Shown here: piece after piece, positions 1 through 64,000 of the stretch
How positions within the stretch are numbered: the stretch's first letter is position 1
How the letters are laid out: each line of letters starts with the position of its first letter
Source: a virus
Length of the DNA: 64,000 nucleotides
Virus genome (UHGV): UHGV-1384413
Direction: 5' to 3' (one strand)
The notes under the pieces: generated by a model
What the model saw: the letters and a program-made list of their open reading frames with translations, nothing else
What the model was told of the DNA's origin: nothing
Database searches by the model: none
Made by a program: the position numbers and the translations under genes

Positions 1-249
1 TTTGTGGAGCGGGAAGTCGCTGTAGTCTTTCTCCAGATAGTCAGCCATCCGGCGTAACGCCTCTGATAAACTGCAATCTGTATACTCGTTACAGTATTTC
101 ATCCAGTATTTAAGCACATACCCTTCAAAGGTATTAGTGCATTGGGACAAAACACCCCTGCAACGACCAGTCAGATGATCATGATCTAAACAAGGCTTAC
201 GAAGTGGTTCGCACAAGATTGGATCAAGACCATCCTGCTCTTCTGACAA
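1..249 (-). CDS. HNH endonuclease-like protein, partial (gene continues beyond window start; start codon uncertain, possibly TTG 247-249)
   Basis: Minus-strand frame open from 363 to the window edge, absent from the ORF track; translation contains PCLDHDHLTGRCRGVLSQCTN, the same DHDHxTGxxRG..C..CN motif as the HNH ORF at 15907-16476; no in-frame ATG upstream of the motif. Confidence 0.4.
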   Translation of the reverse strand, partial: MSEEQDGLDPILCEPLRKPCLDHDHLTGRCRGVLSQCTNTFEGYVLKYWMKYCNEYTDCSLSEALRRMADYLEKDYSDFPLHK

Positions 250-326
250 TTCTTTCCGAAAGTCGGCTATGTCCTTAGAATCTTTTAGCCACCCGCTATG
301 GACGGGGGCTTTGACAGCTTTCTTTC

Positions 327-956
327 TTATTTTACGCTTTGCGATAATCCCTCCAGATGCGCCCTACCTATCCAATAAGCATCTGCGAGATCGGCCTTAC
401 CTTGTACTAAGTTGATCCCATCCAGGAACCCGGGTTCAGATACTTCGCAGGCCTTAACCATCAACTTTTTATCCATCGTAACAGGTTTCTTCACAGTATG
501 CTCTTTACCTGTCCTTTTGTCAAGCTTTTTCTTCTCCTCAAAAGCAAGTTCTTCAGGAAGATGACTACGAGCAAACTTTTTGGCAGTTGTTGGTGTCACT
601 GTGTGAACCTTAAACAGGCCGTCATTTTCACAATCTGCTAAAGCATCCCAAAGCATAACTTCAAGACCGTAAAACAACCCAGCCAGTTCACGTGTGGCAT
701 CTCCTCGCGATCCGAAGGAGAGCCCTTCCATAACCACGGTGTCAACGCCGTGCGTGTGGATATAATATCTAACCTGTTTGCAGATCCAGTCAATACGCTC
801 AGCAGCTGTTGCAAAAGAAACCGTCCCTGGTTTCTTCTCTTTTGCAGATGAGCTTTGTGTGCGTAACACAACCTTATGAACAGGCTTACCATCGTCCCAT
901 ACAACACAGGCTGTGTGGGTAAGAGACTGGTCTATAGACAGCAGTCTTTCTCTCAT
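327..956 (-). CDS. RuvC-like Holliday junction resolvase
   Basis: 209 aa; RuvC-type acidic motifs LSIDQS (Asp), VVMEG (Glu), KADLADAYWIG (Asp..Asp) in the expected order; start overlaps upstream gene stop (ATGA). Confidence 0.6.
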   Translation of the reverse strand: MRERLLSIDQSLTHTACVVWDDGKPVHKVVLRTQSSSAKEKKPGTVSFATAAERIDWICKQVRYYIHTHGVDTVVMEGLSFGSRGDATRELAGLFYGLEVMLWDALADCENDGLFKVHTVTPTTAKKFARSHLPEELAFEEKKKLDKRTGKEHTVKKPVTMDKKLMVKACEVSEPGFLDGINLVQGKADLADAYWIGRAHLEGLSQSVK

Positions 957-1279
957 GCTGTTTCCTCTTCATCTGGAGAATAAGCTTTGTCTTTGAATAG
1001 CACAAGAGAGCAAAGCTTAACGTCTGTTTCCACGCTGGTAAACATGCATAACCGCTCGCCCTCAATCAGCTCGCAATCTTCTTTTAAAACAGCAGACCAT
1101 ACACGATCATCTGCGTAATCATCAGTATACAGGATGTATGCAATAGTGTCATCTTCATACAACCGCCACATACCTGTGGCAACAATAAATGTATTTTTTG
1201 TTTTAAGGGTCCCTGTTGTATGATCATCCTCAAAAACAGCTTCCATAATTGCATTATCTACAGAATTTTTAGTCATCAA
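953..1279 (-). CDS. hypothetical protein
   Basis: 108-aa ORF translationally coupled to flanking genes; no recognisable motif. Confidence 0.4.
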   Translation of the reverse strand: MMTKNSVDNAIMEAVFEDDHTTGTLKTKNTFIVATGMWRLYEDDTIAYILYTDDYADDRVWSAVLKEDCELIEGERLCMFTSVETDVKLCSLVLFKDKAYSPDEEETA

Positions 1280-2415
1280 ATTGCTCCAACATTTCTAAGA
1301 ACGTTAACAAGTTTTGTTTGATCATTGAATGTTCGCTTCATATACAAACAGTCAAAAATTATACTCATCCACTGGCCTACGGAAATCCTACGGTCGATAC
1401 CATTGAAATCGGTATACTTAACAGCACCTTTCGGAAACCATTTTTTATACTGATCAATGATTGTTAACCACATCTCTTTCGGTGTGCTGCACTGGGACAG
1501 CAAGGAGAATGCAGATGCATCTCCAAACTTCCCTTTACCAATAAGACCTTGGTAAGGCTTAATATTGTCAGCTGAGTCACCACACAGCATTTGATAACCG
1601 AAGAACAACATTCCATACCCACCAACATCGCCGTTTGGTTTCATGAATATGTTACCCATACCGTTATCAATGAGCATAGGTGTCTCTCTTACAAAATCAC
1701 CTTTATCGTTCCTCATCGGATCGAATACAAGCCCAGGAAGTGTTCGCTGGTCCTTATCTATAGAGATAATAAACTTGTTGAACTTTCCTGTTTTCTGGTA
1801 GTGGTTCCAACCTTCAAATTGCTGGATAGCTAACCAGTCGTCAGCTTCAATACCGTTGATCACTTGAGCGTTATATTGCTTTTGGAGATACTGTCTTGCA
1901 TCTTCAAGCAACAGTGGTCGAAGAGTATTGTTACGGTTGGCTTTATATCGTTCCGGCATGGGAAGATCTAGTCTGAAATTACCAGTACCCCCAAGCACTC
2001 CTACGCACCGATCTTCAGGAATACCGAGATAGTTAAGGACTGCATTAGCTTTACACTTAATTGTGTGCAAGCAGTTCTCTACAGGATCAGGGGTTTGGAT
2101 ATCCAAGACATCGAAATCTTCTCGTGTCCACGGAATAAACTCCTTACCAGCTTTTTTACATGCAGCTTCACGGTTGGTGTTCTCAGCCTTTAACCAACCA
2201 CCAACTGCGTTCTTCTGTCTCCCCCAAAACTCTGTTCGTGTTTTAAACACCTTCTTACGTCCTGAGGCTTTATGTGTTACCTCAATTGTCCTTTTTTCAC
2301 AACTTGCTGCAGCTTGATATGCAACCTGATCGAAGTCATAATAAACTATAGCGTCAGGTTCAAGAAGATCAGCTAGACAATCTATGGACTCAATAAGCGG
2401 ATATTCTCTACTCAA
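1276..2415 (-). CDS. 5'-3' exonuclease / flap endonuclease (FEN family)
   Basis: 379 aa; motifs GIEADDWLA, SIDKD and GDSADNIKPYQGLIG match the acidic and helix-hairpin-helix signatures of phage and Pol I 5'-3' exonucleases. Confidence 0.65.
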   Translation of the reverse strand: MSREYPLIESIDCLADLLEPDAIVYYDFDQVAYQAAASCEKRTIEVTHKASGRKKVFKTRTEFWGRQKNAVGGWLKAENTNREAACKKAGKEFIPWTREDFDVLDIQTPDPVENCLHTIKCKANAVLNYLGIPEDRCVGVLGGTGNFRLDLPMPERYKANRNNTLRPLLLEDARQYLQKQYNAQVINGIEADDWLAIQQFEGWNHYQKTGKFNKFIISIDKDQRTLPGLVFDPMRNDKGDFVRETPMLIDNGMGNIFMKPNGDVGGYGMLFFGYQMLCGDSADNIKPYQGLIGKGKFGDASAFSLLSQCSTPKEMWLTIIDQYKKWFPKGAVKYTDFNGIDRRISVGQWMSIIFDCLYMKRTFNDQTKLVNVLRNVGAI

Positions 2416-2716
2416 AGACCCTCCTGTTAGTTATTCTGCAAGATGGTTGGATGCTGTAATGGAATGCATCATCACTCTCTGCAATAAGCGACTCAACATC
2501 CCAATATTTTTCAAAAAGGAACGGATTAGACCCCCAGTGGTGGGTTATTTTCATCAAGGAGTCTGGTATCAGATAGCCACAGATCTTAATTACATCGCCA
2601 GGTTGAATGGTGTTTTCATGAAGGTTGCTTGCCTTCTTCAGGATCATACCTTTATGATTCTCGTTTGCATACAACTGGACAATATCTTTATCTTCAACAA
2701 TAAAAATTTTAAGCAT
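2408..2716 (-). CDS. hypothetical protein
   Basis: 102-aa ORF in the co-directional early block. Confidence 0.35.
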   Translation of the reverse strand: MLKIFIVEDKDIVQLYANENHKGMILKKASNLHENTIQPGDVIKICGYLIPDSLMKITHHWGSNPFLFEKYWDVESLIAESDDAFHYSIQPSCRITNRRVFE

Positions 2717-2775
2717 GTCTAGTTCTCCTAGTTTATAAATATCTGACTGATAATATCAGATTAATAGCACTTTTG

Positions 2776-3069
2776 TCAAGACTTTTTAGTCTTTCTTGGA
2801 GAGCCTTTTGTTGATCTTTTCCTTTTGTGGTAGATTCCAAGTGCGGCGTTTTCTTGGGCGCACGTTTTAACAGTTCTCAGACAAGAACTTTCAGCTTTAG
2901 GTAGGTTTAACTCCCACCAACCAAGCCAGTAAAGTTCTGATTCAGACAACTGCTCAGATTCAGCCTTTCGATACAGTGCTTGCATACCTCTGATAATGTC
3001 GTCCAGAGGCGTATCAAATACAAAAGCTGTCTTATCGAATTTCTCTTTTACAGGTTTCTTAGCCATCAA
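2776..3069 (-). CDS. hypothetical protein
   Basis: 97-aa ORF with lysine-rich C-terminus. Confidence 0.35.
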   Translation of the reverse strand: MMAKKPVKEKFDKTAFVFDTPLDDIIRGMQALYRKAESEQLSESELYWLGWWELNLPKAESSCLRTVKTCAQENAALGIYHKRKRSTKGSPRKTKKS

Positions 3070-3562
3070 GGTAACCCTCTATCCACGAAAAGTCAGTCTT
3101 CCATTCTGGAACTTTACTAAGCTCACGCCACTCTGCAAAGCAGTCTCGGTAATACGCCTCTGCCATACCCTTGGTGATCTTATTCACCTTAGCCAACTGA
3201 TTAACTGCCTGAGCATACTTTCCACGGATATTTGCTAACCCAGGATGCACCGATGTGTGACAATCTGGGCACAACGCTATCAGTCCGACAAGCCGGATCA
3301 CTCCCTCTTCGAAAGTGTAAAGTTCATGACACTCCACCGGATGTTTGCTGCCTTTACCACCACACACCTCACAAGTGTAGTTGGCTTCTCTGTAACACTT
3401 CTTACGGATCTTATCCCACTCACTCTTCTTCACAGCGTTTCTGAGGTTATTATACCAAGCTGTCTCCGGGATCAGTTGCACAATAAGCCTGCGTTCAGAC
3501 TTCATTAAACGTCCGTCTTCCATCAGCCCTCCAATTTGACCATACAATGACCATCTTTCCAC
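3059..3562 (-). CDS. zinc-finger protein, possibly HNH-like nuclease
   Basis: 167 aa; CEVCGG..HPVECHE..CPDCH Cys/His cluster; the HNH assignment is weak. Confidence 0.3.
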   Translation of the reverse strand: MERWSLYGQIGGLMEDGRLMKSERRLIVQLIPETAWYNNLRNAVKKSEWDKIRKKCYREANYTCEVCGGKGSKHPVECHELYTFEEGVIRLVGLIALCPDCHTSVHPGLANIRGKYAQAVNQLAKVNKITKGMAEAYYRDCFAEWRELSKVPEWKTDFSWIEGYLDG

Positions 3563-3741
3563 TTAGAAATCGATCTTTCGCCATTAGAGTAATAAACTTC
3601 AAGCTTAGCACGGTCATTCTTGATCTGTATGACCTTCGCTGTTTCTAGGGAACCATAACCGTAGTATACTGCAACAGTATCTCCCACATACACTACACTC
3701 CCGCGATAATCGTGAATATAATCAGTGCCTTCTAAAGCCAT
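3523..3741 (-). CDS. hypothetical protein
   Basis: 72-aa ORF. Confidence 0.3.
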   Translation of the reverse strand: MALEGTDYIHDYRGSVVYVGDTVAVYYGYGSLETAKVIQIKNDRAKLEVYYSNGERSISKWKDGHCMVKLEG

Positions 3742-3751
3742 ATTACCACCC

Positions 3752-3958
3752 TTATTCGAAGAAGTGAGTCCGAGGACAAGATCCAGCCTCGCCTTGTTTC
3801 ACAAGCTCGTAGAGCTCACCTTGGCTTGTTTCATAAAGGCAAATACGTTTACCATTGTCCCGATATACATCTACAAGATACGCTGTTTCACCTGCAAACA
3901 CGACACCACAGGCAAGGCATGCTGCCATGAACAAAATTGCCAACAGAAAATCTTTCAT
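3752..3958 (-). CDS. small membrane or secreted protein (holin candidate, speculative)
   Basis: 68 aa; N-terminal hydrophobic segment FLLAILFMAACLACGVVFAG; lies immediately downstream of the endolysin on the same strand. Confidence 0.35.
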   Translation of the reverse strand: MKDFLLAILFMAACLACGVVFAGETAYLVDVYRDNGKRICLYETSQGELYELVKQGEAGSCPRTHFFE

Positions 3959-4021
3959 GGTTAAACTCTCCTTAACATTTTACTGGGTAACAATACCACA
4001 TCCATGTGGTCATGTCAATGA

Positions 4022-4492
4022 TTAATCTAGAACAACACCGCCTGACTTTTTAAACACCTCGATCAACTTTTCGATCTTCTGTTCGTGCTGACCATACCCT
4101 GCACCGGGGAGGCTTGCCCATCGGGATCTGCAAAGATGGATGGCCTGATGAATACGACCTTCATCAATATCATCGAGCGCCTTGCACTCACGGATCAATT
4201 GTAGTGCGATCTTATCCTGACTGGCAGGGCCAAAATCTGGTAATCCTAACTGTTTCATATAGTGTTTAGCAAACTTCTCCAAAACTTGGTAGCGCCCCGC
4301 AGCAGAGGAGGTAAGTTTAGCATTTAGCTTAACGTACACACCTGGATGCTTACTGTAATCGCTAAACAGCTTGCCACCGACTATGACATCATAGCCCCGA
4401 TCCTTGGTAGGTTGTCTACCATTATCTGTACCTTCTGAATATGCGATCATGTCCAAGAAAGCTTTTCGTTGAACATTTTTATCAAGTCTCAT
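4022..4492 (-). CDS. endolysin, lambda R-like lytic transglycosylase
   Basis: 156 aa; N-terminal NVQRKAFLDMIAYSEGTDNGRQ and C-terminal WASLPGAGYGQHEQ closely resemble phage lambda R as recalled from memory. Confidence 0.8.
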   Translation of the reverse strand: MRLDKNVQRKAFLDMIAYSEGTDNGRQPTKDRGYDVIVGGKLFSDYSKHPGVYVKLNAKLTSSAAGRYQVLEKFAKHYMKQLGLPDFGPASQDKIALQLIRECKALDDIDEGRIHQAIHLCRSRWASLPGAGYGQHEQKIEKLIEVFKKSGGVVLD

Positions 4493-4616
4493 TTTTCATA
4501 CTCTCCAATTTACTCATAACTAACCCGATCAACAACACTGCATAATGTGGTTATGTAGGTGCCAATTGAAAAACCATCATTCAATTGGCTACCGTTACCT
4601 ACTAAACCTTCCTACA

Positions 4617-5900
4617 TCATTCCAGAACCTCCCAAGTGTCAGGGTTAACATTTCGGACGCAGATGCCGACAGGGAATTGGTAGTTGTTGTCTTCTGTCCT
4701 TGCTTGATATTTGAAGGTGACAAACTTGCCGATCATTTCCTGCATCCTGTCATAGCTACGCTCCTCGTGCGTGCCTTTCATCTTCATTTTAACAACGATA
4801 CCTTCCTTGTCAACGCAGATAAGAACACCTTCATCATTCTTATCTTTCTCAACGTCAATAACTTTCACCTCAGCATCGTTGAACTTTTTCCATTTCAATG
4901 CTTCAGATGTTCGCTGACCATATTCATATTTACCGCAGAAGTTACGCATGATAGTACCTTCATATCCTTCGGACATGAATACACCAACAGATTCTTCGCA
5001 ATGATCAACTGTGTACGCAAGCTCTGCGTCAACAACCTTGATATGGTCAAGCATCAGGGTGGTAATGGTATCTTCTGCATCCATAAGATCCTTGCATCGT
5101 CCAGATTCTGTTTCTGGATCCCACCATACCTTGTCACTAGGGATGTCGAAAATATGATACTCTAAGTCATAGCTACAGTACCCTCCGTAACGCAAATCAT
5201 CACGAATAGGCTCAACATCAACAGGAATATCTACCTTATTGAAGTTTTTGTATGTTGATAAGCCTGCCTTAATTGCGGCATGACGGCGTTTTTTATCTGC
5301 CTCGTAGTCTTTATCGATCTCGGCCTGAATCTCTTCCTGTGTGCGCCACCGTTTAGCAAGAGACACTATTTTCTGCAGAGGCAGACCATGAATATAGATC
5401 TCTCCGTCGAGCTGTTTAATCCCGGTGGTGAAGTGGAAAGAACGAAGTTGCTCCAGAAGCTTTCCTTGAATAGGGTAGGACTTATTACCACGGGAAATAA
5501 ATTTAGGCTCACCGTTTTGGAAAACAACCAGTAGACGAAGGCCATCTAATTTACGCAAAATCCAGCAAGGTAATTTAAGTGCCTTTCCACGCTTCAGGTA
5601 GTCATGCACCAACATGGGTAAAAGGTCAACACCCTGCTCGCAATCTTCCATATTTTCAACATATCCCAGACGGACTTGTTTTTCCCACTTACTGATCGCT
5701 TCCAGCTCAGCCTGTTGCTCAGCTGTAGTTTCATTGGCACGACCCACGTTCTTAGGTGTGCAGATCGTCTCTTTGTATTGCAGTTTACCATCAAGCTTGC
5801 CAAACTCTACAATAACCTTATCACCATCCGTGAATACTTTCCACTGCTGGTAGCTGCCATCTTTGTTCAGTGCGTACAGTGTTGTTTTGATCTGATGCAT
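4617..5900 (-). CDS. ATP-dependent DNA ligase
   Basis: 427 aa; adenylation motif I KLDG within ILRKLDGLRLLVVF; length and layout fit T7-type phage ligases. Confidence 0.75.
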   Translation of the reverse strand: MHQIKTTLYALNKDGSYQQWKVFTDGDKVIVEFGKLDGKLQYKETICTPKNVGRANETTAEQQAELEAISKWEKQVRLGYVENMEDCEQGVDLLPMLVHDYLKRGKALKLPCWILRKLDGLRLLVVFQNGEPKFISRGNKSYPIQGKLLEQLRSFHFTTGIKQLDGEIYIHGLPLQKIVSLAKRWRTQEEIQAEIDKDYEADKKRRHAAIKAGLSTYKNFNKVDIPVDVEPIRDDLRYGGYCSYDLEYHIFDIPSDKVWWDPETESGRCKDLMDAEDTITTLMLDHIKVVDAELAYTVDHCEESVGVFMSEGYEGTIMRNFCGKYEYGQRTSEALKWKKFNDAEVKVIDVEKDKNDEGVLICVDKEGIVVKMKMKGTHEERSYDRMQEMIGKFVTFKYQARTEDNNYQFPVGICVRNVNPDTWEVLE

Positions 5901-6169
5901 TACTCAGCCTCTTCCTTAAAAATTTTAAACATCTCTTCTTTGCTCATTACCAACCAGTCTCCCATAAAGTCAACTAACCAATCCCCTTGGTACAAGACCA
6001 GGTTACCAAACGGCTCGACAAGCTCACACATGCGAAGAATATCTCTGGTCCGAACAGGTGACGGTGTAAACACACCTGTATCAATCCACCGTTGTAGATC
6101 AGATACTGATGAAGAGCTTCCGTCAAACTGGTGTGCTTCTACAGGTTTAGCAAGATTAAATAACGGCAT
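5900..6169 (-). CDS. hypothetical protein
   Basis: 89-aa ORF whose start overlaps the ligase stop. Confidence 0.35.
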   Translation of the reverse strand: MPLFNLAKPVEAHQFDGSSSSVSDLQRWIDTGVFTPSPVRTRDILRMCELVEPFGNLVLYQGDWLVDFMGDWLVMSKEEMFKIFKEEAE

Positions 6170-6464
6170 TGCAGTCCTCCTTCTCTAATAAGTCTTTTAT
6201 CGGGTAAACAAGCAGGTGCGGATCGTAATAATTTATAGTTTTATTCTGCCACACTATGAACTTAATTACAACTAAATTTACCACATCTTTATCTCCATGC
6301 AGTCCAACACACAGATTTGTCCATATTTTGTGGTTGAATACTTTGCTGTCGATGTAGATCTTAGTGTCAAACTTATCCTCTATCCTACCTATAAGTTTAA
6401 CCAATTCTTTCATCTGATCCCCAAACACAGCATCGTTTTCAAGATCTCTGGAGTGCTTGTACAT
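6156..6464 (-). CDS. hypothetical protein
   Basis: 102-aa ORF. Confidence 0.35.
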   Translation of the reverse strand: MYKHSRDLENDAVFGDQMKELVKLIGRIEDKFDTKIYIDSKVFNHKIWTNLCVGLHGDKDVVNLVVIKFIVWQNKTINYYDPHLLVYPIKDLLEKEDCNAVI

Positions 6465-6505
6465 AACTTTCTACCTCACTTGCATACTTTCCTAAACAAG
6501 TAAAG

Positions 6506-6526
6506 CCGGGATCGCCCCGGCTATGT
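6506..6526 (-). terminator. GC-rich hairpin between minus-strand genes (possible terminator or attenuator)
   Basis: gccggg..atcgcc..ccggc inverted repeat between the MazG-like gene and the next gene; weak T-tract. Confidence 0.3.
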
Positions 6527-6528
6527 TA

Positions 6529-7242
6529 TTAAATATATTCTGTTACATCCTTGAAGCTTGAAGGCTTCATAATCTTACCTTTACTGTCGAGGAATATGAT
6601 AACTTTATTTCCGTTGTAGAATTCTTCTTTAGCAACAAAACCTTCATAGCGACCATCAAAGCGTCGCTCAAGATCTTTAATCTCCAACTCGATAAGTTGT
6701 TCAGCAGGCATATCTGCACTGGCACCGTGTGAATACCGCAGATGGTTGACGCGTGCAAACTTGCTGTCATTAGATTTTAGAACCTTCCGCATCATCCCGC
6801 ACACATCACCGCGAAGCTGGAACAGCAAAGCTGTTGACAACTCTGCTAAGCGGTAAGCAGACGCTCTTTGCTTAGAGGTATTTTTCGCAGCGATCAGTGT
6901 ATCATAAAATTCACCGATCTTAAACTTAAGACCTCGCGGATTATCAAACAGGTTTGACCACTTTTCATGGTTATCGTTAACAAGATAAGCGGCATAACTT
7001 GTGACAACGTGAAGATCGCAGGCCTCTTTTAGGAGATGATCCCCACCATCACCTTTCTCCAACTCTTCCAAAACTTCATTGAACTCTTCCTCAATGAAAC
7101 TCAGCTGAAGTTCGAATGGTGTGTATGATTTTTTCACTTTAGCTGCTACACGGTTCCAATTTTCCACCCAGTTGGCAGACCAAAGGTAGTTTTCAGGCTG
7201 AGACAGTTTTTCCAAGTTGTCAATCAGTTTAGTATTCAGCAT
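6529..7242 (-). CDS. MazG-like nucleotide pyrophosphohydrolase domain protein
   Basis: 237 aa; EEEFNEVLEELEKGDGGDHLLKEACDL matches the MazG/HisE EExxE..D metal-binding helix pattern. Confidence 0.5.
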   Translation of the reverse strand: MLNTKLIDNLEKLSQPENYLWSANWVENWNRVAAKVKKSYTPFELQLSFIEEEFNEVLEELEKGDGGDHLLKEACDLHVVTSYAAYLVNDNHEKWSNLFDNPRGLKFKIGEFYDTLIAAKNTSKQRASAYRLAELSTALLFQLRGDVCGMMRKVLKSNDSKFARVNHLRYSHGASADMPAEQLIELEIKDLERRFDGRYEGFVAKEEFYNGNKVIIFLDSKGKIMKPSSFKDVTEYI

Positions 7243-7256
7243 TAAAAGGCCTCCGC

Positions 7257-8018
7257 TTACAGTTCCATAAAGTTTTCTACGATGTCAATGAATGTTTTAT
7301 CAGAGAAAGCGTCAACAGCCCCGTTAAACCAAACTGGGATGCCGCGATCCTCATACTGGTAAATGTCACTACGTGAAATGCCATTCTCCCCTAAATGCTG
7401 TGAGTCGTATTTGTTAACGATCAGCAGTTTGGTCCCCTTATTACAGGCAGGGAATAGCTCCCAGTTAAAATTGATAACTGTGTTGGAGCACCCTATAAGG
7501 ATAACCATATCATTGCTCGTCAGAGAAGTCAACAGGTCATACATGTCTGTATACTTTGGAGCTACTTCTCCGAAGAACACGACATTAGGCTTAACCCAAG
7601 TATACTTGCTTGCATCTACCTCAGAGTATCCAATGTCTTTAATGACGTTACTCCCTTCATCATCCTCGTAGACTATTTCTGGCAAATATCCGTGGACATG
7701 TAAAATATCTTCATGTTTTACACCAGCACGCTCCAGCAAATCATCTACATTGGTTGTCAGGTTGATCACGCGACCAGACCAGCGGGAATACCATTCAGCG
7801 ATCCGGAGATGTGCAAGGTTAGGATCAACACTGCCCAGAGCTACACGCCGTGCATTGTAAAAGTCATGAACCTTATAGTAGTTCTTGGCAAAGGTGTGGA
7901 TGTTACACACCTCATCGATGCTGAAATTCTCCCACATTGCAGTGCCACCAGATCGGAAAGTTGGGATACCAGATTCAGCGCTCAAACCAGCACCGGAGAT
8001 AATGATCAGTCGTCGCAT
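7257..8018 (-). CDS. Sir2-family (sirtuin-like) NAD-binding protein
   Basis: 253 aa; GAGLSAESGIPTFR, TTNVDDL, VHGY, KPNVVFFGE, IGCSNTV and LLIVNK match sirtuin motifs in order; no CxxC zinc-ribbon insert. Confidence 0.6.
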   Translation of the reverse strand: MRRLIIISGAGLSAESGIPTFRSGGTAMWENFSIDEVCNIHTFAKNYYKVHDFYNARRVALGSVDPNLAHLRIAEWYSRWSGRVINLTTNVDDLLERAGVKHEDILHVHGYLPEIVYEDDEGSNVIKDIGYSEVDASKYTWVKPNVVFFGEVAPKYTDMYDLLTSLTSNDMVILIGCSNTVINFNWELFPACNKGTKLLIVNKYDSQHLGENGISRSDIYQYEDRGIPVWFNGAVDAFSDKTFIDIVENFMEL

Positions 8019-8026
8019 AAGTGTCC

Positions 8027-8377
8027 TCAGTAGATGTTTTGTTTAATCTCTATTCCAAACTTTTTAAACGAGTCAGCAGCAAGCATGAATTTACGAGCAG
8101 CTGATGGGTTAGAAGTATGCACGAAAATCTTCACGTTGTCAACTACAGGAGGCTTACCAAATATAAATTTTTCCTCCAGCATAGATAGGCAATCGTACCC
8201 TTCAAATACCTCTCCAAGGTCGTTGTCCATGTGCCACTCAGAAACGCGCCTGTAGAGCTTTCCCTTATCGTTAATAAAATCCATAAACTCAGAGGAATTC
8301 TTTAGCCAAAGAGCATCTGGGAGCCCATAATTTGACGGATCTCTCAAGTCATCCAGCCACACAATCAACTTCTTCAT
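8027..8377 (-). CDS. hypothetical alpha/beta protein, receiver-domain-like pattern (speculative)
   Basis: 116 aa; MKKLIVWLDDLRD..HTSNP..K pattern; translationally coupled (ATGA overlap) to the RNA ligase gene upstream. Confidence 0.35.
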   Translation of the reverse strand: MKKLIVWLDDLRDPSNYGLPDALWLKNSSEFMDFINDKGKLYRRVSEWHMDNDLGEVFEGYDCLSMLEEKFIFGKPPVVDNVKIFVHTSNPSAARKFMLAADSFKKFGIEIKQNIY

Positions 8378-9288
8378 TGCATATAGTCCTCGTTGTGGAA
8401 ATAGTAGTCAAGTATCTCACGACGTTCTTGCTCCAGGAGGCAGTTCCACACATCTTCTGTGTAATTGCTACGAATGAAGTTTACCATGCCATAAAACTCT
8501 TCGTCAACACGTTTAAAGATATCATCATCCCAAATCTTCCAAGCTTTACCCCTCATTACGGCCTTCCGTGCCAAATAGTATGGAGACTTGATCTTCAGCT
8601 GCAAATCATAAGGGTAGTAAGGCTTACGAATCATATACCCTTCACCTCTTGTTTCTGCAGCTAATTCTTTTGCATAGCTGAACGGAATTTCACGCACAGT
8701 GTGAGGACGTTTTGCACCAAGGTATTTGGCAATCCCATCTAAAGCTGCTTCTGGTAGCATTATTCCAGAATCATTATATCTGCAACCTATCAAATATGCG
8801 CCATGATCTTCCTGAACAATATGCGGATCTGAAGGGTGGCAAATTTCAAACATGAATGTCATGTTTTCATGGCCCATAACCCTCTTGATAAGATCTAAAT
8901 TACCACATTGCTCCTGGATTGTTTCTTTTGCGAGGTTACAATATGGAGAATCAAGAGACCCGGTTGTTGAGAACAATAGTTCACCTTTATGAGATGATAC
9001 CACACCAAGGAATCCGTTCTTTTTCTCTACCGCCGTCACAAGTTTATTGTCAGGCAGGTTGGTGGAATTTTCTCCCAAGTTAAACACTTTTGTGAAGGGC
9101 CATGCCACAACATTTCCTTCATTACCGACAACAATGCCTCGGCACTCCAGCAAACGAGGAGACAAATGCCATAAATTGTTGTAGAATACTTTTCTGGCAT
9201 ATTTATAGATCTTTAACCCAAGATCCGGGTAATATCTGCTGGTTACAAGACCTTTGTCAACTAGGTCGTCTGCATTAAAATACTTCAT
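8374..9288 (-). CDS. ATP-dependent RNA ligase-like nucleotidyltransferase (Rnl2-like)
   Basis: 304 aa; motif I EKKNG (Kx[DN]G), motif IV-like EGYMIRKP and motif V-like LKIKSP, as in T4 Rnl2-type ligases recalled from memory. Confidence 0.6.
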   Translation of the reverse strand: MKYFNADDLVDKGLVTSRYYPDLGLKIYKYARKVFYNNLWHLSPRLLECRGIVVGNEGNVVAWPFTKVFNLGENSTNLPDNKLVTAVEKKNGFLGVVSSHKGELLFSTTGSLDSPYCNLAKETIQEQCGNLDLIKRVMGHENMTFMFEICHPSDPHIVQEDHGAYLIGCRYNDSGIMLPEAALDGIAKYLGAKRPHTVREIPFSYAKELAAETRGEGYMIRKPYYPYDLQLKIKSPYYLARKAVMRGKAWKIWDDDIFKRVDEEFYGMVNFIRSNYTEDVWNCLLEQERREILDYYFHNEDYMQ

Positions 9289-9352
9289 TATACATTCCTC
9301 ATTTGTTATTTTGTCCCTTTATCCTGCCACACAAATAACTTGGTGTCAACAC

Positions 9353-9381
9353 TTGAAATTAACAAAACAGTTAGGTATACT
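9353..9381 (+). promoter_or_regulatory. sigma70-like promoter upstream of kinase gene
   Basis: TTGAAA, 17 bp, TATACT; about 30 bp upstream of the 9410 start. Confidence 0.45.
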
Positions 9382-9409
9382 ATCATTAAAATTAAAACGG
9401 AGAGTTACT

Positions 9410-9820
9410 ATGTCTAAAATGCTATATATCGTGCGTGGTCTACCAGGGTCTGGCAAATCAACACTGGCAAATGCGCTATCTTTAGAAGGTCTGTATCCAC
9501 ATTTTGAGAACGATATGTTCTGGTACGACGATGACGGCAATTACAATTGGGATGCAAGTAAAGTAACACTTGCAGCAAAATGGTGCAAAGATAACGTAGA
9601 AGATATGATGCGTATGGGCTACGACCGTATCGTGGTAAGTAATACGTTTACAAAAGAAAAATATGTGCAAGAATATATTGACATGGCGATCAGTCATGGA
9701 TATAGTTATACCGTGATCGTGGTTGAAAACCGCCATGGTAATAAAAGCATTCATGATGTTCCAGACAGGGTTGTGGATCGTATGGAACGCCAGCTTAAAA
9801 ACTGCATTAAACTTAAATGA
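9410..9820 (+). CDS. polynucleotide kinase (P-loop)
   Basis: 136 aa from ATG 9410 with RBS acggagag; Walker A GLPGSGKST at the N-terminus; the track start 9254 is rejected. Confidence 0.6.
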   Translation: MSKMLYIVRGLPGSGKSTLANALSLEGLYPHFENDMFWYDDDGNYNWDASKVTLAAKWCKDNVEDMMRMGYDRIVVSNTFTKEKYVQEYIDMAISHGYSYTVIVVENRHGNKSIHDVPDRVVDRMERQLKNCIKLK

Positions 9821-9827
9821 GGAATGT

Positions 9828-10382
9828 ATGAAATACTTTGTAACAAGCGACACACACTTTCTCCACCAGCGGGTAATGGAGTTCGACTCATGTCAAAAAC
9901 ACAGATCTCAGTATGATCACAATCTTGACAGTATGAATGCGGGAATCATCACCAAGTGGAACTCTGTTGTGTCACCTGCAGACACTGTGTTTCACTTGGG
10001 GGATATTGCGTGCACTAATGATAAGAATATCAACAAATTGCTTCCAGATGTTCTAAATATGTTGAACGGACATATTATTCTTGTTCGTGGTAACCATGAC
10101 ACAAGGACGACTGTCAGAATTATGAAAGAGTTCGGTCATGAGGTTGTAGATTATTACGAGCTTCGCCACAACAAGAATTTGATCTGTATGAGCCATTACC
10201 AGTTTGCAAAGTGGAACAGAAAGCCTCACGGATCAGTCCAACTGTTCGGTCATGCTCACGGAACCACACAGCAGTTGTTTGGCAGGCAGTTTGATGTCGG
10301 TTGGGATGTGTGGGGGAGACTCTTACCATTAGAAGAGGCATACCGTATTGCAATGAGTCTTGCTATTGACAGCGGGGAGTAA
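9828..10382 (+). CDS. metallophosphoesterase (calcineurin-like), candidate RNA 3'-phosphatase / 2',3'-cyclic phosphodiesterase
   Basis: 184 aa from ATG 9828 with RBS gaggaa; complete MPE signature SDTHF, HLGDI, GNHD, GHAHG. Confidence 0.7.
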   Translation: MKYFVTSDTHFLHQRVMEFDSCQKHRSQYDHNLDSMNAGIITKWNSVVSPADTVFHLGDIACTNDKNINKLLPDVLNMLNGHIILVRGNHDTRTTVRIMKEFGHEVVDYYELRHNKNLICMSHYQFAKWNRKPHGSVQLFGHAHGTTQQLFGRQFDVGWDVWGRLLPLEEAYRIAMSLAIDSGE

Positions 10383-10429
10383 TCCCTGCTATTTTAAAGA
10401 AAATTGCCACACAAGGAGAATCAGGAGAT

Positions 10430-10780
10430 ATGAAAGATGGGGATAAGCTGCTATATCTTAAAGTCCCCCTTGAAATACTGTCTATGTCAAAAGTTTTGAA
10501 TGACACAACTGGGGAGGTTGTTGTTCTTGACTTATATGACAAGATCGTATACTGCTACCTGCACAACTGGTATAAGCTTGGAGAAAATTCACGCTTCACA
10601 CCCAGCACAAGGAAAATTGCAGCAGATGTTGGGATAAAGAAAACAAAAGCAGCAGCGTGCGTTAAAACTTTAGAATGTGCAGGAGTGGTTGAAATATCCA
10701 CACAAGGGAGAGGTAAAAGATGCACATTTTCCAAAGTTTTGCCACCAGAAGAAGTTATTCGAATGTCAACAACTGGTTAG
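10430..10780 (+). CDS. winged-helix DNA-binding protein (possible iteron-binding regulator or initiator)
   Basis: 116 aa; helix-turn-helix-like STRKIAADVGIKKTKAAACVKTLECAGVV; sits directly upstream of the palindromic repeat array. Confidence 0.4.
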   Translation: MKDGDKLLYLKVPLEILSMSKVLNDTTGEVVVLDLYDKIVYCYLHNWYKLGENSRFTPSTRKIAADVGIKKTKAAACVKTLECAGVVEISTQGRGKRCTFSKVLPPEEVIRMSTTG

Positions 10781-10855
10781 ACCAGTAAAAACTTAAACAT
10801 CTGTACTATAAGGATTTGTATGTTTTATGTTCACTCTGGAACAGAGGTTAGTAAC

Positions 10856-10936
10856 TGTCCGTGATACGGACACTACTGTCCGTCACGCGGACACATCTGC
10901 CCGTAGTACGGACACTAACTGTCCGTGATACGGACA
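10856..10936. repeat. array of four imperfect palindromic iterons, GTCCG-N5-CGGAC, on a 21-22 bp period
   Basis: Half-site starts at 10857, 10878, 10899 (gcccg variant) and 10921; units 1 and 4 are identical (taactgtccgtgatacggacac). Confidence 0.8.
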
Positions 10937-11075
10937 CATAAAGAATATAACTAAAATAACTAAATAATAAAAATAAAAGATCTAGCACTTATGGTACTAA
11001 AGTACATATACTTAACTTATGTAGAATATACTAGATCCTAAGTACCATGTTTTAAATTTATTACTTATTACTTAT
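10937..11075. other. AT-rich tract with short direct repeats (possible DNA unwinding element)
   Basis: ataactaaaataactaaataataaaaataaaag and ttattacttattacttatta; no ORF on either strand. Confidence 0.4.
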
Positions 11076-11300
11076 TATGGGTAGTGTCGGCCCTTCATTG
11101 GCACTCGCCTACGAGGGGCGAGATGCCGGGCCTCCGTAGTGCACACAATAACAGAAGTGCATACATGCAGGACTGTTAACATGTGTGGGAGCGAAGCGAT
11201 AGCGCAGGCCAAAGGCCGAGCACTAATGTGGATCACCGACGAAAGCTTGCCAGCGCCGGAAGGAGTCGGTTGAGAGCCTCCCGCGCGAGTTCTGATAAAG
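11076..11300. other. GC-rich ORF-free segment with multiple hairpins (candidate structured RNA or cis-element)
   Basis: Local inverted repeats ctcgcc..ggcgag and ggcc aaa ggcc; composition contrasts sharply with the flanking AT-rich DNA; no ORF of 60 aa or more. Confidence 0.3.
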
Positions 11301-11447
11301 TTTATGTGTGGAAACTGACAAGAAGGCTCCTAAATCGCTCCACAGCTATATAAACTATACCAAGTAAGGCAATCGCACCAGTTTGATAGAAAAGCTCGTT
11401 ACAAAGCGATACAGTGAGTTTTTCTATAACTTGAAGAGGAGGCTGCT

Positions 11448-12026
11448 ATGAGTTCACGCAAAGATGCCCGTGAAAAGATTGCAAAACGTTATCAGGATGA
11501 AGAACAGATGGAGAAAACTTTCAAGTGGAAGCCAGGTTTCCAGCGTAATCATTCTAACGCCCGTGATCGTAAGCATCCTGATAAGTGGCTAACACCGCCA
11601 AATGATGGCATGCAGGTTGGTGATGAGAAGGAGCTATCACCTGGAAAAGATGGCAACTACATTCGCACTAAGGACGCCAGTCCAAAGGATGACAGCTATC
11701 TTGTAGATAAGGTTCTTGATGGTATTGATGTAGATGTTGACACTGCACGAAACCTTTTTCTTGGTTGGTATCGTACAGGGTTTTTCGACATCAAGGCTAT
11801 TCGTCGTGTTTGTGATATTAAAAAGTCTGCATATGATGACGACTCGTTACATCGCACCCTGAGACAATATTCAGAAAGATATGGTCATCCGGTTATCACT
11901 CTTGACGATGTTAACGAAGTGATGTATCATGCAGAGGTTGTTGCAGGCAGATTTGGTGATGCATATCTTGATATCCTTTCTGCAAACGATGAGGTAATGT
12001 TGAATAAGATTTACTATGAACGTTGA
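11448..12026 (+). CDS. hypothetical protein
   Basis: 192 aa; RBS gaggagg upstream of the ATG. Confidence 0.45.
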   Translation: MSSRKDAREKIAKRYQDEEQMEKTFKWKPGFQRNHSNARDRKHPDKWLTPPNDGMQVGDEKELSPGKDGNYIRTKDASPKDDSYLVDKVLDGIDVDVDTARNLFLGWYRTGFFDIKAIRRVCDIKKSAYDDDSLHRTLRQYSERYGHPVITLDDVNEVMYHAEVVAGRFGDAYLDILSANDEVMLNKIYYER

Positions 12027-12225
12027 GGAGAGCTTAATGAACAATCCGGTAGCAAAGAACTGTAATAAGTTCAACAAGTCTGCAATTCACACCGACAGGA
12101 AAAAGAGCTGGTCACCGGACATTGACGAGGAGCTTGAGAATTACTTTGAAGATCTAGTCACCAATGCAGGTGAGGTTGCGATTAAAGAATACGCAGACAG
12201 GAAGGATAAGGCCGGAATCTGTTGA
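12016..12225 (+). CDS. hypothetical protein
   Basis: 69-aa ORF overlapping the preceding stop. Confidence 0.3.
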   Translation: MNVEESLMNNPVAKNCNKFNKSAIHTDRKKSWSPDIDEELENYFEDLVTNAGEVAIKEYADRKDKAGIC

Positions 12226-12272
12226 CAAAAATAATGTTACCTGATAAGATCTGCAATATGATGTGATACAAT
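12222..12272 (+). promoter_or_regulatory. promoter region (TTGACA-17-TAAGAT, plus downstream TGATACAAT extended -10)
   Basis: TTGACA 12222-12227 and TAAGAT 12245-12250; TGATACAAT 12264-12272 is identical to the motif at 30669. Confidence 0.4.
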
Positions 12273-12301
12273 TTTAACTTACGAGGTCTACAGGTAATGC
12301 T

Positions 12302-12544
12302 ATGTTTAAGGTTAAGCTCGTTTTCCGTTCCATGAATGAGGATTATTTAGAAGATGAAGGTGAATTTCGTGCACTAGATGATGCAATAGATTTTGCCAAC
12401 GACTTAGCTTGTATGAATACTGGTTATGGTTTATGTTGTTGGGATGGTGGTGTTCAGATTGGTGATAGCAAGATCTTCTACTTCTACCCTGAGCCCGATA
12501 ACAAACAAATTAAGTATGTTTTATTTATTTGTGCTTTACAATAA
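12302..12544 (+). CDS. hypothetical protein
   Basis: 80-aa ORF. Confidence 0.4.
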   Translation: MFKVKLVFRSMNEDYLEDEGEFRALDDAIDFANDLACMNTGYGLCCWDGGVQIGDSKIFYFYPEPDNKQIKYVLFICALQ

Positions 12545-12832
12545 GGTTGTTTTCGTGTATCATGATGAATATCCAATTTAAAGATGAGTTTGATGGCTTT
12601 ATCTCCGGATGCTTTGAAACAGGGTTCGGAGAAGACTGAGTTCCCCTTAGAGGGCTTGATAGTGCACCACACTTAAAATGGTAGGGGCAGCCAGCACATG
12701 ACGATGTGACCCCAGCCAACCTGTAATAAGGTCGAGCCAGAGCGCGGTAATGGGTATCTGGTAACCCACTTGTTGGGTCTTGCTGGTCCAGGACGCTGGG
12801 CAAGTCGCAGGGAATACCACCCTGCGGCGAAC
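12545..12832. other. GC-rich non-coding island (candidate structured RNA)
   Basis: No plus-strand ORF; all three minus frames stay open with Pro/Arg/Ser-rich low-complexity translations (track ORFs 12484-12954); perfect hairpin cgcaggg-aatacca-ccctgcg at 12806-12826. Confidence 0.35.
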
Positions 12833-12861
12833 TTGACAATCAGTATTTGCCGTGATAAAAT
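12833..12861 (+). promoter_or_regulatory. consensus sigma70 promoter with extended -10
   Basis: TTGACA 12833-12838, 17-bp spacer, TGaTAAAAT ending at 12861. Confidence 0.55.
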
Positions 12862-12889
12862 CCACCTATCACGTGATAATGGAGGAAAC

Positions 12890-13228
12890 ATGGCGGATAC
12901 AACTAAAAAGCGTCGCCGTAGAGGCAGACCTCTGAAAGAGGAGTCCAACGCCATTCAGCTAGAGAAGAACATTCTTGATATGAAGGAATCTTTTATAGCG
13001 ATGGTTCCAGAAGCTCACAAAGTTTTAAGAGAGCTGATGTTGGACCCGAAAACCAAACAAAATATTCGTCAAAGCATTGCAGAGTATGTTCTTGATAAGG
13101 CAGACCGAATGCAGGAAGAATATGATGAGATGTTTGGTGAAGAGGAAGAGGTGGTAGTAGAAGAGGCTGAAAAACCAGCACCTTTTATGCCATTTACCAC
13201 AGAAATACAGCCTGTTGGCAATAGTTAA
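12890..13228 (+). CDS. small DNA-binding-like protein with basic N-terminus and acidic C-terminus (terminase small subunit candidate, speculative)
   Basis: Start moved to ATG 12890 (RBS ggagga, promoter at 12833); MADTTKKRRRRGRPLK AT-hook-like N-terminus; track start 12770 lies in the GC island. Confidence 0.4.
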   Translation: MADTTKKRRRRGRPLKEESNAIQLEKNILDMKESFIAMVPEAHKVLRELMLDPKTKQNIRQSIAEYVLDKADRMQEEYDEMFGEEEEVVVEEAEKPAPFMPFTTEIQPVGNS

Positions 13229-13237
13229 AATATTTTC

Positions 13238-13266
13238 TTGACAAACTTTGCTTAACAGTGTAATAT
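13238..13266 (+). promoter_or_regulatory. sigma70-like promoter for the tRNA cluster
   Basis: TTGACA 13238-13243, 17 bp, TAATAT 13261-13266. Confidence 0.5.
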
Positions 13267-13324
13267 TGTAAACATGGTCTCCCACCTTTTCTGGCGGCTC
13301 AGGTGTAAAAGAAAGCCACCCAGT

Positions 13325-13399
13325 GCCCTGTTAGCTTAGTGGATAAAGCAGCGGCCTTCTAAGCCGTTGACACTGGTTCGAGTCCAGTACGGGGTGCCA
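13325..13399 (+). tRNA. tRNA-Arg (anticodon TCT)
   Basis: Manual cloverleaf: acceptor gccctgt/acggggt, D stem gctt/aagc, anticodon loop cuUCUaa, T loop ttcgagt, CCA encoded. Confidence 0.7.
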
Positions 13400-13403
13400 A
13401 ATT

Positions 13404-13490
13404 GGGGAGTTATCCCGTAGAGGTAGCGGTGTAGACTGTAAATCTATTGTCATTGCGACTCGGGTGGTTCGACTCCACCACTCCCCACCA
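13404..13490 (+). tRNA. tRNA-Tyr (anticodon GTA), long variable arm
   Basis: Acceptor ggggagt/actcccc, anticodon loop cuGUAaa, variable arm tgtcattgcgactcg, T loop ttcgact, CCA encoded; D stem imperfect. Confidence 0.65.
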
Positions 13491-13604
13491 AATTTACATT
13501 TTTAAATGCATAAATTATACAGATAATGACATTGATATTTATCGTCGTTTATACTAGTCACTAACTGCTCGAAAATCAGTGTCATTATCAGTGTAATTTA
13601 TAAA

Positions 13605-13695
13605 GGAGAGTAGGGAGCAATGGTGCTCAAGCGGTCTTGAAAACCGTCCCATTGAGGACGACTTGATGATGGTTCGATTCCATTACTCTCCGCCA
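13605..13695 (+). tRNA. tRNA-Ser (anticodon TGA), long variable arm
   Basis: Acceptor ggagagt/actctcc, anticodon stem gcggt/accgt with loop cuUGAaa, 20-nt variable arm, T loop ttcgatt, CCA encoded. Confidence 0.65.
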
Positions 13696-13793
13696 TATTG
13701 TTAACCTTGTAATTAAGCGAAAGCCGGAAGCAGAACCGGATTATCAAATGTTACAGTCGTCATCGCCGACTAGCAACATGGTTAACATTATTC

Positions 13794-13890
13794 GCTAGGT
13801 AAGCCCTTTGGCAAGGGCGAGGATTTTTAATCCTGAAAATAGACGAGGTAGTCGTTGAATACATAGGTGGTTCGATTCCATCACCTAGCA
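13794..13890 (+). tRNA. atypical tRNA-like gene (best fit anticodon TTT, Lys-like) with ~30-nt variable region
   Basis: Perfect 7-bp acceptor gctaggt/acctagc and canonical T arm ggtgg-ttcgatt-ccatc, but the anticodon arm is 4 bp plus a G.G pair around loop uuUUUaa, followed by a 30-nt stem-loop region; no CCA. Confidence 0.4.
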
Positions 13891-13896
13891 CCTTTT

Positions 13897-13972
13897 GCTG
13901 ATGTAGCACAATTGGCAGTGCAATTGATTTGTAATCAATAGGTTGCAGGTTCAAGTCCTGCCATCAGCACCA
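13897..13972 (+). tRNA. tRNA-Thr (anticodon TGT)
   Basis: Acceptor gctgatg/catcagc, anticodon stem attga/tcaat with loop uuUGUaa, T arm gcagg-ttcaagt-cctgc, CCA encoded. Confidence 0.7.
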
Positions 13973-13973
13973 T

Positions 13974-14048
13974 GGCCCTGTAGCTGGAAGGTTCAAGCAA
14001 GCGACTCATAATCGCCAGACGGTGGTTCAATTCCACCCAGGGCCACCA
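13974..14048 (+). tRNA. tRNA-Met or tRNA-Ile2 (anticodon CAT)
   Basis: Acceptor ggccctg/cagggcc, anticodon loop cuCAUaa, T arm ggtgg-ttcaatt-ccacc, CCA encoded. Confidence 0.65.
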
Positions 14049-14059
14049 AATAATAAATA

Positions 14060-14136
14060 CTCCGCGTAGCTCAGCTTGGTAGAGCGCCTGATTTGGGATC
14101 AGGAGGTCGAGTGTTCGAATCACTCCGTGGAGACCA
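14060..14136 (+). tRNA. tRNA-Pro (anticodon TGG)
   Basis: Acceptor ctccgcg/cgtggag, D arm gctcagcttggtagagc, anticodon stem cctga/tcagg with loop uuUGGga, CCA encoded. Confidence 0.7.
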
Positions 14137-14182
14137 CCTTTAGTTATACTTTAAATATATACACACAAAAGGAACCTTTAAA

Positions 14183-14452
14183 ATGTATACACTTAAAATT
14201 GTAGAACGTGTAAATCCAACCCATACTTTAGATCTTCGTGACGATTTCAACCCTCTTGCTGTAAATCTTCGAGAGTCGTATCATGAACTAAGCTGCGATG
14301 CAGTTGTGGTCTTCTTTGAAGACAACTCTGAAGGGGCAGTAGCTTGTGTTGTTGATAGCGAGCAGAAGTTTTATATTTACAGAGATGTGGATGCTTACTT
14401 GATGAATGAGAATGCGGTTACTGTCAGAATCATCCACCGAGTGCCTCGATAA
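14183..14452 (+). CDS. hypothetical protein
   Basis: 89-aa ORF with RBS aaaggaacc; followed by a hairpin terminator. Confidence 0.45.
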   Translation: MYTLKIVERVNPTHTLDLRDDFNPLAVNLRESYHELSCDAVVVFFEDNSEGAVACVVDSEQKFYIYRDVDAYLMNENAVTVRIIHRVPR

Positions 14453-14505
14453 GTATTAGTCTCCTTTTAGTTAGTTTCGATCTATTTAGGTTACTCAATT
14501 TTAAC

Positions 14506-14540
14506 CCGCCCCGTTAGCTGTATAGCTGCGGGGTTTTTTC
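14506..14540 (+). terminator. rho-independent terminator
   Basis: ccccg..cgggg stem followed by TTTTTT. Confidence 0.5.
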
Positions 14541-14558
14541 GTTTCTGGAGCCTTAAAA

Positions 14559-14957
14559 ATGATTTCAGTTTTAACATTGATGAGTAAACACAGAGGGATC
14601 ATAAAAGGTTTAGTTTTTGCAGCGGCTATAGGCATGGCTTATCTTGGGGCCGTGTATTGGTTTAACTCTAAGCTCAATGATGCTTATCAAGAAGGTGTGT
14701 TAGCAACAGAGTTAAAGTGGGAACGGATCCTTGACCAACAACAAAAGCAGGCCGACAAAATTAAAATGGGCCACGCAGAGGAGGTTAAAAACCTTGAAAA
14801 ATCTCTTTCTGATCTACAGGATAAATTAAATATGGCTGAGAAGGCAGGTAAAGAAAAGCAGATTATCTACCTCCAATCTCCTGAAGGTAAGAAGTCAACA
14901 CTTCCTGATCAGCTAATAGATATTTATAATGAGAGTATCAATCAGGAGGTTCGATGA
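14559..14957 (+). CDS. i-spanin-like protein (inner-membrane anchored, coiled-coil)
   Basis: 132 aa; N-terminal TMD GLVFAAAIGMAYLGAVYWF then charged helical periplasmic region; stop overlaps the next start (ATGA). Confidence 0.5.
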   Translation: MISVLTLMSKHRGIIKGLVFAAAIGMAYLGAVYWFNSKLNDAYQEGVLATELKWERILDQQQKQADKIKMGHAEEVKNLEKSLSDLQDKLNMAEKAGKEKQIIYLQSPEGKKSTLPDQLIDIYNESINQEVR

Positions 14958-15241
14958 GAGTTACTGCACTGGTTGTTTTGTGCTTGTTATTGTGTGGGTG
15001 TGCAACCAGCGTTGAGAGAGAATACAAGATTGACCCTCCGGATGTAGGAAGGTTGATTGTTAAACCTCCCGAGGGTGCTATGAAACCACCTGCTAAAGCT
15101 ATCCCTTTGAAGAAAGGTGCGCCAGATGCGGTGAATTCTGGCATTATGAGGGATAATAACCTGTCTTGTAGTAATGATAGGGCTAAATTGATCATTTTGC
15201 AAGACTATATAAGAACACTGTTTCCAAAGGAGAGAGGTTAA
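14954..15241 (+). CDS. o-spanin-like lipoprotein
   Basis: 95 aa; signal peptide ending in lipobox-like LLCGC, proline-rich mature part; coupled to the i-spanin gene. Confidence 0.5.
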   Translation: MRVTALVVLCLLLCGCATSVEREYKIDPPDVGRLIVKPPEGAMKPPAKAIPLKKGAPDAVNSGIMRDNNLSCSNDRAKLIILQDYIRTLFPKERG

Positions 15242-15666
15242 TGTCTAAGATTTACGGACCGTGTTCTGAAAAGCAGAAGATGATCCTAGAGAACGATGCA
15301 GATATTTTGGTGATCGGAGGTGCAGCTGGGTCTGGCAAGTCGTTCCTCTTGCAGCTAATGCCGCTTAAAATTATTGATGACCCGCACAGCTCTGTGGTTA
15401 TGTTCCGAAGAACAACTCCCCAGTTGGAAGGTGAGGGTGGGCTATGGCCTAAAGCAGTAGCTATTTACAGTGATCTGCCTGAAAACATTAAACCAAAGTT
15501 CAGAGAGAAGGATCATAAGTTTATTTTTCCACGGTTTGATCCGAGCACTGGCAAGTGGGATAGGAGCAAAAAGGGGGCCGTTGTAAAATACTGCCACATG
15601 GAGTATGTCCAAGATAAGCTTAACCATCAAGGCCTTGAGTACACCATGGTTTGCTTCGATGAGGGT
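15241..15666 (+). CDS. terminase large subunit, ATPase N-terminal part (exon 1)
   Basis: Walker A GGAAGSGKS; ORF ends straight after Walker B MVCFDEG with TAA at 15667. Confidence 0.7.
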
Positions 15667-16550
15667 TAATTTGTAGCTCTCGTAAAACCTCCCTAATTGC
15701 GGGGAAATCTTTATTATTGACACCACCAACCTGTCATGGTAACATGATAGAGGCTTCGAAGAGAGATCGAAGGTATGGTAACAGTGTGTTAATTTAGATA
15801 ATCCGCAGCGAAGCATCCGAGAGGATGAACGTTCAACGACTAGTCGAAAGACGTAGAATCAAGCGATTCGAAACGGGAGGGTGAATGTGTAATACTAAAA
15901 AAATGTATGGATTGCCAAAGAGTTCTGCCTCTTGATGATTTCTTTTTATCATCTAAGAGCAAGGATGGATACTCAGGTACATGCAAGGAATGCTATATGT
16001 ACTACAGGAAGAATGGATCTCGTAGAAACAAAAATATGGTTAAGAGAGATGATGCAGCATCTTTTGTTCAAGACTTGCTGAAGAAAGGTGAGCTTTTTGA
16101 ATGTAAATCTTGTCATGAAAGTATGCTTGCTGATAGTTTTTACACAAAGCGTGACTATGGTAAAGTGTATCTGGTTACGAACAGGTGTAAGATGTGTGAA
16201 AAGTTTTATCAGATTGAGAAGAAATTTCACATAACAAAAGATGAATACTATCGTTTACTCTCAGATCAAGATCATAAGTGTGCCATTTGTAGAATATCTC
16301 TTGATGAGTATAGGACGCAAGGGTACAGAGATTTCTTTTGTGTTGATCATGACCATAAAACTGGTGCTGTAAGAGGGTTGCTTTGTGATAAATGCAACAG
16401 AGCTTTAGGGTTCTTCCAAGAGGATGAGGAAACCATTCTTAGAGCAGCAGAGTATTTGCACATTCATAAGATATAGTCTGGTCTGCATGGAGACATGCAG
16501 CTGCCTGAAAATGGCGGGGCAAGACTAGCGACCTTGCCCGAACATAAACG
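15667..16550 (+). mobile_element. probable group I intron (boundaries approximate) carrying an HNH homing endonuclease ORF
   Basis: Interrupts the terminase reading frame right after Walker B; ORF-free flanks 15667-15906 and 16477-16550 contain hairpins such as gggcaag/cttgccc; stop at the 5' junction, candidate omega-G at 16550. Confidence 0.5.
15907..16476 (+). CDS. HNH homing endonuclease
   Basis: 189 aa; several CxxC pairs and canonical FCVDHDHKTGAVRGLLCDKCNRALG HNH core. Confidence 0.75.
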   Translation: MDCQRVLPLDDFFLSSKSKDGYSGTCKECYMYYRKNGSRRNKNMVKRDDAASFVQDLLKKGELFECKSCHESMLADSFYTKRDYGKVYLVTNRCKMCEKFYQIEKKFHITKDEYYRLLSDQDHKCAICRISLDEYRTQGYRDFFCVDHDHKTGAVRGLLCDKCNRALGFFQEDEETILRAAEYLHIHKI

Positions 16551-17672
16551 ACGCAATTCGAATGGGAGCAGATAGACTACCTGATGTCTCGTTTGCGATC
16601 TCAGTCAAAGTATCCATCAAGAATGGTTATCAGCTGTAACCCCGACTCAGAACACATGCTTGCCAAACTGGTTAGGTGGTGGTTGGACGATGAAGGGTAT
16701 CCAGATCCGGAGAAATGTGGTAAGAAAAGATATTTTATCCGACGCGACGGTGAATTTATTTGGGGAGACTCTAAAGAAGAGTTAATAGAGAAATACACCA
16801 CGGTTAACGGACTGGGTGTGGAGATCAAGCCAAGACCGTTGTCATTCTCGTTTATAGGCGCAACAATTTTCGATAATCCTGTCTGCTTGAGAGACAACCC
16901 AGAATACCTTGCTTTCCTTGAAGGTCTGCCAGAGCTTGAAAAAGCCCAGCTTCTTCATGGAAACTGGTTTGCCAAACCTGAGGGTGCAAACTATTTCCAA
17001 AGATCTTTCCTTCGGGATGCCGATAGAGTACCTCTTGGATCAGTATCTTGCAGGGCATGGGATAAGGCAGGAACCGAGAGAACTTCCGGTAATAAATTTC
17101 CTGACTTTACTGCCAGTGTTAAGGTAAGTAAAGATAGCGACGGCTTTTATTACCTGTCCGGGGATTATTGTCCTGAGAACGTGGATGACGGTAGGTATTC
17201 CACAGGTCTGGAAGGAAAGTTCTGTAAAAAGGCTGGGGAACGAGATGTGATCATCAGGAAACAGGCGCAGTTTGATGGAGATGATTGCATAATCGTATTT
17301 TCTGTGGACCCCGGTCAGGCAGGTAAGAGTGAGTTCTTAACCTCGTCCAGATCCTTGCTCGCCGAAGGGTTCAGGGTTGAAGAAGATCCAATGCCTTCCA
17401 ACAAATCTAAGCTGACAAGGTTCTCACCTTTTGCCAATCTTGCCCAACAAGGAATGGTGAGGATTGTAAAATCCAGTTTCCATCCTGACACTCTGGAAGC
17501 ATTTCTGACTGAACTTGAAAAGTTCAACGGGGAAAGATCAACATTTAACAGAAAAGACGACTGGGCCGACTGTGTAGCTTCTGCGATTAATTTCCTGGAG
17601 AAAGAGGAGGTAGCGCTGCCTTGTGTGATTCCATCAATCTCATCACCTTCTATGTTCAAGCGTTTTATCTAA
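16551..17672 (+). CDS. terminase large subunit, nuclease C-terminal part (exon 2; 5' boundary approximate)
   Basis: Frame open from 16548; TQFEWEQIDYLMSRLRS..VISCNPD continues the ATPase C-motif region, then a nuclease-domain-like region FSVDPGQAGKSEF. Confidence 0.6.
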   Translation, partial: TQFEWEQIDYLMSRLRSQSKYPSRMVISCNPDSEHMLAKLVRWWLDDEGYPDPEKCGKKRYFIRRDGEFIWGDSKEELIEKYTTVNGLGVEIKPRPLSFSFIGATIFDNPVCLRDNPEYLAFLEGLPELEKAQLLHGNWFAKPEGANYFQRSFLRDADRVPLGSVSCRAWDKAGTERTSGNKFPDFTASVKVSKDSDGFYYLSGDYCPENVDDGRYSTGLEGKFCKKAGERDVIIRKQAQFDGDDCIIVFSVDPGQAGKSEFLTSSRSLLAEGFRVEEDPMPSNKSKLTRFSPFANLAQQGMVRIVKSSFHPDTLEAFLTELEKFNGERSTFNRKDDWADCVASAINFLEKEEVALPCVIPSISSPSMFKRFI

Positions 17673-17774
17673 GTGTTGCCAATCTTAATTAGATGTGGTA
17701 GAATAGAGTAATCGGAGATACTGGCCCTCTGACACGAGGGCTATTTTGTTATACTGTTTTGAGGGGTAAAGCTT

Positions 17775-19331
17775 GTGTCCAAAAAGAACCGCAGGAAACA
17801 CAACGCCACAGCCAAAACTGTGAATAAATCTGGGAACGCAGGCGCACCAACTCATAATGTTCGTATGAGTGAGATCGGTTCTGGCGCACTTTCCCAAATT
17901 ATGGCAGAATCACAATCTATGATGGTTGAGGAATTGCGTTGGCCTCAACTGATTGCCACAGTGGAGACTATGAAATGTGATTCCACAGTTGCTACTGCCT
18001 TAGATACAAAATATGTTTTCATCACGAAAGCATTCAATGATTTTAAGATCCTTTATAATGTTAAAAGTGAAGACTCTAAGAAAGCCGCCGAGCTTATAGA
18101 GTATTCTTTGCGTAATTTGGCAAACCAACAAACTCTTCGAGATATTGCAAGAAGCGCAGCTACCTTTAACGAGTATGGTTTTTCACTGTTTGAGAAAGTA
18201 TACCGCAGAGAGAAAGAAGGTAAATACGCCGGGATGCTTCTTATTGATAAGATTGCGTTCCGACCACAGGCCAGTTTGTCCAGATCAGAGCCGTTTGTCT
18301 TTGACAAGAATAGTAGAACACTGACAGGTATTTATCAATCACCTAATGCATTTCTAAACACGCAGAATGCACGCTGGGCTGGTCCTCTCGCTGCAATGCC
18401 TTCAAAAGGCTTTAATGAGCCTGAAATTTTCATCCCTGCTAAAAAGCTTATGCTCATGACTCTGTCAGGAACAGAATCTAACCCTGCAGGTGTGTCACCG
18501 ATGATAGGTTGCTACAGATCTTTCCGTGAGAAAGTTTTGATTGAAAACCTTGAGGTTGTTGGCTGTTCCAAAGACCTTGGTGGTGTTCTTGAGCTGAAAA
18601 TTCCTTCCAATATTTTGAACAAGGCCAGTATTGACCCGAATTCAATGGAAGGGAGAATGGTTGCAGATCTTATGCTTGACGCAGCAAACGCCCATAGTGG
18701 GGAGCAAAGTTTCTTTATACTTCCGTCTGATAGAGATAAGTCTGGTAAAGAGCTTTACTCCATGACCCTGAAGGGGGTTGATGGTATGGGTAAGCAGTAT
18801 TCCACTAAAGATTTGATTGATGCCCGTAAGAAGGCGATTCTTGACCGTTTCGGTGCTGGCTTTATTAACCTTGGTAACGATAACGTTGGATCCTTCTCTC
18901 TGTCTGAGTCAAAACAATCTATTCATGGTCATTTTGTTCAGCGTGATATAGATATTATCACTGAGGCCTTCAATAAAGATCTTATTCCACAGCTTCTGGC
19001 ATTGAATGGTATCATCCTTGAAGATGATGATATGCCTAAACTGAAACCTGGTCTGATTGAAGAAGTGGACATGGAGAGCTTCTCCAAGTTTGTCCAGAGG
19101 ATCGGTGCTGTAGGTTACTTGCCAAAAACTCCTGCAGTAATTAATAAGATTCTTGAAGTAGGTGGGTTTGATGAAAGATTTGACGAGGACATGGATCAGG
19201 AAGAGCTAATGAAGCTCTTGGGCCAGGACATCAGCAGGGCTGGCGATGGAATGGCTGCAGGATCCACTGGCAACGGCACTTCTAAGATGTCATCAACCAG
19301 AGATAATTCCATATCCAACATGGAAAATTAA
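17775..19331 (+). CDS. portal protein (putative; GTG start)
   Basis: 518 aa directly after terminase and before scaffold and capsid; acidic C-terminus; call is by position and size. Confidence 0.5.
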   Translation: MSKKNRRKHNATAKTVNKSGNAGAPTHNVRMSEIGSGALSQIMAESQSMMVEELRWPQLIATVETMKCDSTVATALDTKYVFITKAFNDFKILYNVKSEDSKKAAELIEYSLRNLANQQTLRDIARSAATFNEYGFSLFEKVYRREKEGKYAGMLLIDKIAFRPQASLSRSEPFVFDKNSRTLTGIYQSPNAFLNTQNARWAGPLAAMPSKGFNEPEIFIPAKKLMLMTLSGTESNPAGVSPMIGCYRSFREKVLIENLEVVGCSKDLGGVLELKIPSNILNKASIDPNSMEGRMVADLMLDAANAHSGEQSFFILPSDRDKSGKELYSMTLKGVDGMGKQYSTKDLIDARKKAILDRFGAGFINLGNDNVGSFSLSESKQSIHGHFVQRDIDIITEAFNKDLIPQLLALNGIILEDDDMPKLKPGLIEEVDMESFSKFVQRIGAVGYLPKTPAVINKILEVGGFDERFDEDMDQEELMKLLGQDISRAGDGMAAGSTGNGTSKMSSTRDNSISNMEN

Positions 19332-19398
19332 AAATTATCAACACAGGGGGTTGCAAAACCTCCTTTGGCGTGATAAAATAATCCACATGGGGAATAAG

Positions 19399-19818
19399 AT
19401 GCCACAGGAAGAAATGATTTCCTACGAAATCATCTACGAACCGGACACTAAAGACGCTCACGGTGAGTGGATGAGTAAAGACACCATCAAAAAGGCTAAA
19501 GATAATTGGGACGCAGCATACGCCGCAGGCCTAGTTTCTGAAAACCTTTTCCACTTGACCTCTACAGATGCTTTCACTATTGAAAAGACGTGGATTCAAG
19601 AAGAGTTTGATGTTGTAGTAATTGGCACTGAGCAGGTCATCAAGGCTGGCTCTTGGGTTGCTAAAGTTAAATACAATAATCCTGAATTATGGGAAGCTAA
19701 GAAGGCTGGCATTGTTGGTGGCCTAAGCATTCAGGCAACAGGTAATGTTGATGAAGAAACTGGTGAAATTACCAACGTAAACTTCGGGATCAGTGTTGTA
19801 GAAGAGGGCAATGAATAA
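19399..19818 (+). CDS. head morphogenesis protein (in the position of a prohead protease)
   Basis: 139 aa from ATG 19399 (RBS gggga); track start 19246 overlaps the portal gene and is rejected. Confidence 0.3.
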   Translation: MPQEEMISYEIIYEPDTKDAHGEWMSKDTIKKAKDNWDAAYAAGLVSENLFHLTSTDAFTIEKTWIQEEFDVVVIGTEQVIKAGSWVAKVKYNNPELWEAKKAGIVGGLSIQATGNVDEETGEITNVNFGISVVEEGNE

Positions 19819-20795
19819 TGTCTGAAAAAACGATTACTATTAAAGAGAAGGGGATTGCCCTGTGCCATAAGGCGCAAGGCTATAGCGCTAACAACAGACC
19901 TGTATCTCTTTTGATGAAGAGTGATCTTCAGCCTGAGCAGTTGACAGACGATATTGTTAAGGCACTTCGCCAAGTTACTGTGGAGCTGAGTTTTGAAGAA
20001 TACCTGCGTCGTTTCTTCGATATGTGGTATGATGATGCCAAAGCACTTGCACACATGCTTGGTTTTGAGATTGAAGAGGAAGCTTGGGCTAAAGAGCATC
20101 CTGATTGGGAATGGGCACAAGCTGACGCAGAGTCTTGCATTGCATGGCTGGAAGAGCGTTGTGATAACGTGACCATTCATAAAGCTGCAAAAGAAGGCAA
20201 GCAGCTTAGTGTGGTAGATCAGTACAGTCTGTTAAAAACACAACAGATTTTTGAACAAGTAACCGCTGATCTCTTCGATAAAGAAGGGAACCTGATCAAG
20301 GCGGTACAGGAACCTACTGAGGTGGATAAAACTACCGAGGTGGATGATGTTGCAAAATCCGCAAATACCGAGGAGAATCCGGTGGACGTAACCAAAACTA
20401 AAGAGTATCTGGATCTGCTGAAGCAAGTAGAAGAGCTGAAAGCAACCCAGAGTAAAGCTGAAGAAATCATCAAGGCCCAGGTTGAAGTTGAAAAAGCTAA
20501 AATGCTGGCTAAAGCTCAAGCTTTAAGCTTTGTTGGTGAAGAAGATCATGCAACCCTGGTTGACTTCATGCTGGAAAAAGCTAACGAACCTATCGTAGCT
20601 ATGCTGGAGAAAGCTCAAGCCAAAATTAAAGAGCTGGAAGCAGAGGTGCATAAAACCAAAGAAGAGTTTGCCACCACTGAACATGGTAATGATGGCGAAC
20701 CTGTTGTGGATGATATTGCAAAATCCGCAGAAGAAATTCTTGCTGAAAACGTTGCAAAAGCACTTGCTCGTGCACGTGCAGAATCTACCAAATAA
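19818..20795 (+). CDS. scaffolding protein
   Basis: 325 aa, acidic, helical/coiled-coil character (AKALARARAESTK); located between portal and capsid genes. Confidence 0.5.
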   Translation: MSEKTITIKEKGIALCHKAQGYSANNRPVSLLMKSDLQPEQLTDDIVKALRQVTVELSFEEYLRRFFDMWYDDAKALAHMLGFEIEEEAWAKEHPDWEWAQADAESCIAWLEERCDNVTIHKAAKEGKQLSVVDQYSLLKTQQIFEQVTADLFDKEGNLIKAVQEPTEVDKTTEVDDVAKSANTEENPVDVTKTKEYLDLLKQVEELKATQSKAEEIIKAQVEVEKAKMLAKAQALSFVGEEDHATLVDFMLEKANEPIVAMLEKAQAKIKELEAEVHKTKEEFATTEHGNDGEPVVDDIAKSAEEILAENVAKALARARAESTK

Positions 20796-20815
20796 GACAT
20801 TAACGGGGGAAATAA

Positions 20816-21202
20816 ATGATTACCGCTCAATATTCTGATATCGTGCTCGGCAAAGTTGATTCTAGCGATGCTGGCTACAATTTTAAAGAAATCAAGGTAA
20901 CACTGACAGAGCATCACCACGCTGGTACTGTTGTAACAAAAACTGGGACCATCGCTAACGCAGACGGTTCTGATGTGTACGGCGTTCTTGTTGACCGTGC
21001 TCTTGTCAAAGATGCTGGTACGGTTCATCTTGCAAAACCGTTAGAAGTTGGTCAATCCTATAACCTGGTTGTTGCCGTTCACGGTGTTACCTTTGCAAAA
21101 GACATGCTGTTAGGTGCAGATGGAGCTAAAGCAGACCAAAGAATTCTGGATAAGTTGGAAGCTTTAGGTAACAAAGTTCACGTCCAAACTGTTGGTGAAT
21201 AA
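20816..21202 (+). CDS. head decoration protein candidate
   Basis: 128 aa immediately upstream of the major capsid gene, as in lambda D-E order; no motif. Confidence 0.3.
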   Translation: MITAQYSDIVLGKVDSSDAGYNFKEIKVTLTEHHHAGTVVTKTGTIANADGSDVYGVLVDRALVKDAGTVHLAKPLEVGQSYNLVVAVHGVTFAKDMLLGADGAKADQRILDKLEALGNKVHVQTVGE

Positions 21203-21252
21203 TAAGCCCTAAATTGTTCGGGAAATATTTAAGTTTTACTTTGGAGAAATAA

Positions 21253-22263
21253 ATGATTACTCGTAAAGATGAATTTGGCATTGTCGATTTAGGTGCTACT
21301 CTGGACCTTGTTCCGCGCCAATTCCGACTGATTACCGGTATGGATCTGTTCGAAACCCGTCTCGGCACCTCAACAATTGCTCAGATCGAGCGTGTTGATG
21401 AAGTTGTAACCGACATTCCGGCACGCCGTCGTGGTGGTGAGCGTAACTATGTTGGTAGTGAACGTGCTCAGGTTAAAAACCTGAACATCCCGTTCTTCCC
21501 TCTGGACAAAGGCATCACTGCTGCAGATGTTCAGAACTTCCGTCGTTACTTCACCCCTGATGCTCCGAAAACTGTTCAGGATGTAGTAACCCGCGTTGTT
21601 CGCCGTATCCGTGTTTCTCATGAAGCACTGCGTGAGAAAGCGCTGTTCCAGGCTATTCTGGGTAAATCCTATGCGCCTGGTGACGCTACCTGCCAGTATG
21701 ATTACTACACTCTGTGGGGTGTGTCTCAGAAGTCTGTTGAGATCGACCCTGCAAAAGCAGATCAGGATCCTATGGAGGTTCTGGAAGAAGCTCGTCTGCA
21801 CATCGCACTGCAAGCTGGTGATAACGCAGCTGGCTATCGTATTGTAGCTCTGTGCTCACCAGAGTTCTTCAGTGCTATTACCCATCACCCGCTGGTAGAA
21901 CTGGCATACACCTATTACGGCTCTGCTCAGGAACCTCTGCGTCGCCGTCTGGGTGCTGGCGGTCAAGACAGCGTATACCGTGTGTTTGAGCATAAAGGTA
22001 TCACCTTTATCGAAGATATCTCTGGCAATATTCCTAAGAAAGAAGCTCGCATTCTGCCGATGGGTATTGATCAGATGTTCCAGCTGCACTTTGCTCCGGC
22101 AGACGATGTTAACGAAGCAAACACTCCAGCACAGGAACTGTACATGTGGTATAAACACTCTGCATACCTGCGTGAAGAGAAGATTGAATCTGAAACTTCT
22201 ATGCTGGCAGTTAACACCCGCCCAGAGCTGGTTGTTAAAGCAACTCTGAAAAACGGTGACTAA
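21253..22263 (+). CDS. major capsid protein
   Basis: 336 aa; strongly biased codon choice typical of a highly expressed gene; strong terminator follows; position after scaffold. Confidence 0.65.
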   Translation: MITRKDEFGIVDLGATLDLVPRQFRLITGMDLFETRLGTSTIAQIERVDEVVTDIPARRRGGERNYVGSERAQVKNLNIPFFPLDKGITAADVQNFRRYFTPDAPKTVQDVVTRVVRRIRVSHEALREKALFQAILGKSYAPGDATCQYDYYTLWGVSQKSVEIDPAKADQDPMEVLEEARLHIALQAGDNAAGYRIVALCSPEFFSAITHHPLVELAYTYYGSAQEPLRRRLGAGGQDSVYRVFEHKGITFIEDISGNIPKKEARILPMGIDQMFQLHFAPADDVNEANTPAQELYMWYKHSAYLREEKIESETSMLAVNTRPELVVKATLKNGD

Positions 22264-22286
22264 TCACTAAGGTGATTCATCCCATA

Positions 22287-22318
22287 TGGGGAGGGGGTTC
22301 TCCCCCTCCCCTTTTTTA
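22287..22318 (+). terminator. rho-independent terminator
   Basis: ggggaggggg-ttct-ccccctcccc followed by TTTTTT. Confidence 0.8.
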
Positions 22319-22345
22319 TTTATTAGGGTTTAACAGGAGTGTCCC

Positions 22346-23200
22346 GTGAAGAGAGCCGTATATCCAGTTGAGTATGATCCTCTATTAAGAGTTTTCAACA
22401 ATCAGTTAAGTTTCTATCAATTTTTAGCACAATATAACCCAGAAATCAATGTTGGTTTATCAGCCTTGCTGCCACCAACAGAATTCGTTATTGGCAGTGT
22501 TCACTATCCATGTAGAACTATTGTAGACTTCTTCGAGAAGATTGCAAAACATACAGGCCTGCCAATTGATACTGGTATTTCAACCATCCGTATGGGTGTT
22601 ATTCTTCTGTTCTTCACAGAGAACCTTGATGAAAGCACTTTAACACTGCAAAGCGGTGATGTCAATATCACACTCACCCCGTCAGTGTTTAAAGAGGTAG
22701 ATGCCGCTTTCAAAGTTTCAGTGGCAGAAGGTCATCTGTGGGACCCTGAAGGGATGCCCAAAAAAGTGACCATAAACGATGAGCAATGCGATGTTGCTTA
22801 TGCAGAAGATACCCAAACTTTCACCATTGAGTGGCCTAAGAAACGTTCTCAGGTTGTAAATCTTGGGCTGACTTCTACAGTAGCCCCAGAACCTGAACCA
22901 GAGCCGGAGCCACCTGTAGGCCCTACTGAACCTGGTGGTGGCAGTGAGGAATCACCAGGTCCGACCGCACCGGATGGTACGGAAGGTACTGAGCAGGATC
23001 CTGAACAGGCACAAGAATCAAGATCTTCTCACGGCGATGTTGATGCCATACTGCACCAAGCCGCAGCTCTTAACAACGAAGAGGACAAGAGTGGTTCAAA
23101 AGATGCACTCCAAACCTTCGCTAAAGAGTACGGTGTTACCTTAAGTAAGGCAAAAACTTTCCAAAATATGATGAAAGATTTTGAGGCTGCACTGGCATAA
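22346..23200 (+). CDS. structural protein with Pro/Glu-rich linker
   Basis: 284 aa from GTG 22346 (RBS aggag); PEPEPEPEPP linker and acidic C-terminal region. Confidence 0.35.
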   Translation: MKRAVYPVEYDPLLRVFNNQLSFYQFLAQYNPEINVGLSALLPPTEFVIGSVHYPCRTIVDFFEKIAKHTGLPIDTGISTIRMGVILLFFTENLDESTLTLQSGDVNITLTPSVFKEVDAAFKVSVAEGHLWDPEGMPKKVTINDEQCDVAYAEDTQTFTIEWPKKRSQVVNLGLTSTVAPEPEPEPEPPVGPTEPGGGSEESPGPTAPDGTEGTEQDPEQAQESRSSHGDVDAILHQAAALNNEEDKSGSKDALQTFAKEYGVTLSKAKTFQNMMKDFEAALA

Positions 23201-23208
23201 TTTTGTTA

Positions 23209-23245
23209 AGGCCCCTTCCAAATCAGGAATGGGGCTTTATTTTTA
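23209..23245 (+). terminator. hairpin terminator
   Basis: ggcccc..ggggc stem then TTTATTTTT. Confidence 0.4.
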
Positions 23246-23259
23246 CGAGGTATTTTCAA

Positions 23260-23880
23260 ATGGCATGGTATGAAGATGAAGAGATTATCCCGTCACCGCC
23301 TAACCATGATGGTGTAGTCGATACCCCAGAAGAACCACCAAAAGAAGATCCTGTGCCTCCGGAACCTGATCCAGACCAACCTCTTATTGATATTATGAGG
23401 TTATTGCTTGGCAATGTTGACGAGGAAACACTCCCTGATGAGGTAATTAAAACATTCCTTGACATGGAGAAGCTGAAACTAAATTATCCGGCAGACCCTG
23501 ATAAGCTACCCCTGCTTAAGTACAATGTGCTTGTGCAGCTTGTGCGGTGGCTGATGATGCAGGAAGTTTCCAGCGGTAATGCAAGTATAACTTCTCGTCT
23601 GGAAAAAATAGGTGATGAGACCATAGAGATTCGTGGTGGATCTTCCTACGCTCAGTGGAAAGATTTTCTTGATTGGCTGCTGGCACACCCAGATTATGTA
23701 GACTCTGAGCTAGATGCTTATAGCAGAATGATTATCATTGGTGGTGTTCGTGTAGACGAAGGAATTCGGGTTAAATTTAATGAAAACAGTAACGGCCCGT
23801 TCGATGTTCAGGGGATTACACCTATTAGTGGTCTAAATAATCAACCTCCTCGCCACCCAAGACGCAAACGCAGTTTTTAA
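23260..23880 (+). CDS. head-tail joining protein (putative)
   Basis: 206 aa from ATG 23260; track start 23203 overlaps the terminator. Confidence 0.35.
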   Translation: MAWYEDEEIIPSPPNHDGVVDTPEEPPKEDPVPPEPDPDQPLIDIMRLLLGNVDEETLPDEVIKTFLDMEKLKLNYPADPDKLPLLKYNVLVQLVRWLMMQEVSSGNASITSRLEKIGDETIEIRGGSSYAQWKDFLDWLLAHPDYVDSELDAYSRMIIIGGVRVDEGIRVKFNENSNGPFDVQGITPISGLNNQPPRHPRRKRSF

Positions 23881-23906
23881 AAATTGTTGCTTTTGATGTA
23901 TCTTTG

Positions 23907-23916
23907 TGGTAAAATA
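23907..23916 (+). promoter_or_regulatory. extended -10 promoter element TGGTAAAATA
   Basis: Identical 10-mer recurs at 27428, 41570 and 47388 in front of structural operons. Confidence 0.45.
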
Positions 23917-23933
23917 CATTAGTGAGGAATATA

Positions 23934-24392
23934 ATGCTAAAGGTTAAATGTCAAACAAGGTTCAACCTAAAGCGTTTAGATCGCTTTTATAAAGACCTTG
24001 TGAAACTTGAAAGCAAAACAATAACCTACGGCTTTTATGATGAACCTCACCCGTCAGGCTTAAATATGGCAACATTGGCAGCTATTCACAACTTCGGTTG
24101 GAACGGGCTGCCTGTTCGCAATTTCATGGAGACGGCCTTTGCATTTCACAGCACGCAACTACAGACCTTGACAGAAAAATTGTTGAGAGCTATGGCTAGA
24201 GGATCAAGTGCAGAGGCTGTTCTTAGGCAGATGGGGGACACAGGGGCCAAAGCTATCCAGTTTGTTATTGAGGCTGGTCAGTTTAGTAACCCTACTGTTA
24301 GTGAGCAGTGGGCACAAGAGAAGGGCTTCAACGAGGCTATGCGGCATTACGATGTGCTGCTTGAATCTGCAACCTTTAAAATTGGACAGTAA
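23934..24392 (+). CDS. head-tail connector or tail completion protein (putative)
   Basis: 152 aa from ATG 23934 with RBS gaggaa. Confidence 0.35.
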   Translation: MLKVKCQTRFNLKRLDRFYKDLVKLESKTITYGFYDEPHPSGLNMATLAAIHNFGWNGLPVRNFMETAFAFHSTQLQTLTEKLLRAMARGSSAEAVLRQMGDTGAKAIQFVIEAGQFSNPTVSEQWAQEKGFNEAMRHYDVLLESATFKIGQ

Positions 24393-24407
24393 AAATAAGG
24401 GGGTTGA

Positions 24408-24833
24408 GTGGCAGCAGGTTATAAGCTGATAGGAAAGAACAGGCTAATACCTCGTAAAACATTCAAAGGTCGCCACAGAGTGTATAACAAAACAGTTGGT
24501 GGTCCTTTTGCTAACGAGGGGTTAGAACTTGAGTATGAAGAGTTTGATGTCTTAGAGTGTGTTGTGCAGCCGTTGACAGGAAGGGCAGCTAAAGATTACT
24601 CCTCTCAAATAAATCCTGAGGGTGACAGACAGTACGAGGCTTTTACAGTTTACTCCTCAACCAAGTTGTATAGTCCAGACGAAGGAACATATGCAATGGC
24701 TGATCAAATTCAACTGCCTGACATCCGTGGTGACCTGAAGTGGTTTACCGTTTTAAAATGTGATGCTTATGTCACGTCTGGTGGTGGAAGATATAGATTT
24801 TTTGTGGTAGAAGAGCCTGAAGGAGAAAACTGA
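24408..24833 (+). CDS. structural protein
   Basis: 141 aa; GTG start with RBS aagggggttgag. Confidence 0.35.
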   Translation: MAAGYKLIGKNRLIPRKTFKGRHRVYNKTVGGPFANEGLELEYEEFDVLECVVQPLTGRAAKDYSSQINPEGDRQYEAFTVYSSTKLYSPDEGTYAMADQIQLPDIRGDLKWFTVLKCDAYVTSGGGRYRFFVVEEPEGEN

Positions 24834-25384
24834 TGGAAGCTTTCGAAAAAGTTTTTTCTGATCTTGAAACAACCATCGCTAAGCTTGTCAAGGTTGCCAC
24901 AGGAAGAACTGTAGTTCTGGCAGAAAGCTCTACCATACCGAAGCCGGAAGGTGAGTTTGTACTTTTGCAAACCCTGGCGATCAATCCCACCACTTGGGAA
25001 GATAATGAGTTTCAAGATGCGGAGGGTAATGCTTACGTCACCCACAGTTACACTGTTACTTATCTGTTAACAGCTTATCGCGGCAGGGCATATGCTGCAC
25101 TTAGCAGAGTATTGCAAGCAATAAACCTTCCAATGTTTTATGACAAGTATTTCCCTCTGGGATCGTGCTTTGCCTACTCTAACAATTCAACAATCTCACC
25201 TCAAAGAGTACCGTTGAATAAGCAGACGTATGAAAATAGAGCCACGGTAATGCTGACATTTAACGTAAGGTTTGTTGAGACAGACATTGGGGCTTTTGAG
25301 GATCTTCAGGGAATTAAGGCTGAAATAACCACACACTTCCCTTCACCCAATTCTGATAAATCGGTTACAGACAGTGGTCAGTAA
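24833..25384 (+). CDS. structural protein
   Basis: 183 aa; start overlaps the previous stop. Confidence 0.35.
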   Translation: MEAFEKVFSDLETTIAKLVKVATGRTVVLAESSTIPKPEGEFVLLQTLAINPTTWEDNEFQDAEGNAYVTHSYTVTYLLTAYRGRAYAALSRVLQAINLPMFYDKYFPLGSCFAYSNNSTISPQRVPLNKQTYENRATVMLTFNVRFVETDIGAFEDLQGIKAEITTHFPSPNSDKSVTDSGQ

Positions 25385-25456
25385 TCGTTATAATTGTGTA
25401 GTGTAATGATTACACTGCGTGTTTGATATCCGTGCACAGATATTAAGAGGAAACAA

Positions 25457-26833
25457 ATGCCATATTTAGATAAAGTGGTAGATGTTACAGTTAACCTCGG
25501 AACCCAACCTATTGACACTGTAGGTTTCGAAACTCCCCTGTTCATCGCTATCCACAACAACTTTACTGAGCGAGCTCGCGTATATGCGGAGCTGGATCAG
25601 ATGGTGGAAGATGGTTTCGCACAAGGCTCTGCAGCGTATGAGTTTGCAGCAAAAGCTTTTGGTGGTGTATTCCCTCCACAATATGTTATGATCGGCAGAC
25701 AGGCCAAAGAAAAAACCACTGTAGATTTTAAAGGTATTGCTGCCGCAGCTGATACCGATGTCGTAATGACCATTGCAAAAGGTGGCTACAATACTTCTTT
25801 GATAGTCCCTATCTCTGGTGGAACAGGTGCAACTCAGATTGCAGAGTCTATGAAGACTAAGATCGAAGAAGATGATAGCTTGGATGGTATCTCTGTAGAA
25901 GCTGCCGATGGTGTTATCACCATCACTGGTGACTGTACTGTTGGTTATCATACTGGTAACTATACAATCAAAAATATCGCCAATTCTGAAAAACCTTCTA
26001 CAGTAGTTGATAAGATCAATGCTGAGCGGGACAATTGGTACTTCCTGTGCCATGAAGACCACACCGACATTGAGGCATGTGCTAAGTGGGCTCAGGCCAA
26101 CTACAAGCTGCACGTCTACTCTACTGCAGAAGATGTGACTGGCAAAGATAGTAACATCGCTACCAAACTGAAAGCTGCACAATATGACAGTGTTGGCATG
26201 TACGATCCTCGCGCAGATAAGGACTTCCCGGAGGGTGGTATCATAGGTGCTATGGCATCCAACGATCCGTCCTACGGTGACAGCTTGCACTTAAAACAGA
26301 TGCCAGGTGTGATTGCACCATCTCTGACTTTAACTCAGCGTATGGCGATTTGGGAAAACCACGTTAACTTCTACAGAATGATTAACGGTGTTGGAGCTTT
26401 CTGGGAAGGTAAGTGTGCTTCAGGTCAATATGCAGACGCTATTCGTTTTGCACACTGGATCAAGTTCAGATCTGAAGAATCCATGTTTGGGTACATGCAT
26501 CGCCGCTCCAATATGGGTTTAAGCATGAAGATGTCTGATGATGATCTTCCGGTTATCAAGTCTGTTCTGATGAACAACCCGATCAATACTGGCATTAAGA
26601 ATGGCGCGATCCTGACAGGTTTTGACGAAGACAACAATGTGTTCTACGACCCGATCATTACAGTTCCTAAACGTGCAGAGATCCCAACCAATCAGTTGGC
26701 TGCTCGTGTTCTGGAAGGTGTGAAAGTAGAACTGGTGTATAACAACGCCCTGCACTTCGTTCGTATCCGGATCAACGTCCTCCTGGACAAAGTTGGTTCT
26801 AAATCCACCAATGCTGTTGCAATGACTGAATAA
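25457..26833 (+). CDS. tail sheath protein (alternatively a major tail protein)
   Basis: 458 aa followed by a 157-aa tube-sized gene, chaperones and tape measure; C-terminal region resembles sheath proteins; gp25-like and V-like baseplate genes downstream support a contractile tail. Confidence 0.45.
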   Translation: MPYLDKVVDVTVNLGTQPIDTVGFETPLFIAIHNNFTERARVYAELDQMVEDGFAQGSAAYEFAAKAFGGVFPPQYVMIGRQAKEKTTVDFKGIAAAADTDVVMTIAKGGYNTSLIVPISGGTGATQIAESMKTKIEEDDSLDGISVEAADGVITITGDCTVGYHTGNYTIKNIANSEKPSTVVDKINAERDNWYFLCHEDHTDIEACAKWAQANYKLHVYSTAEDVTGKDSNIATKLKAAQYDSVGMYDPRADKDFPEGGIIGAMASNDPSYGDSLHLKQMPGVIAPSLTLTQRMAIWENHVNFYRMINGVGAFWEGKCASGQYADAIRFAHWIKFRSEESMFGYMHRRSNMGLSMKMSDDDLPVIKSVLMNNPINTGIKNGAILTGFDEDNNVFYDPIITVPKRAEIPTNQLAARVLEGVKVELVYNNALHFVRIRINVLLDKVGSKSTNAVAMTE

Positions 26834-26843
26834 GGAAGACTAG

Positions 26844-27317
26844 ATGGAAACTCAAATTTTAACTCCTTATGCTTATGACCCTAAAAAGGTCAAACTGTAC
26901 CTGATGCAGCAGCGTGTCACTGGCTTCGCTGCTGACACCAAGATCGTTGTTTCAAGAAACGAAGACAACATCTACCCTCATGTTGGTGTGGATGGCGAAA
27001 TGTCTGCAGCCCTGTCTCGTAACCAATCTGGTGTTATGACTGTGTCTTTGCAGAACACTTCTGTATGGAACGCCTACCTTTCTGACTGGCAGAAACAGGC
27101 ATCTATTACTGGTCTGGTATTCTTCCCGGTTCTGCTGGAAGGTAGCCAGGGTCCTGGTATTGCTACAATCGGTTGGATCCAAAAACAGCCAGACCTCACT
27201 TACGGAACCGAAGTAGGTCAGCTGGACTGGGATATCGGTATTCTGGATGCATGGCTCAACCGTGACAACATCACTGGTGCTCTCACTGGCCTCGCAGGTC
27301 TTGCAGGTATTATCTAA
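26844..27317 (+). CDS. tail tube protein (putative)
   Basis: 157 aa directly after the sheath candidate; terminator follows. Confidence 0.4.
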   Translation: METQILTPYAYDPKKVKLYLMQQRVTGFAADTKIVVSRNEDNIYPHVGVDGEMSAALSRNQSGVMTVSLQNTSVWNAYLSDWQKQASITGLVFFPVLLEGSQGPGIATIGWIQKQPDLTYGTEVGQLDWDIGILDAWLNRDNITGALTGLAGLAGII

Positions 27318-27335
27318 GGGCACACTTTAGTATAA

Positions 27336-27366
27336 GCCTCACCTTCGGGTGGGGCTTTTTGCTTTT
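27336..27366 (+). terminator. rho-independent terminator
   Basis: gcctcacc-ttcg-ggtggggc then TTTTTGCTTTT. Confidence 0.7.
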
Positions 27367-27407
27367 ATGGTTTTGACAAACTCTTTTGGATTGCTTGAAA
27401 GGTTAAA

Positions 27408-27437
27408 TTGACAATGCACCATAATCATGGTAAAATA
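27408..27437 (+). promoter_or_regulatory. sigma70 promoter with extended -10
   Basis: TTGACA 27408-27413, 17 bp, TGGTAAAATA 27428-27437. Confidence 0.55.
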
Positions 27438-27479
27438 CACAAATATGGTGCACAACATGACTAATAAGGATGCTATAAA

Positions 27480-27953
27480 ATGGCTATAAACTTTAGACCT
27501 ACAACAGAGATTGATTTAGCAGGGCACAACTTTGTGATCACCCACTGGGGACCGATGAAAGCAATGAAAAACATGCCTAAAATCGGTAAGATTGTAGCTG
27601 TCCCGCTAGGAGCTGTCGGCGGATCTATTCTCTCAGGTGGTCAGAATATGGCAGAGGTCCTTCCTACAGCCCTGGCTTACCTGTTTCAAGAACTTGATGA
27701 TAACTCTATTGAAGAGTTATTTAAAATCTTGTTCGAAGATATTACCGTGGATGGTGTGGATAAGCTTAACCCTGATGTTGTGTTTGCAGGGCATCTGCTG
27801 GAGATGATTAAGCTGGCAGGTAAGGTTCTGGAGGTTAACTACGGCTGTTTTTTCACACAAGACGGTTTAGGAAGCCTTCTGGAGATGTTACAGCAGATGG
27901 GTATGATCCAGCAGGTGAACAATCTGGATCAGGCTCCGGAAGAGCAGGAATAA
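27480..27953 (+). CDS. tail assembly chaperone
   Basis: 157 aa immediately upstream of the tape measure gene; acidic C-terminus; contains slippery heptamer T TTT TTC. Confidence 0.45.
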   Translation: MAINFRPTTEIDLAGHNFVITHWGPMKAMKNMPKIGKIVAVPLGAVGGSILSGGQNMAEVLPTALAYLFQELDDNSIEELFKILFEDITVDGVDKLNPDVVFAGHLLEMIKLAGKVLEVNYGCFFTQDGLGSLLEMLQQMGMIQQVNNLDQAPEEQE

Positions 27954-28213
27954 GCAAGGTTGTTGTGAGGGCCAGTGAGTGGGCAGCCAAGAACAGTTCA
28001 CTTAACTGGTTCGACTTTCTTTGGTGCAGGGTGCTCAAGAATTTCAAAGGGGAAAATTTTGAATCGCTAAATCTTGCAGATATGGCGTATTTCCTGAAAC
28101 TCTGTGAGTATCTTGATATCGAAGAATTCCTAGATACCGTCCAAAACAGGGAAATGGAGCGGGAGCAGAAGGCTGCCGCAGCTGCTGCGAAAGCTAAGCG
28201 CAGGAGAGGATAA
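27848..28213 (+). CDS. -1 frameshift extension of the tail assembly chaperone (G/GT-like product)
   Basis: -1 frame open from 27824 to 28213, overlapping the 3' end of the 27480 ORF; slippery site 27848-27854 in the zero frame; ends in an Ala/Lys/Arg-rich tail. Confidence 0.4.
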   Translation, partial: FFHTRRFRKPSGDVTADGYDPAGEQSGSGSGRAGISKVVVRASEWAAKNSSLNWFDFLWCRVLKNFKGENFESLNLADMAYFLKLCEYLDIEEFLDTVQNREMEREQKAAAAAAKAKRRRG

Positions 28214-28218
28214 TCTAA

Positions 28219-28253
28219 GGGCCGGATTCCTTTTCTGGGATCTGGCCCTTTTT
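28219..28253 (+). terminator. hairpin terminator or attenuator
   Basis: gggcc..ggccc stem then TTTTTATT. Confidence 0.4.
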
Positions 28254-28267
28254 ATTATGAGGAAAGC

Positions 28268-30604
28268 ATGGCTACAAACAAAATAGTTGCCACAACAGTC
28301 AACAAGATTGGCTTTGAGATAGAGAACTCCTCCTACAAAAAAGCTGTAGAGAAAATTCGCAGTATTGGGAGAGAGTTCAGGAAACTGGGCGAGGATTTTA
28401 ACTCAGCCAACCCAATGAGTAGATGGCAGGCAGTGGCTGTTAAAACCCAGCAAACAATGCAGCGGGTTGCCAGACAGCAATCTCAGGCAAATGCTAAATT
28501 GCACAGGGAGAGCGTAACACAAGCCAAGAAAGAGGCTGCAGTAAGGGCTGCAATAGAACGTAGGGAGAACGCGAGACGTAAACAAGCTGTAGGTAATCTT
28601 ACCGCTAAAAATCCAGAAATGGCTAGGATGCGTAAGTTCTACCAGCAGCAAGCTAAAGAGGCCAAAAAGGCTGCCAAATCTGCACCAGTGTCTTACGGAG
28701 GTTATAAGGCACCTAAGGCAAGAGTTTTGGCTAATGCCAAATCTTTCAAATATATCCCCGGTAACCCTAACATGGGTGGTGTGGCTTCCGACCCTAATCT
28801 TGTGAAAGCTCAGACAGCGGCTATGAACCGTTACCATAGGCAGCTAAGAAGGGACAGTAAAGCTGGTATGGATAATAGGCTTATGTCGGATCGTGAGGCA
28901 AGAAGAACCCACCTCTACAACTCTGCGATAAGACTTTCTGCCAAGTATGGGGCTGGATTCCGTGGAAGCTTGCCAGGATACTCAGAGTTAGAGTCCAGGT
29001 TTGCTCGCGGAGAGATGAAAAAGTCAACCTTTAACGCCCACCTGTCAGCTCTGCAGTCTGGGTTTAAAAGCGCCACCAGCCAAACGCTTACACTAGGCGA
29101 TGCCCTGAGAGACTTACGTAGATCTGTTATTAATGCAACAGCTGCGTATACAGCTTTTTCTGGATTTGCTGCGGTGAACAGATCCGGTCACATGATGGAG
29201 GGGGCAAGTGCTGCTCTTACTGCTGTTACTGGAGATCCAAACAAAGCCAACAGTGAAGTTGCGTTTGTCCAGCAGGAGGCTATGCGTCTTGGTTTTGATC
29301 TCAAATCTGGTCTTCAGGGTTATTCTCAGATGGCGGTGAACGCCAAAAATCAGATGACGAACCAAGAGGTCCATGAGCTATTCTCTGCATACTCACAGTA
29401 TGCTGCTGCTTATGGTGCCGATGAGGTAAAATACCAGCGCGGTATTATGGCAATCCAGCAAATGCTCGGTAAAGGGCAGGTAATGTCAGAAGAACTTAAG
29501 CAACAGCTTGCTGAGGCGTTACCTGGGGCATATGAACCTTTCATCAAGGCCACCAAAGAGGCTTTTGGTCTTTCTGAACTCTCCATGGATCAGTTCATGG
29601 ACATGATGAAGAAAGGTGAGGTTAAAACAGCCAAGATCATGAAGTATGTGGCTAAGTACATGAACGAGGCATCTGCAGCTGGTTATGAGAGAATGCAGAA
29701 GTCTAACGTGCTGGCAGAAAACAGACTGAAAACCTTCATCGAACTGTCCCGTCAGAAACTGTTCACCCGTTGGGCTGACGAACTAACAGAGTTCTATTAT
29801 ACACTGATTCGCACTGGTGAGACTTTGCAATTTGTGTGGGATGCCTCTGGTGATTTTGTTAGCGGGTTTGTGAGAGGTCTCAACTGGGTAGTTGGTGAAC
29901 TAAACAATACCATAGTCAAGATCCGCCTGTTTTTCCTTGAATGGGGGATTAAATGGGGATTCATAACAGCTAAGACGAAGGAATATTCTGAAGAGCTTCA
30001 TGACACCTTTAGTTATGCTAAATGGGCAGGGTTTGCTGCTGCCATCATGCTGGTCGTCAACGCCCTAACAAAAGGTTTTGTCATGGCATCTATGCTTGTA
30101 AAAACCTTTAAATTCCTTAGCTCTATAAGAGGCGCAGCTGGAGCAGCAGGTGCAGCTACTGCAGAAGGATCTGGTGGTGGTGGCGCGGCAGGAAAAGGTG
30201 GAGGTGGCCTCAAGACACCTGGTGGTAAAGTTGGCCTGCTTGGTAAGCTGGGTATTATCGGTACAATATTGAGCGCCGGGGAGTTATTTAATGACCGTTT
30301 CAACCCACTGAGTGAGAGAAATCAGCAACTGGATACTATCAGCGATATGATTCGCAAAGATATCATATCTGGAGGTAACGGGTTTGTTGATCCTTTGGAC
30401 ACCTTACCGGGCGGTACTCTTCCGTTGCCGGGTGGCCCTGGTTTTGCTTCTCAATTAAGAACTATGGAAATGCTCCCTTTAGAGATTAGTGATGGGAAAA
30501 TCACGATTTCAATAGATGAGGGTGAGTTTAGCAAAATACTTGATGCAAAACTTGAGTGGGAGAACAACAAAGATATTAACTTTATGTCAACAGATCTTTG
30601 GTAA
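28268..30604 (+). CDS. tail tape measure protein
   Basis: 778 aa, Ala/Gln/Lys-rich helical N-terminal half, Gly-rich hydrophobic segment AAGAAGAATAEGSGGGGAAGKGGGG; follows the chaperone pair. Confidence 0.6.
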   Translation: MATNKIVATTVNKIGFEIENSSYKKAVEKIRSIGREFRKLGEDFNSANPMSRWQAVAVKTQQTMQRVARQQSQANAKLHRESVTQAKKEAAVRAAIERRENARRKQAVGNLTAKNPEMARMRKFYQQQAKEAKKAAKSAPVSYGGYKAPKARVLANAKSFKYIPGNPNMGGVASDPNLVKAQTAAMNRYHRQLRRDSKAGMDNRLMSDREARRTHLYNSAIRLSAKYGAGFRGSLPGYSELESRFARGEMKKSTFNAHLSALQSGFKSATSQTLTLGDALRDLRRSVINATAAYTAFSGFAAVNRSGHMMEGASAALTAVTGDPNKANSEVAFVQQEAMRLGFDLKSGLQGYSQMAVNAKNQMTNQEVHELFSAYSQYAAAYGADEVKYQRGIMAIQQMLGKGQVMSEELKQQLAEALPGAYEPFIKATKEAFGLSELSMDQFMDMMKKGEVKTAKIMKYVAKYMNEASAAGYERMQKSNVLAENRLKTFIELSRQKLFTRWADELTEFYYTLIRTGETLQFVWDASGDFVSGFVRGLNWVVGELNNTIVKIRLFFLEWGIKWGFITAKTKEYSEELHDTFSYAKWAGFAAAIMLVVNALTKGFVMASMLVKTFKFLSSIRGAAGAAGAATAEGSGGGGAAGKGGGGLKTPGGKVGLLGKLGIIGTILSAGELFNDRFNPLSERNQQLDTISDMIRKDIISGGNGFVDPLDTLPGGTLPLPGGPGFASQLRTMEMLPLEISDGKITISIDEGEFSKILDAKLEWENNKDINFMSTDLW

Positions 30605-30617
30605 CAAACAGCACACA

Positions 30618-30641
30618 GGGGGCTCCGGCCCCCTTTATTTT
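30618..30641 (+). terminator. rho-independent terminator
   Basis: gggggc-tccg-gccccc then TTTATTTT. Confidence 0.7.
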
Positions 30642-30668
30642 ATCGGTGTTGTAAAAACGGCTATTTTA

Positions 30669-30677
30669 TGATACAAT
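30669..30677 (+). promoter_or_regulatory. extended -10 promoter element TGATACAAT
   Basis: Identical 9-mer at 12264; about 35 bp upstream of ATG 30711. Confidence 0.35.
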
Positions 30678-30710
30678 ATTTAGATGGTATCGGAGTGTCC
30701 TGGAGAGGTT

Positions 30711-31595
30711 ATGCCAAGCAATATAGTTGATGAAAAAGACCTGTACAAGCCTCAAGAGGTTAAATCTCCAAAGGCTGAAAAGGCAGAGCAGCAAACTGAA
30801 AGCGATGTAAAGTACACTATGTTTGTCAGCGGTCTTAACTATGGTGGTCGCAATACGGAGATGAAGGGTAAAAACTTTACTAACGATCTTGCCATTATCT
30901 TCGATCAGGTTGAGAACTACTCTTTCAAACATTCTGTTGATAAAACTGGTTTTGCAGTGGAAGATAAATCTACCATGTCAGACCACGCTGTAATTAAAGA
31001 TGGTGTATTTTCTTTTACTGGTAGAGTAAATACATCTCCACATATAATTTATGAGCAAAACTACATTGATAGGAATACTGACTCTAAAAACCCTGCAGCA
31101 TCTATGCGACCAGGCGCTGCATTGGAGGCTTTGACTGAGATTATCAATAAGCGACAGTTGGTTTCTTTGGTTACCGAGGAGAGACTCCTTGAGAACTACA
31201 TCATAACCAGTCTTTCTGCCAACAAGTCTGCTGGTGAAGGCGCTGCAATGGTGTTTGATGTAGAGCTTACAGAGTTCCGCACATTCTACTTGAATAAGGT
31301 TGTTAATGCAACTGTATACAGCAATCCTAAGAAAGTAGGCAAGACCCAGCAAAAAGGCGCTGTCAACGATTGTAAGAATGGCAGTAACGTGGGTAACAAA
31401 AGGGACACAGGAGCATTTGCAGACACTGCATCCACAAATGCCGCAGAAGAGTGGCAGCCATACAAATCTATGATGTGGACAGATGAAAACGGTGTCACCC
31501 AATCTGCTGCGGATTGGTACTATCAGGAGTATGGAAGACCTTCTACCATAGTCCCATCTGAGCAGGGAAACTACAACAAAGTTAACGGAAAATAA
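30711..31595 (+). CDS. tail/baseplate protein
   Basis: 294 aa from ATG 30711 with RBS ggagagg; track start 30684 rejected. Confidence 0.4.
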   Translation: MPSNIVDEKDLYKPQEVKSPKAEKAEQQTESDVKYTMFVSGLNYGGRNTEMKGKNFTNDLAIIFDQVENYSFKHSVDKTGFAVEDKSTMSDHAVIKDGVFSFTGRVNTSPHIIYEQNYIDRNTDSKNPAASMRPGAALEALTEIINKRQLVSLVTEERLLENYIITSLSANKSAGEGAAMVFDVELTEFRTFYLNKVVNATVYSNPKKVGKTQQKGAVNDCKNGSNVGNKRDTGAFADTASTNAAEEWQPYKSMMWTDENGVTQSAADWYYQEYGRPSTIVPSEQGNYNKVNGK

Positions 31596-31606
31596 GGGGG
31601 CGTGCA

Positions 31607-31987
31607 ATGGAGCTTAAAGATTGGTGCATAATCACCTTTGTGTGGGACATTGACGGCTTTCCTGATCAAACCATGCGTGTTGTTTTAGACAATGAAACAT
31701 ATGAAATGCGTATGCAATGGAATGAGAGGGATGAGTCTTGGTGGTTATCCCTTGGTCCGGTAGGTGACAGCCCTTTAGTAACCAGAAAAGTAACAGCTTG
31801 TCAAGATATCTTAGACGGACTGCATTACAGAGACGATTTACCGAAAGGTAGATTGATGGCGCTGTCGTTTAAAGATGATCAATATTGGGGCAGGGTTGGA
31901 AGATACAACCTTGGAGCAAGATCCGAGCTACAGCTTGTATACGGCACCCCAGTTGATCTTTACAAGGAACAGCAAGGGTTAGAATAA
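31607..31987 (+). CDS. baseplate or tail protein
   Basis: 126 aa, coupled to neighbours. Confidence 0.35.
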   Translation: MELKDWCIITFVWDIDGFPDQTMRVVLDNETYEMRMQWNERDESWWLSLGPVGDSPLVTRKVTACQDILDGLHYRDDLPKGRLMALSFKDDQYWGRVGRYNLGARSELQLVYGTPVDLYKEQQGLE

Positions 31988-32985
31988 TGGCAGAGTACAG
32001 ACGTAGAACATGGCGATTATTATTTGGTCGTCCTGTAGAACATGGCGGTAAATCAAAAACCAATATCCCAAAATCTGTTGAAAAGAAAGGAGAGAGTGAT
32101 TCCGGAGTTTATGAGATTAGCTCTGACACTGGTGCTGCCAATATCGAGTTTGACATACAAAAGGACAATACCAAAGAGCCAAACAAAGGCTATGTGACAG
32201 TTTACAACCTGTCTGACGATACAGTTAACTATTTAGATATGCATCAAGCTGATGCTCTTGCAGTTATGTTTGAGGCTGGCTATGATAATGAGAACCAGTT
32301 GATATTCTCCGGAACTGTAGAGTTTGTTGAGGACAGATGGGAAGGTCCGACCAGAAAAACTAAGTTCATCTTTGGGGATGGTACTGAGAACATCATTAAG
32401 TGCCAAAGCACAAGGTCTTATCAGAAAGGCACACCTCTGAACTCTGTGCTTAATGACCTGCTGAAGGATATGAACTTGCCAAAAGGTAGGGTTGTTGGTT
32501 TTGGAAACCAGACTTTACAATACTCTATGGCTTTCTCTGGGAACACTGCAGAGAACCTCCGCAGGTTTGCAAGGCTGACAAACTCAACATTCAGCGTTCA
32601 GGACGGTGCTCTATATTGGACCAAGGTTGGAAAAAGGTTCAAGGACTCTGTATTTGAAATAAGTGCAGAGTCTGGGATGCACGGATCACCCACACCTAAA
32701 AACCCAGAACCTGCTAAAAAACGAAAAGCTAAAGCTGCTGCGAAAGGTGGCACAAGTAAGAAAAAGAAAAACCCGAGAGAGGATGTTGGTCTTACTGTAA
32801 CCACATGTCTTAACGGAGCTATCCTCCCAGAGTCCACCATTTATCTTAAAAGCAGGCAATACACAGGCTTCTATAAGGTGATCACAGTCCATCATAAGGG
32901 CACCATAGAAGGTGGTGATTACACTACAGAGCTTGGCCTTGGGGAAACAATAGGTGGAGTTGTTGACAAAACTGAGGAGGTATAA
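31987..32985 (+). CDS. baseplate hub-region protein (putative)
   Basis: 332 aa; Lys-rich flexible linker PAKKRKAKAAAKGGTSKKKKNPRE; position between tape measure and spike. Confidence 0.4.
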   Translation: MAEYRRRTWRLLFGRPVEHGGKSKTNIPKSVEKKGESDSGVYEISSDTGAANIEFDIQKDNTKEPNKGYVTVYNLSDDTVNYLDMHQADALAVMFEAGYDNENQLIFSGTVEFVEDRWEGPTRKTKFIFGDGTENIIKCQSTRSYQKGTPLNSVLNDLLKDMNLPKGRVVGFGNQTLQYSMAFSGNTAENLRRFARLTNSTFSVQDGALYWTKVGKRFKDSVFEISAESGMHGSPTPKNPEPAKKRKAKAAAKGGTSKKKKNPREDVGLTVTTCLNGAILPESTIYLKSRQYTGFYKVITVHHKGTIEGGDYTTELGLGETIGGVVDKTEEV

Positions 32986-33662
32986 TGGCAATAAATAGGA
33001 AAGATGCTGCTGTAAGATCCTTTATAGAAAAAATAATGAGGGACTACCACACCAGTATCAGGGCCAGAGTTGTCAGTGTAGATTACAGTATCCCTTCTGC
33101 AGCCGTGCAGCCGATAGCTGAAACCACGTTTGATGACGGAGATGTTGAGAGATACCCTCTTATCTATGATGTTCCAATCCAGGTGATGTCTGCAAACAGT
33201 GGGAAGGCAAGGTTAACACTACCAATTAAGGCTGGGGATGTTGTAGGGTTGCAGTTTTCAGAGAGAAATGAAAACAATAACGATGATCAACAAACTCACG
33301 GCCTATTTCCAGGGTGGGCAATAACCTCTGTTCATTCAGACTCGAATGCTTTGCAGATCGATCCTGATAATGTAGAGTTATGGAATGATAGGGTTTATTT
33401 TAAGCTAACACCCTCTGGTGATTTTGAGCTTCAAACACCTGGTGGGACATTACGGTGCGACAGTAGCGGGGAGTTTTCTTTCACCAACGGGGCTGCCAAT
33501 TTACGAGCTGCTGTGGATGGAAATATTAGAATGAATGGTGCCACAATAGACCCATCAGGTAGAATTATAACGGCTGCTGGTGTGGATTTGGACTCATTCT
33601 ATGCAGAATATAAAGGTCATACCCACTCTTGCCCTGATGGCGAGACAAGTGGACCGCACTAA
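32985..33662 (+). CDS. baseplate spike protein (P2 gpV / Mu gp45-like)
   Basis: 225 aa; C-terminal apex motif YKGHTHSCPDGETSGPH resembles the His-containing tip of gpV-type spikes. Confidence 0.6.
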   Translation: MAINRKDAAVRSFIEKIMRDYHTSIRARVVSVDYSIPSAAVQPIAETTFDDGDVERYPLIYDVPIQVMSANSGKARLTLPIKAGDVVGLQFSERNENNNDDQQTHGLFPGWAITSVHSDSNALQIDPDNVELWNDRVYFKLTPSGDFELQTPGGTLRCDSSGEFSFTNGAANLRAAVDGNIRMNGATIDPSGRIITAAGVDLDSFYAEYKGHTHSCPDGETSGPH

Positions 33663-33674
33663 TAGAGGGCTTGA

Positions 33675-34391
33675 ATGGCTACGCTTTATAGTGATATATT
33701 GATGGACCCACAGACAGGTGATTTGGCGATAGACAAAGGTCTTGAGTTGATAGATTCAAACCAAGTAAGTCTGCGCCAGCGCCTGTGGATGAGGTTTAAT
33801 ACATGGAAGGGGAGCTGGTACTTTGATGAGTTGTTTGGCTTCCCTTATATGGACTTTCTCAGTAAGAAGGTCATGAAGACTGTTCTTGATAACAAGATTA
33901 TGGAAGTGGCAAGACAAGAGCCAGATGTGCTAAACATCATAAACTTCCAGTCTACTATGGATCGAAGATCGAGAACATACCAAGCGTTCTTTGAGGTTGT
34001 TACCAAGGAGAACGAGATTGTAAGGCTGGCTTTCGTAGGTCTTGATCAGTTTACCTACCCACAGCCTGATGACGGGGCAACCTCTCTTTGTGATGATGAA
34101 GGTTGGATTAAGTGGGCTAATAAACTGTACTACCTGATCAACTTCAGATTGCCTAGAACTGGAGATGCTACGTGGTGGAACCAGTATGCTGGTCCTGAGA
34201 TGGAAAACCCGATCCCTGTAGGTTCTCTGTTGACTCAGGATAAAGATCTGCTGATGACTGATGCAGAACAAACCATTAACCGCAATACCTGGACGCTTGC
34301 TCCAGATGAGCGCGAATATTCTGGTGTTATTGCTACCTCTAATGATGAGGCTATTGCCAACCAGTCTGGTCGTGCTATTGATGTTAACTAA
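33675..34391 (+). CDS. baseplate wedge protein with gp25/gpW-like N-terminal domain
   Basis: 238 aa; N-terminus MATLYSDILMDPQTGDL..GSWYFDELFGFPY parallels T4 gp25 (LYSDIDPE..FDPEFG) as recalled from memory. Confidence 0.55.
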   Translation: MATLYSDILMDPQTGDLAIDKGLELIDSNQVSLRQRLWMRFNTWKGSWYFDELFGFPYMDFLSKKVMKTVLDNKIMEVARQEPDVLNIINFQSTMDRRSRTYQAFFEVVTKENEIVRLAFVGLDQFTYPQPDDGATSLCDDEGWIKWANKLYYLINFRLPRTGDATWWNQYAGPEMENPIPVGSLLTQDKDLLMTDAEQTINRNTWTLAPDEREYSGVIATSNDEAIANQSGRAIDVN

Positions 34392-34400
34392 GGAGAAATC

Positions 34401-35069
34401 ATGGCTGTAGCTTATCCTACAATACCAATCCCAGATCTTGAAGATGCAGAAACAGTCTTGAGTGATGACTTCTTGGTTGTCAACCAGACTGACGGGACAA
34501 GAAAGGCTAAGATTGATGATGTTGTCAATGATCTTAGCATTACTAAAATAGTTTATTTCACAGAGGGCGGTTATCTTAAGAGCAAGAAGGATTTTGCTTA
34601 TGATCCGGAAACTAAGCGCTACTACACATGGAATGGAGATTATCCTAAAATAATCCTCCCAGATTCCACTGTAGAGGGTGCCGGAGGTGTGTCTGCAAAA
34701 GCATGGTCTGTTTTTGGAGAGCTTGCTGCAACTTCTTCAGGTAGGATAGTTGATTACGGCTCTATTGGTGGTCAACTTGACATGGATCTTGACGTTGCAG
34801 ACACGTTTAAAGTTCGGCTCACTTCAAACACCACAATCTCTTTTGAAAATCAAACAGAAGGGCTCGACGGAGTGGCAAGAACTATAACTGTATGCATAAC
34901 GCAGACCTCTGGTGGTAACAAAGTTTATTGGCCTGACAATGTTAAATGGGCCTACGGAAGAGATCCTATCCTAACATTTACAGCTGGTGCAACAGACATT
35001 TTCAAGTTGGAAACATATGATAATGGACTAACTTGGTACGGGGCACTGATCATCGCAGGAGCTATCTAA
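34401..35069 (+). CDS. tail fibre or adaptor protein sharing the N-terminal anchor domain with the 37704 fibre
   Basis: 222 aa; N-terminal DDFLVVNQTDGTRKAKIDDVV..FTEGGYL..DFAY parallels DDYLVVQQPDLTRRVKIGDVV..FKEGGKL..DFAY of the 37704 ORF. Confidence 0.45.
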   Translation: MAVAYPTIPIPDLEDAETVLSDDFLVVNQTDGTRKAKIDDVVNDLSITKIVYFTEGGYLKSKKDFAYDPETKRYYTWNGDYPKIILPDSTVEGAGGVSAKAWSVFGELAATSSGRIVDYGSIGGQLDMDLDVADTFKVRLTSNTTISFENQTEGLDGVARTITVCITQTSGGNKVYWPDNVKWAYGRDPILTFTAGATDIFKLETYDNGLTWYGALIIAGAI

Positions 35070-35070
35070 G

Positions 35071-37668
35071 ATGCGTATTCAACACAACATTGATAACGTA
35101 TTTCAGATGATCGAGGGGCACAGGAAGTGCCTCGATAATAACACAGGTATTACCAATCTTCCTACACAGAACAAACTGGTAAACCAGGATGGACTTATAG
35201 CGTCAGGTTGGTCAGGGAGTAAGATAAATAATGATTGGGCAATGCATGAGTCCCAAGCTGTGTTGATTCTGGGATACATTGAGGCATACAGGGCATCAAA
35301 AAGCGATTTTTATCTAGACAGGGCCAAAGAGGCTTGGGAAGCCTACAACAGTCATCTTCTGGGCGTATATGCAGTAGAAAGTAAAATGCAAAGATTGTCC
35401 CACTACCCGTTATCCACAGATGGGGTTCCATCGCATGGTGGGTTTAAAGATGTGGTTGTGTCTTTTAACAAAGGTAGAGGAAAAATCCCAGCGGGATCCC
35501 CGACATGGGGAGAATACTTAGACAAGGCTTTTCAGGCGTATAACGGTGTTTTAGGAAGAAACACGGTAGACTCTGATGTTTACGGCGGCACAGATGCTAA
35601 TCCTAATTGGACAACTTCCGGATTAAGTTGGTGGGTTGAGTGGTATATAGCATGGGATGGTAACCGCTATTGGGCCAACGGTAGCATAGCCGACAGTGGT
35701 CATACGTCTGCAGAGTTCGGCACAATCCAACTGCAAGATAAGGGTGTTACAGGCAACCACAAGGTTACCTATTGTGTGAGATTGCCTCAAGAGCAGGGCG
35801 GATCGGTGATACCTGCTGGATCCCCTGTAATTGTAAACCCTATAAACGTGGTTGCAGACAATCAAGCCCCAGAGTTAGACGGAGAAGAGATGTGGTGTGA
35901 CGCTTGTTATCAACTCTATACCTTAACAGGCGAGGAAAAGTATTACACCGCGTTTAAACAGTCTTACAATAAGTTGCTTAATTTCAGCGATATAAACGCC
36001 TACGACAAGCTGTTCAGAAAGACCACGTTGATTAAGGCACCGTTCACGGATGGTACTTGTCTCGTCGCAGGAACAGTTCCTGTCATGAGCAGGGACAGTG
36101 ACGGGTATATCAATTTTAGAATGAACGCTCGCCAGCCTTGCGAAATAATCCAAAAAGGGACTACATACAAAATAGGCAGAGATGCTGAAATTGTTATGAA
36201 TTTCGGAGGAGAAGGGGTTCTGTTCCAGCCACATTTCATCCTTAATGATGGCAACAATAACAAAAAACAGTACAGAATAGGTGTCCCTTTTGGAGGAGCA
36301 GAGGTAACAGAAACAGTTGCCAAGGTTACTGATTTTGTAGAGGTGGTTGGTAAAGACGGTAACCCATATCTCTTGCCAAAAGAGGAAAACATTGCCGTAA
36401 GCGGTGGCGCTAGTGTTAGTATGCAGTATGATACCGACATTTACAACCACTCTGACAACTTCACCCGTTGCAACATAGTAAGAGGCAAGGTAACTTTCAA
36501 TTTTGGAAGAGAGATTTCTTTAAACTCAGTAACTTATCGATCAGATGATGAAATGGTAAGGGTCAAATTTCTTGACAAAGACCGTTGGTTATGGTATGCT
36601 GATCTATATGCCACTAATGGACAATGGATAACAGAAACTCTTACTCTGGGGGATTTTAAACTAGACCCTACACAACCTCATCACACCGAAGAGGAGATTA
36701 AACCTTTCTTTGCTAACACCAAAGGGATCACCTCTGTGGATTTCAGTCTGAGCGACAGGCAGATAGGCAATGGCTTGTTTGATCTGTATTGCGTCAACAC
36801 GCTACCGCAATTTTATGTTGCAGATAGAGATGCTTACCTAATTTGGTTTAGTGTATGGATGGCAAGCAAGACAGAATCAACCGCTAAGGTTGGCGATTGT
36901 TATGTCAGAAACTACAAGCAAGGTGCATACAGGCACACGCCCGGTGTGTTCCCTGCCGGAAAGGTGATAGATAAGGAAAATTATCTCTTAGAGGAAAGGC
37001 CAAGTTGGCCCTATCCTGGTATGCAATACCCAGCAGTTTACTGCATGGGTGCAGAAAACATAGACCGCCATAGATTGTCAAATACAATAGGCTTTCTGTA
37101 TGACTCTCAAGCCTGGTATAACAATACATTTAAGACAGAGGGTCCAGTTGCCTCACGTTATGTATGGCAGAGAGGTAATGAAGGGTTGACTGGTTGGTGG
37201 GAGATGGTAGATAACTCTAAACTCCAGTCAAGATCTTTTGTTGCTGCGTGCCGCACAATATATGAGCTCAAGAAACATAAAGAGCCTGTTGATGAAAGAC
37301 TATTCCTGTTCTGCCAGAAATGGGCATGGTTCCTCAACAGATTCCAGTCATCCCATTCAGGAAATTTGCCTACAGACTTTAACACCTCTGGTGGATACTC
37401 TTATCAAGATAGGGGAGATAGGATGTGGGTGGTAGGTGAATGGCTTGCAGGTTGCTGCTGGCTAGGTCTTTGCGGGTATTCAGAGACAATACCTCAAATA
37501 GATATTGTTGTAGAAGCCTGTATGAAGCTACTGCAAAAGCACCACTTTATTAATGGGGATAATGTTTTAAATGGCTGCTGGGCAGTTTCTGATCCGGTAG
37601 GCTATCACTCTGGCGAAATCCTTCGCGGTCTGGGCCTTTATGCTCAATACCGTGGATTGTACCTTTAA
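35071..37668 (+). CDS. large tail-associated protein, Trp-rich (possible carbohydrate-active tailspike)
   Basis: 865 aa; Trp/Tyr-rich segments such as WWVEWYIAWDGNRYW; no catalytic motif assignable by eye. Confidence 0.35.
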   Translation: MRIQHNIDNVFQMIEGHRKCLDNNTGITNLPTQNKLVNQDGLIASGWSGSKINNDWAMHESQAVLILGYIEAYRASKSDFYLDRAKEAWEAYNSHLLGVYAVESKMQRLSHYPLSTDGVPSHGGFKDVVVSFNKGRGKIPAGSPTWGEYLDKAFQAYNGVLGRNTVDSDVYGGTDANPNWTTSGLSWWVEWYIAWDGNRYWANGSIADSGHTSAEFGTIQLQDKGVTGNHKVTYCVRLPQEQGGSVIPAGSPVIVNPINVVADNQAPELDGEEMWCDACYQLYTLTGEEKYYTAFKQSYNKLLNFSDINAYDKLFRKTTLIKAPFTDGTCLVAGTVPVMSRDSDGYINFRMNARQPCEIIQKGTTYKIGRDAEIVMNFGGEGVLFQPHFILNDGNNNKKQYRIGVPFGGAEVTETVAKVTDFVEVVGKDGNPYLLPKEENIAVSGGASVSMQYDTDIYNHSDNFTRCNIVRGKVTFNFGREISLNSVTYRSDDEMVRVKFLDKDRWLWYADLYATNGQWITETLTLGDFKLDPTQPHHTEEEIKPFFANTKGITSVDFSLSDRQIGNGLFDLYCVNTLPQFYVADRDAYLIWFSVWMASKTESTAKVGDCYVRNYKQGAYRHTPGVFPAGKVIDKENYLLEERPSWPYPGMQYPAVYCMGAENIDRHRLSNTIGFLYDSQAWYNNTFKTEGPVASRYVWQRGNEGLTGWWEMVDNSKLQSRSFVAACRTIYELKKHKEPVDERLFLFCQKWAWFLNRFQSSHSGNLPTDFNTSGGYSYQDRGDRMWVVGEWLAGCCWLGLCGYSETIPQIDIVVEACMKLLQKHHFINGDNVLNGCWAVSDPVGYHSGEILRGLGLYAQYRGLYL

Positions 37669-37671
37669 CAT

Positions 37672-37692
37672 AGGGGGCTGTTTGCCCCCTTT
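37672..37692 (+). terminator. hairpin terminator
   Basis: gggggc-tgtttg-ccccc then TTTC. Confidence 0.5.
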
Positions 37693-37703
37693 CAGGAGAA
37701 AGA

Positions 37704-40700
37704 ATGGCTGATATTAAAGTTGTCAGAATTGAATCTCTTCCTGCCACTACCGCAGTGACAGAGGATGATTACCTGGTTGTTCAACAACCAGACCTGACCC
37801 GTCGTGTAAAAATTGGCGATGTTGTCCATGTTGATGGGACTGTTTCTCATGTAATCTCCTTTAAGGAAGGTGGTAAGTTAAACGGCCCAATGGATTTTGC
37901 CTACTTCGAAGAGGAAGACCTCTACCTGCGTTGGAAAGGCGAATTTCCACACACTGTCCCTGCACTGTCTTCACCATACTCTGACGGTGGGATTACTGAC
38001 GCTGCATGGATGGTGTATACAGACCCGTCATTAAGGGAGGAGCTGGAGTCTACCATTGGTGCGTCTATGATTATGACAGCCGAAGGGCAGTCTGTCCAGG
38101 ATGTAATGGATGTTACTGTTCAGACAGCCAACGATGCTAAAGCACTTGCACAGCGGGTAGATTTTGGCACAGTGCATACTGTAGGCGATGTTATTCACCT
38201 TGTCAACTTTGTTGGTCCTGCAGTTATTGAAGAGGGAAGAACTACTAACTACCCTTCTGAAGCAGCTGGTGAAAAATTTCTGAACGGTGTGGTATCTCGT
38301 CGTGATACTACAACTGTTGATGGCATTTTCCGTGGCGCTACCTCCGGAGCTATGTATACCATTGCAGTAACCAACGGTGTAGCAACAACAAAAAGAATAG
38401 CACTTCGTGACGAATTTAAACGCCTGGAGGCAAACAACCCAACAAGAACAGTTATCCGTGCCGGAGATGATTTAAACACGGCAGGGTACTTGCAGCTTGA
38501 TGCAACAGGCCGTTGGGGTATGTGGAACCAACAAACAGCCTCGTGGCAACCTCTTGCTATAGAGCAAGGCGGTACAGGAGCCAGAGATGCCGCAGGTGCA
38601 CGCATTAACTTAGGGGCTTTCTATAAGCAACGTGCAGCCCTTGAGGCAAATTTCAATATCAATAACTTAACTGGTAATCAGGATGGTGTATACTACCAGC
38701 CGATGACTGCTAATGCAACTGAGGCAAATGGTTACCCTGCGGGTTCTGGTGCGGGTCACTTGATTGTTTGGCAGAACAATGCTAACGGCGGTACAGGTTG
38801 TCGTCAGGAATACTATCCATTCTCTAACGTAGATGTTTGGTATTTGAGAACCTATCAGGCCAACACAAATCAGTGGACTGCATGGCAGCCGATGGTCAGA
38901 CCTCGTAACGATGATACCTTTAGAGCGCACATCGGTCTCGGGTCTAGAAATTCCCCTACCTTCGGGCACCTTTACCTGTCTCAAAGTTCTGCTGATGTTA
39001 AGTCAGCATCAGGTATTGTTAACGGGGACAAATACAACGCTGACGGTGTCCTTGAGCATGGTTATAGGATCTACTCTGAGGTAAGAAACGACAATAAAGC
39101 TTGGTTGACAATCCACCTGCACAAAGGTGCAAAAGGATCTGAAACTCACAGATATTTAGGTTTCCGCGAAGACGGAGTATTAGACTGCCCTAAATATATG
39201 CAGGTTGGTGATCTGAACGGTCAGCTGGCAAACTGGGGACTTGGAGAATGGATCCGCAGTTCAGGGGCAGAAAGAGGTTTCTGGGGATCTAAGAAAGCCG
39301 CCAAGATGGTCATCTGGGATGGCGGGATGGACGAATCCGGTAACGGCAGTTTGGAATGGGGTGTTTATAACACCCGGAAAGCTAAATGGGAACCACTGCC
39401 GATAGCTTGTGGTGGTACCAGTGCCAGGACTGTAGGGGATGCTCAAGCACAATTCAGAATCCCTCTGGCAGCAGGCGCTAGACCCTATGTAAACCTGCCT
39501 AGAACTGCAGCTATGCAGGACGGTAAGTATTATCCTATTATCGTCAGAACTGACCCCAACTTTGCAGCAACTATCGGGACAGATTTGACCATTGTCACCA
39601 GATCTTCTTCTGGCGGTGACCCAATGAACTGTGCTACACTACAGTGTCACTACAGAACTGGTGGCTGGACAGACAGAGGTGATTCTTTCCAAGGGGTTAT
39701 TAATTTCTACCAAAACGAGAGAGCAATCCTCGGATGTGTATCTCCAACCAGAGGTAAGCAGGAGTATGTTGCATTCTATGTAGAGGCACGTGCATTCCCT
39801 GTTACAGTATATGCTGGCGCTACTGTAATAGAAGTGTCAACCAGGGAGGCTGATTGGCAAGTAGGCAACGTGACAGGTAACCAAGATGGTGTCAAGTTCT
39901 GTGCTCCTCTGGAATCTGCAGATTTGAGTCTTGCAATCAAAGGTGATGATGTAACAAACACCAGACCTCTGGTTGAGTTCAAAGGAACATCAGGTTTCTA
40001 CACTGGTGGTGGAACTATGTGGCACTACCTGGGGACTCCTGAACGCTATGCAGTGATGAGCAAAACGAACATGCCTAAAGTCGAGCTGTGGGCAGACGGT
40101 CTTGACTATTTGTGCTACGGCAGTCCTAGAAAGGCATTATTCTCTAACGCGGGATTCCAGTGTGCATCTGACGGAACAGAGGATCTAACTAACGGCACGT
40201 TTACCTCTAAATGTGGTAATGGTGCTGGCCTTAAAGGCCAAGCAGAGTTCAGGTCTACTCCAGAAGCTGGTCAAGTTATTGTTCGAGATGTTGTGGGAAC
40301 AGCTCATAGATTCTACAACTTCAACAAAGATGGTACTTTCTCAGCCCCAGGTGGTTTTGTATGTCATACTGGTGGAGACTGGAACAACCAGTTCGGGCCT
40401 AATAACCCGTCAAAAATAATGGCTGGCAACGTCAACGGACCAGAAGGTTCGATGGTTGTTGGTGGACTGTCTGTGGCGTTTTCTGGAAACTATGCTTTCC
40501 AAATGGCTGGTCGCCTTGATCAGTTATACACCAGATCTATTGAGGGTGGTAACCACAGGGCGTGGAACAAAGTTATTCAGCACCGTGGTCAAGGTCTGGG
40601 GACAGAAGACCTTAATGACTACGATGGTAGCCGTGAAGGTTTCTATCACCAAGGTTCAAACGCTGACGCACTTGTAATAGATCGCCACTACCCTGCTCCA

Positions 40701-41510
40701 TACGCTGGTACACTGCTTGTTTACAAAAACACAGCTAACAGACCTCAAGGTTGTGTGCAGGAATATATCACCTATTTTGGTGACAGATATACTCGTGCTG
40801 GTAACTACGTTGGCGATGTCTTTACTTGGGAAGAATGGAGACACGATGCTGGTAAGGGCATTCAGTTAAGACCTAATTACACTTTCGGTGAAACCAGTAA
40901 TCAACTGGAAATTCATGTCGGTTCTAATAGTCTTTCTAGCAACGCCGATAACTTACCCACCAATACAGGTAGAATGTTCTATTGGGGAAACACAGCCAGG
41001 AAGAATGTGCTTGAGTTTCAGATAAACGACAACGCTGCGTCTGCTGGTTGGGTATTCCACTGTGGTGCTAGGTCAGACGAGGCTAAGTCAAGATATTTTG
41101 CTGTCAACGGTGTAGTAGAGTGCACCACTGTAAGCCAGAGCTCTGATAGAGACCTGAAGGATAACATAGAGGTTATTCCTAACGCGCTGGAAGCTATCCG
41201 TAAGATGAAGGGCTATACCTACACTTTAAAAGAGAATGGTATGCCTCACGCGGGGGTAATTGCTCAAGAGGTCATGGAAGCATTGCCAGAGGCAGTAGGG
41301 TCTTTCGTGAAAAGGAAGGAAATCCCAAACCCTGATCAAGATGGGACTCCTTTGATAACAGAAGAAAGGTTCTATAACGTTGACTACGCAGCTGTAACAG
41401 GCTTGCTTGTCCAGGTTTGCAGGGAACAGGACGATAAAATAACCGCCCTTGAGGAGCAGGTTAAAAAATTGACAGAGGTTGTTACTGGGTTGCAAGAGAA
41501 ACTGAAGTAA
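37704..41510 (+). CDS. long tail fibre with C-terminal intramolecular chaperone domain (peptidase S74-like)
   Basis: 1268 aa; two GG[TS]GA..AR.NLG-type hinge motifs (IEQGGTGARDAAGARINLG, IACGGTSARTVGDAQAQF); C-terminus SDRDLKDNIEVIPNALEAIRKMKGYTY plus coiled coil, typical of auto-cleaving chaperone domains. Confidence 0.65.
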   Translation: MADIKVVRIESLPATTAVTEDDYLVVQQPDLTRRVKIGDVVHVDGTVSHVISFKEGGKLNGPMDFAYFEEEDLYLRWKGEFPHTVPALSSPYSDGGITDAAWMVYTDPSLREELESTIGASMIMTAEGQSVQDVMDVTVQTANDAKALAQRVDFGTVHTVGDVIHLVNFVGPAVIEEGRTTNYPSEAAGEKFLNGVVSRRDTTTVDGIFRGATSGAMYTIAVTNGVATTKRIALRDEFKRLEANNPTRTVIRAGDDLNTAGYLQLDATGRWGMWNQQTASWQPLAIEQGGTGARDAAGARINLGAFYKQRAALEANFNINNLTGNQDGVYYQPMTANATEANGYPAGSGAGHLIVWQNNANGGTGCRQEYYPFSNVDVWYLRTYQANTNQWTAWQPMVRPRNDDTFRAHIGLGSRNSPTFGHLYLSQSSADVKSASGIVNGDKYNADGVLEHGYRIYSEVRNDNKAWLTIHLHKGAKGSETHRYLGFREDGVLDCPKYMQVGDLNGQLANWGLGEWIRSSGAERGFWGSKKAAKMVIWDGGMDESGNGSLEWGVYNTRKAKWEPLPIACGGTSARTVGDAQAQFRIPLAAGARPYVNLPRTAAMQDGKYYPIIVRTDPNFAATIGTDLTIVTRSSSGGDPMNCATLQCHYRTGGWTDRGDSFQGVINFYQNERAILGCVSPTRGKQEYVAFYVEARAFPVTVYAGATVIEVSTREADWQVGNVTGNQDGVKFCAPLESADLSLAIKGDDVTNTRPLVEFKGTSGFYTGGGTMWHYLGTPERYAVMSKTNMPKVELWADGLDYLCYGSPRKALFSNAGFQCASDGTEDLTNGTFTSKCGNGAGLKGQAEFRSTPEAGQVIVRDVVGTAHRFYNFNKDGTFSAPGGFVCHTGGDWNNQFGPNNPSKIMAGNVNGPEGSMVVGGLSVAFSGNYAFQMAGRLDQLYTRSIEGGNHRAWNKVIQHRGQGLGTEDLNDYDGSREGFYHQGSNADALVIDRHYPAPYAGTLLVYKNTANRPQGCVQEYITYFGDRYTRAGNYVGDVFTWEEWRHDAGKGIQLRPNYTFGETSNQLEIHVGSNSLSSNADNLPTNTGRMFYWGNTARKNVLEFQINDNAASAGWVFHCGARSDEAKSRYFAVNGVVECTTVSQSSDRDLKDNIEVIPNALEAIRKMKGYTYTLKENGMPHAGVIAQEVMEALPEAVGSFVKRKEIPNPDQDGTPLITEERFYNVDYAAVTGLLVQVCREQDDKITALEEQVKKLTEVVTGLQEKLK

Positions 41511-41515
41511 CTGTT

Positions 41516-41547
41516 TTGCCCTCGCTTCGGCGGGGGCTTTTTGTTTG
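41516..41547 (+). terminator. rho-independent terminator
   Basis: gccctcgc-ttcg-gcgggggc then TTTTTG. Confidence 0.75.
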
Positions 41548-41569
41548 TATTGCGTATTAACTCAAAATC

Positions 41570-41579
41570 TGGTAAAATA
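41570..41579 (+). promoter_or_regulatory. extended -10 promoter element TGGTAAAATA
   Basis: Same 10-mer as at 23907, 27428 and 47388; 30 bp upstream of ATG 41610. Confidence 0.45.
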
Positions 41580-41609
41580 ACTATCATGATTGTTTAACCT
41601 GGAGGCACA

Positions 41610-42200
41610 ATGTTTTTATGGGAAAGGCCTAGATATCTTCCAGATATTAGATTGGAGTTGCTGGCAGATATTGTTACGTTTAAAAGCCCGTTTACAGGTA
41701 AGACGCAAAAAGTAACCTATGCCACGCCCAACTGGAAAGGAACTTTGACGGTTTCCAATATAAGTGAGTCCCAGCTATTGGAGCTTAAAAGTTTTGTTGA
41801 TCAGGTGTATAAAGATGGGAACATCTTTCTTATTAAAACGTACGGTCACTCAGTAACAGCTAATGAGCCAATCGCCCTTGGGCCTACTGGTAACGACGAT
41901 TTTTTGAAGACGGTCGGATGGGAGCCAAACAGAGACATAGCCAGAGCTGGGGATAAAATATCTGTCAATGATGAATTGAAAGTGGTAACAGCTCCAGTGC
42001 GCAGCGATGGTGTTGGGTCTGCTGTCATAAGCATATCCCCAAGACTTAGAAAACCTATTGCTGCAGGGGACACTATGAAGATAATAACTCAATCCCCAAA
42101 GGGTAGGTTTCATATCAGAGATATTTATAAAATTAAGCAAAAAGTCGATGCTATGCAAAAAGGTGATAATATAGTTATCAACTTCTTTGAGGATTTCTAA
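41610..42200 (+). CDS. tail-tip-associated protein
   Basis: 196 aa; first of three coupled genes preceding the J-like fibre gene. Confidence 0.35.
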   Translation: MFLWERPRYLPDIRLELLADIVTFKSPFTGKTQKVTYATPNWKGTLTVSNISESQLLELKSFVDQVYKDGNIFLIKTYGHSVTANEPIALGPTGNDDFLKTVGWEPNRDIARAGDKISVNDELKVVTAPVRSDGVGSAVISISPRLRKPIAAGDTMKIITQSPKGRFHIRDIYKIKQKVDAMQKGDNIVINFFEDF

Positions 42201-42753
42201 GATGATTAGAGCGCCATTAGATAATTTATTTCTTGAAAAGCTGGAGCTTGATAGTGTTGAGATCTTAATTGCTGCAAAGCTAGAGCTACCAACAGGGACT
42301 GTCAGGGTGTGCTCAGGAACTGGTGTTGTGGTGATTGAGGGGCAACATTTTATAGGGATAGGTGGATCAGCAACATTGACTGCTGTGTCTGAGAAAGATG
42401 CCACCAACTTCGGATCTGTGGTAGCAACATTGAACGGATTTGATCCCAAGTATGTAGGTGATCTGCTGAAGACAGAGTATTCGGGTTGTCGTGCCACGTT
42501 GTATATCACAGCTATGGAGAATGGTTTACCTGTTACAACCAATGGCTTGTTTGACGGCCTTATAACAGACATGGCTATTCAGACAGGGGAGAATAGTGCT
42601 TTGTCCATATCCATATCTTCCATCTTCAACAGCTGGTTAAGAGGTTTTCCTTATCGATACACAGAGGAGAGCCATAGCTCAAGAAACGATAATGACAGAT
42701 TTTTTAAATATGTGGATCAGGTGGCAAGCCGCCCGATCATTTGGGAGGTTTAA
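42187..42753 (+). CDS. tail-tip-associated protein
   Basis: 188 aa; overlaps both neighbours. Confidence 0.35.
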   Translation: MRISKMIRAPLDNLFLEKLELDSVEILIAAKLELPTGTVRVCSGTGVVVIEGQHFIGIGGSATLTAVSEKDATNFGSVVATLNGFDPKYVGDLLKTEYSGCRATLYITAMENGLPVTTNGLFDGLITDMAIQTGENSALSISISSIFNSWLRGFPYRYTEESHSSRNDNDRFFKYVDQVASRPIIWEV

Positions 42754-43178
42754 TGAGCACACACCCTCGTTTAGTGGACTGGCAAGAAAGATTGTGGAAA
42801 GTGTTTGACGAAGAAGCCACCGTCCCGTTTGAATGGGGATTCCACGATTGCTGCACTTTTGCGGCTAAGTGTGTTGATGCCCAATACGGAACAGATTTTC
42901 TTTCTAACTTTGAAGGAACGTATAAAACAGAGTTGGAAAGCAAGAGATGGTGCATGCTTCGTTTCAAAACCACACATCTGCCTACTATTTTTGATCTCTT
43001 TTTGACTCGACTGGATACTCCTAAACAGGTTCAGCGTGGGGATATTGTTATTTTCGAAGGTCTGAACGGGCTCACCGCTGGTGTGTTCTGGAACAACCAG
43101 ATTTGGGCGAAAGGTGATAAAGGGATCTTTATGTTTGACATGAAAGATTCTATCGTTGTTGATGTCTGGAGGTATTAA
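42741..43178 (+). CDS. tail-tip-associated protein (possible gpK-like Cys-containing domain)
   Basis: 145 aa; WGFHDCCTF Cys-containing motif; stop overlaps the J-like start. Confidence 0.3.
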   Translation: MGGLMSTHPRLVDWQERLWKVFDEEATVPFEWGFHDCCTFAAKCVDAQYGTDFLSNFEGTYKTELESKRWCMLRFKTTHLPTIFDLFLTRLDTPKQVQRGDIVIFEGLNGLTAGVFWNNQIWAKGDKGIFMFDMKDSIVVDVWRY

Positions 43179-46100
43179 TGCCAATTGCAATGATTGATAA
43201 CATCGTTGCTTCTGCAAGATCTTCGAGCTATGACTGGAACGCATCCAAGGCAGCTCTGGCTGACAGCCTGAACACTGTTACCACCAGAACCTTGGATAAG
43301 ATTTTCGAAGGCAACAAATCTTACAGAAGTCAGCAAGATAGACAAAAGCTCCTCAGATCTTCTGCTGCACCTTGCTCTGTAGTGTATGGGAAGACACGCA
43401 CATCTGGATTGCTTGCGTTTTTGGAGCAGGACAGGGACAGAACCCTTCATTGTGCTATTGTTCTTGCCAATCACCCTCTGGAAGGTGTAGAAGATATACT
43501 TATCGACGGTAATCCTATTTCCTCATATGGAGATTTGGTATCTTGGGAGCTACATAACGACAGAAAAACCTCTGATCCTTTCATGGGCACACACTGCCCT
43601 TCGTGGTCACCAGACATGATAGGTAGAGGGATCAGTTGGCTACGTGCCAGCTTTAAGTTTGACCCTAACAAGTTTCCTTTTGGGTTGCCGAACGTTACAC
43701 TCGTCAAAGTTGGTAAAAAATGTTATGATCCTCGTATCAGTAAAGAGGTGTATACCAATAACGCTGCCTTGGTGATTCTGGACTATCTAAGAACGTACCT
43801 TAAATGTCCTGACGAAACCATCAACTGGGAGTCCTTCAAGGAGGCTGCCAACATATGCGACGAGGCTGTAAGAAACGCAGACGGAACCAGTGAGCGTCGT
43901 TACACCATTAATGGAGAGTTCGACATGGATGAAGCACCAGCAAGCATTATGGCAGAAATGCTGAAAGCTTGTGGTGCAGATCTTAGCTATGTAGCTGGCA
44001 AATATGGTCTGCTGGTAGGTGCATATTATGGCCCGGCAACAATGACACTGAGTGAGGACTGTGTTTGCGGTGAGGTTAAGATCTATCCGGAAGCCTCTTT
44101 CGACAAGAGATCGAACACAATAACTGGCAGATTTACTAGTCCAACCAAAGGGTATTCTGAAACAGATTTTCCATCAGTGTTTGTCCCAGAGTGGATAGAG
44201 AAGGATGGAGAAAGAAAGATAATCGATATAGATTATCGCTTTGTTACCAGCCCTTATCAAGCTCAGCGTGTTTCTGCAATCTTCTTAAGACGTGCCCGAG
44301 CTGGCAGGATTATTGAAGTAACCTGCAATATGCGAGGTTTTAAATTTAAACCTGGGCGTTACGTTACGATGAATCTTCCAAGTATTGGTATAGTGGGCCA
44401 AGAAATGAGGGTTCTTGAGTGGGAGTTCACCAAAAAGGGAGGTGTCAAGGTAAAACTTCGTCAAGATGCCAAAGAGTGGAACGATGCCACAGGACAACTT
44501 CCGGATTCTGGAGATGTAGATATTCCGATATCTCCATCCGGCGTAGCTCAACCGCAAAACTTCAGATACTCTGTTCTTCAAGCTGGAGAAGTAACTCACG
44601 GTGTTTTGGCTTGGGACAACGTTGGAACTTATGCTCAAAATATTGTGCAGGTAAGAAAGAACGGAGAGATTATTTGGACAGCACAAACAGTAGAGCAGTT
44701 TGTCCGTGTAGAAGGATTGACCAAAGGGTCATACACAGCAACCGTGGTTGCAACATCTTATAAAGGTGGTGTATCTCCAGAAGCGTACTGCGAGTTTAAC
44801 ATTCAGGCACCTGAAGCTCCGGTTTCTGTAGAAGTTAAGCAGGGATACTTTGCTATCACCTTGATTCCGCACAGCAGGGACTTAGCAAGTGTAAGCACCC
44901 AGTATGACTTTTGGACATCTGGTATGACAAGGTTGCCAGACACAAGTGATGCAACCGTTACTTCAAAAGCCACTCGTATGGGTGTTGGTTCAACTTGGAC
45001 ATCTGAAGGTCTGCAGAACGATAAGATCTATTATTGGTATATTCGAACCACAAACGCTTTTGGTAGTTCTCAGTTTATAGAATGCGCTGCACGCTGCTAC
45101 ACCTCTATTGAAGATTTGATGCCTCAGATAGATGCTGAATTTAAAAAGACAGAAACTTATAAAGAGTTGATGAGCACTTTAGATTCCTCTATCGAAGAGG
45201 TTGAAAATCGTGTCACAGAACTTAACAGGTACATGGATGGTAGAGTTGACGAGGCTTTTGACCACATGGAAGGTGAGTTCTCTAGAGTAGACAAGCTGTA
45301 TGCTCAGTTGGGGGATAGGGTTGGAATATTCATCCAAGAAACCCACGACAACTTCCAGGACGTTAATGGAACGCTTACCACTCTAGACCAGAAACTGGTA
45401 GCCACTCAGAACAAGTTTGCAGATGATCTTTCTAAAGAAAGTGGTAAGCTGACTTCTCTAATACAGACCACTAACAAAGCTACAACCGATCTGTTAAATC
45501 AGAAAACTGAAGCTTTGGACGAGAAGATTTTTTCAACAAGGGGTGAATTGGAAGATGCTTTGGCACAGGAAAGCTCTGAGCTGAACTCTCTGATTGTTTC
45601 AACCAATAAAACGACTACAGATCTCCTTAATCGGAAAACCGAGGCTTTAGACAATAAGCTGACAGCAACGAAAGGTGAGTTGACCAACAACCTGCAGAAT
45701 GAGAGTGCTAAACTATCATCCTTAATTGAGTCAACCAACAAATCCACCACTGATCTTCTTAATAAGAAAACAGAGGCGTTGGATGAAAAACTGGTTGCTG
45801 CACAGGGCGAGTTGACTGAGCAGATCGGAGATGTTGAAAAAGGCTATCTGGCTGGTGATAAGAGCCTAGAGGGCAAGTTGAATACTCAAAGATCTGAGTT
45901 GGATGCGAGCATTCTGAGCACTAACCAGGCCACTGTGGACTTGCTGAACAGAACTTCTGAGACTCTTGACCAGAAGATTAGCCAGACCAACGCCACAGTG
46001 TCCAAAAACTACACCACGCTTGATGGTAAGATAAACACCGCCAAGTCTGATCTTAATACGTTGATTTCTACCACCAACAAGGCCACAACTGACCTATTGA

Positions 46101-47323
46101 ATCAGAAAACGGCAGCTTTGACTGAGCAGTTAACCACTGCTAAAGGGCAGATTACAACCAACACCAATAACATTACCGGGTTGGATAATAAGCTGACTCA
46201 GACTAAGAAAGAATTGTCTGCGAATATTTCTGAAACTAATAAGTCTACTGTTGACCTTATTAATGGCACAGCGTCAGCTATTCGTCAAGAACTTGCTGTT
46301 GCTAAGCAGGAGATTATTGATGATGTTGGAGATGTGACCGAACTCAGAGCTGCAGTGGCTACAACATCTAAGGCTGTGACCGACTTAGAGGGCAAAGTAA
46401 ATGCTCAATGGGGCACAAAAATACAGGTAGACTCTGCAGGGAATAAGTATGTGGCAGGTATCCAGTTAGGCATGGAAGGCTCTGGAGGCCAAGTTCAGTC
46501 ATATTTCATGGTTAGCGCAAACAACTTTGCGGTATACAACCCAGGCAATGGAACAGCAACCCTTGCTTTCGCAATCAAGAACAACCAAGCGTTCTTGAAA
46601 GACGCTTTTATAGAGAACGGCACGATCTCTTCTGCCAAGATCGCGCAAGAAATTTCGTCAAACAACTACGATGGCAACGGGTACCACAAATACGGTTGGT
46701 ATATTAACAAGAACGGGCACGCCCAGTTTATGGATGTGTGGGTGAAAGGTAACATCAACGCTAGTGCAGGTAACTTCACAGGGGCAGTTAACGCCACCAG
46801 TGGTACCTTCCGTGGAGATGTTTATGCCAACAATGGTAGCTTTAGAGGGACCATAGATGCAACAGGAGGTACATTCCGTGGACGTGTAGAAGCTTCCGTT
46901 ATCCGTGCTAACCAGTTCGAAGGTGCGATTGTTGCACACAGGACTTACGGAGATTGTGCTCCAGTATATAACTCGCAGCAAAGGGTTTGCCGTTGGAGGT
47001 GGAGATATGTGGACAACGTGCAAGGCCAAGGTAAGAACGTAACATTCTTCTTTAAACTGAATGGTACTCTTGCCAGCTCCCAACTGAATGCATGGATAGC
47101 TGGTCATCAGATCCTTGCTGGCAAGAAGTATTTTAACGACAACAACGGCATGTGTGCGGTAGGGATAACAGGTCTGGGTGAACAAACTATAGACATTGTT
47201 ATCGAGATTTACACACCGTGGTCAACGTCCAGCGTGACAGGTGTCACAATCTCCTGTCCCACTGTGATCGTTAGTCGTTCTAACTCAAGCTTCCAGGGAC
47301 CTTGGAACGAGTCTCACGACTAA
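43178..47323 (+). CDS. central tail fibre, lambda gpJ-like, with inserted coiled-coil repeat array
   Basis: 1381 aa; QGYFAITLIPH..YYWYIRTTNAFGSSQFIECAA and C-terminal KYVAGIQLGMEG..NAFLKDAFIENG parallel lambda J (PGYFQITATPH..YYFYIRSVN; HYVAGIGLSMED) as recalled from memory; about six tandem ~40-aa repeats STNK[AS]TTDLLN.KTEALD.KL. Confidence 0.65.
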   Translation: MPIAMIDNIVASARSSSYDWNASKAALADSLNTVTTRTLDKIFEGNKSYRSQQDRQKLLRSSAAPCSVVYGKTRTSGLLAFLEQDRDRTLHCAIVLANHPLEGVEDILIDGNPISSYGDLVSWELHNDRKTSDPFMGTHCPSWSPDMIGRGISWLRASFKFDPNKFPFGLPNVTLVKVGKKCYDPRISKEVYTNNAALVILDYLRTYLKCPDETINWESFKEAANICDEAVRNADGTSERRYTINGEFDMDEAPASIMAEMLKACGADLSYVAGKYGLLVGAYYGPATMTLSEDCVCGEVKIYPEASFDKRSNTITGRFTSPTKGYSETDFPSVFVPEWIEKDGERKIIDIDYRFVTSPYQAQRVSAIFLRRARAGRIIEVTCNMRGFKFKPGRYVTMNLPSIGIVGQEMRVLEWEFTKKGGVKVKLRQDAKEWNDATGQLPDSGDVDIPISPSGVAQPQNFRYSVLQAGEVTHGVLAWDNVGTYAQNIVQVRKNGEIIWTAQTVEQFVRVEGLTKGSYTATVVATSYKGGVSPEAYCEFNIQAPEAPVSVEVKQGYFAITLIPHSRDLASVSTQYDFWTSGMTRLPDTSDATVTSKATRMGVGSTWTSEGLQNDKIYYWYIRTTNAFGSSQFIECAARCYTSIEDLMPQIDAEFKKTETYKELMSTLDSSIEEVENRVTELNRYMDGRVDEAFDHMEGEFSRVDKLYAQLGDRVGIFIQETHDNFQDVNGTLTTLDQKLVATQNKFADDLSKESGKLTSLIQTTNKATTDLLNQKTEALDEKIFSTRGELEDALAQESSELNSLIVSTNKTTTDLLNRKTEALDNKLTATKGELTNNLQNESAKLSSLIESTNKSTTDLLNKKTEALDEKLVAAQGELTEQIGDVEKGYLAGDKSLEGKLNTQRSELDASILSTNQATVDLLNRTSETLDQKISQTNATVSKNYTTLDGKINTAKSDLNTLISTTNKATTDLLNQKTAALTEQLTTAKGQITTNTNNITGLDNKLTQTKKELSANISETNKSTVDLINGTASAIRQELAVAKQEIIDDVGDVTELRAAVATTSKAVTDLEGKVNAQWGTKIQVDSAGNKYVAGIQLGMEGSGGQVQSYFMVSANNFAVYNPGNGTATLAFAIKNNQAFLKDAFIENGTISSAKIAQEISSNNYDGNGYHKYGWYINKNGHAQFMDVWVKGNINASAGNFTGAVNATSGTFRGDVYANNGSFRGTIDATGGTFRGRVEASVIRANQFEGAIVAHRTYGDCAPVYNSQQRVCRWRWRYVDNVQGQGKNVTFFFKLNGTLASSQLNAWIAGHQILAGKKYFNDNNGMCAVGITGLGEQTIDIVIEIYTPWSTSSVTGVTISCPTVIVSRSNSSFQGPWNESHD

Positions 47324-47329
47324 CTTTTA

Positions 47330-47356
47330 AAGCCCCGCTTCGGCGGGGTTTATTTT
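47330..47356 (+). terminator. rho-independent terminator
   Basis: agccccgc-ttcg-gcggggtt then TATTTTTAT. Confidence 0.75.
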
Positions 47357-47366
47357 TATGCTCAGA

Positions 47367-47397
47367 TTGACTATTGTTACAAAATTTGGTAAAATAC
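47367..47397 (+). promoter_or_regulatory. sigma70 promoter with extended -10
   Basis: TTGACT 47367-47372, 17 bp, TGGTAAAATA 47388-47397. Confidence 0.55.
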
Positions 47398-47428
47398 CTT
47401 GTAGAGATTTTCATACCGGAGGAGTGAC

Positions 47429-48919
47429 GTGGCTAAGTATGGATTGACAGAGGCTGGTTTCGTTATACCAACCCTAAATGACCTAATCGTTGAAACTAAG
47501 CAAAGCCTGATCCGTGCTTTTGGCGAAAACTTCAACGTACAGAGTAACTCCGTTGCAGATAAGCTGACCACTATCTTCAACGAGCGAGAGTATCAACTTA
47601 TTCTTATGGCAGCATCTGTATACGCATCGCAGACGCTGTATGGGGCAGAAGGTATTTACCTGGATGAGCTTCTTGGAAGACAGGGTATTTACCGAAGAGG
47701 CCGTTCTAAATCATCAGGTACCTGCCAGTTGACAATCAACACAACTGTGCCGTACAATATGATTTATGATTCCAAAACTTATACACTGGACAGTGGCAAC
47801 TTTGTTCTTAGCAACGATGTGCAGGTGGCGGGAAATCTTATTGCTCACAGAATAAACGCTCCAGACCTAAGAATTGGGAAATACAACTTTCAAATTACCA
47901 ACCAGACAGACGGAAGTATCAAAACAAAAAGTCTGGTTTTAACAGATAAGGCTCTGGACTCTTCTGATTTGCCAAGCTTTTACGGCGAGATTAAGCAATT
48001 CATTGTCGATAATACAACCCTGCTGAATGATGATTTAATTCAGATAGATATGTTGACAGGGACGTTGTGGATAGGGTACAATTCGAATCTTGATCAAGTT
48101 GGACTTAATAGTAGGGTAGATTTCAGAGTATCCCCGATTGTAGGGGAAAGAACTATCACCCTAGATGTTATCGCTAACGAGGCTGGTGAGCTGTCAAGAG
48201 AGGCAGAAACCGTGACAACAATGTCACCTACTCCCAGCGGATTTATCAAGCTTACCAACCGAGAAAGATTCAATGAGGGCAGGGATGTTGAGAAAGACTC
48301 TGAGTATCGCCTAAGAGCTTCCAGCACTAAGCAGTTAACATCTAAAGCTACCCGCCCTGCAATTCTTAGCGCTGTAAGCGAGGTGAAAGGTGTTGAGAAA
48401 GTAAGAGTGTTCTCCAACAACACCGATAAAACGGATGCGAAAGGTATACCACCTTATAAGTTTCAAGTGGTGGTGTTTGGTGGTGCAACAGAGGATATCT
48501 GTCAGGCGCTGTATCAAACCATAGCTTGCACAAACAGAACTTATGGGAATATCTTCTACGATATTACCACATCAGACGGTCAAACTGAAAGGATTTATTA
48601 CTCCAAGGCAAATACCTACCGCCTAGATGTAAGAATTACCTACTCAGGTGCTGCGCTTTCCACAACCGAAAAAGATGCCATTGTAGAGGCTCTTTTGCAG
48701 GTTGTTAACGGACTGGATGTTGCAGATACGTTGTACAATATCCAATTGGTTGGTGCTGCATCAGCTGCTGTGTCAATAGGCAGATTTAACAGACTTGTAA
48801 TTCAAGTCAAACCTGTGGGGGCCTCTGATGAAGCTTACACTACAAACGATATTGTTGCAAACATGACTGAGGTGTTTGACCTAGACGAAAGTAATATAAC
48901 TTTCCAACAAACTATTTAA
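47429..48919 (+). CDS. baseplate J-like wedge protein (P2 gpJ / T4 gp6 family; GTG start)
   Basis: 496 aa; N-terminal region and C-terminal AKGIPPYKFQVVVFGG..YRLDVRITYSGAA resemble Baseplate_J proteins. Confidence 0.5.
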   Translation: MAKYGLTEAGFVIPTLNDLIVETKQSLIRAFGENFNVQSNSVADKLTTIFNEREYQLILMAASVYASQTLYGAEGIYLDELLGRQGIYRRGRSKSSGTCQLTINTTVPYNMIYDSKTYTLDSGNFVLSNDVQVAGNLIAHRINAPDLRIGKYNFQITNQTDGSIKTKSLVLTDKALDSSDLPSFYGEIKQFIVDNTTLLNDDLIQIDMLTGTLWIGYNSNLDQVGLNSRVDFRVSPIVGERTITLDVIANEAGELSREAETVTTMSPTPSGFIKLTNRERFNEGRDVEKDSEYRLRASSTKQLTSKATRPAILSAVSEVKGVEKVRVFSNNTDKTDAKGIPPYKFQVVVFGGATEDICQALYQTIACTNRTYGNIFYDITTSDGQTERIYYSKANTYRLDVRITYSGAALSTTEKDAIVEALLQVVNGLDVADTLYNIQLVGAASAAVSIGRFNRLVIQVKPVGASDEAYTTNDIVANMTEVFDLDESNITFQQTI

Positions 48920-48930
48920 GGCGGTGAGAT

Positions 48931-49617
48931 ATGGCAGAGATTAAGTCGGATGTCAACCACATCCACACTCTGCCAGATTTTGTTCAGGGAGGTCTTGATT
49001 ACCTGCCTGGGGATTTTCTGGCTGAGAAGGTTAATTTAGTCACATTCTTAACCGTGTACCTTAAAAGGTTGGAGAATGTTGATAAGATGCTGGTAGGTTT
49101 GGCTGAAGGAAGATTGCTTAACAATGCCAGCGGAAGATACCTTGATGAAGTTGGTAATCAACTTGGTATTCTTAGGAATGGGCTTTCAGATGCTGATTTT
49201 CGTGCTACGCTGATTATTCAGCAGGCAGCATCATCAAGAGGTGGTACTCGCGAAGATGTCATCTCCACCTTACGGCAGTTGTTCGGAAGAGACAATTTCG
49301 ATACGTGGAAAGGTGACAACTTCAGATTTGACATAAATATTAGAAAAACTTGCTTCGACATATTACAGTCCATCGATCAAATCTTAGATATGCTACCATT
49401 ACCTTGTCATTTGCGTCTTACAGAGTCGCAAGGGCAAGCTTTTGGTTTTGAAGGGGACTCTACAGCTCTCGGCTTCGGGTCGGTGTGGGAAGAAAACCAG
49501 TTCGGTGTCGGTGGGTTGGCTACTTTGTTATATGTTCCTGACGTAAGACCTGATTGGGATACCACAACTATTTATTGTGAAAGTATTACAGTAAACGCAA
49601 CTAGACAGGAGGGTTAA
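48931..49617 (+). CDS. baseplate protein, P2 gpI / Mu gp48-like
   Basis: 228 aa immediately after the J-like gene; ..LDYLPGDFLAE.. N-terminal pattern and gene order match tail protein I. Confidence 0.45.
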   Translation: MAEIKSDVNHIHTLPDFVQGGLDYLPGDFLAEKVNLVTFLTVYLKRLENVDKMLVGLAEGRLLNNASGRYLDEVGNQLGILRNGLSDADFRATLIIQQAASSRGGTREDVISTLRQLFGRDNFDTWKGDNFRFDINIRKTCFDILQSIDQILDMLPLPCHLRLTESQGQAFGFEGDSTALGFGSVWEENQFGVGGLATLLYVPDVRPDWDTTTIYCESITVNATRQEG

Positions 49618-51689
49618 TGGCAACAGCTGTTTTTAAACCTTACCGTGATTACTCTACAATGGCTGCACGGTTTCATTACCGCACAGTTCAGGATACTGCA
49701 GTTCCGGGTAGGGATTATGATCATGTTGAGGGCGATGTAACTATCCCGGTTGGGGCAACCAGTATTGAGATCCCTGTAGAAATTGTTGACAAATTGCCAA
49801 ACAGGTTGCCAAGAAGCTTCTTTATGGAGTTTTCATCAAACTCCCAAGGGGTTATGATTGGAACACAAAGAGCGAAATGTACAATAGTTTCAGATGAGAA
49901 TCTTGACAGAATATCTTGGGATACCGTTGAGGAGAGAATGTTTCACCCAAGATACTGGGTTACAACCACACAGCAGACTGAAAGCACCTGTATTGTTGCG
50001 GATAATAACTGCTGTATTAACCGTTTAGTGTCAAGAACATATGGAGGCATGGCTGGGTGCATTTGGGAAACAGTTGACAAGTATGACCATTTCGGCATTG
50101 GATTTGATGATCACTACGAGATGAGAAACACCAAGCTTTGGTTCAGAATGTCAATAACCAATGCCAGCAACTTCTCCACCCCTGAAAAGATGATTATGAC
50201 TGTAGACCTTGTTGATGGTACAATCATCTATGTTCCTTTAGCTCAATATGCTGTCAGCATCTCAGAGGATAAGAATGTTGCAGAAATTCATATTGATTTC
50301 GAGGACTGCGTCGGGATGGACCAGAACAACAACATGATGGGTGTTGATCCTCGGCAGGTGAGAAGGATTTTAATACCGCTTATGCCTAAAGATTGGGTAG
50401 GTAATAGCACAGACCCGAGAACGGAAAATGTAGAATGTGAGTTGCGTCTAGATCTTCTTCAGCCAGACACAGGCTGGAAAATGATGCAACTTAACAATAT
50501 TCAGGTGAAAGAACACGATGTTGGGATCTGCACAGCATATGACGATATGTGGAACGTATCCCCTTTAAGGGTGTTGAGTAATATCAAGCGTCTGGGCTAT
50601 ACAGGAACCATAAACCATTATGTTGGTATGAGCCATTATTATGACTACACATGGTCAGGAACCCAATGGTCTATAAACAAAACAGGAGCTCTAAACGCTG
50701 CAGCTTATAAATGGCATGATGATTTTATGTACAATGCCAAACGGCATGACTTCGACGTTATGCAGTCTGTAAGCTTTGAGCTTTATAGCGATGCCTGTCC
50801 GTTGGAATGGACCCAGAGAGACTGGAACGATAACTATGCTAAAACAGGCTATACGCCTTGCAGTTACCTCCTGTCTCCAACCATTGAAGAGGGCATGAAT
50901 TTCCTTACTGCAGTATTTAAGAATTTTGCATCAGCCGCTATAAGAAACAACCTGCCAGTGATTATGCAGATTGGTGAACCGTGGTGGTGGTTCAATACCG
51001 ATACCCGTAAGCCTTGTATTTATGACTACCCTACAAAGCAGGCGTTTTATGATGAGACTGGTGAATATGCACTAGACATTGGGACTATTGACGATCCTAA
51101 AACTGGCGGTGTTTATGACAAGTATGTAGCATTTTGTCGTGGTAAGCTTGGCGCTCGTATTGCAGCTATTTCAAAGGCAATAAAAGCACACGCTGCATCA
51201 GCTCAGATGACAGCTTTACTGTTTTTCCCCACTATTATGGAAACCGAGCTTACGCAAAAACTGAACCTTGCTGACCAATATAAAAAGGAAGCAGGTGCTC
51301 TTGATTTCTTCTGCACTGAGTGCTACGATTGGGTGATGCAGGGAGGTATTGAAAAGGCAAAAGAGTCTGTAAACATACCTATCGTTAAGTTAGGTTGGAA
51401 ACCGTCTGAAATACAATACCTTGCAGGGTTCGTTCCTAGCAAAGAGCTTGCTCCGGTATATGGCTACGACCCAACCAGGAATTACCAAGAATTTTTATGG
51501 AGATGTATTTGCGGAAACATGGCAACCATAGAGTATAGATACCCTGAGGTAAAACAGTATGTGTGGGCATACCCGCAAGTAATGTCTGACAGCATCACTG
51601 TTACCGCCAGAGATTCTACTGTTCTGCATATGGGGCAGGTTGCTCTGAAAGGGTATGTAGAAGATGTTGTTCCGCCAGACTTCTCATAA
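49617..51689 (+). CDS. tail fibre or spike with N-terminal Calx-beta-like domain
   Basis: 690 aa; GRDYDHVEGDVTIPVGATSIEIPVEIVD fits the Calx-beta pattern; Trp-rich C-terminal domain (IGEPWWWFN) of unknown, possibly enzymatic, function. Confidence 0.4.
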   Translation: MATAVFKPYRDYSTMAARFHYRTVQDTAVPGRDYDHVEGDVTIPVGATSIEIPVEIVDKLPNRLPRSFFMEFSSNSQGVMIGTQRAKCTIVSDENLDRISWDTVEERMFHPRYWVTTTQQTESTCIVADNNCCINRLVSRTYGGMAGCIWETVDKYDHFGIGFDDHYEMRNTKLWFRMSITNASNFSTPEKMIMTVDLVDGTIIYVPLAQYAVSISEDKNVAEIHIDFEDCVGMDQNNNMMGVDPRQVRRILIPLMPKDWVGNSTDPRTENVECELRLDLLQPDTGWKMMQLNNIQVKEHDVGICTAYDDMWNVSPLRVLSNIKRLGYTGTINHYVGMSHYYDYTWSGTQWSINKTGALNAAAYKWHDDFMYNAKRHDFDVMQSVSFELYSDACPLEWTQRDWNDNYAKTGYTPCSYLLSPTIEEGMNFLTAVFKNFASAAIRNNLPVIMQIGEPWWWFNTDTRKPCIYDYPTKQAFYDETGEYALDIGTIDDPKTGGVYDKYVAFCRGKLGARIAAISKAIKAHAASAQMTALLFFPTIMETELTQKLNLADQYKKEAGALDFFCTECYDWVMQGGIEKAKESVNIPIVKLGWKPSEIQYLAGFVPSKELAPVYGYDPTRNYQEFLWRCICGNMATIEYRYPEVKQYVWAYPQVMSDSITVTARDSTVLHMGQVALKGYVEDVVPPDFS

Positions 51690-51701
51690 TCAGGAGATAA
51701 A

Positions 51702-52742
51702 ATGTCAAAACCTAGTTTTCCATTAGAGATTTGGGCAGAGGAGGATCAGGTTCTGCCTAACACCCACAGACAGAACAGGCTACGCCCGATTGATGATTTG
51801 TGGAGAAAAGGTTGGGATCTTGGTCAAAAGCCGTCATGTGAAGAACTTAACTATATTTTCAATATGCTCGGGACTTGGGCAAAATATATTGCTGACGAGC
51901 AGATCCCTGCCCAAGAGGGCCGTTATCTGGTACGTGATAATAACCTGAGCGATCTTTTGAACATTCCTGTTGCCCGTAGAAACCTTGGGATTATTACTAA
52001 GGAAGAGGCAGACGCCAGGTATGTAAAAGTTACAGGCGATACAATGACAGGCCCCTTAGGTTTGCAGCGTATCAACTTTAAAGCTGCCGAGACAGATAAG
52101 GCTTGGATAGAGACAACTATTGGTCCAGATAAGACAACTCTCGACTTTGGGTTAAGTGATAACACTGGGGCGTTTGATGATGGTGGCACATCTACAGTAG
52201 ATGCGTTTCGTTGGAGATTCCAGCCAACTCAGCCAGACATTAATCCAGAGTTCACTTTGATGTACCTGAACGCGATCACGGCTAACCGTGCGCTGTTGAA
52301 AGTGGTAGGTAATGTTGAAGTTGTCGATAACATGCGGTGTAACAACCTTACCATTAGCAGCACAGCAACATTCACCAACTGTAATGTGGCTAGTCAGTTG
52401 ACAGCTGGGTCCGTATATGTTAATGGCGGCGCAAGTTGTGACAGTATGGTTGTAAGAAGCCAGCATTGTGTTGTCGGTAACAGGAATGTGGTGCGCTCTG
52501 TGAATGGAGTGACGGCTAACGGTAACGGAGATGTAACGATCACCATCCCGCAGACAGGGGTACAGGATATCAGAATCGGTGCAAGACTTGTTGATGGTGT
52601 TTCTGAATCTCCAGTTCGCAACGGCTACGTTGTCACAGGTTGGCATTTTGGTGATAAAAAAGAGATGCGTGGTTCAACCTACTGGGCAGGACCTTTACAA
52701 AAACTTGTAAATGGTCAATGGATCACTGTTAATTATGCGTAG
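51702..52742 (+). CDS. tail fibre / receptor-binding protein, paralogue A
   Basis: 346 aa; conserved N-terminus (SFPLEIWAEEDQVLPNT) and C-terminus (LQKLVNGQWITVNYA) shared with the 53755 ORF, divergent middle. Confidence 0.45.
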   Translation: MSKPSFPLEIWAEEDQVLPNTHRQNRLRPIDDLWRKGWDLGQKPSCEELNYIFNMLGTWAKYIADEQIPAQEGRYLVRDNNLSDLLNIPVARRNLGIITKEEADARYVKVTGDTMTGPLGLQRINFKAAETDKAWIETTIGPDKTTLDFGLSDNTGAFDDGGTSTVDAFRWRFQPTQPDINPEFTLMYLNAITANRALLKVVGNVEVVDNMRCNNLTISSTATFTNCNVASQLTAGSVYVNGGASCDSMVVRSQHCVVGNRNVVRSVNGVTANGNGDVTITIPQTGVQDIRIGARLVDGVSESPVRNGYVVTGWHFGDKKEMRGSTYWAGPLQKLVNGQWITVNYA

Positions 52743-52756
52743 ATCGGAGGACTAGC

Positions 52757-53341
52757 ATGAAAATACTTCAAGAGTTTAAACTTTACCAGCCGGGATCTGG
52801 CGAATACTACACCAACAAGGAGACCAAGGAGCTGACTCCTCAGGAGGTTGAGGATTACACAGCATACACTGGATATTTTTTACGTAATGATGATGGCGAT
52901 TGGTATGTGCAATCACGAACACTGCGACAAGAAAATCCAGGCTGTATCTTCCTACTTGTTGACGAGAAGGGTATTCTTAAGACATCTACAGAAGAACCTG
53001 ATGCCTTGTGGCCTGCTCCAGGTCTTCGTGTGGTTATCGCCAAAAAAGAAGAGGTACCAGAAAACATTATGCTCCACCACGACGCTTTGCGTTTAGTTGG
53101 TGATGAATTTGTCACAGACAATGAATTCTTTGTTCAACAGGCAGAGGGTGTCATAGAGACAGAACTTGCTTGGGCTACTGCTAGAATTGGTGCCTATCAA
53201 GACATGATTGACCTTGAATACGATCTTACTGATGACCAAAAACGCAACATCAGAGATTTGAAAATGTACAGGGTAAAACTTCTTGAAATAGATACATCTA
53301 AAGCCCCTGACATTTTCTTCCCGGAACGACCTACCCTCTAA
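52757..53341 (+). CDS. tail fibre assembly protein (Tfa-like chaperone)
   Basis: 194 aa; C-terminal YRVKLLEIDTSKAPDIFFPERP matches the conserved Tfa C-terminal motif. Confidence 0.6.
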   Translation: MKILQEFKLYQPGSGEYYTNKETKELTPQEVEDYTAYTGYFLRNDDGDWYVQSRTLRQENPGCIFLLVDEKGILKTSTEEPDALWPAPGLRVVIAKKEEVPENIMLHHDALRLVGDEFVTDNEFFVQQAEGVIETELAWATARIGAYQDMIDLEYDLTDDQKRNIRDLKMYRVKLLEIDTSKAPDIFFPERPTL

Positions 53342-53352
53342 GAGGAGGTGTT

Positions 53353-53667
53353 GTGGAGTTGGATTTGGCGGCATTGTACGGTATCTGCATGGGTACCGTT
53401 GTCCCGATCTGTGTATGGGCTTTCAACCAGTGGCACACCAAATGGAAAGGCATTTCCAAGAGGTTGGATGAGCTGGAGAAAGACCTCATCTTAGTGAAAA
53501 ATAGCATGGTTACAAAAGATAGACTTGATTCCATTATCGAGACCCGGTTAAGTAAGCTAGAGGCCGATATTAACGACCTTAAGCAAGATGTCAGGACAGA
53601 TGTCTCCGGTATCAGAGCTGATGTGCAAAAGATTTTACACATGCTTGTAGAGCATAGTAAAAGGTAA
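53353..53667 (+). CDS. small membrane protein with coiled coil (function unknown)
   Basis: 104 aa, non-ATG start with RBS aggagg; one N-terminal TMD LYGICMGTVVPICVWAF then charged helical region. Confidence 0.35.
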   Translation: MELDLAALYGICMGTVVPICVWAFNQWHTKWKGISKRLDELEKDLILVKNSMVTKDRLDSIIETRLSKLEADINDLKQDVRTDVSGIRADVQKILHMLVEHSKR

Positions 53668-53675
53668 ACAAAGGT

Positions 53676-53710
53676 CAGAACGGCAAGGATGCCGTTCTTG
53701 CATTTTGTTC
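53676..53710 (+). terminator. rho-independent terminator
   Basis: cagaacggc-aagga-tgccgttctt then TGCATTTTG. Confidence 0.6.
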
Positions 53711-53717
53711 TCTAAAG

Positions 53718-53726
53718 TGTTAAAAT
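53718..53726 (+). promoter_or_regulatory. extended -10 promoter element TGTTAAAAT
   Basis: Variant of the recurring TGnTAAAAT motif; about 30 bp upstream of ATG 53755. Confidence 0.35.
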
Positions 53727-53754
53727 AGTCCTTAAGGAATTTTCTCAGGAGAAC

Positions 53755-54801
53755 GTGATGACTAAACCAGTTATCCCTCTTGATATTTGGGCCAATCAGG
53801 ATGTTGTGCTTGAAAATACAGGAGAGTTGAACAAATCTCAACCGAACAAAGAAGAGAGATTGAAAGGTTGGGATATGACACAAAGGATAGCATGTGAAGT
53901 TGTTAACTTTGAACTCCACATGCTTTCTGCGTGGCTAAAGCATTTAACAGAAGATGTTGTCCCTGGATGGGATAATAGATTCTTAAGGGTCACTAATAAT
54001 CTGGCAGATGTTCCAGACAAAGCTGCTGCACGTAAAGTTCTCAATGTATACTCGCCTGAAGAAATGGATGACCTGTATGTTGACAAGACTGGGGACACAA
54101 TGACCCAGACTCAAACTTTAGGTCTTCAAAGAATCGAGTTTGCATCCGCGTCAACAGACAATGCGGCGATATATACCACCATAACTCCAGACAAGACGAT
54201 GATGGATTTCTGGATTATGGACAACATCGGCGGTGCTGACGGCACGGACCTTGATGATCCTTCTCACCAAATAGACGGTTTCCGTTGGAGATTTCAACCC
54301 TCTGGTGGGCAGCCTGTGTTTTCGGCTATGAAGCTCAATGCTATAACTGCCAACCGTGCAAGACTGGCTATCCAAGGAAATCTTGAATGCAATGATGCAA
54401 AAAGCTCCTCTGCAAATGCTAATGCGGTAACGATACCAAGAGCCACTGTTAATGGACAACAATCCTGCGGCAGCGCTCAAATAGGTGGAAGAGTAGATTG
54501 TAACGATAAAACCGCCAGGGGTCAATATGCAACAGTTGGTGGGAGAAACGTTGTCCGCAGGGTAAATGGTAGTAGCGCAGATAGCAGTGGTAACCTTACT
54601 ATCCCTATGCCTAGTAGGGGTGTTGAAGATGTAAGGATAGCAAACCGCTTCAGAACCACCTACAGAGAATCAAGAGTATACCCTGGGCATGTAATGTGCT
54701 CCGGCAATTACGCCTATAAACACCCGTATCAAGGTGACTATTGGACTGGTGCTATTCAAAAATTTGTAAACGGTCAATGGATCACTATATCTTATGCTTA
54801 A
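53755..54801 (+). CDS. tail fibre / receptor-binding protein, paralogue B
   Basis: 348 aa; N-terminus PVIPLDIWANQDVVLENT and C-terminus IQKFVNGQWITISYA parallel the 51702 ORF. Confidence 0.45.
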   Translation: MMTKPVIPLDIWANQDVVLENTGELNKSQPNKEERLKGWDMTQRIACEVVNFELHMLSAWLKHLTEDVVPGWDNRFLRVTNNLADVPDKAAARKVLNVYSPEEMDDLYVDKTGDTMTQTQTLGLQRIEFASASTDNAAIYTTITPDKTMMDFWIMDNIGGADGTDLDDPSHQIDGFRWRFQPSGGQPVFSAMKLNAITANRARLAIQGNLECNDAKSSSANANAVTIPRATVNGQQSCGSAQIGGRVDCNDKTARGQYATVGGRNVVRRVNGSSADSSGNLTIPMPSRGVEDVRIANRFRTTYRESRVYPGHVMCSGNYAYKHPYQGDYWTGAIQKFVNGQWITISYA

Positions 54802-54810
54802 AGAGGGTAA

Positions 54811-55077
54811 ATGAAATTAACTCAGTTTTTATGGGGGTTGGTTGCGGCATCTGATGACCCTACGAAAGTGTCCCAATCTAAGCTATGGTCAAACATAGGC
54901 ATGGCAGTGATGACTGGGGTGTTTATTCATATGGGGTACAATGATACGCTTCCTGAATGGTATGCGTGGATATACGCACCTTCGGTAGCTTGCCCCCAGC
55001 TTATTAGCAAATTCATCTCGCTCCGGTGGGGTTGCCAACACCCTGACCACGTTAAAAACGAAGAGCAAAAAGCTTAA
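54811..55077 (+). CDS. small hydrophobic protein (function unknown)
   Basis: 88 aa with two hydrophobic stretches (FLWGLVAA, IGMAVMTGVFIHMGY). Confidence 0.3.
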   Translation: MKLTQFLWGLVAASDDPTKVSQSKLWSNIGMAVMTGVFIHMGYNDTLPEWYAWIYAPSVACPQLISKFISLRWGCQHPDHVKNEEQKA

Positions 55078-55086
55078 GGAGAAATC

Positions 55087-56832
55087 ATGGCGCAAGACAT
55101 GACAAGCTTCGAGCAAGCGGTAGATCAAGTAATTGTTGATTCTGAACGTTTGCACTTGATTGTCAACGGTAACGCTGTGGATGAAGTTGTCGTAGAGGAT
55201 GGGACCACTATCCCTACGGTACGAAAAGCCATGCTTGACACCCTTTATTTTAAAACGCCACCAATCCCTTGGGCGTATGGTGCATCCACAACAGTTTTTA
55301 ACCAGTTGTACGAGTTTAAAGGGGATACAGGCACTCAGTGGTGGTACGCCCCAGCAGCATCAAAATCTAACCCGGTTAGGATGCCAGCAGATCCTTCACA
55401 ATCTCCGAACTGGAGATTATACACCGATTCTGCAGTAATGGCAAAATACTACGCAAAACTTAACAGCCCAAGGTTCGAAGGTGACCCGAGAGCACCTACA
55501 CCTCCAATGGATGATAAGTCTGAGTCTATAGCAAACACAGAGTTTGTTGTTGACTATGTGGATAGCATATTTAAAGCCATGGAGGGGATGAAAGTTACTG
55601 TAGGATCTTTGGTGGTAAAAGGTCTTACAGAACTTGCTAACACTATAGTTGGGGGCACCCTTACCTTACACGGACCTGTTAATGGAGCAGATTCTACTGC
55701 ACGCTTCAGGAACCTAATCCTTACGGCAAATACTTCTACACTGACTTTTGCGTGGAGCGATCCTAAGCATGCAGACTGGAGAAGCACAGAGCTGCAACCT
55801 CATGAAGTATCAACTCACAGAGTTATAGCTGACACTATAACTTCTGGGAAACCAGTGGCTAATAACAACGATGTGCATTTTGATGGTCTAGGTAATAACT
55901 TTTTTGACTACGTGTACATTCGCGGTAATGCCATGAAGGCAGCCACCGAACCGACATTGCAGGTTGATGGGACCACCAGGGTTAAGAACCTTGAGGTGAC
56001 AGGGACCGTTACAGGGATAACCTACTCTGTAGATGGCACCATGATCTACCCTAGCTATATTGAAAGCACGGGAGATGCACTGATCAATGGGGATTTAGAG
56101 GTTGGCGGATCTATAGTCATTCGTGGCACAGCATCTGTCCAGAACATATCTTTAAATACTCTGAGGGTGAATGAGCGTGCCACTTTTGAAGGAGAAGGGC
56201 TTACAGCCAACAAAGGTGCAATTACCGAGCTGACAACCACCACTCTAACTGCAACAACTGCAAACTCTGAAAACTGCAACGTTACCAGAAACTTGCAGGT
56301 AAATGGAGATGTTAGTTTAAACGCAGCAGGGACGGGCACCACCTACCTTCACAACCTTGAAATATCAGGTACAGTGACTGGGTGGCTGCCAGACTTCTCT
56401 AATGTCAACTTTGTCTGTAACGGCATTAACTCCAGTGGCAAGATAACCACCTCTCAAGAAATTGAAGCTGGTAAAACTATTACTGCCCCTGCTTTCCATG
56501 CAGGGAAGGTGGAGTTTGACTTAGAGGAGGCTGACGCATCTGGTGGGACATGGACACCTAACGGGCAGGCCAATATGTATGTTGTCCACGCGAAAGGGGA
56601 TTTTACAATAGGGCCATGGCCTGGAACATCGGCTGAAGATAAACCTTACCCGTTCACTGCAATCATCTATGTCATTCAGGATGCTGTAGGCCACAACGTG
56701 ACTTTACACGATAAATATGCCATACTGTCGGCTACTCCTGTTATTAACAACAAAGCCAACAGCGTCACTTTGCTACAATTGACATATTGTGGTGTTGGTG
56801 ATATTGTGGATGTGGTTATTGCACAACGTTAA
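55087..56832 (+). CDS. tail fibre protein
   Basis: 581 aa; Thr/Gly/Asn-rich beta-strand repeats; terminator follows. Confidence 0.45.
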   Translation: MAQDMTSFEQAVDQVIVDSERLHLIVNGNAVDEVVVEDGTTIPTVRKAMLDTLYFKTPPIPWAYGASTTVFNQLYEFKGDTGTQWWYAPAASKSNPVRMPADPSQSPNWRLYTDSAVMAKYYAKLNSPRFEGDPRAPTPPMDDKSESIANTEFVVDYVDSIFKAMEGMKVTVGSLVVKGLTELANTIVGGTLTLHGPVNGADSTARFRNLILTANTSTLTFAWSDPKHADWRSTELQPHEVSTHRVIADTITSGKPVANNNDVHFDGLGNNFFDYVYIRGNAMKAATEPTLQVDGTTRVKNLEVTGTVTGITYSVDGTMIYPSYIESTGDALINGDLEVGGSIVIRGTASVQNISLNTLRVNERATFEGEGLTANKGAITELTTTTLTATTANSENCNVTRNLQVNGDVSLNAAGTGTTYLHNLEISGTVTGWLPDFSNVNFVCNGINSSGKITTSQEIEAGKTITAPAFHAGKVEFDLEEADASGGTWTPNGQANMYVVHAKGDFTIGPWPGTSAEDKPYPFTAIIYVIQDAVGHNVTLHDKYAILSATPVINNKANSVTLLQLTYCGVGDIVDVVIAQR

Positions 56833-56841
56833 TATATCTGA

Positions 56842-56866
56842 CCGCTCCTGACGGGGCGGTTTTCTT
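56842..56866 (+). terminator. hairpin terminator
   Basis: ccgctcc-tgac-ggggcgg then TTTTC. Confidence 0.5.
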
Positions 56867-56880
56867 ATCTGGAGAACACA

Positions 56881-59800
56881 ATGCTTCCAATCCCTTTGCT
56901 AAAACTTGGTCGTCATTTCCTCGATAAGAGGGGTGGAGTTAAGGAACTTGCTGTTCTGTCATACCCAATAGACAACAGTGACGGTACAAGCACTACAGTA
57001 GCTTATGTAAACAGCTTAGCTATACTTTTTGACGATGGTCAGCTTAATATTACTGGCTATAACAAGTTCGGAGAGTGTCGCACTGGGGATCGTAGCCCTA
57101 TAAACTACCCGAGCGAGACAGCTTGGAATGTTGATCATGTGTGGAGAGCAGACCGTGCGTTTGTGATCCGGACTTTTGATAACCAGTTTTTCTACATCGG
57201 CTGCACTGCAGGTCTTATCGGATCCACTGCGGCAGGTGGTAACGATGTTTGCGTAAACGAGTGGACACCTCTTCCTGAACAGATTGTTAAAGGGTTACAC
57301 CTTGACACGCACCCAGAGCGCCTTGTTGAGGTGATGGGTGGTATTAACAACACTGTTTGGGTTATTGCAGAGGCAGAAGGCACTGGCATACTGAACTTGT
57401 ATGGATCTGGTAACAACACCTACGGATCTTTGCATGTAGATAAAAACCAGCATGCAACTCCTGTAAAGATTGGTGAAACATCAGAAAATCCTGAAACAGG
57501 CCCTTGGAAAAACCCAAGCATTAACTGCGAGGTGCATGATAACTCTGTTATTTTCGGTGGGCCTAGAGGTTTTTGGATTGCTGGATACGACTTTCTGAGA
57601 AACAACAGTAGAAACGACCTTGTTTGGCCCCCTGCTCAGATTACTCGCAACGATTTGAAAGGCATTCCTGCAGATGAGGAGTGGAAAGGATTCATGTGTG
57701 GTCCGAACGGGGCGATAATTGCAACGCAGAGGATGCACAAGCCTAATGATCAGCAGCTTGTTAACGTATTCTACGGGCAAGATGTCTGGGGAGATGATAC
57801 ATGGCGTTCCTTAAATATTACCTACACCCATGAAGTAATAATGGCTCGTGGGTACGGAACAAGTGGCATTTTCTTCAATAATGGCACTAAGCAGTATCGC
57901 GGATTCTCTCGCAACTTATGTAATGATATTGGCGCACAATCTGCAAACAATAACCCTAGGGCCAATTTTATCCACTATCAAGCTCTTGCCACAGCCAAAT
58001 ACGTTGAGCAACGCCTCCCAGTTAGCTGGACAGAGAGTGTTTATTTCCAAGGCATTCACAGAGAAGGTTTTTTAGGGACCTTTACTGTTGTTAATGGTAA
58101 ACTTTGGTGGTCAGGTATCCCAAGGGGAAGTTTTGCAGGTTCTAATAACCTGTTTGGCGGCAGACTTAATAGTCAAGGGTTCACAGAGGTTCCTGAGAAT
58201 TGGTATAAAAATGTCCCAGTAGACAGTTGGGGTGTTGATGATATTTTTGACGTTAACGGTGTTAGCAGTGTTAGCAATATTTACATTGGTGACACGGTCA
58301 AGATGAAATTGAAGCCTCAGCCAGAGGGGGCTACGTTCATTATTGACAAGATTGAACTGGTAAATGCTGCGGGTACGGTTGTTACAGATGCAAATTACCA
58401 ATTCTCCACCAACTGGAACCACGGCGGGGCCAACGAAGTTGTTGTTACACAGTATAACAGGAATGTTAACAGACGTGGCCTGTACTCTGTAAAAATAACC
58501 TATCACGACAAGCATGGCACAGGTAGAACGCACACGACAAGGACTTTGAACTGGAACACCATAGTTCCTGCGTATCCTTCTGACGGTAAGTGGCATACTG
58601 TCGGTAGAAACAAACAGTTCCATGTTAATGACACTGTATACTTCGGGTTGAATGGGACTCAGCCTGCGGTAGAAGGAGATACATCGTACATGGTCCGACT
58701 CCACAGAATGGATGCTGGATCAGTAACTTATGATGTTACCCAAGAGATTTATAATCAGCGACGGAATACCTATAATAACTTGGTGCAGACACAGGCCTTA
58801 TGGGAGTTCAACCCAAACGGTAGAGGTGGTAAAATGCTGCAGGTCAACGAACAAAACGGAACGTCGTTGACTGTCCACGAACACCCAGACCCTTGGCCTG
58901 ATCCTGGAAAACCTCACCCAGGTGCTCGTACACTGAAAATTGTCAGCCATGATGCAGGATATTTCGGAATACGCTGGGAAGCCACAGTAAGATATGCCGA
59001 CGGGACAACAAACAACATAGGGATTACACTCGGCGGTACTAGTGAGGATAACTCGCTGAAAATTGCCTACACCCCTAGAGGTATCTCTGTTGATAATATG
59101 GATGTTGTTCGCAATGGTTACGGCGATGTGAATGTCAAAGTTACTCTTGGCGAACATCTTGGTGGGGAAAGGATCATTATGTATGCCTTTGATCATGACC
59201 CACGAACCGATGGAACTTATGCAAATCAGGCATGGAGTTACCTGATAAATGCACCTGAGCCGAATACTAAAGAGTTCTACTACGGTATGAAGCGAGATGC
59301 GTGCAAGAAAACAGGAACACATGACTGGATTGCTATCTGCGTTAAAGATGAGCGCACAGCTTGGGATGAGCCTGTTAACAGATGGTTCATAGGTATTCCT
59401 ACCCGGAGTGATAAGTATGTCGCAGAGTATATTGTATGCATGGGCGGTACCAACCTAAACATGTGTTGGAACGAAGATGCAAACAAATACTCTGATTATG
59501 ACTATATGAGAGATTACTCTTGTAATCAGTGGTTTAACCAATCAACAGGGTATCCTCCACGTCAGGCGAGAGTAAACCCTGCAATCTTTACAGATACGCA
59601 GGTTTTCTTGACAAAACAGGCCAATGAGGTTCAGACCTTCAAGAACAAATATGACCCTAACAAATGGTTTTATAACTGTTATGGCGCATTTTTCTGGGGT
59701 CCTGGCGAACTGCCTAATGGAGGATCTTGCTTCGAGGCTGCAACTTACGCCAGTGATTACATCATGGGCCAGGTTAAGAAGTATAAGATAATTCCAGGTC

Positions 59801-62508
59801 CTGAAACTCTTGGTAATGCCGTTGACCCTTATATCATCATGACTGCGCTGAGATCAAACATGGACGGGACATCCATGTCTATGCAGATTCCAGTAACAAA
59901 TGGGTACAAACGTGTTGTGATGATTATTAAGTGTGACTTAATAGGTAAACAAGTCCTTGCAGAAAACGGGACCTCCACACATCCTTTTGAGATTGCTCTG
60001 CACTATCAGTTTGCTGACTCACCCTTTTCAGGGGATAAGAGAATATCTGATACAGATGCGCAGCGTTGTAAGAAGGTATTGTTGGGTGCAGGTTGGTGGT
60101 GGTATGAATTTGATTTAACAGACAAATTCACCGACACGTCAAAAGTTGTAACAGGGCTTCGTCTAGACCTTGGCGAGAACATGCACAAAGCTGTTTGTGA
60201 TGGCACCTATGGTGACCCTACAGTATATCTGAAGTATGTCTCTTTTGAGCATCCGGAAGATGTTGTTTACGGTCCAAAACTGAGATTGTTTGGCAGTTGG
60301 ATTGCAAAAGACAGGGTAGGCATGGGTAAAAAGGTAAGAGGGTTCTTAGTTGATGCAGGAACAGAAGACATGCTGGTTAATGCAGTATGGCCTGAATTAC
60401 CTGGGACTCAGTGGAATAACTCAGCCAAGTCTATAAACTGGTTCAACATTCACAGAGCTATGTGGACCACTAACTGCTACTTGTGGAGAGAGCTTAACGA
60501 TCAGGCTTTTGGCTTCGGTAACGGCAGAAGGATGGCGATCATTTGCTGGACAACGCTGCAAAGATGCTATGACCATGATTACGAGATTGGTGGTAGGGCA
60601 TGGAAAAATATCAGGGATAGAATCATAACCAATTTTGCAGACGACAACGGCGGTGGAGCACATAACTTTGGCACAAGCCGACTTATCCATTTGAACGGAT
60701 CCTCAGCCTACAAGAAAGAAGGTTACTCTGGGTCTATGATTGAGTGGGGTTTGGTGAAAGATGCTCGCGTATTGATGGGTCAACAACTTGCTGCTGCAAT
60801 AGGTCCTAACGCAGTGCAGTCTGTTAAGCCAGCGTGGTTCGATATACCAATATGGTCATCTGGAACACCGGGAACTGCGGCAATCAACCCTACCACTGGG
60901 GATTTGGAAATCTCTTGGGAGGACTTAAAGCAGGTTGGCGGCTGGGATAAGACAGGGTACCAGGTGCAATGGTGGAGATCTGACGGATCGTTAGCAGCTG
61001 ATGAGTTTGTTAAGGACAATTTCTACACCATGTCCTCTGCAAAAGCCCAGCAATTGTTTGGTCAGGCCACTCCGTCAACGATCACTATGTCTATGTGTTG
61101 TAAAGACAACAGAACTGGAGCTTTGGGACCAAGGGTTGCTAAAGTTTTCTCAGGTATTAAATGGAATCTCCCTGTTCAAAGTGTTTCATGGAAGCAAATA
61201 GGTGATAACAAGCTACTGGTTACTCCTGCCTGCCAGTTCAACGCAACCCTCAACGTTGATCCGGCTGTTGCAGCAAACTCAGCTAAAGCTTCTGACTTCT
61301 CTGTGTCTAACACTGCTATGGCAGATGTGAGAAAGATTGACACACTGAATGCCAGAATTACCTGTAAAAACACTTATGGCACATTCCAGATCATCAACAA
61401 CTTCACAGATGCTGATTCTAAGGTAGTGAGGACAGCAAGCCAGACTATGCAGTTGGGAACTCTGGCATACTCTGCCTTGATCACTGAACAATCTCCTACC
61501 CTTCAGGGTGGGGGTGTTGGTAAGTTGATCACAACACCTGTGTGGAAGCCAAATGAGTGGGTTGTGTTTGATTTGACTGTAGACTTCTCCAGTGACAATA
61601 ACTGGACATGGGTAAGGAATTGCTTGTCACAGTTGATGGGTGGTCCAAGCTCTGTTAGTGATAGCCACGACTCTACTGACCCGAGCGTGTTCCAGGTGGG
61701 TAAAACTCACCCAGAAACTGGGGCACAGTTGCCTGACAGGAAGTATGCTTTGGTTTGCATCTCCAACGGCAAGGCAGATGTAACCTTCTCAGGGACACAC
61801 ACATATAACGGCACTTACAACTTCTCTAAAAAGTACAGCCTCAAGGCAGGTAACATTGTAGATGAAGTTGGTGCGTTGTATAATCCAGGTAACGGCATAG
61901 GGATTGTGGGCGGTAAACTGCAGATGCAGGAACCTTCTATAACCCCAGCCAACGTGCCTGGTATCAGAAAAACTTGGGAAAGTAGCAATACCAATATTGC
62001 AACAGTGGATGCTACCACAGGACTGGTAACATTTAAGGCTACCGAGAATGTCACCATAAGGTTTGTAGTTACAGATGATGCAGGCCGCAAAACGTCTTCA
62101 ACATCGTTTACTGTCAAACAGATGGCACCTCAGTGGTTTATTTGGGAAGGAAATCCTCTTGACGGGGCTTACCCTAGACCTGCAGGAACGTCTAATATGA
62201 GGGTCTTTACCGGTCCAGTCATGGACAATCCAACCACAACCACCAACCCTGCATTTTTTGGTGCTTACATACCTGAAATTATTGGCCTACCAAGGAACCA
62301 AATACAATTGCTTTTCGGGGCAGGCGTTGATGGTCTAGCCACTTTCGGGTACAGTGACAACATTGATGCAGCCAGAAGCTCCGGTTGGATTGGATTTAAG
62401 TTCCAGTGGAACCCTGGTGGTAGAACATTAGGTCTCGCAAGTATAGGTGTTATGCTGCCTGGCAACCAGCAATACCATCTCGAAGCTTATACAAACTTCC
62501 CTAGTTAA
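56881..62508 (+). CDS. giant tail fibre / adhesin-like protein with Ig-like (Big_2-type) domain
   Basis: 1875 aa; N-terminal Gly/Asn-rich repeats (LYGSGNNTYGSLHV) suggestive of a beta-propeller; Big_2-like segment TWESSNTNIATVDATTGLVTFKATENVTIRFVVTDDAGRKTSSTSFTVK. Confidence 0.5.
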   Translation: MLPIPLLKLGRHFLDKRGGVKELAVLSYPIDNSDGTSTTVAYVNSLAILFDDGQLNITGYNKFGECRTGDRSPINYPSETAWNVDHVWRADRAFVIRTFDNQFFYIGCTAGLIGSTAAGGNDVCVNEWTPLPEQIVKGLHLDTHPERLVEVMGGINNTVWVIAEAEGTGILNLYGSGNNTYGSLHVDKNQHATPVKIGETSENPETGPWKNPSINCEVHDNSVIFGGPRGFWIAGYDFLRNNSRNDLVWPPAQITRNDLKGIPADEEWKGFMCGPNGAIIATQRMHKPNDQQLVNVFYGQDVWGDDTWRSLNITYTHEVIMARGYGTSGIFFNNGTKQYRGFSRNLCNDIGAQSANNNPRANFIHYQALATAKYVEQRLPVSWTESVYFQGIHREGFLGTFTVVNGKLWWSGIPRGSFAGSNNLFGGRLNSQGFTEVPENWYKNVPVDSWGVDDIFDVNGVSSVSNIYIGDTVKMKLKPQPEGATFIIDKIELVNAAGTVVTDANYQFSTNWNHGGANEVVVTQYNRNVNRRGLYSVKITYHDKHGTGRTHTTRTLNWNTIVPAYPSDGKWHTVGRNKQFHVNDTVYFGLNGTQPAVEGDTSYMVRLHRMDAGSVTYDVTQEIYNQRRNTYNNLVQTQALWEFNPNGRGGKMLQVNEQNGTSLTVHEHPDPWPDPGKPHPGARTLKIVSHDAGYFGIRWEATVRYADGTTNNIGITLGGTSEDNSLKIAYTPRGISVDNMDVVRNGYGDVNVKVTLGEHLGGERIIMYAFDHDPRTDGTYANQAWSYLINAPEPNTKEFYYGMKRDACKKTGTHDWIAICVKDERTAWDEPVNRWFIGIPTRSDKYVAEYIVCMGGTNLNMCWNEDANKYSDYDYMRDYSCNQWFNQSTGYPPRQARVNPAIFTDTQVFLTKQANEVQTFKNKYDPNKWFYNCYGAFFWGPGELPNGGSCFEAATYASDYIMGQVKKYKIIPGPETLGNAVDPYIIMTALRSNMDGTSMSMQIPVTNGYKRVVMIIKCDLIGKQVLAENGTSTHPFEIALHYQFADSPFSGDKRISDTDAQRCKKVLLGAGWWWYEFDLTDKFTDTSKVVTGLRLDLGENMHKAVCDGTYGDPTVYLKYVSFEHPEDVVYGPKLRLFGSWIAKDRVGMGKKVRGFLVDAGTEDMLVNAVWPELPGTQWNNSAKSINWFNIHRAMWTTNCYLWRELNDQAFGFGNGRRMAIICWTTLQRCYDHDYEIGGRAWKNIRDRIITNFADDNGGGAHNFGTSRLIHLNGSSAYKKEGYSGSMIEWGLVKDARVLMGQQLAAAIGPNAVQSVKPAWFDIPIWSSGTPGTAAINPTTGDLEISWEDLKQVGGWDKTGYQVQWWRSDGSLAADEFVKDNFYTMSSAKAQQLFGQATPSTITMSMCCKDNRTGALGPRVAKVFSGIKWNLPVQSVSWKQIGDNKLLVTPACQFNATLNVDPAVAANSAKASDFSVSNTAMADVRKIDTLNARITCKNTYGTFQIINNFTDADSKVVRTASQTMQLGTLAYSALITEQSPTLQGGGVGKLITTPVWKPNEWVVFDLTVDFSSDNNWTWVRNCLSQLMGGPSSVSDSHDSTDPSVFQVGKTHPETGAQLPDRKYALVCISNGKADVTFSGTHTYNGTYNFSKKYSLKAGNIVDEVGALYNPGNGIGIVGGKLQMQEPSITPANVPGIRKTWESSNTNIATVDATTGLVTFKATENVTIRFVVTDDAGRKTSSTSFTVKQMAPQWFIWEGNPLDGAYPRPAGTSNMRVFTGPVMDNPTTTTNPAFFGAYIPEIIGLPRNQIQLLFGAGVDGLATFGYSDNIDAARSSGWIGFKFQWNPGGRTLGLASIGVMLPGNQQYHLEAYTNFPS

Positions 62509-62520
62509 CAGGAGGCAAAT

Positions 62521-62550
62521 AAAAAGGGGCCGTTTGGCCCCTTTCTTTTA
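62521..62550. terminator. bidirectional hairpin terminator between convergent genes
   Basis: aaaaaggggcc-gttt-ggccccttt flanked by A- and T-tracts on both sides. Confidence 0.7.
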
Positions 62551-62553
62551 TAA

Positions 62554-62754
62554 TTAGTAATATTCCCAACACGACCCATCTTCAGACGGCTGGACACGCT
62601 TACCTTTGTAGTCAACATAGGTGTAACCACAACCTTCGCAGATAACAGGTGCTGCATAGCCTTCCTTCCACTGATCCTCAGTGATCAGACCTTCAAAATC
62701 TTTGCAGTCAAAGCCAAATAACTCTTCAGAGCAATCTTTACAAAAATCAGCCAT
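62554..62754 (-). CDS. small zinc-ribbon protein
   Basis: 66 aa; CKDC..CEGC Cys pairs. Confidence 0.35.
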   Translation of the reverse strand: MADFCKDCSEELFGFDCKDFEGLITEDQWKEGYAAPVICEGCGYTYVDYKGKRVQPSEDGSCWEYY

Positions 62755-62757
62755 TTC

Positions 62758-63240
62758 TCAGTCCTCGCATTTAACAAATTTTTCTACAGATCCACCAAGC
62801 ACAGCTTGTTGTTTGATGGCACTTTCTTCATCATAGTGGATAGACTTATGTTCCGTACCTCCAAACTTGCCTGTGTGGAAGGTGTGCACCCAAATCTCTT
62901 TAGGAAGGGATTTATTCTCTTCTTCCACCAACTCCCACATTCCCCATAAGTGATCTGTGATATCTCTGATGAAATATCCCTCGCCGAGGTTTGTATTCAC
63001 ACTGTAGGCCGATTCGTGATCTCCGCAAATATAACGGAAGGCAGTGTACTCTTTCCCTGGCGTGAAGTGGGTATCCATTAGTATGGCTGTTAAAGAATTA
63101 GGGTCTCGAAATCCCAAAAACTTTAGTTTAACAATTTCGACGTTCACACTTGCAAGATTATCCATGACAATCTCCTCTGCTTGGTTGATGAGATAATCAT
63201 ATATAAATCTGGTGTTGATGTCAAGCTTAATTTTAAGCAA
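62758..63240 (-). CDS. hypothetical protein
   Basis: 160-aa ORF; first gene of the next minus-strand block. Confidence 0.35.
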   Translation of the reverse strand: MLKIKLDINTRFIYDYLINQAEEIVMDNLASVNVEIVKLKFLGFRDPNSLTAILMDTHFTPGKEYTAFRYICGDHESAYSVNTNLGEGYFIRDITDHLWGMWELVEEENKSLPKEIWVHTFHTGKFGGTEHKSIHYDEESAIKQQAVLGGSVEKFVKCED

Positions 63241-63328
63241 TTTGAGAGGGTATTTTATTTAGAGAGGTAATCACACAGAGGTAGGTAGTTTATGAAGGCA
63301 CAGGCCTCGTTTGAGGCCTTAAAACAGA

Positions 63329-63709
63329 TTATGACGATTTGACGTAGCGCTCTGACAAAGCTGGGAAGCCAAAAGCAGCACCTACACTACCGTACGCTAT
63401 CCACCATTGAAGTTCATCGTGACACCATTTTCCGATCAGAAAGGTGCTGGGGTAGCGAGTTAATATTTTGGCATAAGCTTTAGGGTCTGCATCCTCTGGG
63501 ATAATGATGCTTGGAACATCTTTGTTATGACCACAGCAGCAGTTTAGAGTTTTCAATCCTGCCGCCCATAGGCTCATGATAGGCTTAGCCATGCACTTAT
63601 CAAGGCACACACGTTTTTTGCCGTCACGGAGCTTTTTAGGCACATCAACGATAACATTTTGATGCTTGGCACCTTTCACTTTCCAATTATAGGATTTACA
63701 CTTGCACAT
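63329..63709 (-). CDS. Cys-rich hypothetical protein
   Basis: 126 aa with CKCK, CLDKC and CCCGHN clusters. Confidence 0.35.
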   Translation of the reverse strand: MCKCKSYNWKVKGAKHQNVIVDVPKKLRDGKKRVCLDKCMAKPIMSLWAAGLKTLNCCCGHNKDVPSIIIPEDADPKAYAKILTRYPSTFLIGKWCHDELQWWIAYGSVGAAFGFPALSERYVKSS

Positions 63710-64000
63710 TTAATCAGTCTCCATCTAGAAAGCAATACTTTACTTAAAATCTTTGTCACCTATTACGATTGCACGAATCCACTCATTGTGATGTTCAATG
63801 GCGGTAAGGTGTAACATAATGCAGTGATTGTCATTACTAAACACGGTACGGTAAGCTTTAGCAGCACCATGATATAACTTCCACATTAAGTAATGATACC
63901 TTCGTTTCATGGCTCTTTCTCCGGTTCAGGATCTGGGTAATCTTCAATAATAAAAGGCCATCCATTACGCTTTGCGTCAGACTTATATTTAATCTCCTTC

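Follow-up and report, generated by a model that had tools for sequence, protein, structure and literature searches.

A gene for an 1875-aa protein closes the plus-strand block of UHGV virus genome UHGV-1384413, analysed here as a stretch of 64,000 nucleotides (the window), and raises the question of what so large a protein contributes to a block of tail-fibre genes. The window belongs to Vequintavirus, the rV5-like coliphages, which are myophages. A first-pass annotation had called the product a fibre or adhesin and counted at least seven other fibre or spike genes. The count agrees with the annotated relative Bas59, where eight others in the block are annotated as fibre proteins, and several of them carry fibre or spike Pfam domains. 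As one of about nine fibre-type genes, the 1875-aa gene fits the published 'Swiss-army-knife' view and the multivalent host recognition that the annotation suggested.

Identity and relatives of the gene

The gene is the orthologue of rV5 gp27. Its product matches phrog_15684 (E 0) with residues 1–1874 against profile positions 1–1877, a full-length collinear match that places it in this orthologue group. At least 80% of the gene is covered in 108 phage records, with 88–96% DNA identity among the matches listed, and at least 80% of the protein is covered in 110. In rV5-like phages, the protein is 91–97% identical and keeps the same position and the same flanking terminators. Bas59 carries a full-length match, bas59_0040, at 92.8% DNA identity, and its gene order at the block end is identical to that of the window. 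rV5 gp27 and the window protein differ only in allelic detail, with different alleles at the C-terminal tip. More than 100 genomes already have the gene annotated, and it is ordinary in kind; in BASEL phages, the orthologue is named 'lateral tail fiber protein with intimin domain'.

Outside this group, a sequence search of 5.8 billion proteins finds relatives in only 15 clusters. Residues 200–1399 retrieve nothing beyond their own family among 1.84 billion representatives, so the core is a sequence orphan. PDB searches run with either the protein or the family profile return nothing significant. AlphaFold2 (AF2) models of two halves, residues 1–1000 and 880–1875, were built from a 16-sequence family alignment and are poor because only 15 homologue clusters exist. 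Their mean pLDDT is 41 and 55, respectively, and the N-terminal model was unusable and left out of the structure search, in which Foldseek against PDB and BFVD retrieved nothing but generic chains of Ig-like domains and fragments of the protein itself. The well-modelled parts are predicted to be globular beta-sandwiches, CBM-like or Ig-like and arranged as beads, a build also found in monomeric adhesins and S-layer proteins. Additionally, the family alignment reveals mosaic cassette swaps at residues 450–750 and 950–1150. The data support an allele-swapping mosaic in the 1875-aa gene, a pattern typical of host-recognition proteins.

Boundaries and flanking signals

The gene and the signals around it are as follows.

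55087..56832, plus strand: upstream partner gene, 581 aa, orthologue of rV5 gp28, a phiTE-LTF-like tail fibre
56840..56869, plus strand: intrinsic-terminator-like hairpin CCGCTCC-TGAC-GGGGCGG with T-run, between the fibre gene and the 1875-aa gene, equivalent to rV5 t028
56871..56874, plus strand: Shine-Dalgarno sequence GGAG, read directly from the sequence, with the ATG 6 nt downstream
56881..62508, plus strand: ORF with ATG start, 1875 aa, phrog_15684, orthologue of rV5 gp27
62523..62553, unstranded: bidirectional intrinsic terminator that also serves the convergent minus-strand block, matching rV5 t026/t027

The encoded protein has a calculated mass of 208.2 kDa and a pI of 6.4. Its gene is indeed the largest in the window, ahead of ORFs of 1381 and 1268 aa, and closes the plus-strand block, as first described: the ORFs beyond it (62554–62754, 62758–63240 and 63329–63709) all lie on the minus strand, and the sign of the GC skew flips within the last 2 kb of the window. 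The bidirectional terminator reported after the gene is a GGGGCC-GTTT-GGCCCC hairpin at 62523–62544, flanked by an A-run on its 5' side and a T-run on its 3' side.

The upstream hairpin had been missed. Its stem-loop occupies 56840–56861, and only about 10 nt separate the T-run that follows from the Shine-Dalgarno sequence of the 1875-aa gene. A hairpin with a T-run lies between the fibre gene and its downstream gene in nine lineages (the window, Bas59, L006, L007, phAPEC8, GAP31, SSE121, phi92 and DU_PP_I); the position is kept and the stem sequence is not. This hairpin is probably an attenuator that would lower expression of the 1875-aa gene relative to the fibre. A promoter-like site at 56779–56807 was treated as chance because such sites are as numerous as expected from shuffling.

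A conserved two-gene module

The 581-aa protein matches the phiTE 'Putative tail fiber protein' (PDB 9cuy_g/9mjn) at E 1.2e-76 and the tail fiber family phrog_4549, and its relatives carry Pfam Phage_phiTE_241_N/C. The published structure shows the phiTE fibre as a trimer attached to the baseplate wedge. The last ~95–130 aa of the 581-aa fibre form a 'head' that is kept in eight phages of five genera, with 22 invariant residues. The next gene opens with a short peptide.

56881..56907, plus strand: N-terminal peptide MLPIPLLKL, proposed docking motif M-[LFY]-P-I-P-x-[LF]

An M-x-P-I-P start is common to the counterparts in Vequintavirus, Seunavirus, Avunavirus, Phapecoctavirus and Justusliebigvirus. 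Fibre head and MxPIP start are both kept, with the other domains shuffled, in these five genera and in two Vequintavirus-like metagenome phages. A fibre with a ~95-aa C-terminal head, followed by an M-x-P-I-P gene, is a two-gene module, newly recognised here, of at least six genera, Certrevirus included. Certrevirus has the arrangement in a variant form: its fibre ends in a similar head, and the next protein, of 413 aa, starts with MIPF. The head domain occurs twice per record in phi92-like and phAPEC8-like genomes, so it is not exclusive to the gene pair. Exclusive co-occurrence of head and propeller was also rejected, since phi92-like and Av-05 phages carry the head without a propeller; the feature that accompanies the head is the MxPIP start.

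Two groups of shorter proteins illustrate how the second gene varies, both keeping the position after the fibre gene and the MxPIP start. The 'tail protein' of Seunavirus and Phapecoctavirus (GAP31_232, SSE121 gp048, PVP-SE1 gp040 and the phAPEC8 891-aa protein; phrog_11922; 567–891 aa) has Big_2 domains and a homologous RCC1-like domain (hhalign Prob 99.7) in common with the window protein, but it lacks the ~1150-aa centre, with its Ig sandwiches, CBM-like module and gp65-like core, and the Vequintavirus tip. The tail protein of Justusliebigvirus and Avunavirus (phi92 gp152+gp153, alia gp033 of 939 aa and Av-05_00106; phrog_32204; 'tail carbohydrate esterase') shares Big_2 and an N4-gp65-like module related to residues 1129–1421, but it is much shorter and has no RCC1 propeller. 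In phi92 gp152 and alia, the M-x-P-I-P peptide is joined straight to Big_2.

With moderate confidence, the 1875-aa gene is read here as the Vequintavirus form of the second protein in a conserved distal-fibre module, an accessory adhesin that would be present in few copies and sit on the head of the fibre encoded upstream.

A probable RCC1-like propeller and no canonical fibre modules

Behind the N-terminal peptide lies the part described earlier as propeller-like, and homology supports an RCC1-like domain for this N-terminal third.

56938..58215, plus strand: RCC1-like beta-propeller domain (residues ~20–445), the most conserved portion of the protein

In hhalign, residues 1–455 match the domain of phAPEC8, GAP31 and SSE121 with Prob 99.7 and E 4e-26, and these homologues exceed the RCC1 cut-off of 21.7 with 24.3, 32.7 and 36.1 bits. 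The propeller family profile matches the solved propellers of UVR8 (5e-12) and HERC1 (3e-10), along with HERC2, RPGR and RCC2. On the window protein itself, Pfam WD40_RLD covers residues 44–197 (E 1.8e-5; 24.7 bits against a cut-off of 150) and RCC1_2 reaches 16 bits against a cut-off of 22. Identity in the propeller is 70–80%, even among distant family members.

The Gly/Asn richness reported for this region is present: Gly makes up 9.8% and Asn 7.5% of the protein overall, with 10–14 Gly and 9–11 Asn per 100 aa in residues 101–300. The reported 'repeats' stand in part. Homology to RCC1-repeat propellers favours them, but the gene contains no DNA tandem repeats of note, and hhalign of quarters and a blade HMM find no significant internal repeats in the N-terminal domain. 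Recognisable blades are confined to residues ~40–200, the ~420-aa length of the domain fits seven blades, and AF2 pLDDT in the region is 20–35.

These features bear on the reading implied by the BASEL annotation, in which the protein is a canonical homotrimeric lateral tail fibre fixed straight to the baseplate. RCC1-type propellers known so far are single-chain folds. The conserved N-terminal third is RCC1-like and the modelled parts are Ig/CBM beads, which argues against a trimeric fibre. Pfam searches of seven fragments at E<=10 find no coiled coil, collagen, (triple) beta-helix, Tail_spike_N or Peptidase_S74; there is no Tfa-type chaperone and no adjacent assembly chaperone gene after the 1875-aa gene, whereas neighbouring fibres in the window carry such fibre modules. 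The place in the fibre block and the existing name speak for a lateral fibre, as do the thin 70-nm fibres in the rV5 paper and the three lateral fibre sets of phi92-type virions, for which gene assignment is incomplete. However, the phi92-like phages that showed these three sets have only a 939-aa relative that lacks the propeller, and a lateral fibre of this kind is unlikely. The 'fibre' half of the original label holds only loosely: the gene lies in the tail-fibre block, but no trimerisation module, chaperone or fibre repeat was detected.

Central sandwiches, a CBM-like cassette and an N4 gp65-like core

The docked adhesin proposed here would carry most of its length in the following central segments.

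58216..59400, plus strand: variable beta-sandwich region (residues 446–840), with mosaic replacement in family member P0015
59401..59769, plus strand: conserved Cys/Trp-rich segment (residues 841–963) with YIVCMGGTNLNMCW and invariant columns
59770..60252, plus strand: CBM-like beta-jelly-roll (residues 964–1124), an exchangeable cassette
60253..60870, plus strand: conserved core (residues 1125–1330), relative of the N4 gp65 / phi92 gp153 esterase-like module
60871..61152, plus strand: FN3/Ig-like sandwich (residues 1331–1424), with likeness to the C-terminal repeats of N4 gp65
61153..61644, plus strand: divergent beta-sandwich region (residues 1425–1588), 12–24% identical to the more distant relatives P0003–P0015

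In the variable region, the model shows two or more Ig-like sandwiches, at ~450–565 and ~735–840, and AF2 pLDDT reaches 55–75 only there; residues 1501–1569 of the divergent region are at pLDDT 50–78. The Cys/Trp-rich segment gives no match in Pfam. By inspection only, its YIVCMGGTNLNMCW motif resembles alia VFAGQDNVNAHF and Av-05 VFAGGDNAAAHF, and the segment may form the opening half of an SGNH/SASA-like domain.

The core contains the motifs GFLVDAGTEDML, NWFNxHRAMW, CWTxLxRCY and EGYSGSMIEWG. Residues 1129–1421 match a profile of alia, Av-05, Axp-2 and N4 (hhalign Prob 95.5, E 1.3e-8) built from four hand-picked sequences found via tblastn; a protein homologue search from phi92 gp153, run to enlarge this profile, gave two trivial matches. 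Additionally, the core matches phrog_32204 at E 8e-4 and gp153 at 42 bits in blastp. AF2 confidence is very low at the core, and the helical prediction for residues 1126–1330 is untrustworthy. The Ig domain is not the sole recognisable module, since an N4-gp65-like module is present too. N4 gp65 (PDB 9lc0) is a non-contractile tail sheath and receptor-binding protein, forming a sheath on a podovirus tail. It has NCTSP_N and TIM-barrel domains, neither of which Pfam finds in the 1875-aa protein, and the two share only the one downstream gp65 module (residues 1129–1421). In the window, NCTSP_N and TIM-barrel domains sit on the 690-aa fibre at 49617–51689.

Through this module, the protein might be mainly enzymatic, a tail-borne carbohydrate esterase or deacetylase acting on a surface glycan, with the beta-sandwiches as spacers and CBMs. 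Besides the relationship of residues 1129–1421 to N4 gp65 and phi92 gp153, some annotators name the phi92-like relatives 'tail carbohydrate esterase', these relatives match the SASA esterase family weakly (E 0.0035–0.034), and motifs of the window protein resemble SGNH blocks I and III (GGTN with Thr857; GTEDM). However, the relatives' SASA scores fall under the gathering score, and the window protein itself gives no match to Pfam SASA, even with the CBM-like insertion deleted. At the nucleophile position, the window protein has Thr, alia and Av-05 have Asp, and the DxxH block is not conserved. Esterase activity as the main function is judged improbable and is retained as a lead.

Big_2 domains and a dimorphic tip

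The C-terminal end combines Ig-like domains with a tip that occurs in two forms.

61645..62130, plus strand: Big_2 / intimin-like Ig domains (residues 1589–1750), the best modelled stretch
62131..62505, plus strand: dimorphic C-terminal tip (residues 1751–1875, 125 aa), two alleles

The Big_2 segment proposed near the C-terminus is recovered by Pfam PF02368 at residues 1686–1733 (E 3.7e-5; 24.0 bits, where the cut-off is 22.8), and it scores 28.7 bits on the C-terminal fragment alone. Resemblance to intimin/invasin adhesins is at the level of this single domain: only the Ig-like (Big_2) fold is common, and Pfam detects none of their other parts (beta-barrel/LysM anchor, C-type-lectin-like receptor domain). 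The tip is found by tblastn in 114 phage records, 38 at 95% identity or above and 76 at 62–63%, with none between. The window carries the minority allele (38/114 records) and rV5 the other, and the tip allele varies independently of the remaining gene.

The protein might instead decorate the capsid, neck or tail tube in a Hoc-like manner, and on that model its Ig-like domains would serve weak adherence to mucus or debris in place of host recognition at the tail tip. The Big_2 region does match phrog_215, a 'structural protein with Ig domain' in the head and packaging category, and it resembles the C-terminal Ig domain of lambda gpV; the phi92 paper likens gp140 and gp151 to a head spike found in phage Pa223. 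In at least six genera, the gene or its counterpart is strictly syntenic with one for a baseplate-attached fibre, which argues for a different place, and the capsid decoration proteins of rV5 (gp61) and phiTE are others. Moreover, a low expected copy number is ill-suited to lattice decoration, and a Hoc-like role is quite unlikely.

Proposed docking of the adhesin on the fibre head

In the arrangement favoured here, the first gene would supply the 581-aa fibre, a homologue of the phiTE long tail fibre with the conserved head at its C-terminal end. The M-x-P-I-P peptide, perhaps with the RCC1-like propeller, would dock on this head. The remaining chain would project outward, comprising the Ig-like sandwiches, the N4-gp65-like, esterase-like core with its inserted CBM-like module, the FN3-like and Big_2 domains and the two-allele tip, and it could bind host surface glycans or proteins reversibly. 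The hairpin between the genes probably keeps adhesin output below fibre output. Such an adhesin would add one specificity, leaving the essential receptors on K-12, NGR glycan and LPS-core glucose, to other fibres.

A wider reading is put forward tentatively: the rV5 gp27 family may be the distal part still missing from the Vequintavirus fibre network, a non-fibrous, probably single-chain domain string of ~50 nm hooked by M-x-P-I-P (and the RCC1-like propeller) onto the head of the phiTE-LTF-like fibre, with head and peptide as 'socket and plug' of a general docking system. T4 gp38 on the tip of gp37 and the branched tailspikes of CBA120, G7C and phiKp24 are tip adhesins or branched receptor-binding complexes. 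In these systems, too, a separately encoded protein docks at the far end of a fibre, where it sets specificity or adds to it; the likeness would be one of working only.

A hooked string would explain the unassigned cryo-EM density at the head, provided that the 581-aa protein corresponds to TC8, the published fibre class with this density. If socket and plug hold generally, large enterobacterial myophages of at least six genera (Certrevirus via MIPF) would exchange a propeller, Big_2, a gp65-like esterase-like domain and a CBM. The rV5-like and phi92-like phages are popular for therapy and biocontrol because of their broad host range, and two recent cryo-EM studies did not achieve fibre-to-gene assignment for such phages. 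A docking rule that has the MxPIP start of protein n+1 bound by the head of fibre n would give the largest unplaced structural gene a virion position and offer a handle for swapping accessory adhesins among phages.

Evidence from virion proteomes

MudPIT analysis of rV5 virions recorded three gp27 peptides and nine spectra at 3.1% coverage. The peptides are non- or semi-tryptic, low-scoring and low-ranked, and their level is the same as that of the non-structural rIIA, so they may be noise. The rV5 authors' virion protein list omits gp27, and virion evidence for gp27 itself is weak. In phage W70, W70_106 (phrog_15692) is a virion protein with 115 spectra and adjoins the phrog_4549 fibre W70_107; phrog_15692 is also the family of the positional counterpart in Certrevirus. 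W70_106 is a probable propeller-only counterpart of the window protein, by weak homology: the Certrevirus/W70 protein matches the window propeller with an hhalign Prob of 45% and Pfam RCC1 with E ~0.5.

This marginal rV5 mass spectrometry, the position after a terminator-like hairpin and a central 1200 aa that match only their own family in 1.84 billion representatives would suit a protein that is no virion component at all, either intracellular and released at lysis or a decaying remnant at the operon end. The 5.6-kb ORF is nevertheless intact in more than 100 genomes, it has a good Shine-Dalgarno sequence, its propeller stays 70–80% identical among distant members, and its probable counterpart with only the propeller is found in virions, all of which make a non-virion product very improbable. 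If the protein were off the virion, the locus would be a large, well-conserved orphan ORF, annotated already in more than 100 genomes.

RCC1-type domains occur more widely in the virion proteomes of large myophages, as in W70_237–239, W70_106/phrog_15692 and eleven proteins of phAPEC6. Unlike the modular window protein, these are stand-alone proteins of ~40 kDa, for which the literature has guessed a role in 'DNA condensation'.

The gene and its orthologues

The gene under study (56881-62508, plus strand) starts with ATG 6 nt downstream of a Shine-Dalgarno GGAG and encodes an 1875-aa protein with a calculated mass of 208 kDa and pI of 6.4. The first-pass annotation described it as the largest gene in the window and the last of the plus-strand block, ending at a bidirectional terminator, and each statement is borne out. 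The next ORFs by size encode 1381 and 1268 aa, all later genes lie on the minus strand with the GC skew changing sign there, and the terminal hairpin lies between an A-run and a T-run. A second hairpin, absent from that annotation, precedes the gene.

Hairpins flanking the gene
56840-56869, CCGCTCC-TGAC-GGGGCGG followed by TTTTCTT: terminator-like, directly 5′ of the gene, matching rV5 t028
62523-62544, GGGGCC-GTTT-GGCCCC: bidirectional terminator, matching the annotated rV5 pair t026/t027

Megablast places the gene in 122 phage records, 108 of which cover at least 80% of it; among the matches listed, DNA identity is 88-96% and nearly all are rV5-like Vequintavirus coliphages. It is a near-identical orthologue of genes already annotated in rV5, BASEL and other records, and so is not new to databases. 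The rV5 orthologue gp27 (1878 aa, 208,334 Da) has the entry "conserved hypothetical protein" and a Big_2 (bacterial Ig-like) domain; BASEL phages label it "lateral tail fiber protein with intimin domain", and other records use "Ig-like domain-containing protein". Annotation as a tail-associated adhesin with an Ig domain is already public; the searchable literature yielded no functional assignment for gp27.

About 15-20 GenBank MG0656xx records (e.g. MG065644, MG065682, MG065639) bear the title "Campylobacter phage" and name C. jejuni as the host. Their copies of the gene and of the genes around it are of rV5-like or phi92-like coliphage type (90-100% identity), which suggests mislabelled records or mixed lysates.

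A conserved gene pair: a fibre and a proposed adhesin

The adjoining upstream gene (55087-56832), a member of phrog_4549, encodes a 581-aa fibre homologous to the phiTE tail fibre solved in the baseplate (PDB 9cuy_g/9mjn, E 1.2e-76), which is described as a trimer attached to the wedge and sheath initiator. The order of fibre gene followed by the final gene of the block is kept in all five groups below.

Length of the protein encoded by the second gene of the pair
Seunavirus (GAP31, SSE121): 567-604 aa
Avunavirus (Av-05): 647 aa
Phapecoctavirus (phAPEC8): 891 aa
Justusliebigvirus (phi92, alia): 939 aa
Two Vequintavirus-like metagenome phages: 1711 and 1976 aa

Some fibre pairs are similar only over the C-terminal 95-130 aa or so, the fibre head, with the 581-aa protein sharing 48% identity over 130 aa with the phAPEC8 fibre and 51% over 95 aa with phi92 gp151; 22 head residues are invariant among eight phages. 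The motif M-[L/F/Y]-P-I-P-x-[L/F] (MxPIP) opens every second-gene protein in these groups, while the remaining modules are shuffled. A probable propeller follows in Vequintavirus, Seunavirus and Phapecoctavirus, whereas Justusliebigvirus and Avunavirus lack it and join the peptide directly to Big_2. A module resembling N4 gp65 occurs in Justusliebigvirus, Avunavirus and Vequintavirus, and phAPEC8 and alia share a C-terminal 300-aa domain. Certrevirus DU_PP_I has the same layout, with a phrog_4549 fibre of similar head sequence followed by a 413-aa phrog_15692 protein starting MIPF, whose alignment to the propeller family is collinear and weak (Prob 45%).

The spacer of 35-50 nt that precedes the second gene contains a GC-rich hairpin and a T-run in Bas59, phAPEC8, GAP31, SSE121, phi92, DU_PP_I and the two metagenome phages as well as in the window; the location is kept and the sequence of the stem varies between lineages. 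In the window the gap between the T-run and the Shine-Dalgarno sequence is only some 10 nt, too short to hold a promoter. A promoter-like match at 56779-56807 was discarded, as the number of such matches is within chance expectation. We infer that the hairpin may cause partial termination, which would keep the accessory protein below the fibre in dose. Sequence comparison points to a new rule pairing head and MxPIP genes in at least six genera, together with a conserved inter-gene hairpin.

The reading we favour, with moderate confidence, makes the 1875-aa protein an accessory adhesin present in few copies. The N-terminal peptide and propeller would attach it to the head of the 581-aa fibre, and its CBM-like, Ig-like and tip domains would be presented to host surface glycans. 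Such an accessory receptor-binding protein would supply a concrete, testable assignment for a fibre component that has so far had no place, in phages that are used for therapy; the protein itself has no mechanistically unprecedented feature.

In phAPEC8-like and phi92-like genomes the head, about 95 aa, occurs at two places per record, indicating a second fibre with the same head. The phi92 proteins gp152 (202 aa, 7331-7939 in L008, phi92 FR775895) and gp153 (295 aa, 8106-8993, annotated "no RBS, weak prodigal statistics") correspond to a single 939-aa gene in alia and a single PHROG, phrog_32204, so the phi92 annotation appears to split one gene through a frameshift or sequencing error. In metagenome phage L006, the gene call for the relative P0015 (8001-8015, MENTMFPIP...) begins four codons too early, the conserved start being the Met preceding FPIP.

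Domain architecture

Residues ~20-445 match WD40_RLD (E 1.8e-5) and RCC1_2 (E 0.011) in Pfam, specifically though below threshold. With hhalign, aa 1-455 align with the N-terminal 421 aa of the phAPEC8/GAP31/SSE121 "tail protein" (Prob 99.7%, E 4e-26), and these homologues exceed the Pfam RCC1 gathering score. The joint-family profile matches solved seven-bladed RCC1-type propellers, including UVR8 (5e-12), HERC1 (3e-10), HERC2, RPGR and RCC2. Repeat comparison and blade searches did not confirm the blade number, and the AlphaFold model of this domain is too poor for use. No other part of the protein is as well conserved: identity here stays at 70-80% in relatives that reach only 45-58% overall. 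Together these profiles support a new, probable assignment of the N-terminal third as RCC1-like.

Regions downstream of the N-terminal domain
aa ~446-840: moderately conserved beta-sandwich region; pLDDT 55-75 only at ~450-565 and ~735-840
aa 841-963: Cys/Trp-rich invariant segment, from conservation
aa 1125-1424: strongly conserved core plus FN3-like sandwich
aa 1425-1588: divergent sandwiches
aa 1751-1875: terminal sandwich

Sequence searches returned no relatives of aa 1125-1424 outside its own family. Against a four-sequence profile (alia gp033, Av-05_00106, Achromobacter phage Axp-2 gp27 and N4 gp65), aa 1129-1421 score Prob 95.5%, E 1.3e-8, and phi92 gp153, from the same family, matches N4 gp65 (PDB 9lc0) at E 1e-24. 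These alignments newly link the orphan core to the N4 gp65/phi92 gp153 module. This relationship, weak SASA matches in relatives and a motif resemblance (YIVCMGGTNLN and GTEDM in the window, VFAGQDNVN and WGQGENDA in alia) would suit a mainly enzymatic, esterase-like role, which is compatible with the adhesin model. The nucleophile position is however Thr or Asp, DxxH is not conserved and Pfam gives no match, and we consider this role unlikely.

In Foldseek searches of the model the C-terminal half looks like an Ig-like bead string, comparable to cadherins, S-layer proteins and NUP210. That the protein is a Hoc-like decoration at another virion site seems quite unlikely. No coiled coil, collagen, beta-helix or S74 chaperone domain was found in it, nor an assembly chaperone gene 3′ of it, whereas neighbouring fibres of the window do carry modules of these types. 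A canonical trimeric baseplate fibre is thus an unlikely identity for it.

Virion location

In the rV5 MudPIT table, gp27 (locus 27) has 3 peptides, 9 spectra and 3.1% coverage, weak evidence in which the peptides are non- or semi-tryptic, poorly ranked and listed adjacent to rIIA. Among possible counterparts, W70_106 (phrog_15692, 44 kDa) is found in virions, with 115 spectra; it adjoins the phrog_4549 fibre W70_107, which has 996. That the 1875-aa protein is not a virion component at all is very improbable. One class of fibre described in published cryo-EM of the vequintaviruses Bas49 and Bas54 has a helical bundle at its N-terminus, then two beta-helices, and a head at its C-terminus. The phiTE-LTF-like 581-aa protein fits this description and may be that fibre; the Bas49 orthologues are 95% identical to the 1875-aa protein and 97% to the 581-aa fibre. 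The phi92 cryo-EM paper contains one fibre without a gene assignment.

Variability and receptors

The conservation profile is mosaic, with cassettes at aa 450-750 and 950-1150 swapped in some lineages and aa 1650-1875 missing in two; this and the variation of the tip would suit a part in host interaction. The tip (last 125 aa) has exactly two alleles in 114 phage records: 38 at 95% identity or more, 76 at 62-63% and none between. It is uncoupled from the remaining gene, as one relative (P0001) is 93% identical overall and 50-76% at the tip, another (P0002) 77% overall against 96-100%, and several phages hold 95-96% across the first 5256 nt and diverge thereafter. The dimorphic tip is newly described here. 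Both alleles occur in K-12-isolated phages, so the tip does not decide K-12 infection.

For rV5-like phages on E. coli K-12, the literature gives the primary receptor as ECA, later the NGR glycan, and assigns it to the deacetylase-domain fibre, whose counterpart in the window is the NCTSP/TIM-barrel protein of 690 aa (49617-51689). It puts the terminal receptor at an LPS-core glucose, with the short tail fibres as the presumed readers.

Other observations

The N4 gp65 modules are split over two window proteins: NCTSP_N and the TIM barrel lie on the NGR-binding fibre (49617-51689, plus strand), and the downstream gp65-like module within the 1875-aa protein (60253-61152, plus strand). The gpJ-like central fibre (Phage_Tail_Tip, Ig_J; 43178-47323, plus strand), one of three allelically variable fibre genes in the BASEL paper, has 1381 aa versus 1279 aa in rV5 and Bas59. 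Two short-tail-fibre paralogues (51702-52742 and 53755-54801, plus strand) share 43% identity and enclose a Caudo_TAP-type chaperone gene, as described for rV5 gp30/gp33. Seven tRNA genes cluster at 13325-14136 (plus strand); among them, a 99-nt call at 13794-13892, to which no amino acid is assigned, shows an "anticodon" of four bases (atcc) and could be intron-containing, frameshift-suppressor-like or degenerate.
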